A DNA stretch of 64,000 nucleotides from Eledone cirrhosa. Lineage: Eukaryota. The stretch lies in contig OZ024766.1 in the NCBI GenBank assembly GCA_964016885.1, positions 19,344,001-19,408,000 on the forward strand, in the 5' to 3' direction. Shown here in pieces: positions 1 through 64,000 of the stretch. The number at the start of each line of letters is the position of its first letter. Positions within the stretch are counted from its first letter, which is position 1. The notes beneath the pieces are model-generated. The model did not search any database. It was not told the origin of the DNA and saw only the letters and a program-made list of their open reading frames with translations. Made by a program: the position numbers and the translations under genes.

Positions 1-13548: not shown

Positions 13549-16500
13549 CTGTGCTGGGTGTATTTAACTGTGGTACCACCACTACCACTTTACAGAGTGT
13601 ACTGGGTGTATTTAACTGTGGTACCACCACTACCACTTTACAGAGTGTACTGGGTGTATTTAACTGTGGTACCACCACTACCACTTTACAGAGTGTACTG
13701 GGTGTATTATATCATGACACCAACACTACTACTTTACAGAGTGTACTGGGTGTATTTAACTGTGGTACCAACACTACCACTTTACAGAGTGTACTGGATG
13801 TATTATATCATGACACCAACACTACCACTTTACAGAGTGTACTGGGTGTATTATATCATGACACCAACACTACCACTTTACAGAGTGTACTGGGTGTATT
13901 ATATCATGACACCAACACTACCACTTTACAGAGTGTACTGGGTGTATTATATCATGACACCAGCACTACCACTTTACAGAGTGTACTGGGTGTATTATAT
14001 CATGACACCAGCACTACCACTTTACAGAGTCTACTGGGTGTATTATATCATGACACCAACACTACCACTTTACAGAGTGTACTGGGTGTATTATATCATG
14101 ACACCAACACTACCACTTTACAGAGTGTACTGGGTGTATTATATCATGACACCAACACTACCACTTTACAGAGTGTACTGGGTGTATTACATCATGGCAC
14201 CAACACTACCACTTTACAGAGTCTACTGGGTGTATTATATCATGACACCAACACTACCACTTTACAGAGTGTACTGGGTGTATTTAACTGTGGTACCACC
14301 ACTACCACTTTACAGAGTGTACTGGGTGTATTATATCATGACACCAACACTACCACTTTACAGAGTGTACTGGGTGTATTACATCATGGCACCAACACTA
14401 CCACTTTACAGAGTCTACTGGGTGTATTATATCATGACACCAACACTACCACTTTACAGAGTGTACTGGGTGTATTACATCATGGCACCAACACTACCAC
14501 TTTACAGAGTCTACTGGGTGTATTATATCATGACACCAACACTACCACTTTACAGAGTGTACTGGGTGTATTATATCATGACACCACCACTACCACTTTA
14601 CAGAGTGTACTGGGTGTATTATATCATGACACCAACACTACCACTTTACAGAGTGTACTGGGTGTATTATATCATGACACCACCACTACCACTTTACAGA
14701 GTGTACTGGGTGTATTATATCATGTCACCAACACTACCACTTTACAGAGTGTACTAGGTGTATTATATCATGACACCACCACTACCACTTTACAGAGTGT
14801 ACTGGGTGTATTTTATCATGACACCAACACTACCACTTTACAGAGTGTACTGGGTGTATTATATCATGTCACCAACACTACCACTTTACAGAGTGTACTA
14901 GGTGTATTATATCATGACACCAGCACTACCACTTTACAGAGTGTACTGGGTGTATTATATCATGTCACCAACACTACCACTTTACAGAGTGTACTGGGTG
15001 TATTATATCATGTCACCAACACTACCACTTTACAGAGTGTACTAGGTGTATTATATCATGACACCACCACTACCACTTTACAGAGTGTACTGGGTGTATT
15101 TTATCATGACACCAACACTACCACTTTACAGAGTGTACTGGGTGTATTATATCATGTCACCAACACTACCACTTTACAGAGTGTACTAGGTGTATTATAT
15201 CATGACACCACCACTACCACTTTACAGAGTGTACTGGGTGTATTTTATCATGACACCAACACTACTACTTTACAGAGTGTACTGGGTGTATTTAACTGTG
15301 GTACCAACACTACCACTTTACAGAGTGTACTGGGTGTATTATATCATGACACCAACACTACCACTTTACAGAGTGTACTGGGTGTATTATATCATAACAC
15401 CAACATTACCACTTTACAGAGTGTACTGGGTGAATTATATCATGACACCAACACTACCACTGTACAGAGTGTACTGGGTGTATTTTATCATGACACCAAC
15501 ACTACCACTTTACAGAGTGTACTGGGTGAATTATATCATGACACCAACACTACCACTTTACAGAGTGTACTGGGTGTATTATATCATGACACCAACACTA
15601 CCACTTTACAGAGTGTACTGGGTGAATTATATCATGACACCAACACTACCACTGTACAGAGTGTACTGGGTGTATTTTATCATGACACCAACACTACCAC
15701 TTTACAGAGTGTACTGGGTGAATTATATCATGACACCAACACTACCACTTTACAGAGTGTACTGGGTCTATTTTATCATGACACCAACACTACCACTTTA
15801 CAGAGTGTACTAGGTGTATTATATCATGACACCACTACTACCACTTTACAGAGTGTACTGGGTGTATTATATCATGACACCAACACTACCACTTTACAGA
15901 GTGTACTGGGTGTATTATATCATGACACCAACACTACCACTTTACAGAGTGTACTGGGTGTATTATATCATAACACCAACATTACCACTTTACAGAGTGT
16001 ACTGGGTGTATTATATCATGACACCAACACTACCACTTTACAGAGTGTACTGGGTGTATTATATCATGACACCAACACTACCACTTTACAGAGTGTACTG
16101 GGTGTATTATATCATGACACCAACACTACCACTTTACAGAGTGTACTGGGTGTATTATATCATAACACCAACATTACCACTTTACAGAGTGTACTAGGTG
16201 TATTATATCATGACACCACCACTACCACTTTACAGAGTGTACTGGGTGTATTATATCATGACACCAACACTACCACTTTACAGAGTGTACTGGGTGTATT
16301 ATATCATAACACCAACACTACCACTTTACAGAGTGTACTAGGTGTATTATATCATGACACCACCACTACCACTTTACAGAGTGTACTGGGTGTATTATAT
16401 CATGACACCAACACTACCACTTTACAGAGTGTACTGGGTGTATTATATCATAACACCACCACTACCACTTTACAGAGTGTACTGGGTGTATTTAACTGTG

Positions 16501-17345
16501 GTAACACCACTACCACTTTACAGAGTGTACTAGGTGTATTATATCATGACACCAACACTACCACTTTACAGAGTGTACTGGGTGTATTATATCATAACAC
16601 CAACACTACCACTTTACAGAGTGTACTAGGTGTATTATATCATGACACCACCACTACCACTTTACAGAGTGTACTGGGTGTATTATATCATGACACCAAC
16701 ACTACCACTTTACAGAGTGTACTGGGTGTATTATATCATAACACCACCACTACCACTTTACAGAGTGTACTGGGTGTATTTAACTGTGGTAACACCACTA
16801 CCACTTTACAGAGTGTACTAGGTGTATTATATCATGACACCAACACTACCACTTTACAGAGTGTACTGGGTGTATTATATCATGACACCAACACTACCAC
16901 TTTACAGAGTGTACTGGGTATATTATATCGTGGCACCAACACTACCACTTTACAGAGTGTACTGGGTGTATTATATCATGACACCAACACTACCACTTTA
17001 CAGAGTGTACTGGGTGTATTATACCATGACACCAACACTACCACTTTACAGAGTGTACTGGGTGTATTATATCATGACACCAGCACTACCACTTTACAGA
17101 GTGTACTGGGTGTATTATACCATGACACCAACACTACCACTTTACAGAGTGTACTGGGTGTATTACATCATGACACCAGCACTACCAGTGTACTGGGTGT
17201 ATTTTATCATGTCACCAACACTACCACTTTACAGAGTGTACTGGGTGTATTTTATCATGGCACCAACACTACCACTTTACAGAGTGTACTGGGTGTGTTA
17301 TATCTTGACACCAACACTACCACTTTACAGAGTGTACTGGGTGCA
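13549..17345. repeat. 48-bp minisatellite (about 79 units) filling the first coding intron of the L1-family gene
   Basis: Unit ctttacagagtgtactgggtgtattatatcatgacaccaacactacca. Confidence 0.97.
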
Positions 17346-17370
17346 TAGATGAATAAAACTGTTCACTTAC

Positions 17371-17425
17371 CTGCATACACCGACCCAGCTGCAGCTAAGA
17401 GTATATATAAAGTTGTAATTTTCAT
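17371..17425 (-). CDS. L1CAM/neuroglian-family Ig cell-adhesion protein, coding exon 1 (signal peptide)
   Basis: ATG at 17425 gives MKITTLYILLAAAGSVYA+G, followed by a gtaagt donor (acttac 17365-17370). An upstream acceptor tttttcag puts the exon start at 17472, implying a non-coding exon further upstream. Confidence 0.85.
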
Positions 17426-18359
17426 TCTCTTTTCAGTTTTAATTGTCTCGCCTGAGGTTTAGTTGGATAAATCTGAAAAAATATAAAAAGTACTTGATAG
17501 CTTCTGCTACCTTCGTAGGCAGTAAATTGCCAGAGACAAAGTCAGATAAAATCATCATCATCATCATCAGGTTTAGCGTCCGTGTTCCACGCTTGCATGG
17601 GTTTGGGCGGGGGTTTTCCCACTTGAGGCAAGAGTGGTTGTCTTGCTCGCATAGGACTGTCTGGCGGGTTTTCTACAGCTGGATGCCCTTCCTAACACCA
17701 ACCACATTTACAGTGTGGGGCTGGGAGGTTTTTACCGTGTTGCCTACACGGCCACATTTACAGCGTGGACTGTCTGGCGGGTTTTCTACAGCTGGATGCC
17801 CTTCCTAACACCAACCACATTTACAGTGTGGGACTGGGAGGTTTTTACCGTGTTGCCTACACGGCCACATTTACAGCGTGGACTGTCTGGCGGGTTTTCT
17901 ACAGCTGGATGCCCTTCCTAACACCAACCACATTTACAGTGTGGGACTGGGAGGTTTTTACCGTGTTGCCTACACGGCCACATTACAGCGTGGACTGTCT
18001 GGCGGGTTTTCTACAGCTGGATGCCCTTCCTAACACCAACCACATTTACAGTGTGGGGCTGGGAGGTTTTTACCGTGTTACCTACACGGCCACATTTACA
18101 GCGTGAACTGTGTGTTTTTTTGTCGTGACACCTACACGATAAAATGCTTTATAGTATTCAGCCCAGCACTCTGCTCCATTCTTGCCATTCACCCTTTCGA
18201 GGTTGAAAAAAAATACCAGTGATGTACTGGGTAGATTCTTTCTCTATATCTCTTTCTCATTTCCTCTCTATCTTTTAACCCTTTAGCATTTAAAACATCC
18301 ATAACCGGTCAGAATTATCACACCTCTTTCTGTCCTTGTAAGTAGACGAGAAAACAGAA

Positions 18360-19200
18360 CCCAGATCCCCTCAGGGAAATGGCCTTGCTCAGTATGTAGG
18401 AAAGGTGTAGGTAGGAACTCCATCCTCTGCCCCAAATGCAACTAATAGGTACACAAGAGATGTAGTGGGACCTTAGGAAGCTTAGCTAAGAATGTAGGCT
18501 TCACATGCAGCAGCTGTGCTGGGACAGCAAGCAGCAAACAGCCACAGGAAACAAGTACCACCAATCTCTGGGAGGGCTCTGTAGAAACAGTAGACAGCTT
18601 CTGCTACCTAGGTGACCGAATTAGCAGCAAAGGTGGGTGTTTAGAAAGTACAATAACTAGGGTAAGAACGGGATGGAAGAAGTTTAGGGAACTACTGCCA
18701 CTGCTAGCTGCAAAAGGCTTCTCCCTCAGAATGAAAGGCAGACTGTATGATGCGTGTATCCGAACAGCAATGTTGCATGGTAGTGAGACCTGGGCGCTGA
18801 AGGTGGAAGACTTACGTAGATTAGAGAGAAACGAAGCCTGCATGCCCCGATGGATGTGTAACAGTAATATACATGAACGGCAAAGCATAAATGAATTGAG
18901 AGAGAGACTGAGCATAAGAGGAATCAAATGCTGTGCGCAGGAGAGGCGGTTGCGTTGGTATGGACATGTGATGCGTATGAAGGATGACAGCTGCATAAAA
19001 AGGTGCAGAGCACTAGAAGTCGATAGAAACCGCGGAGTGGGGGGACCCAAGATGACCTGGGATGGTGATAAAAGCTGACCTTTCCCAATTAAACCTCTCA
19101 AAGGCGATGACACACGACCGTGACCTCTGGCGTCACGCAGTAATACAGAGTACCCGACCTCCCATGGGTACAAGCTGAAGCATATAGACAATATGCCTCC
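18360..19200 (+). mobile_element. RTE-clade LINE, degraded 3' coding fragment
   Basis: VDSFCYLGD...GWKKFRELLPLL...KGRLYDACIRTAMLHGSETW...ERRLRWYGHVMRM. Confidence 0.85.
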
Positions 19201-19207
19201 ACCCCCT

Positions 19208-20272
19208 CCCACTGTAAAGTGGTCGTGGAGGTGCCACGGCAAAAAAGCACCCAGCCCACACCGTAAAGTGGTCATGGAGGTGCCACGGTAAGAAAGCACC
19301 CAGCACTCACTGTAAAGTGGTCGTGTAGGTGCCATGGCAAAAAAGCACCCAGCACTCACTGTAAAGTGGTCGTGGAGGTGCCACAGCAAAAAAAGCACCC
19401 AGCCCTCACTATAAAGTGGTCGTGGAGGTGCCACGGCAAAAAAGCACCCAGCACTCACTGTAAAGTGGTCGTGGAGGTTCCACGGCAAAAAAGCACCCAG
19501 CACTCACTGTAAAGTGGTCATGGAGGTGCCACGGTAAGAAAGCACCCAGCACTCACTGTAAAGTGGTCGTGGAGGTGCCACGGCAAAAAAGCACCCAGCA
19601 CTCACTGTAAAGTGGTCGTGGAGGTGCCACAGCAAAAAAGCACCCAGCACTCACTGTAAAGTGGTCGTGGAGGTGCCACGGCAAAAAAGCACCCAGCACT
19701 CACTGTAAAGTGGTCGTGGAGGTGCCACAGCAAAAAAGCACCCAGCACTCACTGTAAAGTGGTCGTGGAGGTGCCACGGCAAAAAAGCACCCAGCACTCA
19801 CTGTAAAGTGGTCGTGGAGGTGCCACAGCAAAAAAGCACCCAGCACTCACTGTAAAGTGGTCGTGGAGGTGCCACGGCAAAAAAGCACCCAGCACTCACT
19901 GTAAAGTGGTCGTGGAGGTGCCACGGCAAAAAAGCACCCAGCACTCACTGTAAAGTGGTCGTGGAGGTGCCACAGCAAAAAAACACCCAGCCCACACTGT
20001 AAAGTGGTCATGGAGGGGCCACAGCAAAAAAGCACCCAGCCCACACTGTAAAGTGGTCATGGAGGGGCCACAGCAAAAAAGCACCCAGCACTCACTGTAA
20101 ATGAGGTTGGTGTTAGGAAGGGCATCCAGCTGTAGAAATCAAGCCAAATCAGTTCCTGTATGAGCAAGACAAGGTCAGCCAACCGGACACTGCCCACAAC
20201 AGGACAACCCGTCTAACCCATGCTAGCGAGGAAGAACGGACGGAAAACGGTGATGATGATGATGATGATGAT
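19208..20272 (+). mobile_element. Headless 49-bp VNTR array with an alternative tail; a second copy lies at about 27570-28235
   Basis: Same 49-bp unit as family A, but the tail is cctgtatgagcaagac...ctaacccatgctagcg..(gat)n. Confidence 0.75.
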
Positions 20273-20384
20273 TGCATGTACATGTAATCAAAGTGTATAT
20301 ACATATTTTGAGGACACCCTGTATATATAACTTTAAATATACGCACCTAGAAAATTTAACAGGTGTATAATCATTTTATAAGAG

Positions 20385-20395
20385 CTCTCTCTCTC

Positions 20396-20426
<31 letters not shown>

Positions 20427-20977
20427 GGAGGGAGAGAGAGAGCTCTTATAAAATGATTATACACGTGTGTATATATATATATATATATATATAAATATAT
20501 ATAAATATACACACATATATATACACATATATATATATACACAAATATATATACATTCACACACAAATATATATATATATACACACACACACATATATAT
20601 ATATACACAAATATATATATATATACATTCACACACAAATATATATATATATACACACACACATATATATATATATATACACACAAATATATATATATAT
20701 ACACACAAATATATATACATTCACACACAAATATATATATATATACACACATATATATACATTCACACACAAATATATATATATATATACACACAAATAT
20801 ATATATATACACACACACACAAATATATATATATATATATATACATTCACACACAAATATACATACACACACAAATATATATACATTCACACACAAATAT
20901 ATATATATATACACACACACACACGCATAATATATAATTTTAAAAACTTTTTACACACCTGTTAAGCTAATTTCTAG

Positions 20978-21035
<58 letters not shown>

Positions 21036-21107
21036 GTAATAAACGAAATATATATACTTTATATCTCTATTTATTTCATTATATATATTTCGAAAACGTA
21101 AAGTATG

Positions 21108-21140
<33 letters not shown>

Positions 21141-21290
21141 AGAGGTACAGACTATATAATTTTAAAAACTTTTTGTTTAAGACACCTGTTAAAATATATA
21201 CATATATACATTATATTTATATATATATATATATACATTATATTTATATATATATATATATACATTATATTTATATATATATATACATTA

Positions 21291-21337
<47 letters not shown>

Positions 21338-21760
21338 TATATATATACATTATATATAATTATATATATATATATATAATGTATATATATATATATATAT
21401 ACACAGGTATATATATATATAGATATACATGCATACATACATATATATATACAGATATTCGTATGTATGTATATATATATATATATATATATATTCAGAG
21501 ATATTTGTATGTATATATATATATATACACACAGGTATATATATATACATACATATATATACAGATATTCGTATGTATATATATATATAGAGAGAGAGAG
21601 ATATTTGTATGTATACATATATATATACAGAGATATTTGTGTATATATATATATATATATACACAGGTATATATATATACATACATACATACATACATAT
21701 ATGTATGTATGTATATATATATATATACACAGGTATATACACACAGGTATATATATATAC

Positions 21761-21803
<43 letters not shown>

Positions 21804-21805
21804 AA
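20385..21805. repeat. Compound (TA)/(CA) microsatellite; similar tracts at 25755-26740, 28500-29290, 42180-42655 and 56450-56592
   Basis: Read directly from the sequence. Confidence 0.93.
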
Positions 21806-22107
21806 CAAATGGTATATGTGGTCAAAGAGAAGATTTGGGACAAGGGCAGGTATTTAAAATGGCGGTTATTATTGATTGAGGTGCCCCAATTAACTTACCT
21901 GTCCGACATTTCCTGGCATTAACTAAAGTATAATACAGGTGTGCCTGAATTACTGGCAGGTGAGGTGGTGAAAGAGGGGCAGACAGTTGTACTGGGGGAG
22001 AAGGGAGAGTATAGTTTTACGCTGCTTTATCTGTTTCGTCATAGCTCTTCCTCCCACCCCAGTACAACTATACATTAAACTTTTCCCGCTCTCTCCCTTC
22101 CCCCCCC

Positions 22108-24397
22108 CTCTCTCTCGTCTGACTATTTACCTCTCTCTCGTCTGACTATTTACCTCTCTCTCTCTCTCTCTCTCGCCCCTCTCGTGTGACTATTTACCTC
22201 TCTCTCTCTCTTTCTCGCCCCCTCTCTCGTGTGACTATTTACCTCTCTCTCTTTCTCGCCCTCCTCTCGTGTGACTATTTACCTCTCTCTCTCTCTCTCT
22301 CTCTCTCTCCCCCCTCTCGTGTGACTATTTACCTCTCTCTCTCTCTCTCTCCCCTCTCGTGTGACTATTTACCTCTCTCTCTTTCTCGCCCCCTCTCTCG
22401 TGTGACTATTTACCTCTCTCTCTCTCTCTCTCTCCCCCCTCTCGTGTGACTATTTACCTCTCTCTCCCTCCCCCCTCTCGTGTGACTATTTACCTCTCTC
22501 TCCCCCCCTCTCGTGTGACTATTTACCTCTCTCTCTCTCTCGTGTGACTATTTACCTCTCTCTCTCTCTCCTCCCCCCCTCTCGTGTGACTATTTACCTC
22601 TCTCTCTCTCTCTCTCTCCCCTCTCGTGTGACTATTTACCTCTCTCTCTTTCTCCCCCCCCTCTCGTGTGACTATTTACCTCTCTCTCTTTCTCTCTCCC
22701 CCCTCTCGTGTGACTATTTACCTCTTTCCCCCCCCCCTCTCGTGTGACTATTTACCTCTCTCTCTCTCTCTCTCCCCCCTCTCGTGTGACTATTTACCTC
22801 TCTCTCTCTCTCCCCCCTCTCGTGTGACTATTTACCTCTCTCTCTCTCTTCCCCCTCTCGTGTGACTATTTACCTCTCTCTCTCTCCCCCCCCTCTCGTG
22901 TGACTATTTACCTCTCTCTCTCTCTCGTGTGACTATTTACCTCTCTCTCTCTCTCTCCCCCCTCTCGTGTGACTATTTACCTCTCTCTCTCTCTCCCCCC
23001 TCTCGTGTGACTATTTACCTCTCTCTCTCTCTCCCCTCTCGTGTGACTATTTACCTCTCTCTCTCTCTCTCCCCCCTCTCGTGTGACTATTTACCTCTCT
23101 CTCTCTCTCTCTCTCCCCCCTCTCGTGTGACTATTTACCTCTCTCTCTCTCTCCCCCCTCTCGTGTGACTATTTACCTCTCTCTCTCTCTCTCCCCCCTC
23201 TCGTGTGACTATTTACCTCTCTCTCTCCCCCCCCTCTCGTGTGACTTTTTACCTCTCTCTCTTTCTCCCCCCCCCCCTCTCGTGTGACTATTTACCTCTC
23301 TCTCTCTCTCCCCTCTCGTGTGACTATTTACCTCTCTCTCTCTCTCTCTCCCCCCTCTCGTGTGACTATTTACCTCTCTCTCTCTCTCTCTCCCCTCTCG
23401 TGTGACTATTTACCTCTCTCTCTCTCTCCCCCCTCTCGTATGACTATTTACCTCTCTATCTCTCTCTCTCCCCCCTCTCGTGTGACTATTTACCTCTCTC
23501 TCTCTCGCCCCTCTCGTGTGACTATTTACCTCTCTCTCTCTCTCTCCCCCCTCTCTCGTGTGACTATTTACCTCTCTCTCTCCCCCCTCTCGTGTGACTA
23601 TTTACCTCTCTCTCTCTCTCTCCCCCCCTCTCGTGTGACTATTTACCTCTCTCTCTCTCTCCCCCCTCTCGTGTGACTATTTACCTCTCTCTCTCTCTCT
23701 CTCCCCCCCCTCTCGTGTGACTATTTACCTCTCTCTCTCTCTCTCTCCCCCCTCTCGTGTGACTATTTACCTCTCTCTCTCTCCCCCCTCTCTCGTGTGA
23801 CTATTTACCTCTCTCTCTCCCCCCTCTCGTGTGACTATTTACCTCTCCCTCTCTCTCTCTCCCCTCTCGTGTGACTATTTACCTCTCTCTCTCTCTCTCT
23901 CCCCCCTCCCGTGTGACTATTTACCTCTCTCTCTCTCTCTCTCTCCCCCCTCTCGTGTGACTATTTACCTCTCTCTCTCTCTCCCCCCCCTCTCGTGTGA
24001 CTATTTACCTCTCTCTCTCTCTCTCTCTCCCCCCTCTCGTGTGACTATTTACCTCTCTCTCTCTCTCTCCCCTCTCGTGTGACTATTTACCTCTCTCTCT
24101 CTCTCCCCCTCTCGTTTGACTATTTACCTCTCTCTCTCTCTCTCCCCTCTCGTATGACTATTTACCTCTCTCTCTCTCCCCCCTCTCGTATGACTATTTA
24201 CCTCTCTCTCTCTCCCCCCTCTCGTATGACTATTTACCTCTCCCTCTCTCCCTAACCCTAACCCTAACCCTAACCCTTTCCCCCCTCTCGTATGACTATT
24301 TACCTCTCCCTCTCTCTCTTTTGTTCCTCCCACTCCAGTACAACTATACATTAACCCTCCCCCCCCCCTCTCGTATGACTATTTACCTCTCTCTCTC
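22108..24397. repeat. Minisatellite with a fixed core ctcgtgtgactatttacct and variable (CT)n(C)n linkers, about 55-60 units
   Basis: Read directly; includes (CTAACC)4 at about 24252-24276. Confidence 0.95.
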
Positions 24398-24754
24398 TTT
24401 TATTCCTCCCACTCCAGTACAACTATGTTATTCTCTCTACCCTCCCTCCCGTCTCTCTCTCTTCTACTCCCCTATAACTGTTTATTTCCCACTCCCTGTA
24501 TATTTATTTACTAACTTCCCCTCTCTGAAGCATCATATATCATCTGCCAGTATCGGTAGAGGGTCGGACGCCACGCTTTGACGTATAGAGTTACGTCCCT
24601 TTACGATCTGAGTTCAAATCCCGCCGAGGTTGACTTTGCCTTTCATCCTTACGGGGTCGATAAAATAAAAGTACCAGTAATACACTGGGTAATTGCTGGC
24701 CTTGTGCCTAACGTAGAGACAATTATATTTCATCTGCCTGTAGATTGTCTCTGT

Positions 24755-25675
24755 TGGGTGCTGTTTGTTGTGTCACCTACATGACCACTTTACAGTGTGG
24801 ACTGGGTGCTGTTTGTTGTGACACCTACATGACCACTTTACAGTGTGGACTGGGTGCTTTTTGTTGTGACACCTACATGACCACTTTACAGTGTGGACTG
24901 GGTACTTTTTGTTGTGACACCTACATGACCACTTTACAGTGTGGACTGGGTACTTTTTGTTGTAACACCTACATGACCACTTTACAGTGTGGACTGGGTA
25001 CTTTTTGTTGTGACACCTACATGACCACTTTACAGTGTGGACTGGGTACTTTTTGTTGTGACACCTACATGACCACTTTACAGTGTGGACTGGGTGGTGT
25101 TTGTCGTGACACCTACATGACCACTTTACAGTGTGGACTGGGTACTTTTTGTCGTGACACCTACATGACCACTTTACAGTGTGGACTGGGTGCTATTTGT
25201 CGTGTCACCTACATGACCACTTTACAGTGTGGACTGGGTACTTTTTGTTGTGACACATACATGAGCACTTTACAGTGTGGACTGGGTGCTGTTTGTCATG
25301 ACACCTCCATGACCACTTTACAGAGTGGACTGGGTGCTTTTTGTTGTGACACTTACATGACAACTTTATTTGTGGACTGGGTACTTTTTGTTGTGACACC
25401 TACATGACCACTTTACAGTGTGGACTGGGTACCTTTTGTTGTGACACCTACATGACCACTTTACAGTGTGGACTGGGTACTTTTTGTTGTGACACCTACA
25501 TGACCACTTTACAGTGTGGACTGGGTACCTTTACACCTACATGACCACTTTACAGTGTGGACTGGGTACTTTTTGTTGTGACACCTACATGACCACTTTA
25601 CAGTGTGGACTGGGCGCTGTTTGTCATGACACCTACATGACCACTTTACAGAGTGGACTGGGTACTTTTTGCTGT
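24755..25675. repeat. 48-bp minisatellite, variant B
   Basis: Unit cactttacagtgtggactgggtactttttgttgtgacacctacatgac. Confidence 0.93.
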
Positions 25676-25841
25676 GCCTTAGAGGTAATTAGTAAAACAA
25701 TCAAGACATAAAATATAATGATTTTATTCAGAATTTCATTTTAATAAATATGTCTATGTATATATATATATATATGTGTGTGGTGTATGTATGTTTGGTG
25801 TATATGTATACATGTATGTGTATATATATGTATGTATGGTG

Positions 25842-25875
<34 letters not shown>

Positions 25876-26197
25876 GTGTATGTATATTTGGTGTATATGT
25901 ATACATGTATGTGTATATATATGTATGTATGGTGTGTATATATATATATATATATGTGTGTGGTGTATGTATGTTTGGTGTATATGTATACATGTATGTG
26001 TATATATATGTATGTATGGTGTGTATATATATATATATATATGTGTGTGGTGTATGTATGTTTGGTGTATATGTATACATGTATGTGTATATATATGTAT
26101 GTATGGTGTATATATATATATATATATATGTGTGTGGTGTATGTATGTTTGGTGTATATGTATACATGTATGTGTATATATATGTATGTATGGTGTG

Positions 26198-26229
<32 letters not shown>

Positions 26230-26369
26230 GTGTATGTATATTTGGTGTATATGTATACATGTATGTGTATATATATGTATGTATGGTGTATATATATATA
26301 TGTGTGTGGTGTATGTATGTTTGGTGTATATGTATACATGTATGTGTATATATATGTATGTATGGTGTG

Positions 26370-26401
<32 letters not shown>

Positions 26402-26543
26402 GTGTATGTATGTTTGGTGTATATGTATACATGTATGTGTATATATATATGTATGTATGGTGTGTATATATATATATATATGTGTGTGGTGTATGTATGT
26501 TTGGTGTATATGTATACATGTATATATATGTATGTATGGTGTG

Positions 26544-26575
<32 letters not shown>

Positions 26576-26632
26576 GTGTATGTATATTTGGTGTATATGT
26601 ATACATGTATGTGTATATATATGTATGTATGG

Positions 26633-26664
<32 letters not shown>

Positions 26665-26696
26665 GTGTATGTATGTTTGGTGTATATGTATACATG

Positions 26697-26739
<43 letters not shown>

Positions 26740-28943
26740 AAAAGGTAAACCGAAATAACACAAATGGTACAGTATATGGAAGATATATATATATATCATC
26801 ATCATCATCATCATCATCATTTAACGTCTATCTCCCACGCTAGCATGGGTCAGACAAGTTTATCCCGGTGACCGTGTGTCCCTCATATAGAACTCTTTCT
26901 GGCTGGTTTTCTATGGCTGGCTGCCCTTTCTAACACCAATAAATTAGGGCTGTGTACCAGATCCACTAATGCCCTAGAGCCCTGTAGTTATAATGTACGG
27001 CACTGTCGTTCAATATGTGGATAGATTAACTGTGACACTAGAACCCCTCTCAGAAAATATTACTTAAACACCTCTCTCCATATTATTTACTCACCTCAAT
27101 CCGAATTATCACCTGAAAAGAATTTTTTAAATTCTTTTTTTAATTCCTTTTTTAGTTCTTTAATTTCTAATTATTAATTTCTTAATTGTTTAATTTATAA
27201 TTTCTGATATTTGATTTAGGATTTTAATTTTTATTTCCAACTCTCACACTGAACTTACAACGTAAAACCATGATACCTAGAATAAGTTTATTTTCCCTAA
27301 TAAGGTGATGGTCAGTCGTACCGTCAACACTTAGTGAGGGGTAGTGTTATGACCTGTAAAAACTAACACTCTCCCATCCCCTCTGGCTCTTGGCTGACTG
27401 CCACAGCCGTGATGGGTAGCAGTAAAATATGGTACAGGCATTGGTGGGCCATTGTTTGGGATGACGGGGTGAACTGACTAAGCAAATTTCGTTGAAGTCT
27501 GCGGTGGAGAATGGTCAACTTCCTTCGGACATGCGCTTGCGCAGGCCGGTGGGGGTGAATTGGTACCCACAAGTGGTCGTGGAGGTGCCACAGCAAAAAA
27601 GCACCCAGCACACACTGTAAAGTGGATGTAGAGGTGCCACAGCAAAAAAGCACCCAGCACTCACTGTAAAGTGGACGTGGAGGTGCCACAGCAAAAAAGC
27701 ACCGAGCACTCACTGTAAAGTGGACGTGGAGGTGCCACAGCAAAGAAAGCACCCAGCACTCACTGTAAAGTGGTCGTGGAGGTGCCACAGCAAAAAAGCA
27801 CCCACCACTCACTGTAAAGTGGTCATAGAGGTGCCACAGCAAAAAAGCACCCAGCACTCACTGTAAAGTAGTCGTGGAGGTGCAACAGCAAAAAAGCACC
27901 CAGCACTCACTGTAAAGTGGATGTAGAGGTGCCACGGAAAAAAGCACCCAGCACTCACTGTAAAGTAGTCGTGGAGGTGCAACAGCAAAAAAGCACCCAG
28001 CACTCACTGTAAAGTGGTCGTGGAGGCGCCACGGCAAAAAAGCACCCAGCACTCACTGTAAATGAGGTTGGTGTTGGGAAGGGCATCCAGCTGTAGAAAT
28101 CAAGCCAAAATCAGTTCCTGTATGAGCAAGACAAGGTCAGCCGACCAGACACTGCCCACAAACAGGACAACCCGTCTAACCCATGCTAGCGTGGAAGAAC
28201 GGACATATAACGGTGATGCCGATGATGATGATGACAAGATATATATATATATAGAGAGAGAGATAGAATTGTATGTCTGTATGTAAGAGTGTATCGGTGT
28301 GTAAAAGGGTGGAACGGAGATGGTGAAACAACTACACTCTGTGTGAGTGTGTACTTATATATATATATTATTTAACTCTGTCATTGGTTTCAGCCACCAG
28401 GGGGCTATCAAGAGCTTTTGGTCGATCATTCTGAAAACGGTATTTATTAACTTTAACAATCTCTTCTTGGGAGACTGTTAAGTCCTGAGAGGGACATACA
28501 TATTCATATTTGTGTTTTTGTGCATAGTTATTTTTATATACATATTTTTGTGTGTGTGTGTATATATGTACGTATATATATATGTGTGTGTGTGTGTGTG
28601 CGTGTGTGTGTGTGTGTGTGTGCGCGTATGCATAATTATATTATTTTTATATACATATTTGTGTGTGTATATATATATGTGTATATATAAATATATATAC
28701 ATATATACATATATATATATAAATATATATACATATATATATATATAAATATATATATATATATGTGTGTGTGTGTGGTGTGTATGCATAATTATTTTTA
28801 TATACATATTTGTGTGCTTAAGTGTGTATATATATATATATATATACACATATATATATATATATACACATATATATATTTATATATGTATATATACATA
28901 TATGTATATATATATATGTATATATTTATATATACACATATAC

Positions 28944-29001
<58 letters not shown>

Positions 29002-29006
29002 TCACA

Positions 29007-29058
<52 letters not shown>

Positions 29059-29118
29059 CATATATATGAATATATATATACACATATATATATGATTATA
29101 TATACACATCTATATATA

Positions 29119-29168
<50 letters not shown>

Positions 29169-29354
29169 TCTATATATTTATATACATAGATATATATACA
29201 CATACATGTATATATACATATATATATATATACATATATATACATATATATACATATATATATATATATACATATATACAAATATATATATGAGTATAAT
29301 GTTTATAAGAATTAGTACATATGTATGTGCATGCAGTGATATCCAGCCCCTAGC

Positions 29355-29522
29355 CTACGCCCTCACCTTTAGTACAAGGTAGTAGGAGAGGAAAAAAAGG
29401 GCACTGAGCCCTAAAATTATGTAACACATCATCTTCCGGTTGCTTTTCCCTGAGCTGATCATATGTGAAATTCTATTCATACTGCCTGAGAGAAGTCCCT
29501 GGGAACTGTCGAAATCTGTGCC
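29355..29522 (-). CDS. BET1L: BET1L exon 4 (end of SNARE motif and C-terminal transmembrane anchor)
   Basis: tttctag|[55 protein letters not shown]; total protein 113 aa. Confidence 0.92.
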
Positions 29523-31308
29523 CTAGAAATATATAGAGTGGAGGGTGGAGATGTTATATGGTGAGATGGGGTATGTGGGAGAGAGAGGAGTCCCTGGGAA
29601 CTGTCAAAGACTGGGCCCTGGAAATATAGAGAGTGGAGGGTGGAGATGTTATATGGTGAGATGGGGTATGTGGGAGAGAGAGGAGACCCTGGGAACTGTT
29701 GAAATCTGTGCCCTAGAAATATAGAGAGGAGGGTGGAGATGTTATATGGTGAGATGGGGTATGTGGGAGAGAGAGGAGTCCCTGGGAACTGTCGAAGACT
29801 GTGCCCTGGAAATATATAGAGAGGAGGGTGGAGATGTTATATGGTGAGATGGGGTATGTGGGAGAGAGAGGAGTCCCTGGGAACTGTCAAAGACTGTGCC
29901 CTGGAAATATAGAGAGAGAGGAGGGTGGAGATGTTATATGGTGAGATGGGATATGTGGGAGAGAGAGGAGACCCTGGGAACTGTCAAAGACTGTGCCCTG
30001 GAAATATATAGAGACGAGGGTGGAGATGTTATATGGTGAGATGGGATATGTGGGAGAGAGAGGAGACCCTGGGAACTGTCAAAGACTGTGCCCTGGAAAT
30101 ATAGAGGGTAGGAGAGCAGGAGACCCTGGGAACTGTCAGAGACTGTGACCTGGAAATATAGAGGGTGGGGGAACAGGAGACCCTGGGAGCTGTATAAATC
30201 TGTGCCCTGGAAATATATAGAGAGGAGGGTGGAGATATTATATGGTGAGATGGGGTATGTGGGAAAGAGAGGAGACCCTGGGAACTGTCAAAGACTGTGC
30301 CCTGGAAATATAGAGGGTGGGAGAGAGAGGAGACCCTGGGAACTGTCAAAGACTGTGCCCTGGAAATATAGAGGGTGGGAGAGAGAGGAGACCCTGGGAA
30401 CTGTCAAAGACTGTGCCCTGGAAATATAGAGGGTGGGGGAGCAGGAGACCCTGGGAACTGTCAAAGACTGTGCCCTGGAAATATAGAGGGTGGGAGAGAG
30501 AGGAGACCCTGGGAACTGTCAAAGACTGTGCCCTGGAAATATAGAGGGTGGGGGAGCAGGAGTCCCTGGGAACTGTCAAAGACTGTGCCCTGGAAATATA
30601 GAGGGTGGGGGAGCAGGAGACCCTGGGAACTGTCAAAGACTGTGACCTGGAAATATAGAGGGTGGGAGAGAGAGGAGACCCTGGGAACTGTCAAAGACTG
30701 TGCCCTGGAAATATAGAGGGTGGGGGAACAGGAGACCCTGGGAACTGTCAAAGACTGTGCCCTGGAAATATAGAGGGTAGGGGAGCAGGAGACCCTGGGA
30801 ACTGTCGAAATCTGTGGCCTGGAAATATAGAGAGAGGAGGGTGGAGATGTTATATGGTGAGATGGGATATGTGGGAGAGAGAGGAGACCCTGGGAACTGT
30901 CAAAGACTGTGCCCTGGAAATATAGAGAGAGAGGAGGGTGGAGATATTATATGGTGAGATGGGGTATGTGGGAGAGAGACGAGACCCTGGGAACTGTCAA
31001 AATCTGTGCCCTGGAAATATAGAGAGAGAGGAGGGTGGAGATGTTATATGGTGAGATGGGATATGTGGGAGAGAGAGGAGACCCTGGGAACTGTCAAAGA
31101 CTGTGCCCTGGAAATATAGAGGGTGGGGGAACAGGAGACCCTGGGAACTGTCAAAGACTGTGACCTGGAAATATAGAGGGTGGGGGAACAGGAGACCCTG
31201 GGAACTGTCAAAGACTGTGCCCTGGAAATATAGAGGGTGGAGGGTGGAGATATTATATGGTGAGATGGGGTATGTGGGAGAGAGAGGAGACCCTGGGAAC
31301 TGTCAAAG
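29523..31308. repeat. Minisatellite with 57-58 bp and about 95-bp units, built from the BET1L intron 3/exon 4 junction
   Basis: Minus-strand unit tatatttccag-GGCACAGTCTTTGACAGTTCCCAGGGTCTCCT. Confidence 0.93.
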
Positions 31309-31326
31309 AATATATTTACAACTTAC

Positions 31327-31383
31327 CATTCCATCTAAATATCTGTTAGAATCTTTGGTATCTGATTCTATATCTAGCGCCAA
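31327..31383 (-). CDS. BET1L: BET1L exon 3
   Basis: tcttccag|LALDIESDTKDSNRYLDGM|gtaagt; matches the LALDI...NRYLDGM segment of BET1L. Confidence 0.93.
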
Positions 31384-31519
31384 CTGGAAGACAGAAGAGA
31401 TATATGTATAGTAGAACAATGTGTGTGTGTGTGGGGGGGGGGGTTATATCCGTAGTAGTAGAGCACTTAGTCCATGGGACGAGTTTAGTACAAGTTGTTC
31501 CACAACAGTTAATTCACCA

Positions 31520-32792
31520 TATCATCATCATCATTTTACGTCCGCTTTTCCCTGCTTGCAAGGGTGGGACGGGAACTGATGCTGGCTTGATTTCTACAGC
31601 TGGATGCCCTTCCTAACACCAACCTCATTTACAGTGAGTGCTGGGTGCTTTTTTTTCCCATGGCACCTATACGTCCACTTTACAGTGAGTGCTGGGTGCT
31701 TTTTTTGCCGTGGCACCTCCACGACCACTTTACAGTGAGTGCTGGGTGCTTTTTTGCCGTGGCACCTCCACGACCACTTTACAGTGAGTGCTGGGTGCTT
31801 TTTTTGCCGTGGCACCTCCACGACCACTTTACAGTGAGTGCTGGGTGCATTTTTGCCGTGGCACCTCCACGACCACTTTACAGTGAGTGCTGGGTGCTTT
31901 TTTGCCATGGCACCTCCACGACCACTTTACAGTGAGTGCTGGGTGCTTTTTTGCCGTGACACCTACACGACCACTTTACAGTGAGGGCTGGGTGCTTTTT
32001 TGCCGTGGCACCTCCACGACCACTTTACAGTGAGTGCTGGGTGCTTTTTTGCTGTGGCACCTCCAGGACCACTTTACAGTGAGTGCTGGGTGCTTTTTTG
32101 CCGTGGTACCTCCACGACCACTTTACAGTGTGGGCTGGGTGCTTTTTTGCTGTGGCACCTCCAGGACCACTTTACAGTGAGTGCTGGGTGCTTTTTTGCC
32201 ATGGCACCTCCACGACCACTTTACAGTGAGTGCTGGGTGCTTTTTTGCCGTGACACCTACACGACCACTTTACAGTGAGTGCTGGGTGCTTTTTTGCCGT
32301 GGCACCTCCACGACCACTTTACAGTGAGTGCTGGGTGCTTTTTTGCTGTGGCACCTCCAGGACCACTTTACAGTGAGTGCTGGGTGCTTTTTTGCCGTGG
32401 TACCTCCACGACCACTTTACAGTGTGGGCTGGGTGCTTTTTTGCTGTGGCACCTCCAGGACCACTTTACAGTGAGTGCTGGGTGCTTTTTTGCCGTGGCA
32501 CCTCCACGACCACTTTACAGTGAGTGCTGGGTGCTTTTTTGCCATGGCACCTCCACGACCACTTTACAGTGAGTGCTGGGTGCTTTTTTTGCCGTGGCAC
32601 CTCCACGACCACTTTACAGTGGAATGATAGGGACCCCAGTCCCTATCATCTCATTTCTACAGCTGAGTAAACTGGAGCAATGTGAAATAAAGTGTCTTGC
32701 TCAAGGAAACAACACATCACCCGGTCTGAGAATTGAACTCACAACCTTTCGATTGCAAGGCCAATGCTCTAACCACTAAGCCATGTGCCTCC
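31520..32792 (-). mobile_element. SINE family A, full copy (about 20 VNTR units)
   Basis: Near-identical reverse complement of 974-1852. Confidence 0.85.
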
Positions 32793-33122
32793 AGCAATCT
32801 ATAATATTCTGAATAACACAATTTATTCTGAGCATCCACAGTTATCTCCCTTACATCGATGTATCATAGGTTTACCTTCTCCCAGGAGAAGCGACTCACC
32901 TTTTCCTTTTCCATACAACTTCATTTAAACTAAGCTGAAGATCCGCATAAGATGAAACAATTGTTCTCGGTATGGTGAAGTAACTGTTGTGGAACTACTT
33001 CTATATATAATAGTTATTTCTACTTTTGGGGGCACAGAGCCAGCAATTATCCCAGTGTATTACTGGTACTTTATTTTATCGACCCTGTAAGGATGAAAGG
33101 CAAAGTTAACCTCGGCGGTTTT

Positions 33123-33495
33123 CATCATCATCATCATCATCATCATTTTACGTCCGCTTTCCCCAGCCTGCAAGGGTGGGACGGGTCTTATTCAGCACAG
33201 CATCTCCTCTCCACTCGTCACGGTCCTTCGTCATCTCCACCGTGAGCTTCAATGATCTGAGGTCTGTTCTCACCACCTCCGCCCATGTTTTTCGTGGTCT
33301 ACCTCTACCACGTCTTCCTTCAACTGGCATTTCCTGGCACTTCTTCACCCATCGGTCATCCTCCATGCGCATCACATGTAATATATAATAGTGATGTGCG
33401 CAAACGTCGAAGCATAAACGAATTGAGAGAGAGGCTAAACATAAGAGGTATCAAATGTTGTGTTCTCGAGAGGAGACTGCACTGGTACAGACATT
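33123..33495 (-). mobile_element. RTE-clade LINE 3' end with an inverted 5' segment
   Basis: Minus strand HVMRMEDDRWVKKC..GRRGRGRPRKTW ends in a (GAT)n tail; plus strand 33385-33495 encodes the preceding SINELRERLNIRGIKCCVLERRLHWYRH. Confidence 0.85.
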
Positions 33496-34427
33496 TACTA
33501 AAAAAACTCTCGCTATTCCCTGTCAATAATATTCTCAAAGGAAAAGGAATCCTGAGCCCTTTATAATACAATATGAAGAAAAGGTAACACACTAGAGAGA
33601 GAGAGATAGTGTGAAATCAATAAAACAGGGAAAACCACCTGCGTATGGAATCTATAACCTAAGAAAGGCAGGGTAGACACACGATAATTAAAAGTATAAA
33701 TTAATGTGTATATACATACCTCTATAACTATATAACTGTTTCCACTTTTGGCACAAGGCCAGCAATTACCCCAGTGTATTACTGGTACTTTATTTTATCG
33801 ACCCCGTAATAAATGTTTCCACTTTTGGCACAAGGCCAGCAATTTTCCCAGTGTATTACTGGTACTTTATTTTATCGACCCCGTAATAAATGTTTCCACT
33901 TTTGGCACAAGGCCAGCAATTGTCCCAGTGTATTACTGGTACTTTATTTTATCGACCCTGTAATAAATGTTTCCACTTTTGGCACAAGGCCAGCAATTGT
34001 CCCAGTGTATTACTGGTACTTTATTTTATCGACCCCGTAATAAATGTTTCCACTTTTGGCACAAGGCCAGCAATTGTCCCAGTGTATTACTGGTACTTTA
34101 TTTTATCGACCCCGTAAGGATGAAAGGCAAAGTTAACTATATAACTATATAACACACGCGTACAAATCAAAAGAGATCTGTTTTGACAGGAAGTTGTTGT
34201 CTCAAATGGAATAGCCTATGGGTCATCAGCGCGTGTAAGACAAATACATTCCAGACAACCGTCCAGCAACACGCGGCAGAGAGATGTGACAGCGTGTTTA
34301 GGGCAGTGAACCAGTGTTATCTGAGGGACGAGCTGCTAGAAAGGGCAGCCCAAAAACCACTCGAAGAAGTGAGTTCAACCAAACAAGACTATACATTCCA
34401 GACAACTCTAAGAGAATCTAAGACAAA

Positions 34428-37400
34428 AAAAAGTACCCACTCCACACTGTAAAGTGGTCATGTAGGTGTCACAACAAAAAGCACCCAGTCCACACTGTAA
34501 AGTGGTCATGTAGGTGTCATGACAAATAGCACCCAGTCCACACTGTAAAGTGGTCATGTAGGTGTCACAACAAAAAGCACCCAGTCCACACTGTAAAGTG
34601 GTCATGTAGGTGTCACAACAAAAAGCACCCAGTCCACACTGTAAAGTGGTCATGTAGGTGTCATGACAAATAGCACCCAGTCCACACTGTAAAGTGGTCA
34701 TGTAGGTGTCACAACAAAAAGCACCCAGTCCACACTGTAAAGTGGTCATGTAGGTGTCACAACAAAAAGCACCCAGTCCACACTGTAAAGTGGTCATGTA
34801 GGTGTCATGACAAATAGCACCCAGTCCACACTGTAAAGTGGTCATGTAGGTGTCACAACAAAAAGCACCCAGTCCACACTGTAAAGTGGTCATGTAGGTG
34901 TCACAACAAAAAGCACCCAGTCCACACTGTAAAGTGGTCATGTAGGTGTCACAACAAAAAGCACCCAGTCCACACTGTAAAGTGGTCATGTAGGTGTCAC
35001 AACAAAAAGCACCCAGTCCACACTGTAAAGTGGTCATGTAGGTGTCACAACAAAAAGCACCCAGTCCACACTGTAAAGTGGTCATGTAGGTGTCACAACA
35101 AAAAGCACCCAGTCCACACTGTAAAGTGGTCATGTAGGTGTCACAACAAAAAGCACCCAGTCCACACTGTAAAGTGGTCATGTAGGTGTCACAACAAAAA
35201 GCACCCAGTCCACACTGTAAAGTGGTCATGTAGGTGTCACAACAAAAAGCACCCAGTCCACACTGTAAAGTGGTCATGTAGGTGTCACAACAAAAAGTAC
35301 CCAGTCCACTCTGTAAAGTGGTCATGTAGGTGTCACAACAAAAAGCACCCAGTCCACACTGTAAAGTGGTCATGTAGGTGTCACAACAAAAAGCACCCAG
35401 TCCACACTGTAAAGTGGTCATGTAGGTGTCATGACAAATAGCACCCAGTCCACACTGTAAAGTGGTCATGTAGGTGTCACAACAAAAAGCACCCAGTCCA
35501 CCCTGTAAAGTGGTCATGTAGGTGTCACAACAAAAAGCACCCAGTCCACACTGTAAAGTGGTCATGTAGGTGTCACAACAAAGAGTACCCAGTCCACACT
35601 GTAAAGTGGTCATGTAGGTGTCACAACAAAAAGCACCCAGTACACACTGTAAAGTGGTCATGTAGGTGTCACAACAAAAAGCACCCAGTCCACACTGTAA
35701 AGTGGTCATGTAGGTGTCACAACAAAAAGTACCCAGTCCACTCTGTAAAGTGGTCATGTAGGTGTCACAACAAAAAGCACCCAGTCCACACTGTAAAGTG
35801 GTCATGTAGGTGTCACAACAAAAAGCACCCAGTCCACACTGTAAAGTGGTCATGTAGGTGTCATGACAAATAGCACCCAGTCCACACTGTAAAGTGGTCA
35901 TGTAGGTGTCACAACAAAGAGTACCCAGTCCACACTGTAAAGTGGTCATGTAGGTGTCACAACAAAAAGCACCCAGTACACACTGTAAAGTGGTCATGTA
36001 GGTGTCACAACAAAAAGTACCCAGTCCACACTGTAAAGTGGTCATGTAGGTGTCACAACAAAGAGTACCCAGTCCACACTGTAAAGTGGTCATGTAGGTG
36101 TCACAACAAAAAGTACCCAGTCCACACTGTAAAGTGGTCATGTAGGTGTCACAACAAAAAGTACCCAGTCCACACTGTAAAGTGGTCATGTAGGTGTCAT
36201 GACAAAAAGCACCCAGTCCACACTGTAAAGTGGTCATGTAGGTATCACAACAAAAAGTACCCAGTCCACACTGTAAAGTGGTCATGTAGGTGTCACAACA
36301 AAAAGTACCCAGTCCACACTGTAAAGTGGTCATGTAGGTGTCACAACAAAAAGTACCCAGTCCACACTGTAAAGTGGTCATGCAGGTGTCACAACAAAAA
36401 GTACCCAGTCCACACTGTAAAGTGGTCATGTAGGTATCACAACAAAAAGTACCCAGTCCACACTGTAAAGTGGTCATGTAGGTGTCACAACAAAAAGTAC
36501 CCAGTCCACACTGTAAAGTGGTCATGTAGGTGTCACAACAAAAAGTACCCAGTCCACACTGTAAAGTGGTCATGTAGGTGTCACAACAAAAAGTACCCAG
36601 TCCACACTGTAAAGTGGTCATGTAGGTGTCACAACAAAGAGTACCCAGTCCACACTGTAAAGTGGTCATGTAGGTGTCACAACAAAAAGCACCCAGTACA
36701 CACTGTAAAGTGGTCATGTAGGTGTCACAACAAAAAGCACCCAGTCCACACTGTAAAGTGGTCATGTAGGTGTCACAACAAAAAGTACCCAGTCCACTCT
36801 GTAAAGTGGTCATGTAGGTGTCACAACAAAAAGCACCCAGTCCACACTGTAAAGTGGTCATGTAGGTGTCACAACAAAAAGCACCCAGTCCACACTGTAA
36901 AGTGGTCATGTAGGTGTCATGACAAATAGCACCCAGTCCACACTGTAAAGTGGTCATGTAGGTGTCACAACAAAGAGTACCCAGTCCACACTGTAAAGTG
37001 GTCATGTAGGTGTCACAACAAAAAGCACCCAGTACACACTGTAAAGTGGTCATGTAGGTGTCACAACAAAAAGTACCCAGTCCACACTGTAAAGTGGTCA
37101 TGTAGGTGTCACAACAAAGAGTACCCAGTCCACACTGTAAAGTGGTCATGTAGGTGTCACAACAAAAAGTACCCAGTCCACACTGTAAAGTGGTCATGTA
37201 GGTGTCACAACAAAAAGTACCCAGTCCACACTGTAAAGTGGTCATGTAGGTGTCATGACAAAAAGCACCCAGTCCACACTGTAAAGTGGTCATGTAGGTA
37301 TCACAACAAAAAGTACCCAGTCCACACTGTAAAGTGGTCATGTAGGTGTCACAACAAAAAGTACCCAGTCCACACTGTAAAGTGGTCATGTAGGTGTCAC

Positions 37401-37745
37401 AACAAAAAGTACCCAGTCCACACTGTAAAGTGGTCATGTAGGTGTCACAACAAAAAGTACCCAGTCCACACTGTAAAGTGGTCATGTAGGTATCACAACA
37501 AAAAGTACCCAGTCCACACTGTAAAGTGGTCATGTAGGTGTCACAACAAAAAGTACCCAGTCCACACTGTAAAGTGGTCATGTAGGTGTCACAACAAAAA
37601 GTACCCAGTCCACACTGTAAAGTGGTCATGTAGGTGTCACAACAAAAAGTACCCAGTCCACACTGTAAAGTGGTCATGTAGGTATCACAACAAACAGCAC
37701 CCAGTCCACACTGTAAAGTGGTCATGTAGGTGTCATGACAAAAAG
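34428..37745. repeat. 48-bp minisatellite, variant B (about 69 units), opposite orientation to 24755-25675
   Basis: Unit cactgtaaagtggtcatgtaggtgtcacaacaaaaagcacccagtcca; continues into a degenerate SINE-like tail at 37745-37912. Confidence 0.96.
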
Positions 37746-37940
37746 CATCTTGCCCGTACTGTAACATGGTTAGCGTTAGGAAAGACATTAAGCCTTAGAA
37801 AACCAGCCAGAAACAGTCAAGACATGGGCACCTGACCCAACTACCTCTAAATGGGACAAACCCGTCTAACCCATGCTAGCATGGAAGATAGACGTTAATC
37901 GCTGATGATGATAAAGGTGTGATAAGTGTAAAGAACTCAC

Positions 37941-38020
37941 CCCTTTTAATCGAGATATTTTGCTGGAGAGACCTTCAACATGGGCTGTATTCTCCTCCTC
38001 CAGCAATGCTTCTGTGCGAC
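37941..38020 (-). CDS. BET1L: BET1L exon 2
   Basis: cacacag|(G)RTEALLEEENTAHVEGLSSKISRLKG|gtgagt; start of the SNARE motif. Confidence 0.92.
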
Positions 38021-38049
38021 CTGTGTGATAACAATAGAGAAAGTGATAT

Positions 38050-38715
38050 ATATGGAAACTGTTCAGAGACGTGCAACCAAGCGCATACCCTCCATCAGAC
38101 ACCTACCATACTCTGAACGCCTTGCTTCCCTGAGCATGGATTCATTGAAGCTCCGACGTCTGGCAATGGACTTGGTGAATACCCACAAAGTTTTTAACCA
38201 TCTCGCCAACTGCAACCCTGAGCGCCTCTTTGATCTCCATGTGTCTAACACACGTGGACATGCCTACAAGATAAGAAAACAGCACAGCTCCCATGACTTT
38301 CGTAGACATTTTTTCACGCTCAGAGTTGCTGAAGCATGGCACAAACTGCCTGCGTCAGTTGTTAGCTGCCGAGACACTGCATCCTTTAAGACACTCATGC
38401 TTCCCAAAATACGCCAAAACTACACCTGATGTACCCCTTCCATACACATGCACACATGTGTGTATCATGACTCGTGCACTGTTCATTTTACTGATGTTTG
38501 TGCATTGCCCTATGTACTGTACATGCACTTTTTTGATGAGTTGTGGTGCACCTGGGCACTGTGCACAATATTTCATTATTGTTATTATTATTATTATATC
38601 ATGACTCATACACTGTTCATTTTCCTGACATTTGTACATTATTCTATGTACTATACATGCACCTTTGATGAGTTGTAGTGCACCTGAGCACTGTACACAA
38701 TAATTTCATTATTAT

Positions 38716-38720
<5 letters not shown>
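38050..38720 (+). mobile_element. CR1-type LINE 3' fragment with a duplicated 3' UTR segment and (ATT)n tails
   Basis: ETVQRRATKRIP..LPYSERL..L..RR..DL...TRGHAYKI....RRHFFTLRV..W.KLP..VV is the typical CR1 ORF2 C-terminus. Confidence 0.85.
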
Positions 38721-38756
<36 letters not shown>

Positions 38757-38899
38757 AAGTATTTCTGTAGAAAAAGTAAAGGAAAGAAGAGTGCTCTACA
38801 TATAGTACAGAGCTATTTAATTACATAATAAACAACACAACATAATTATTCCATCACCCAAGGTTTCGCGAAGTTAGACAATTCTAACAGAAACATGAT

Positions 38900-39975
38900 A
38901 TCATCATCATCATTTCATTTTATGTCCGCTTTTTCCCTGCTTGCAAGGGTGGGACGGGAACTGATGCTGGCTTGATTTCTACAGCTGGATGCCCTTCCTA
39001 ACACCAACCTCATTTACAGTGAGTGCTGGGTGCTTTTTTGCCGTGGCACCTCCACGTCCACTTTACAGTGAGGGCTGGGTGCTTTTTTGCCGTGGCACCT
39101 CCACAACCACTTTACAGTGAGTGCTGGGTGCTTTTTTGCTGTGGCACCTCCACGTCCACTTTACAGTGAGTGCTGGGTGCTTTTTTTGCCGTGGCACCTC
39201 CACGACCACTTTACAGTGAGTGCTGGGTGCTTTTTTGCCGTGGCACCTCCACGACCACTTTACAGAGAGTGCTGGGTGCTTTTTTGACGTGGCACCTCCA
39301 CGACCACTTTACAGTGAGTGCTGGGTGCTTTTTTGCTGTGGCACCTCCACGACCACTTTACAGTGAGGGCTGGGTGCTTTTTTGCCGTGGCACCTCCACG
39401 ACCACTGTACAGTGAGTGCTGGGTGCTTTTTTGACGTGGCACCTCCACGACCACTTTGCAGTGAGTGCTGGGTGCTTTTTTTGCCGTGGCACCTCCACGA
39501 CCACTTTACAGTGAGTGCTGGGTGCTTTTTTGCCGTGGCATCTCCACGTACACTTTACAGTGAGTGCTGGGTGCTTTTTTGCCGTGGCACCTCCACGACC
39601 ACTTTACAGTGAGTGCTGGGTGCTTTTTTGCCGTGGTGCCTCCACGACCACTCTACAGTGAGTGCTGGGTGCTTTTTTGCTGTGGCACCTCCACGACCAC
39701 TTTACAGTGAGTGCTGGGTGCTTTTTTGCCGTGGACACCTCCATGACCACTTTACAGTGAGTGCTGGGTGCTTTTTTGCCGTGGCACCTCCACGACCACT
39801 CTGCAGTGGAATGATAGGGACCCCAGTCCCTATCATCTCATTTCTACAGCTGAGTAAACTGGAGCAATGTGAAATAAAGTGTCTTGCTCAAGGAAACAAC
39901 ACATCACCCGGTCTGAGAATTGAACTCACAACCTTTCGATTGCAAGGCCAATGCTCTAACCACTAAGCCATGTGC

Positions 39976-39977
<2 letters not shown>
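38900..39977 (-). mobile_element. SINE family A, full copy (about 16 VNTR units)
   Basis: Same head, VNTR and tail as 974-1852. Confidence 0.85.
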
Positions 39978-40019
<42 letters not shown>

Positions 40020-40924
40020 TCCGACCTCACACACTTACACCTCTCCAAGACAATGTCACTGGACCGAGATCTTTGGCGCTACACAGTAATAGAGAAGACC
40101 CACCTTACCTAAAATACAAAGTGAAACCTACTACAGTCAGTAGGCACCTCTAACAAAATACACCCCCGTCCCACCACCCCCACCCCATCCACACCGCCCC
40201 CTTCAATGTAAAGTTATGTTGGTGTCACAACATCCATGCCGAAACAAATGAGGTCGTGTAGGTGTCACGACAAAAAAACACACAGTCCACGCTGTAAATG
40301 TGGCCGTGTAGGTAACACGGTAAAAACCTCCCAGCCCCACACTGTAAATGCTCTAACCACTAAGCCATGTGCCTCCACATTAATCTATCTTATTTCTCAT
40401 TCTTTCTTCTGACGAACACGGCAAAAGCATTCCCGCGGGCGATGGCCGGTGACGGCCGTTGCCACAACCCCTCAACCTCGCGGGGCCTCCCTCCGCAGAC
40501 GGGCCGCCGACGCTCCGATCTTGGCGGTGGAGCGTCGTCGGTACGGGGCCCCAAATACGCCGCCTGCCGAGGTCTCGACGGCGGTCACCGGTACGAAGTG
40601 GAAGCGGCCGGGCAAACACCCCCCCCCTCCCTCCACCTGATATACTTGTTTATTTTTACGTTCTTCTGCGAGGTGGGCGCCGCGATTCCGGGGGTTTGTG
40701 GTCGAAGCGACTAAGCTGGAAACGGAGAACTTGCTGCAGCCAGGTGGCCTCACGCACCAGGGAACTTCCTCCGTCGAATGCGATCGTAGCGGAAACTGTG
40801 TCAGTGACGGAATTGTTGACAACTTAACATAAAGCGAAGTCAAGAGATTTTTCTGTGGCTTTCAGTGACTAATATTGACATAAATCGATAGACAGACAGG
40901 CAGACAAACAGATAGACAGATATG

Positions 40925-42178
40925 TTTCTTTATTAGCCACAGGGGCACAAAAGAAGGGGACAAATACAAAGGGGGAAGTTTACATACAATAAAAACGTGT
41001 AAAATGCTATCACAAATGCAATTTAAAAAATTAGTCGATTTTCCCCAATAGGGGGAGACAGTTCATATGGGTAACACATACCCCCGAAAAAAAATGTGCA
41101 ACCCTCATCTCCAGGAGTACGAAGAGTTTGTACCCCTTTCCTCTCCTCCTCCTTTTCTTCAACCTACAGGCTGATATAGAGAGAAGGCCCAACCACTCGG
41201 GCCATTCTCACCACTTTCACCCACCTTTCATAAAACTTGCTGGGGTACAGCACCTCTCTCTCCATCCTGACTCTTCTTCCAAAGTGGTATTTGAAAAAAC
41301 GAATCAGTTGTTGGCCGGAGAGAAAGGTGTCTGACCTCAGCCCTTTTAACCTCGTCCACATATAACTTCGTTCATCATAGTCATAACACATAGATAGATA
41401 GATAGATATGTTTCTTTATTAGCCACAGGGGCACAAAAGAAGGGGACAAATACAAAGAGGGAAGTTTACATACAATAAAAACGTGTAAAATGCTATCACA
41501 GGCTGATATAGAGAGAAGGCCCATTCACTCGGGCCATTCTCGCCACTTTCACCCACCTTTCATAAAACTTGCTGGGGTACAGCACCTCTCTCTCCATCCT
41601 GGGGTACAGCACCTCTCTCTCCATCCTGACTCTTCTTCCAAAGTGGTATTTGAAAAAAAGAATCAGTTGTTGGCCGGAGAGAAAGGTGTCTGACCTCAGC
41701 CCTTTCAACCTCTTTCGCCATAGCCATAACACAATAACACATAGGAAAACCGCCTCTCCTTCGTTTTTGAAGGAGGGTGGGAGGTTTGATCATGACAATG
41801 GACTCAGTGGTCAACCGGATTGGTCCCACCCGCGACAATAGTCGTTCTACATAGCCCCCACAGGTCAGTGACGATAGATAACTTTCTTTTTATTTGCCAC
41901 CAGGGCATCAAAGAGTGGGACAAGTACAATGGAGGGAGTTTACATAAAAAGGCGTCCTCAATAAGGAGGAGGCAATAACAAGATATAAAAAATAATATAT
42001 AAAATATAACAAAATCCTCAATAGGGAGGAGGCGCCTTGGGGGGGGTCGCACACACCCCCGAAAAAAGTGTGCAACCCTTCTCCTCAGGGGCACAGAGAG
42101 AGGGGGGGTGCTCCCATGATCTTTCATCTTTCTCACCTACAGTCTGATGTAGAGTGAAGGCCCATTCACACGGGCCAT
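40925..42178 (-). mobile_element. Three stacked 5'-truncated 3' ends of the same Tx1-like family
   Basis: RLKGLRSDTFLSGQQL..FFKYHF.RRVRMEREVLYPSKFYERWVKV matches the ORF2 C-terminus; 3' UTR ends at about 40925, 41411 and 41883, each next to GATA/GACA runs. Confidence 0.9.
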
Positions 42179-42220
42179 AGATAGAAAGACAGATAGATAG
42201 GTAGAGAGATAGATTGATAG

Positions 42221-42251
<31 letters not shown>

Positions 42252-42284
42252 TAGACAAATAGAGAGATAGATAGACAAGGAGAG

Positions 42285-42342
<58 letters not shown>

Positions 42343-42403
42343 TAGACAAATAGATCGATAGAGAGATAGATAGACAAAGAGATAGAGAGAGAGAGAGAGA
42401 TTG

Positions 42404-42440
<37 letters not shown>

Positions 42441-42803
42441 TCGATAGAGAGATAGATTGATAGAGATATATATATATAGAAGAGAGAGAGAGAGAGATAG
42501 ATAGATAGACAAAGAGATAGATATAGATAGATAGATAGAGAGATAGAGAGAGAGAGATAGAGACAAAGAGATAGAGAGATATATATAGAGAGATATATAT
42601 ATAGAGAGAGAGATAAATACGTACACATATGTGTGTATATATAGTGCATATATACACACGAGCGTTTAAGTATAACAGACGGACCAAGAAAGGAATTTAG
42701 TAGAAACATGGACTATAATATAGTTAAACGCCTGAATATAAGATGTGGAGGCGAAATATTAATAAAATATATGAGAAAGGGAGAAGAAATAGCGTTACTT
42801 TAC

Positions 42804-42840
42804 CATTCATGTTGGCACGACCATTTCTCCAGTCCGCCAT
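42804..42840 (-). CDS. BET1L: BET1-like Golgi Qc-SNARE (GS15), exon 1
   Basis: caaaATG gives MADWRNGRANMN+G|gtaaag; the MADW N-terminus matches vertebrate BET1L. Confidence 0.88.
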
Positions 42841-43819
42841 TTTGAACACGCAGGTACTCTGGCAACAATACGAGTTGCCTCCCCTTCCGTCTAGAATAAT
42901 TCTTTCTATTCAAAACGGCTACCAGTGCATTGACGGAATCGGTAGAGCGGCGGACGCCATGCTTTGCAGCATAGAGTTATGGCCCCTTCCCCCTTTACTG
43001 TCCGAGTTCAAATCCCGCCGAGGTTAACTCTGCTTTTCGCCCTCTTCTTCTTATCGCGTCCGTCCACAAGGGGGGTGTCGTCGGTTATAAAGCTTGGCTA
43101 GGTGTGGTTCCACCACAGCTGAACACATTGCTGTCCTCGTGTCCACAAGGGGGGGGGGTTTACAAAGCTTGGCTAGGTGTGGTTCCACCACATCTGAACA
43201 CATTGCTGTCCTCGTGTCCACATAGGGGGGTGGGAGGTGTTTACAAAGCTTGGCTAGGTGTGGTTCCACCACAGCTGAACACATTGCTGTCCTCATTGAA
43301 CCACAGACTACGCAGTATCTCCTGATATGACCCCCCCTGCTGGAACACCTATAACGGCGGCGAAGATTCGAAACCGAATCTGAGCTTACCCGCCTCTGGG
43401 ACAAGCCGTGGTAACTTGTCTACGCTCAAGAGACTAACCCCTTGGGAGAGGCTAAACGCAGGTCAGCGGTGTTTACGCCTGACAGAAAATAGGTCAGAGG
43501 ATATATCCATCTTTCTGACTTGTTTACGCTTGGCAAACTAATCCCTTGGGAGACTAACCAAAGTTTAGAGGATATATCTATCCTTCTAAATTCAACTCTT
43601 ATAAAGACAGGGGTTGTTTACGCCAAAAACAGAAAAGAAGTGAGATACAGACAAGACGAATCTCATTTGCAGTCACGAAAAACCAGTCTGCCATTTATTC
43701 TCACCTTCCTGGCTGATCGCTGACTCCTGCAATACAAATAAGTAAATATACTGATACGCCGCACACACGCATTCATAATGAGTCCAGCATTTGTACACGT
43801 ATCATTCATTTCTGTTTTG

Positions 43820-43998
43820 GCAGTATCGGTAGAGGGTCGGACGCCATGCTTTCCAGCATAGTTATGTCCCTTTACGATCTGAGTTCAAATCCCGCCGAGG
43901 TTGACTTTGCCTTTCATCCTTACGGGGTCGATAAAATAAAGTACTAGTAATGCACTGGGTAATTGCTGGCCTTGTGCCTAAAGTAGAAACAATTATAA
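43820..43998 (+). mobile_element. tRNA-derived SINE family C (Meta-domain-like core); other copies at about 24550-24725, 33010-33120, 33737-34138 (77-bp tandem of its tail), 42935-43045, 44335-44485 and 50812-50900
   Basis: B box GAGTTCAAATCCC followed by gcctttcatccttacggggtcgataaaataaagtaccag. Confidence 0.75.
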
Positions 43999-45126
43999 TC
44001 GTATTCTGTGATATTTGAATTTACGTGGCCCGAAGAGCCACCAAATTATTGTATGAATATTTTGTGTCAATTATTTTATCATTCAATAATCAAATTGAAT
44101 ATTGTGGTAATAAAATAAACTTTGTAACAACACTCCTGGTATTTTTATTTACACTGAAACCACCATACCAACAGTTACATCCATCCATCCACTTGTCGTT
44201 ACAACCACACATAGTATTCCGTTACACACCCCCTGCATAGCATTGGACTTGGCAGAGTTTAATGAGAAAGGACAGCAATGTGTTCAGCTGTGGTGGAACC
44301 ACGTCTAGCCAAGCCATCTAGCACACACTCTTGTCGAACGCCATGCTTTGTAGCAAGCATGGAGTTGCGGCCCTTTAGGTTCCGAGTTAAAACCTTCTCT
44401 CTCTCCCCCCCCCCCCTTCCCAGGTTAACTTTGCCTTTCGTCCTTACAGGATCGATAAACTAAAGTACCAGTAATGCACTAGGGTAAAGCGAGAGAAAGA
44501 AGAGAAAGAGATAAAGAGAGAGATTGTTCATAACAAAAGCCTGTCAAGGGGAGATAATACACCGTCAGTCGAGAGATGAGCAGACGCTTCACATAGGCCC
44601 AACATTTTCCTTCAGACACCAATAAGTGCCTCTTATACGATTTACTTCATCGATTTTAAGTATACTGTAAGCTTTCTTTATATTATTGATTCCAATTTTT
44701 TTTAATGTCGCCTTTTAAACAAATTTTCCCACCGTAAAAAAAATCTTACGGAAATTACCGAAGACGTCGACGACGACTTCCGTAAACAAGTTTCACGTAA
44801 ACATTTTTATTAATTTCAAAAATGTTTTTAGAAAAAAAGTTTTTAAAAGGTTGTTTAACGTTGATGTAGGGAAGCCCCTGTGAAGCAGGTCCGTCTTATT
44901 ACAGCATTCCAGTCGTGGCCATAGTCCTCTGCTTACGTTTTTCTTTTAAGACACTACGTTCGAAGTTCTGTGGGCGTGTATCTATGATTAGAAGGAAGTG
45001 TGTTTGGCTGTTGTTTCTAGCATGGTTCCGTGATCACATACCATGTTAGAGATGTGGGACCAGGCAGGGGTAACCCCTTTTTCCCATTAGTGGGCCGCAC
45101 TAACGCACTAATTATATATATATATA

Positions 45127-46769
45127 GGCATTGGTAAAATATGACGTCCGGGAAAGTGAAACTAGTTTTTCTGACAAGTGAATGTGTTTGTTTTTTTGTT
45201 TTTTTTACAATGAAATTTACGATACACTCTTTGTTTATTTACAACAGGTCTCTATAGTGATATGGTGTTAATTAGTATTGCGTGTGTGATTATTTTTTCT
45301 TTTTCTTTTTTTGTGTATTGTGTGTACGGAAAATTATACTTACCTTATCAACATCCTATACTTACCTTATCAACATCCTATACTTACCTTATCAGCATCC
45401 TATACTTACCTTATCAACATCCTTATTAGACCGTATAAATAGCTGAAATACAGTTGATCATCTCGCCAAACTTGTTGGCACCAACTCTCTGCCGCCAAAG
45501 AAATTCAGCTAAATACGAGGGGAATAAAGCGTCGCTTGTCCCATGTTGTCGACGAAGCTTCTTCTTCGCACGGCTCCAGGTGTTCCCTATGAGTTGTGTG
45601 GGCACATTAGGGTCTTCAGGATCGACAAAGTTCCGTTGGTGCACAACAACATCATGGAGGTAAATGCCACCTTGAATTTCCTCAATATCTCTGACCCAAA
45701 TCCCTTATCATTCACTGTCCTTCTTATGACCCGGCCTTAATTTCTTTGGGGGACAGAAAGTTGGTGCCAACTTTGGCAAGATATTACAAAAACATCTAAA
45801 CGATGATGATGACAAAAACTCATATATATATATACAAACACACATATATATATATATATACATACAGACACACATATATATACACACATATACACACCCA
45901 CACATATATATATATACATACAGACACACATATATATATACACACATATACACACCCACACACATATATATATACATACAGACACACATATATATACACA
46001 CATATACACACCCACACATATATATATATACATACAGGCACACATATATATACACACATATACACACCCACACATATATATACATACATACAGACACACA
46101 TATATATATATAAGAGAAAATAATCACACACGCAATACAGTTTGTTTATTTACAACAGGTCTCTATAGTGATATGGTGTTAATTAGTATTGCGTGTGTGA
46201 TTATTTTCTCTTATATATATATGTGTGGGTGTGTATATGTGTGTATATATATGTGTGTCTGTATGTATATATATATATATGTGTGTTTGGATATATATAT
46301 GAGTTTTTGTCATCATCATCGTTTAGATGTTTTTACCCAAATCCCTTATCATTCTCTGTCCTTCTTATGACCCGGCCTTAATTTGTTTATAGTTGGTGCC
46401 AACTTTGGCAAGATATTACAAAAACATCTAAACGATGATGCTGACACAAACACATATATATATACAAACACACATATATATATATACATACAGACACATA
46501 TATATACACACATATACACACCCACACATATATATATATACATACAGACACACATATATATACACACATATACACACCCACACATATATATATATATATA
46601 AGAGAAAATAATCACACACGCAATACTAATTAACACCATATCACTATAGAGACCTGTTGTAAATAAACAAAGAGTGTATCGTAAATTTCATTGTAAAAAA
46701 ACAAACAAACACATTCACTTGTCAGAAAAACTAGTTTCAATTTCGAGGACGTTATATTTTACCAATGCC
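45127..46769. mobile_element. Defective Merlin (IS1595/ISXO2-like) DNA transposon with terminal inverted repeats of about 165 bp
   Basis: TIR GGCATTGGTAAAATAT... / ...ATATTTTACCAATGCC with TATATATA on both flanks; minus-strand remnant 45426-45690 reads FVDP...TQLIGNTWSRAK...G......YLAEFLWR. Confidence 0.82.
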
Positions 46770-46781
46770 TATATATATATA

Positions 46782-46885
46782 GGAACAAGTAGGACCCCGA
46801 CGGCTGAGTTCAAGCCGTTTCGACGGCTAATTCTGGACTAAAATGATTTTAGTCCAGAATTAGCCGTCGGGGTCCTACTTGTTCC
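46782..46885. mobile_element. 104-bp near-perfect palindrome, probable MITE
   Basis: ggaacaagtaggaccccgacggct ... agccgtcggggtcctacttgttcc, with inner stem cgacggctaattctggactaaaat-g-attttagtccagaattagccgtcg and TA on both flanks. Confidence 0.7.
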
Positions 46886-46992
46886 TATTACCCACTCTAC
46901 TACCCTAAGTATTGAGTACTTTGGTGCGTTATGGTCCATCTGGTTCCTTACCACATTTCGTTATATATATATATATATATAACGAAGGAATT

Positions 46993-47947
46993 GTGGTATG
47001 GACATGTGATGTGTTGAGAGAGAAACTGTGTATAAGAGGGATAAGTTGTGGTGTGTGGGAGAGAAGACTGAGATGGTATGGACATGTGATGAGTTGAGAG
47101 AGAAACTGTGTATAAGAGGGATAAGTTGTAGTGTGTGGGAGAGAAGACTGAGGTGGTATGGACATTTGATGTGTTGAGAGAGAAACTGTGTCTGAGAGGG
47201 ATAGAATGTAGTGTACGGGAGAGGAGACAGATGGTATGGACATGTGGTGTGTTGAGAGAGAAACTGTCTATAAGAGGGATTAGTTGTAGTGTGTGGGAGA
47301 GAAGACTAAGGTGGTATGGACATGTGATGTGTTGAGAGAGAAACTGTGTATAAGAGGGATAAGTTATGGTGTGTGGGAGAGAAGACTGAGGTGGTATGGA
47401 CATGTGATGTGTTGAGAGAGAAACTGTGTATAAGAGGGATAAGTTATGGTGTGTGGGAGAGAAGACTGAGGTGGTATGGACATGTGATGTGTTGAGAGAG
47501 AAACTGTCTATAAGAGGGATAAGTTGTAGTGTGTGGGAGAGAAGACTGAGGTGGTATGGACATGTGATGTGTTGAGAGAGAAACTGTCTAAAAGAGGGAT
47601 AAGTTGTGGTGTGTGGGAGAGAAGACTGAGATGGTATAGACATGTGATGTGTTGAGAGAGAAACTGGGTATAAGAGGGATAAGTTGTAGTGTGTGGGAGA
47701 GGAGACTGAGGTGGTATGGACATGTGATGCACATGGAGGATGACTGATGGGTAAAGAAGTGCCAGGAAATGCCAGTAGAGGTATACCATGAAAAACATGG
47801 GCGGAGGTGGTGAGAACAGACCTCAGATCGCTGAAGCTCACGGTGGAGATGACGAAGGACCGTGACAAGTGGAGAGATGCTGTGCTGAATAAGACCCGTC
47901 CCACCCTTGCAAGCAGGGAAGAGTGGACGTAAAATGATGATGATGAT
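46993..47947 (+). mobile_element. RTE 3' end whose 5' part is amplified as about 9 tandem 80-bp units
   Basis: The unit encodes VLREKLCIRGISCGVWERRLRWYGHVM (80-bp period at 47311, 47391, 47471, 47551), then continues into the RTE tail and (GAT)n. Confidence 0.85.
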
Positions 47948-47955
47948 ATATATAT

Positions 47956-48448
47956 CATTTTCATTTCATTTCATTTTTTACGTCCGCTTTTTCCCTGCTT
48001 GCAAGGGTGGGACGGGAACTGATTCTGGCTTGATTTCTACAGCTGGATGCCCTTCCTAACACCAACCTCATTTACAGTGAGTGCTGGGTGCTTTTTTGCC
48101 GTGGCACCTCCACGACCACTTTACAGTGAGGGCTGGGTGCTTTTTTGCCATGGCACCTCCACGACCACTTTACAGTGTGTGCTGGGTGCTTTTTTTGCCA
48201 TTGCACCTCCACGACCACTTTACAGTGAGTGCTGGGTGCTTTTTTTGCAGTGGCACCTCCACGACCACTTTGCAGTTGAATGATAGGGACCCCAGTCCCT
48301 ATCATCTCATTTCTACAGCTGAGTAAACTGGAGCGATGTGAAATAAAGTGTCTTGCTCAAGGAAACAACACATCACCCAGTCTGAGAATTGAACTCACAA
48401 CCTTTCGATTGCAAGGCCAATGCTCTAACAACTAAGCCATGTGCCTCC
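47956..48448 (-). mobile_element. SINE family A, full copy (about 4 VNTR units)
   Basis: Same head, VNTR and tail as 974-1852. Confidence 0.85.
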
Positions 48449-48457
48449 ATATATATA

Positions 48458-49170
48458 TCATCATCATCATCATCATCATCAGGTTTAGCGTCCGTGTTCC
48501 ACGCTTGCATGGGTTTGGACGGGGGTTTTCCCACTTGAGGCAAGAGTGGTTGTCTTGCTCGCATAGGACTGTCTGGCGGGTTTTCTACAGTTGGATGCCC
48601 TTCCTAACACCAACCACATTTACAGTGTGGGGCTGGGAGGTTTTTACCGTGTTGCCTACATGGCCACATTACAGCGTGGACTGTCTGGCGGGTTTTCTAC
48701 AGCTGGATGCCCTTCCTAACACCAACCACATTTACAGTGTGGGGCTGGGAGGTTTTTACTGTGTTGCCTACACGGCCACATTACAGCGTGGACTGTCTGG
48801 TGGGTTTTCTACAGCTGGATGCCCTTCCTAACACCACCACATTTACAGTGTGGACTGGGAGGTTTTTACCGTGTTGCCTACACGGCCACATTTACAGCGT
48901 GGACTGTGTGTTTTTTTGTCGTGACACCTACACGACCTCATTTGTTTCGGCCTGGATGTTGTGGGACCAACATAACTTTACATTGAAAGGGGCGGTGTGG
49001 GTGGGGTGGAGGTGGTGGGACGGGGGTGTGTTTTGATAGAGATGCCTACTGACTGTAGTAGGTTTTTACTTTGTATTTAGGTAAGGCGGGTCTTCTCTGT
49101 TACTGAGTACCGCCAAAGGTCTCGGTCCAGTGACATTGTCTTGGAGAGGTGTAAGCGTGTGAGGTCGGAA
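48458..49170 (-). mobile_element. SINE-like family B; other copies at about 1-181, 17553-18137, 40020-40350 and 50968-51960
   Basis: Dispersed near-identical copies with a (GAT)n tail and internal tandem duplications of roughly 118 bp containing ggatgcccttcctaacaccaacc. Confidence 0.75.
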
Positions 49171-49381
49171 TTTATCAGCTCGTCCCATGTTTTTCTGGGT
49201 CTGCCTACTCCGTGGCTACCGTCTATCTTTATTGCCCTATATGTAAATATATTTGTGTCTTCTTCCTCACCTGTATGTCAACTCTGTATCTAACCATCAT
49301 AATCTCACGTGCAGGCCGATCTTCAATTCTCGTCTACAACCCGTTGCTTAGTGCCTTTCACCTGAAGACACCAATTGCACA

Positions 49382-49534
49382 ATGTCTAATAACAGCACAG
49401 GTGATCTCGTTAAGCCAATCTACAAGAACGGTAGGTATGATAATCCATTCCCAAACTGGAGACTACCGAGTTACTGGAATACTATGAAATGGCTACTGAT
49501 GACTAAAGACAACAGTAATATACCCAGGAAACAG
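49382..49534 (+). CDS. NAPEPLD: N-acyl-phosphatidylethanolamine phospholipase D, coding exon 1
   Basis: MSNNSTGDLVKPIYKNGRYDNPFPNWRLPSYWNTMKWLLMTKDNSNIPRKQ|gtatgt; GRxxNPxPxW motif of NAPE-PLD; an in-frame TAG lies upstream of the ATG. Confidence 0.87.
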
Positions 49535-49806
49535 GTATGTAGTGATGGTCAGTGTTGGATTTACCTGTAAACTAAATAAGGTATAGCTTAGGGTCACACA
49601 TCCTCTGGGGCTACATTTGGAGTTGGGCCACTGACAGTGAAGTTCTTATCTTCACTGGCAGGTGAGGTATCAGGTGATGCCTGAGAGGGTGCTTGGCTGT
49701 TTCACTGTTTCACTGTCTTAGCCTTGCCATCACCTCACCTTACTGGGGTGTCAGGTGATGCCTGTGAGGGTGCCTGGCTATTTCAGTCTCTTAGACTCAC
49801 CATCAC

Positions 49807-50811
49807 CTCACATAACATTTACATTACTCTATATATACTATTGTATTGTCACAGTAAAGGCTTTACCTCACATAATACCTCACATAACATTTACATTACT
49901 CTATATATACTATTGTATTGTCACAGTAAAGGCTTTACCTCACATAATATCTCACATAACATTTACATTACTCTATATATACTATTGTATTGTCACAGTA
50001 AAGGCTTTACCTCACATAATATCTCACATAACATTTACATTACTCTATATATACTATTGTATTGTCACAGTAAAGGCTTTACCCCACATAATATCTCACA
50101 TAACATTTACATTACTCTATATATACTATTGTATTGTCACAGTAAAGGATTTACCTCACATAATATCTCACATAACATTTACATTACTCTATATATACTA
50201 TTGTATTGTCACAGTAAAGGCTTTACCTCACATAATACCTCACATAACATTTACATTACTCTATATATACTATTGTATTGTCACAGTAAAGGCTTTACCC
50301 CACATAATATCTCACATAACATTTACATTACTCTATATATACTATTGTATTGTCACAGTAAAGGCTTTACCTCACATAATATCATACATAACATTTACAT
50401 TACTCTATATATACTATTGTATTGTCACAGTAAAGGCTTTACCTCACATAATACCTCACATAACATTACATTACTCTATATATACTATTGTATTGTCACA
50501 GTAAAGGCTTTACCTCACATAATACCTCACATAACATTTACATTACTCTATATATACTATTGTATTGTCACAGTAAAGGCTTTACCCCACATAATATCTC
50601 ACATAACATGTACATTACTCTATATATACTATTGTATTGTCACAGTAAAGGCTTTACCTCACATAACATTACATTACTCTATATATACTATTGTATTGTC
50701 ACAGTAAAGGCTTTACCTCACATAATACCTCACATAACATCTACATTACTCTATATATACTATTGTATTGTCACAGTAAAGGCTTTACCTCACATAATAT
50801 CTCACATAACA
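49807..50811. repeat. 72-bp AT-rich minisatellite (about 14 units)
   Basis: cacataacat recurs at 49809 and 49881; the same family occurs inverted at 56995-57557 and 63208-64000. Confidence 0.95.
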
Positions 50812-51987
50812 CTTTGCCTTTCATCCTTACGGGGTCGATAAAATAAAGTACCGGTAATGTACTGGGTATTTGCTGGCCTTGTGCCTAAAGTAGAAACAAT
50901 TAATTTTCTCCTAATACAGTTTATATATAATATACGAAGGGTGGTCTTTCTGCTAGTAGTGTATAATCATCATCATCATCATCGTTTAATGTCCATATTC
51001 CACGCTTGCATGGGTTTGGACGGGGGTATTCCCACTTGAGGCAAGAGTGGTTGTCTTGCTCGCTTAGGACTGTCTGGCGGGTTTTCTACGGCTGGATGCC
51101 TTTCCTAACACCAACCACATTTACAGTGTGGGACTGGGAGGTTTTTACCGTGTTACCTACACGGCCACATTACAGCGTGGACTGTGTGTTTTTTTGTCAT
51201 GACACCTATACGTTTGGCGGGTTTTCTACAGCTGGATGCCCTTCCTAACACCAACCACATTTACAGTGTGGGACTGGGAGGTTTTTACCGTGTTACCTAC
51301 ACGGTCACATTACAGCGTGGACTGTGTGTTTTTTTGTCATGACACCTATACGTTTGGCGGGTTTTCTACGGCTGGATGCCCTTCCTAACACCAACCACAT
51401 TTACAGTGTGGAACTGGGAGGTTTTTACCGTGTTACCTACACGGCCACATTACAGCGTGGACTGTGTGTTTTTTTGTCATGACACCTATACGTTTGGCGG
51501 GTTTTCTACGGCTGGATGCCCTTCCTAACACCAACCACGTTTACAGTGTGGAACTGGGAGGTTTTTACCATGTTGCCTACACGGCCACATTACAGCGTGG
51601 ACTGTTTGGCGGGTTTTCTACGGCTGGATGCCCTTCCTAACACCAACCACATTTACAGTGTGGACTGGGAGGTTTTTACCGTGTTGCCTACACGGCCACA
51701 TTACAGTGTGGACTGTGTGTTTTTTTGTCGTGACACCTACACGACCTCATTTGTTTCGGGCTGGATGTTGTGACACCAACATAACTTTACATTGAAAGGG
51801 GTGGTGTGGATGGGTTGGGGGTAGTGGGACGGGGGTGTATTTTGTTAGAGATGCCTACTGACTGTAGTAGGTTTCACTTTGCACTTAGGTAAGGCGGGTC
51901 TTCTCGATTACTGTGTAGCGCCAAAGATCTCAGTCCAGTGACATTGTCTTGGAGGGGTGTATAATATATACAGTTTTATATATGCAG

Positions 51988-52068
51988 GTATTGGATGAGA
52001 CACTGCCAATTATGATTCCCGACCCAGCAGAGCTTTCCAAACCCATTGAAGCGGGCAGCATTGAATAA
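51988..52068 (+). pseudogene. Partial duplicate of the start of NAPE-PLD exon 2, with intact acceptor, stop codon and polyA signal
   Basis: tatgcag|VLDETLPIMIPDPAELSKPIEAGSIE* versus authentic VLDKSLPIMIPDRRELSKPPEAGSIR; AATAAA at 52064-52069. Confidence 0.85.
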
Positions 52069-52145
52069 AAAAAAATAAATGAAGATTACATAATTTATCT
52101 ACTAAATTTCGTGGCTGTTCATTAAATATATTTTATTACTTATTT

Positions 52146-53260
52146 GGAGGCACATGGCTTAGTGGTTAGAGCATTGGCCTTGCAATCGAAAGGTTGTGAG
52201 TTCAATTCTCAGACCGGGTGATGTGTTGTTTCCTTGAGCAAGACACTTTATTTCACATTGCCCCAGTTTACTCAGCTGTAAAAATGAGATGATAGGGACT
52301 GGGTTCCCTATCATTCCACTGTAAAGTGGTCGTGGAGGTGCCACGGCAAAAACAGCACCCAGCCCACACTGTAAAGTGGTCGTGGAGGTGCCACGGCAAA
52401 AACAGCACCCAGCCCACACTGTAAAGTGGTCGTGGAGGTGTCACGGCAAAAAAGTACCCACCACTCATTGTAAAGTGGTCGTGGAGGTGCCACGGCAAAA
52501 AAGCACCCAGCCCACACTGTAAAGTGGTCGTGGAGGTGCCACGGCAAAAAAAGCACCCAGCCCACACTGTAAAGTGGTCGTGGAGGTGCCACGGCAAAAA
52601 AAGCACCCAGCCCACACTGTAAAGTGGTCGTGGAGGTGCCACGGCAAAAATGCACCCAGCCCACACTGTAAAGTGGTCGTGGAGGTGTCACGGCAAAAAG
52701 GCACCCACCACTCACTACAAAGTGGTCGTGGAGGTGCCACGCCAAAAAGCACCCAGCACTCACTGTAAAGTGGTCGTGGAGGTGCCACGGCAAAAAAGCA
52801 CCCAGCACTCACTGTAAAGTGGTCGTGGAGGTGCCACGGCAAAAAAGCACCCAGCACTCACTGTAAAGTGGTCGTGGAGGTGCCCAGCACTCACTGTAAA
52901 GTGGTCGTGGAGGTGCCACGGCAAAAAAAGCACCCAGCACACACTGTAAAGTGGTCGTGGAGGTGTCACGGCAAAAAAGCACCCACCACTCACTACAAAG
53001 TGGTCGTGGAGGTGTCACGGCAAAAAAGCACCCACCACTCACTACAAAGTGGTCGTGGAGGTGCCACGGCAAAAAAGCACCCAGCACTCACTGTAAAGCG
53101 GTCGTGGAGGTGCCACGGCAAAAAAACACACCCAGCACTCACTGTAAATGAGGTTGGTGTTAGGAAGGGCATCCAGCTGTAGAAATCAAGCCAGAATCAG
53201 TTCCCGTCCCACCCTTGCAAGCAGGGAAAAGCGGACATAAAATGAAATGATGATGATGAT
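52146..53260 (+). mobile_element. SINE family A, full copy (about 17 VNTR units)
   Basis: Same head, VNTR and tail as 974-1852. Confidence 0.85.
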
Positions 53261-53420
53261 TTAAAGATTCACTTCTTTAAAATTTTCAAATGTCAACACT
53301 TCCGGTTAGCGATCGCTTAAATAAACATATTAATTTTCTCCTAATACAGTTTATATATAATATACGAAAGGGTGGTTTTTCTGCTAGTAGTGTATAATAT
53401 ATACAGTTTTATATATGCAG

Positions 53421-53915
53421 GTGCTGGATAAGTCACTGCCAATTATGATTCCCGACCGAAGAGAGCTCTCCAAACCCCCGGAAGCGGGCAGCATTCGCTA
53501 TGTCTGGTTGGGGCACGCCACCACACTGGTACAATTCGATGGCGTCACCATTCTCACGGACCCCATGTTCAGCGAGCGCTGTTCGATGGTCCAGTTCGTG
53601 GGGCCGAAGCGGTTTCGCGCCGCGCCGCTCGGCGTCGCGGGCCTCCCCCACGTCGACGCCGTCCTCATCAGCCACAACCACTACGACCACCTCGACTACG
53701 GCACGGTGGTGAAGCTGCGACGGAGGTTCGGGAAGGCGGTGACGTGGTACGTGCCGTTGGGCAACGCCAGGTGGATGAGGGAGGTCGGGGGCTGCGAGGT
53801 GGTGAAGGAGATGACTTGGTGGGAGAGCGCGACGCTGCGCGGGCACCCGTCTGTACGCGTGGTGTGCACCCCGACGCAGCACTGGAGCGGAAGGGGATTA
53901 AATGATACCAACACG
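53421..53915 (+). CDS. NAPEPLD: NAPE-PLD coding exon 2 (metallo-beta-lactamase core)
   Basis: WLGHAT, ILTDPMFSER, GPKRFR, ISHNHYDHLD (HxHxDH) and PTQHWSGR motifs; tgcag acceptor, gtaggt donor, phase 0 at both ends. Confidence 0.96.
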
Positions 53916-53924
53916 GTAGGTACC

Positions 53925-55360
53925 TTGTTGTTGTTGTTGTTGTTGTGGTGGTGGTGGTGTAGTGGTGGTGTTGTTGTTGTAGTGGTGGTGTTGTGGTGGC
54001 GGTGTTGTTGTTGTTGTAGTGGTGGTGGTGTTGTTGTGGTGGTGGTGGTGTTGTTGTGGTGGTGTTGTTGTAGTGGTGGTGGTGTTGTTGAGGTGGTGGT
54101 GGTGGTGTAGTGGTGTTGTTGTTGTAGTGGTGGTGTTGTGGTGGCGGTGTTGTTGTTGTTGTAGTGGTGGTGGTGTTGTTGAGGTGGTGGTGGTGGTGTA
54201 GTGGTGGTGGTGTTGTAGTGGTGGTGGTGTTGTAGTGGTGGTGGTGTTGTTGTGGTGGTGGTGTTGTAGTGGTGGTGGTGTTGTAGTGGTGTTGTTGTTG
54301 TTGTAGTGGTGATGTTGTTGTAGTGGTGGTGTTGTTGTTGTAGTGGTGGTGTTGTGGTGGTGGTGGTGTTGTGATGGTGGTGGTGTTGTGGTGGTGGTGG
54401 TGTTGTTGTAGTGGTGGTGGTGTTGTAGTGGTGGTGGTGTTGTTGTGGTGGTGGTGTTGTAGTGGTGGTGGTGTTGTAGTGGTGTTGTTGTTGTTGTAGT
54501 GGTGGTGGTGTTGTAGTGGTGGTGGTGTTGTGATGGTGGTGGTGTTGTGGTGGTGGTGGTGTTGTTGTAGTGGTGGTGTTGTAGTGGTGCTGGTGTTGTT
54601 GTGGTGGTGGTGTTGTTGAGGTGGTGGTGTTGTTGTTGTAGTGGTGGTGGTGTTGTAGTGGTGATGTTGTTGTGGTGGTGGTGTAGTGATGGTGGTGGTG
54701 GTGTTGTAGTGGTGGTGGTGGTGGTGTTGTTGTTGTAGTGGTGGTGGTGTTGTTGAGGTGGTGGTGGTGTAGTGGTGGTGTTGTTGTTGTAGTGGTGGTG
54801 GTGTTGTAGTGGTGGTGGTGGTGGTGTAGTGGTGGTGGTGTTGTAGTGGTGGTGGTGTTGTTGTTGTGGTGGTGTTGTTGTTGTGGTGGTGGTGGTGTTG
54901 TTGAGGTGGTGGTGGTGTAGTGGTGGTGTTGTTGTTGTAGTGGTGGTGGTGTTGTAGTGGTGGTGGTGTTGTAGTGGTGGTGGTGTTGTTGTAGTGGTGG
55001 TGGTGTTGTGGTGGTGGTGTTGTTGAGGTGGTGGTGGTGTTGTAGTGGTGGTGGTGGTGGTGTTGTGGTGGTGGTGGTGGTGGTGTTGTTGTAGTGGTGG
55101 TGGTGTTGTTGTTGTAGTGGTGGTGGTGTTGTAGTGGTGATGTTGTTGTTGTAGTGGTGGTGGTGGTGTAGTGATGGTGGTGGTGTTGTAGTGGTGATGT
55201 TGTTGTTGTAGTGGTGGTCGTGGTGTAGTGGTGGTGGTGGTGTAGTGATGGTGGTGGTGTTGTTGTAGTGGTGGTGGTGGTGGTGGTGTTGTTGTAGTGG
55301 TGGTGGTGTTGTGGTGGTGTAGTGATGGTGGTGGTGGTGTTGTAGTGGTGATGTTGTTGA
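53925..55360. repeat. Degenerate (GTG/GTT/GTA)n trinucleotide tract filling NAPE-PLD intron 2
   Basis: Read directly from the sequence. Confidence 0.95.
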
Positions 55361-55429
55361 TGTTTTTGTACCTCTCTCTCTCTCACCCCGCTCTCTATTA
55401 CATACTACCCTCTCTCTCTCTCTCTCCAG

Positions 55430-55578
55430 GCCCTCTGGTCAAGCTGGAGTGTCCTTGGTCCGACTCACAGCTACTTCTTCACCGGGGACACAGGATATTG
55501 TGATGTATTCAAGCAAATTGGTCAACAGTACGGCCCCTTCTCTTTGGCGGCCATACCAATAGGGTCTTACCAACCCAG
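55430..55578 (+). CDS. NAPEPLD: NAPE-PLD coding exon 3
   Basis: ctccag|[49 protein letters not shown](R)|gtaagt. Confidence 0.95.
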
Positions 55579-55794
55579 GTAAGTTCCACAAAGGAGAGAG
55601 AGAGACAAAAAATAAAATCCTAGTCACTGAGGAGGTCACAGAATGTGTGACGAAAGTGCTTTGACAATATGTAAACAACCTTCCGGTTATTGAAGCAACC
55701 AACCAACCGGAAATTTATAATGAATTGAAGTGAAAAATAACAGGTGCATGTGTTTTTATTGGCAACATGACCCTCCCAGAGTATAACTATATAA

Positions 55795-56229
55795 TCATCA
55801 TCATTTCATTTTACGTCTGCTTTTCCCTGCTTGCAAGGGTGGGATGGGAACTGATTCTGGCTTGATTTCTACAGCTGGATGCCCTTCCTAACACCAACCT
55901 CATTTACAGTGAGTGCTGGGTGCTTTTTTGCTGTGGCCCCTCCACGACCACTTTACAGTGAGTGCTGGGTGCTTTTTTGCCGTGGCACCTCCACGACCAC
56001 TTTACAGTGAGTGCTGGGTGCTTTTTTGCCGTGGCACCTCCACGACCACTTTACAGTGGAATGATAGGGACCCCAGTCCCTATCATCTCATTTCTACAGC
56101 TGAGTAAACTGGAGCAATGTGAAATAAAGTGTCTTGCTCAAGGAAACAACACATCACCCGGTCTGAGAATTGAACTCACAACCTTTCGATTGCACGGCCA
56201 ATGCTCTAACCACTAAGCCATGTGCCTCC
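55795..56229 (-). mobile_element. SINE family A, full copy (3 VNTR units)
   Basis: Same head, VNTR and tail as 974-1852. Confidence 0.85.
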
Positions 56230-56282
56230 ATGTTATATATATATATATACACCACTACATGTATGTATATCTTCTATTGCAG

Positions 56283-56397
56283 ATGGTTTATGTCACCCCA
56301 ACATATAGACCCAGCACAAGCTGTGATTGTACACAAAGACCTTCAGTCAAAGAAGTCTTTTGCTATTCACTGGGGAACTTTCAAAATGGCCTCCGAG
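56283..56397 (+). CDS. NAPEPLD: NAPE-PLD coding exon 4
   Basis: ttgcag|(R)[38 protein letters not shown]|gtactg; IHWGTF motif. Confidence 0.95.
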
Positions 56398-56453
56398 GTA
56401 CTGTTGCTGTTCTTGTTGTTGTTGTCTTGCTTGTATAGGACTAAACTTGCATG

Positions 56454-56492
<39 letters not shown>

Positions 56493-56609
56493 ATATGTAT
56501 GTATATATGTGTATATACATACAAACATATATATATATATATATACATATATATACACATATATATATATACATACATACATATATATATATGTCTGTAT
56601 CATCCACAG

Positions 56610-56729
56610 TTTTACATGGAACCCAAACAGAAGCTGGAATCAGAACTAAAGTCACAGAATGTCCCAGACAGTGAATTCATCACAGTAAAACACGGACAAA
56701 TAAACTACGTGACATTTCAAGAACCCTAG
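56610..56729 (+). CDS. NAPEPLD: NAPE-PLD coding exon 5 (last)
   Basis: ccacag|[39 protein letters not shown]; AATAAA near 56959. Confidence 0.9.
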
Positions 56730-57794
56730 CAAGTCACCAGAGGCCACTAGATGTCACCAGAGGCCACTAGATGTCACCAGATGCCACCAGATGTCACCAG
56801 ATGCCACATTCACCATCACTCTACATGACATAAGTTGAGAGTTTATAGGCACCGCTATGTGGTTAACCCTTTAACATTTAAACAGGCCAGAACTCTCTCA
56901 CCTCTTGCTGTCCAAACTGGCCATAACTGGCTACTTGTACTGAAGTTATTGTTCTAAAAATAAATAATATTAAAATCTCATAGCCTCGATATCATGTGAG
57001 ATATTATGTGAGGTAAAGACTTTACTGTGACAATACAATAGTATATATAGAGTAATGTAAATGTTATGTGAGATATTATGTGAGGTAAAGACTTTACTGT
57101 GACAATACAATAGTATATATAGAGTAATGTAAATATTATGTGAGGTATTATGTGAGGTAAAGCCTTTACTGTGACAATACAATAGTATATATAGAGTAAT
57201 GTAAATGTTATGTGAGGTATTATGTGAGGTAAAGCCTTTACTGTGACAATACAATAGTATATATAGAGTAATGTAAATGTTATGTGAGGTATTATGTGAG
57301 GTAAAGCCTTTACTGTGACAATACAATAGTATATATAGAGTAATGTAAATGTTATGTGAGGTATTATGTGAGGTAAAGCCTTTACTGTGACAATACAATA
57401 GTATATATAGAGTAATGTAAATGTTATGTGAGGTATTATGTGAGGTAAAGCCTTTACTGTGACAATACAATAGTATATATAGAGTAATGTAAATGTTATG
57501 TGAGGTGTTATGTGAGGTAAAGCTTTTACTGTGACAATACAATAGTATATATAGAGTGGTTTCTTTATTTGCCACTAGGGCACAAAAGGTAGGGACAGAT
57601 ACAAGGGGGGAAGTTTACATATAATTAACGAGTACAAAAATATAACAATGAAATAACAACAACAAACGAAGTCCTCAATAGGGAGGGGGCATTAACATGG
57701 GTCGCACACACCCCGGAAAAAATGTGTAACCCTTCTCCTCAGGAGCACAAAGAGTAGGTGCTTCCCTCGTCTCCGCTTTTTCCTCTTCTTTCAC

Positions 57795-60700
57795 CTACAG
57801 GCTGATATAGAGAGAAGACCCATTCACTCTGGCCATTCTCCCTACTTTCACCCACCTTTCATAAAACTTGCTGGGGTAGAGCACCTCTCTCTCCATTCTG
57901 ATCCTTCTTTTAAAATGGTATTTGAAAAAGGGGACCAGTTGTTGGCCGGAGAGAAAGGTGTCTGACCTCAGCCCTTTCAGCCTCGTCCACCATACAACTT
58001 CTTTAGCCATGGCTACCACACAGAGAAAAACCGCCTCTCCTTCGTTTTTGAAAGGGGGAGGCGGTTTGATCGTGACAATGGACTCGGTGGTCAACCGGAT
58101 TGGTCCCACCCTCGACAGTAGTCGTTCCACATAGCCCCACAGGTCAGCAATGCCTGGGCAGTGTACGAATGCGTGCGCAACGGTTTCGTCATCATGCACG
58201 CATCTCGGACAGATCTTATTCAAAGGATCTCTACCCAGGCTCCCATGTCTGTGGAGCTTGTCTCGAACGGGTAGAGCCCCTCGGTAGCACTGCCAAGCCA
58301 GGGACTTTTGGAAGTTGTCCATCGGTCCAGGGCCAAACGTCCTACCGAACAGACTGGCCAGTTCATCTTCCTCCATGCCTAGAGCTTCTCCGAGAGCATC
58401 GTCGCACCTGCTGCGTACCAACCCTCTATAGAATGTCGAGGTGGAGTCTCCACTGATTGCCGGGTCCGCTTTCCAGAGGGCCGTGAGCGCCTGGGCACAT
58501 TCAATGTGCCAGTCGCCCACTTTTCTCGGTCTTTGCTTGACCCAGGATTGCAGCTCGGTGAGCGAGACGAGTCTGGGAAAGGCTCGCCTCACAAACGGGG
58601 CCCACACCGGTTGACCGGTGAGGAATACCTGGAGGTGCCGTAGCCTTAATGCGTGTTTACGCATCTGTAGCCACGGCATCCCCAGCCCTCCTTTCGAAGG
58701 GTGTTGACAGCAGATGGATCTCCTCACCAAAGGGGTCCGCTTGTTCCAAAGAAATTGGAACAGCGCGCACTCCATTTTGGCGAGTCTTTTCACTGGGCAA
58801 GGCACGACGGTCAAGCGGTAGTAGATGACGGATGCTATATAAGTATTCGCCACCTCCGCTCGACCTTTCAGGGATAGTTTGCACTGGGCCCACTTCTGGG
58901 TGAGTGCAAACACCCTGGCCGTTACCTCGTTCCAGTTTTTCTCCACCTGGAGGTCTGGTCCGAACCAGACCCCAAGCAGCTTCACCGGGCCCTCCGTCCA
59001 GCGTCCGACGACGTCGTTGGAGGGCATCGGTTTGCCTCTCCGTGTTCCGAGTTGCAAACCGACGGACTTGTCCCGGTTCAGCTTGGCTCCTGTAAACCTT
59101 TCATATTCCTCCAGTAAGGTGCCGATCTCACCGATTTGCGAGGTTTTCGACACCATTACTGTCACGTCATCGGCGTAGGCCGACGCCGCTTTCTGCAATC
59201 CCGGTTCCAAAGGGATGCCCTGCAACCGCTCCAACTTCCGCAGTAGTGGCTCAAGAGCCAGCACATACAGTAGGGAGGAGAGAGGGCATCCCTGTCGGAT
59301 GGATCGCATGATTTGGAACGGCTCCGAGAGGTGGCCGTTCACCTTGACCCTTGAGCAGACGTTGCTGCTGTGCATCGCAGCAATCCAACCCCTGAAAACG
59401 GGTCCGAAGCCTGCCGCCGCGAGCACCGCATCCAGGTAACGATGGTCAACCCTATCGAAAGCTTTAGATTGATCCAAGTTGATCAGGGCCCCACCAAAGC
59501 CGGGTTCATTCCCTACCCTCTCTATGATGTATCGCATAAGGTGGAGATTGTCGTGAATGGACCTGGACGGGATTGCGCATGTCTGCGCTTCTCCCACCAG
59601 GTTTCCAACGACAAGCGCCAACCTCTTCGCTAACACCTTGGCCAAAATCTTTAACTCTGTATTTAGCAGAGTTATGGGCCTGAAGTTACTTATGTCATCC
59701 CCCTTGTTCTCATCCTTCCTCACCAGCGTAACTACGCCCTTGGTCACAGAACTGGGAATTCTCCCGTTCTGCTGCCAGTTGCAGTAGACCGCTTCGAGGA
59801 TATCGGAGAACAAGTCCGGCATCGCTACATATAGCTCGTATGGTAGACCATCGAGACCCGGGGATTTGCGTTTGCCGCATTGGCTCAGCGCCGCCCCTAT
59901 CTCAGCAGCTGAAATCGTCCTTTCGCAGGACTTCGCCTCCGCGTCCGAGAGGCGCGGCAGACCGTCGAGGTATGGATTGAAATCCATAGTCTCACCCGGC
60001 GCGCCGCCCCTCTCGAACAGTCGTGCAAAGTGCCGCTGAAAGGCCGCACACATCTGCCCAGGTTCAAGGATCACACGCCCATCCTGGTCCTTCAAAGACC
60101 GAATCGTGGACTTGTTCCCACTTTTTGCCTCTGTCACTCGGGCCCAGCTTACAGCTTTGGCTCCCTCATTACCCAGAGCACGTATTTTACTCCTGACAAC
60201 GCAGCCTTCATGCTTCACCTCAAAGAACTGGTCTAAGGCCATTCTTGATGCCAGCACGCCGGCTACATTGCCACTCCTAATCGCCTCTTCTACTCTATCT
60301 ACTAATTCCCTTTCCGTCTTGTTCCTATCTCTTGCTAATTCCTGACTAAAACCTATCGATTCTATTCTAATTGCTCTCTTAAGAGAGCTCCACCACCTGT
60401 TGTTGACAATTGCCCCTGTCAAATTCTGCTTAACTAACGTGCTAATCCGTTTACTGTAAGCTTTGCTTCTCGGTAAGGACAAGTTCAGCTTCCAGTAACC
60501 GGGTCCCTGTCTATGGGTTCTATCAAGGTTGGCTATGCAGGTCACTAACTTGTGATCCGAATAGTCAACCATGAACATTTTTGGACAGCTAAATGTGTCC
60601 CTATCGTTCTCTCTAACTAGGACCCTATCTAGGTACGACCTAGATGTTCCACTGCGATTGGTCCACGTCCATAGTGGTACAGTCGGAAAATCTAGTCGAT

Positions 60701-61232
60701 ATCTATCGGCCAGGTCAAATCGGCCGATTAACCTTTTGAGGCTTTTACACCCCCCTCTATTGGCACATGCCCCTACATAGTCCCAACGTGCATCCAGGAT
60801 ACCATTCCAGTCCCCCACTAAAAGCAAGGAGCGGGACGTTCCCAGAAAAGTTTCCAGACGTTGGAAGTATTCCGGCCGCGCTGCCCAAAAAGGGGCGTAC
60901 ACAGCTATTAGTCTAAGGGCTCCACTTTCACTACTGCCGACGTCTAAAACCACCAGTCGACCCTCCGGGTCCAGGTGCACCTTCTGTATGGCGAGGCCCA
61001 GGTGTTTTCGCAGCAGAACGACAACTCCACCCCCACCCCCCGGTTGACAGAGAGATGCGAAGATCTCAAAGTCGTCGAAGAGGGGCGCCAGTTGGTGCTC
61101 GCTGCTGATCCTGGACTCGCAAATAGCCATTACATCCATTCTATGTGACCTGAGATCGTTTAAAAGTTTGCCTTGTTTCCAAGACAGTCCCAGGCCACGT
61201 ACATTCAGAAACCCAACTCTTATATCAGCCAT
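57795..61232 (-). CDS. Retrotransposon ORF2: APE endonuclease, reverse transcriptase and C-terminal zinc finger (1145 aa)
   Basis: FLNVRGL, VGDWN, YLDRVL and SDHKLV (APE); GPGYWKLN; KSPGLDGL, FRPITLLN, DQSKAFDRVDH, QGCPLS and YADD (RT); CPRC...ETVAHAFVHC. Confidence 0.97.
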   Translation of the reverse strand: MADIRVGFLNVRGLGLSWKQGKLLNDLRSHRMDVMAICESRISSEHQLAPLFDDFEIFASLCQPGGGGGVVVLLRKHLGLAIQKVHLDPEGRLVVLDVGSSESGALRLIAVYAPFWAARPEYFQRLETFLGTSRSLLLVGDWNGILDARWDYVGACANRGGCKSLKRLIGRFDLADRYRLDFPTVPLWTWTNRSGTSRSYLDRVLVRENDRDTFSCPKMFMVDYSDHKLVTCIANLDRTHRQGPGYWKLNLSLPRSKAYSKRISTLVKQNLTGAIVNNRWWSSLKRAIRIESIGFSQELARDRNKTERELVDRVEEAIRSGNVAGVLASRMALDQFFEVKHEGCVVRSKIRALGNEGAKAVSWARVTEAKSGNKSTIRSLKDQDGRVILEPGQMCAAFQRHFARLFERGGAPGETMDFNPYLDGLPRLSDAEAKSCERTISAAEIGAALSQCGKRKSPGLDGLPYELYVAMPDLFSDILEAVYCNWQQNGRIPSSVTKGVVTLVRKDENKGDDISNFRPITLLNTELKILAKVLAKRLALVVGNLVGEAQTCAIPSRSIHDNLHLMRYIIERVGNEPGFGGALINLDQSKAFDRVDHRYLDAVLAAAGFGPVFRGWIAAMHSSNVCSRVKVNGHLSEPFQIMRSIRQGCPLSSLLYVLALEPLLRKLERLQGIPLEPGLQKAASAYADDVTVMVSKTSQIGEIGTLLEEYERFTGAKLNRDKSVGLQLGTRRGKPMPSNDVVGRWTEGPVKLLGVWFGPDLQVEKNWNEVTARVFALTQKWAQCKLSLKGRAEVANTYIASVIYYRLTVVPCPVKRLAKMECALFQFLWNKRTPLVRRSICCQHPSKGGLGMPWLQMRKHALRLRHLQVFLTGQPVWAPFVRRAFPRLVSLTELQSWVKQRPRKVGDWHIECAQALTALWKADPAISGDSTSTFYRGLVRSRCDDALGEALGMEEDELASLFGRTFGPGPMDNFQKSLAWQCYRGALPVRDKLHRHGSLGRDPLNKICPRCVHDDETVAHAFVHCPGIADLWGYVERLLSRVGPIRLTTESIVTIKPPPPFKNEGEAVFLCVVAMAKEVVWWTRLKGLRSDTFLSGQQLVPFFKYHFKRRIRMEREVLYPSKFYERWVKVGRMARVNGSSLYISL

Positions 61233-61253
61233 GTTGGTTAAAAGAGGAAGGAC

Positions 61254-62996
61254 CTACCTGTTCGGCTCCTGAGGAGCAGGTTGCACAATATCCATGGGCG
61301 TATTGGAGGGGTTGTTTGGTGGGGTGTTGTTCTGTGGTGGAGTGGGGGTGTTTGGTGAGGTGTGGGTGGGGAAACGTTTCAAGAGGACGCGGTTATAGGG
61401 TCGAGTACATGTTTTCCCCACGTCCTCAGGAAAGTTCTCTCTTAGTTTTGCATAGGTGTCCATTGGGAGTCTTATCATTTTTAAATGCGGTTTGTTGGCC
61501 GCGCTTGCAAAGAATTGCCCTTCAGTTTCCACCAAAGGGTCTTTGTGTATTGTTTTTACTAGTTCTTTGTTATTTGTGTTAATGTATGTATACTGTTTTA
61601 TTTGTGTTGTGTTTGTTTGTTGTTCTTGTGTGTGCTTACGTTTTGTTGTATGTGTTATGTTTTGGGGTGGGGCGGATTTTGTTTGTTCTGTTTGTTTTGT
61701 TTTTGTTGGTGGTTGTGTGTTTGTTTCGTTTATGTTCGAGTGGTGCTTTCTTTTTTTCCTTTTTACAGGTTGGAAGGGTTCCCCCTCTTCGTCACTAGGT
61801 GCCGTTTCCGCTGGGTCCTCGTCCGTGCTGTCGGGTAGTGGTGTATTTTGGGGTTTTGTTGTATTTGTGTGTGTTTTGGGAGTTGTTTTGGGTGGGGCCG
61901 TGTCTTGTGTTATTTTTCCCTGTTGTTTTTGTTGTTGTTGTGGTGGTGGTGGTGGAGGTGGTGGTGGTGGTGGTGGTGGCGGTGGTGGTGTGTGGGGTGT
62001 AGGCAAAAGAGCCTTTTTTTTTGTCAATTGAGGACAAGCAGCCCTTAGATGACCCCTGCTTGAACAGTAGTAACATATGGGCCTCCTACCCTCGGCTGAA
62101 ATATATATAAATGTTTCTCCATCGAGGGACACCCTCTGTGGTATTCTAGCGATTCGTTCTGGTCTCATTTGGACCAGAACCTCCACGCTCAAACCGCCGA
62201 AAACGTCTGTGGTGACTTCTCCTACTGAGAGGATTCCGTCCTCGTCTTCTAAAAATCCTGTTAGTACCCAGGAAATGCATGCATTTGGCCGGATTCCGGA
62301 GACCCTTATCTTCTGCGTTCTTTTCCCTAAATATGTGGGGAAAAATGTATATATCTTGGAAACAATTGGTGCCACAGAGTATTTCCTGGCCGTCAATTGA
62401 TCCTTCATTAGGACCGTTATATTCCCATAGAGTGGCCCTTTTTGTATGAACGATATATCACTCCACACATTTTTTAGGACCAGCTCAATCTCTTTTTGGG
62501 ATAATTGAGTTGGTTTCCTTGTTATGTTGGAAATTGTTCTGAAAGATATCGTTCTTAGCGTCGTGTCTCTTTTGATTTCTTGTGGGGAGGTGATTGTGAA
62601 GTCTCCTCCTTCTTTGAAAGTTACATACTGTTTCGCTTCCTTCATCTTTTCTCTCAGAGTTGTAATGTCCAGTTGCTTGCAGGTTTGTGTTTTCCGGACC
62701 GCCTGTGCAAAGGAGGTACCAGTAGTGGGTTCACTTTGTTTGGTGTTATCGTTATTTTTTCCTTGGTTGGTGTTGTGACTATTGCTGTTATTGTCGTTGA
62801 TGTTTTTGTCTGCGTTTATGTGACTTTCTGGGTTTTCACCCATTTCTACAAATTTTTCTTTTAATTCCGTGTTCCATGTTTCTTTTGCAGAAGTGAGGAG
62901 GGAAGACTTAGAGCCTTGTGCTTCTAGCTTCTCTGTATCACCTTTCTTAGGGGGCGTGGCTTTCACGTTAGGATGAGATGTGAAAATTCCGTCCAT
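61254..62996 (-). CDS. Retrotransposon ORF1 (gag-like, CCHC zinc knuckle, Pro/Thr-rich C-terminus)
   Basis: First ATG at 62996 (MDGIFTSH); CYYCSSRGHLRAAC fits CX2CX4HX4C; basic KRKKRK stretch; lies directly upstream of ORF2. Confidence 0.88.
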   Translation of the reverse strand: MDGIFTSHPNVKATPPKKGDTEKLEAQGSKSSLLTSAKETWNTELKEKFVEMGENPESHINADKNINDNNSNSHNTNQGKNNDNTKQSEPTTGTSFAQAVRKTQTCKQLDITTLREKMKEAKQYVTFKEGGDFTITSPQEIKRDTTLRTISFRTISNITRKPTQLSQKEIELVLKNVWSDISFIQKGPLYGNITVLMKDQLTARKYSVAPIVSKIYTFFPTYLGKRTQKIRVSGIRPNACISWVLTGFLEDEDGILSVGEVTTDVFGGLSVEVLVQMRPERIARIPQRVSLDGETFIYISAEGRRPICYYCSSRGHLRAACPQLTKKKALLPTPHTPPPPPPPPPPPPPPPPQQQQKQQGKITQDTAPPKTTPKTHTNTTKPQNTPLPDSTDEDPAETAPSDEEGEPFQPVKRKKRKHHSNINETNTQPPTKTKQTEQTKSAPPQNITHTTKRKHTQEQQTNTTQIKQYTYINTNNKELVKTIHKDPLVETEGQFFASAANKPHLKMIRLPMDTYAKLRENFPEDVGKTCTRPYNRVLLKRFPTHTSPNTPTPPQNNTPPNNPSNTPMDIVQPAPQEPNR

Positions 62997-64000
62997 TTCT
63001 ATTAGTTTGCCGTAATAAATTTTTAACTGGAAAATTCGCCCCAAAAAGGGGCGAAAATAAATAAACTCAAAGTTTGACGACCAAGGCAAGGGGTTAACGT
63101 ATATTACAGTATAAAAAAATTAATCAAAACTCACTTTTTGAGTAAGTAAATCCGACTCGGTAGCCGAGCTTGTTCACACACGTCAACACACGTCTCTCGT
63201 ATACGAGATGTTATGTGAGATATTATGTGAGGTAAAGCCTTTACTGTGACAATACAATAGTATATATAGAGTAATGTAAATGTTATGTGAGGTATTATGT
63301 GAGGTAAAGCCTTTACTGTGACAATACAATAGTATATATAGAGTAATGTAAATGTTATGTGAGATATTATGTGAGGTAAAGCCTTTACTGTGACAATACA
63401 ATAGTATATATAGAGTAATGTAAATGTTATGTGAGATATTATGTGAGGTAAAGCCTTTACTGTGACAATACAATAGTATATATAGAGTAATGTAAATGTT
63501 ATGTGAGGTATTATGTGAGGTAAAGCCTTTACTGTGACAATACAATAGTATATATAGAGTAATGTAAATGTTATGTGAGGTAAAGCCTTTACTGTGACAA
63601 TACAATAGTATATATAGAGTAATGTAAATGTTATGTGAGGTAAAGCCTTTACTGTGACAATACAATAGTATATATAGAGTAATGTAAATGTTATGTGAGA
63701 TATTATGTGAGGTAAAGCCTTTACTGTGACAATACAATAGTATATATAGAGTAATGTAAATGTTATGTGAGATATTATGTGAGGTAAAGCCTTTACTGTG
63801 ACAATACAATAGTATATATAGAGTAATGTAAATGTTATGTGAGATATTATGTGAGGTAAAGCCTTTACTGTGACAATACAATAGTATATATAGAGTAATG
63901 TAAATGTTATATGAGATATTATGTGAGGTAAAGCCTTTACTGTGACAATACAATAGTATATATAGAGTAATGTAAATGTTATGTGAGATATTATGTGAGG

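Follow-up and report, generated by a model that had tools for sequence, protein, structure and literature searches.

An apparent 'mirage' minisatellite in an octopod BET1L gene: 23 upstream copies of the exon 4 splice acceptor

The closest described counterparts of the array reported here are the 'mirage' minisatellites of amphioxus. According to the accessible text of the two reports, they occur in Adh3, in the globin genes BflGb6 and BflGb9, and in troponin C and PGBD5, the last two having been added in PMC3902484 (PMC3087553, PMC3902484). Unit lengths range from 10 to 160 bp in the published cases (PMC3087553), and RT-PCR indicated that these lancelet arrays left splicing undisturbed (PMC3087553, PMC3902484). 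A related situation is known in humans. The available part of the source on the CBS variant c.844_845ins68 describes strong preference for the distal site and normal mRNA (PMC2630376). Human minisatellites are also known on the donor side, in F7 IVS7, 6-16, CBS IVS13, lamin B2 and PDGF. As far as the accessible sections of the source go, these donor-side arrays carry up to 25 pseudo-sites and the exon-adjacent site is mostly used, with two pseudo-donors being used in the 6-16 and CBS IVS13 arrays (PMC1557585). No cephalopod mirage was found in the literature searched, which took in few subscription papers.

The window analysed here, a stretch of 64,000 nucleotides of Eledone cirrhosa contig OZ024766.1, carries on its minus strand a four-exon gene that we assign to BET1L. 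Coding exon 1 (42804-42840, from the ATG) was located by tblastn with residues 1-13 of the O. vulgaris protein P0001, and a GT donor follows it. Exon 2 (37941-38020, 80 nt) matches residues 13-39 of P0001 at 89% and is flanked by AG and GT. Exon 3 (31327-31383, 57 nt), also found by tblastn, ends at a phase-0 donor, ATG/GTAAGT, and the complete coding part of exon 4 (29355-29522), 95% identical to P0001, carries the end of the predicted SNARE motif, the C-terminal membrane anchor and the stop codon. Joined together, the exons encode 113 aa in one open frame, and each of the three introns has GT..AG ends. The product is identical to the Octopus vulgaris protein at 105 of 113 positions, and likewise to O. 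sinensis XP_029652093.2, named BET1-like. Its best named mollusc matches are BET1-like proteins, so that the sequence points to an octopod BET1L; the choice of BET1L over BET1 follows database names rather than a tree. The Pfam SNARE match (E=0.0011, 19.3 bits) lies under the curated cut-off of 26.8, and the anchor is clear (maximal Kyte-Doolittle-19 value 2.11). As in the Golgi SNARE BET1L/GS15, a short predicted SNARE is followed by a C-terminal anchor, and the octopod protein itself has nothing unusual. At the exon 3 position that we take to be the SNARE zero layer, octopus and one further relative have Ser (KDSNRY), and bivalve and brachiopod relatives often have Gln (KDQNRY).

Exon 4 is probably the terminal exon, since full-length octopus BET1L models all share its ending and since the first AATAAA 3' of the stop codon, a candidate poly(A) signal at 28443-28448 (-), lies 909 nt from it. 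A donor-like sequence, AAG/GTGAGG (29361-29369, -; boundary at 29366), is found 156 nt past the exon 4 acceptor. It matches the donor consensus at 7 of 9 positions, as do the donors of introns 2 and 3. It sits in the last codons of BET1L (K-V-R), of which K-V is kept in most aligned molluscs, and annotated octopus proteins read through it. Judged by its sequence, it is a candidate for a U1 site or for a donor that is read through.

Intron 3 (29523-31326, -) is 1804 nt long, from the donor GT at 31326 to the complete exon 4 starting at 29522, and TRF arrays fill 99% of it. As assembled, it consists of 18 unique nucleotides, one truncated unit and 23 copies of the exon 4 acceptor with the head of the exon, hereafter decoys. 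The unique sequence (31309-31326) lies directly behind the donor, where the first-pass annotation had placed it. The truncated unit (31222-31308) starts at exon-head position +9, lacks an acceptor of its own and ends in the acceptor of decoy 1, use of which would define a 105-nt intron. The 23 tandem units that follow (29523-31221) each comprise about 33 nt of exon 4 head and an intron tail ending in YAG; our count agrees with the earlier estimate of about 23 copies. Decoy exon starts run from 31221 to 29617. They fall into two length classes, ten of 93-97 nt (long) and 13 of 57-58 nt (short), and 18 distinct sequences were counted among the 23. The copy at 29712 begins, as had been noted, with the same ttctag followed by GGCACAGATTTC as the real site. 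A 32-nt probe for acceptor and head reached 24/32 or more at 24 positions of the array, and its best score elsewhere in the window, on either strand, was 20/32, so the array is far beyond chance; the acceptor plus exon-head pattern had no match elsewhere on the minus strand of the window. At the donor end, the 18 unique nucleotides finish in ATATATT, resembling a unit tail. They join straight to exon-head +9 (31300-31308, -), and an acceptor expected about 23 nt past the donor is absent.

Four features known from mirages were found here. The head-to-tail repeat unit spans an intron/exon boundary of its host; all 23 units keep YAG and the truncated first unit has no upstream acceptor of its own; the units are of minisatellite size and variable (57-58 and 93-97 nt); and shared differences, rather than a unit tree, suggest concerted evolution (19 of the 23 units at +8/+9, all of them at +30), with the authentic copy set apart. 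Judged by these features, the array is a mirage minisatellite. The amphioxus units, too, keep their splice signals, vary in length and evolve in concert, with a distinct copy at the authentic boundary, and BflGb6 has the same polarity as BET1L, an intron 3' end joined to the 5' part of an exon, according to the available text. Unlike the amphioxus cases described there, the present host is a mollusc, the number of extra copies is 23 as compared to 3-6 units in BflGb6, and the array fills 99% of its intron and precedes a probably terminal exon. For the amphioxus mirages, both correct splicing and differences in length among alleles have been demonstrated; for the BET1L array, correct splicing would be a prediction from sequence. 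In CBS c.844_845ins68 an intron/exon junction is likewise duplicated, although this is one extra copy at an internal exon and a human polymorphism. The human donor-side arrays resemble that of BET1L in that the terminal unit spans the splice site; they differ in repeating 5' donors, in mirror image, and in showing some leak to nearby sites in the accessible part of the source.

The junctions within the units suggest how the array may have arisen. The exon-derived part of the unit ends in CTTCTCTC and then runs into a (CT)n tract. This microhomology suggests slippage or unequal exchange involving the exonic CTTCTCTC and, some 60 nt upstream of the acceptor, a (CT)n tract. After the initial duplication, expansion, shortening of 13 units and homogenisation would have followed. 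As the first unit is without an acceptor, at least one deletion would have trimmed the 5' end, and the ancestral intron length is unrecoverable. The derived change AT>TC at +8/+9, which turns Asp into Val at codon 3, is common to 19 of the 23 decoys. The real exon 4 keeps Asp, and Asp or Glu is found in all 11 aligned relatives that have the region. The real head reads ...GATTTCGAC...ACTTCTCTCAGG; every decoy differs from it by +30 and beyond, and the difference at +30 is shared by all of them. This pattern fits homogenised non-coding copies beside a constrained coding exon. A metagenome scan for orthologous sequence gave four weak loci (36-52% identity, E about 1e-4).

Tandem arrays of period at least 12 and at least three copies make up 57% of the window. 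Twenty-nine tandem arrays reach at least 200 nt, and many match sequence elsewhere in the window. A duplicated boundary was found in two of the 11 candidate exons checked: BET1L exon 4 and an exon of the neighbouring gene at 53421 (+). This second exon matches human NAPE-PLD (E 5e-51), and a single copy of its acceptor and head lies at 51957-52062 (+), 89.6% identical over 106 nt. Given this array density and the second duplicated boundary, boundary duplication looks here like a by-product of general repeat instability. The diverged NAPE-PLD-like copy, made of intron tail, acceptor and the first ~75 nt, falls in two parts (50894-50967 and 51957-52062, +), separated by about 1 kb that includes a dispersed repeat. 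It keeps the frame over 26 codons, up to a stop, with two AATAAA directly after, and from its sequence it may serve as a short alternative terminal exon.

Other features of the window were recorded. A dispersed element, labelled SINE-like by eye, is present in many copies (1145-1743, 13575-17343, 19210-20101, 27571-28062, 31628-32621, 34423-37747, 39013-39808 and 52317-53148) that hold inner tandem arrays of 3 to 79 units, each of 48-49 nt, and that bring the tandem-repeat share of the window to about 62%; a dispersed repeat lies at 31445-31625. Downstream of BET1L, an 18-nt candidate micro-exon (27096-27113, -; ttttcag/.../gtgagt) and an exon with an ATG and a signal-peptide-like start, MKITTLYILLAAAGSVYA (17370-17471, -), are likely the 5' part of the next gene. 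An apparently intact LINE (57795-63119, -) encodes 1152 aa in a frame whose domains are endonuclease, reverse transcriptase and zf-RVT; upstream of it lies a 621-aa frame with a weak zinc knuckle. At 45335-45760 (-), a transposase-like fragment (by eye) is followed by four copies of a 22-nt unit containing AG/GTAAGT. This small array (45335-45423) was considered as a donor mirage and rejected: by eye it follows the stop of the transposase-like fragment, an unconfirmed exon.

We compared the decoys with the real acceptor. Around the AG itself, the decoys equal or surpass the real acceptor. Position -3 is C in 22 of the 23 decoys and T at the real acceptor, CAG being usually preferred over TAG, and the -20 to -4 region contains 13-15 pyrimidines in the decoys as compared to 13 at the real site. 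Further away, the decoys and the real site are unequal. Ten decoys follow a long stretch (93-105 nt), share 56-58 of 60 nt with the real intron tail (56 in decoy 1) and have an ATCTCAC branch-like motif at -38 to -42. The other 13 follow a 57-58 nt unit, have no branch-like motif and show an AG-free zone of 31-32 nt. Contrary to the first-pass annotation, the upstream acceptors are thus not all near-identical. Past +33, the decoys run into pyrimidine- or CU-rich sequence, and none of the 23 has the purine-rich continuation of exon 4: the purine fraction at +31 to +90 is 0.60 in exon 4 and 0.22-0.35 in the decoys, with four purine-rich motifs behind the real acceptor and none behind any decoy. 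As regards splicing enhancers and silencers, these values are crude composition counts and not tested motifs. No donor-like site above 6/9 was found among the 98 GY sites of intron 3, as compared to 7/9 at 29366, and no canonical poly(A) signal was found in the array, which has one AATATA, at 31316.

Only the last acceptor leads to the anchor, as the first-pass annotation had stated. All 23 decoy frames end earlier, after 23-150 codons; nine are in frame by distance, yet they also stop before the anchor. Two further statements made there were borne out, the most donor-proximal decoy (31221) reaching its TGA after 74 codons and the decoys 95, 190 and 283 nt upstream of the real site being out of frame (remainders of 2, 1 and 1 on division by three). 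No hydrophobic segment was found in the tails of the 23 decoys, with maximal Kyte-Doolittle-19 values of -0.06 to 0.61 as compared to 2.11 in the real tail. The decoys were rejected as a protein-coding repeat, as their frames shift and all of them stop within 23-150 codons. Recursive splicing was also rejected as weak. Three of the 23 decoys begin with GT (CAG/GTCACA, 6/9), and a donor regenerated by joining such a decoy to exon 3 matches at 4 of 9 positions by hand count.

On balance, we think it likely that the array is a tolerated by-product of repeat instability and that splicing goes mainly to the last copy. Duplicating an intron tail together with an exon head would always leave a complete exon behind the last copy, and exon definition would be expected to favour that copy. 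It alone continues into purine-rich exon sequence, has a donor-like site 156 nt further along and lies closest to AATAAA. The donor-like sequence at 29366 is a candidate U1 site that may support exon definition. As described in the accessible part of one source, exon definition includes a link that ties the poly(A) site to the last 3' splice site (PMC5473595); such a link would pick the last copy. Against this reading, the AG context of the decoys is no weaker, and splicing to decoy 1 would make an intron of only 105 nt. Furthermore, in human internal exons the preference for the upstream 3' splice site is described as general, and as reduced but not reversed by exon definition for exons with long introns, in the available part of the study (PMC9225289). 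This preference, the short decoy 1 intron and the leaky donor minisatellites make some leak to the decoys plausible. The first-pass annotation had proposed that either the spliceosome must skip more than 20 upstream acceptors or the array yields truncated, anchor-less isoforms in proportion to copy number. Skipping is the likely branch in our analysis, but it has precedent in the lancelet mirages and in CBS 844ins68.

A stronger form of leak appears unlikely to us. A sizeable share of transcripts would then be spliced to decoys, mostly decoy 1 and the other long-unit decoys, giving SNARE fragments without an anchor or lowering the BET1L dose with array length. The ten decoys that retain a branch-like motif, a pyrimidine tract and YAG are consistent with this. 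Stop codons in a last exon escape junction-dependent decay, and the decoy stops would do so if exon 4 is terminal. In the accessible part of the source, the donor minisatellites also show partial use of pseudo-sites (PMC1557585). Annotations of two other octopuses contain BET1L models without an anchor: P0020 of O. bimaculoides stops two residues past exon 3, and P0009 of O. vulgaris departs from exon 4 behind GLLTG. Their tails are however unlike those encoded by the decoys and thus do not come from such an array; among the matches listed, the alternative tail of P0009 had none in the window (best E 2.3). The tails encoded by the decoys differ from one another in reading frame and are 23-150 aa long, with no sign of constraint, and decoy use would lengthen the distance from stop to AATAAA from 909 nt to 1031-2551 nt. 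The acceptor-type precedents, as far as their available text goes, splice normally.

An extended version, which we consider quite improbable, would make the array a length-variable dial of BET1L. Decoy 1 and the long-unit decoys would divert splicing to fragments that lack the anchor and escape decay, and selection would have homogenised the array towards branch-less units masked by a hairpin. If true, it would mean that silencing of decoy acceptors evolves via concerted evolution.

The hairpin was also considered by itself. On this view the decoys would be kept silent by a local structure that covers the acceptor G together with the exon head, and decoy-specific changes making it stronger would have been selected while the array was homogenised; we hold this to be very unlikely. 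The predicted fold of -4 to +26 reaches -9.6 kcal/mol in 15 of the 23 decoys and is stronger in 20 of them than at the real site (-4.2). The +8/+9 change alone gives -7.6, a value that 5 of the 225 adjacent double changes attain (2.2%). This observation is post hoc, however, and 9.7% of 2925 double changes do equally well. Long-unit decoys 6, 16 and 22 do not exceed the real site in stability, and ensemble folding also predicts base pairing of the acceptor G at the real site (unpaired probability about 0.01). Template switching yields, neutrally, dinucleotide changes that perfect quasi-palindromes, and the +8/+9 change may have arisen in this way. The hairpin was thus rejected as sole cause, given the three long-unit decoys and the paired real site, and the folding predictions would make it at most a helper of the favoured choice of the last copy.

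That the array is an assembly artefact, absent or much shorter in the real genome, is highly improbable. Of seven sequencing runs listed, none of them as RNA, four unlabelled ones from one study were compared over 31190-31625, three RAD-seq runs being left out. The four contain 0.16-0.36 of the sampled words, and their contigs behave as DNA; no spliced junction was among the rows listed, which in runs of this kind says nothing about acceptor use. One contig of run X1 matches 31280-31412 at complete identity and thereby runs unspliced from exon 3 through the donor into the array. Exon 3 is covered in this one run of the four; summed contig depth in it is 204-359 on the repeat part and 7.08 on exon 3, a ratio that is not a copy number. 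Variant units recur across runs, a form shorter by 37 nt in three of the four and a G>C variant of the decoy 6 head in two, and the 18 distinct sequences among the 23 units, in two length classes, also argue against an artefact. On the other side, none of the contigs compared over that interval spans the array, the word share is at most 0.36 in any run, and all four matching runs come from one study that may include the assembly's own sample. Overall, the array is very likely real in the genome, with a copy number that may differ from the assembled one. Finally, a BET1L copy damaged by the array, and weakly functional or a pseudogene, is hardly credible in view of the intact 113-aa frame, the canonical splice sites and the 105/113 identity to the O. 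vulgaris and O. sinensis proteins with conservative changes.

Taken together, the data extend mirage repeats to a cephalopod. The kind of repeat is already known, the animal group is new, and the array is probably tolerated; by itself it gives no pointer to new biology. Gene annotation can be misled by such arrays. The locus also provides a natural competition assay, with 24 acceptors placed before a probably terminal exon and differing in a graded manner: some have the branch motif and others lack it, some read CAG and others TAG, and hairpin strength varies among them. Diagnostic bases in the exon heads would make acceptor use in BET1L readable from one deep RNA-seq or long-read set.
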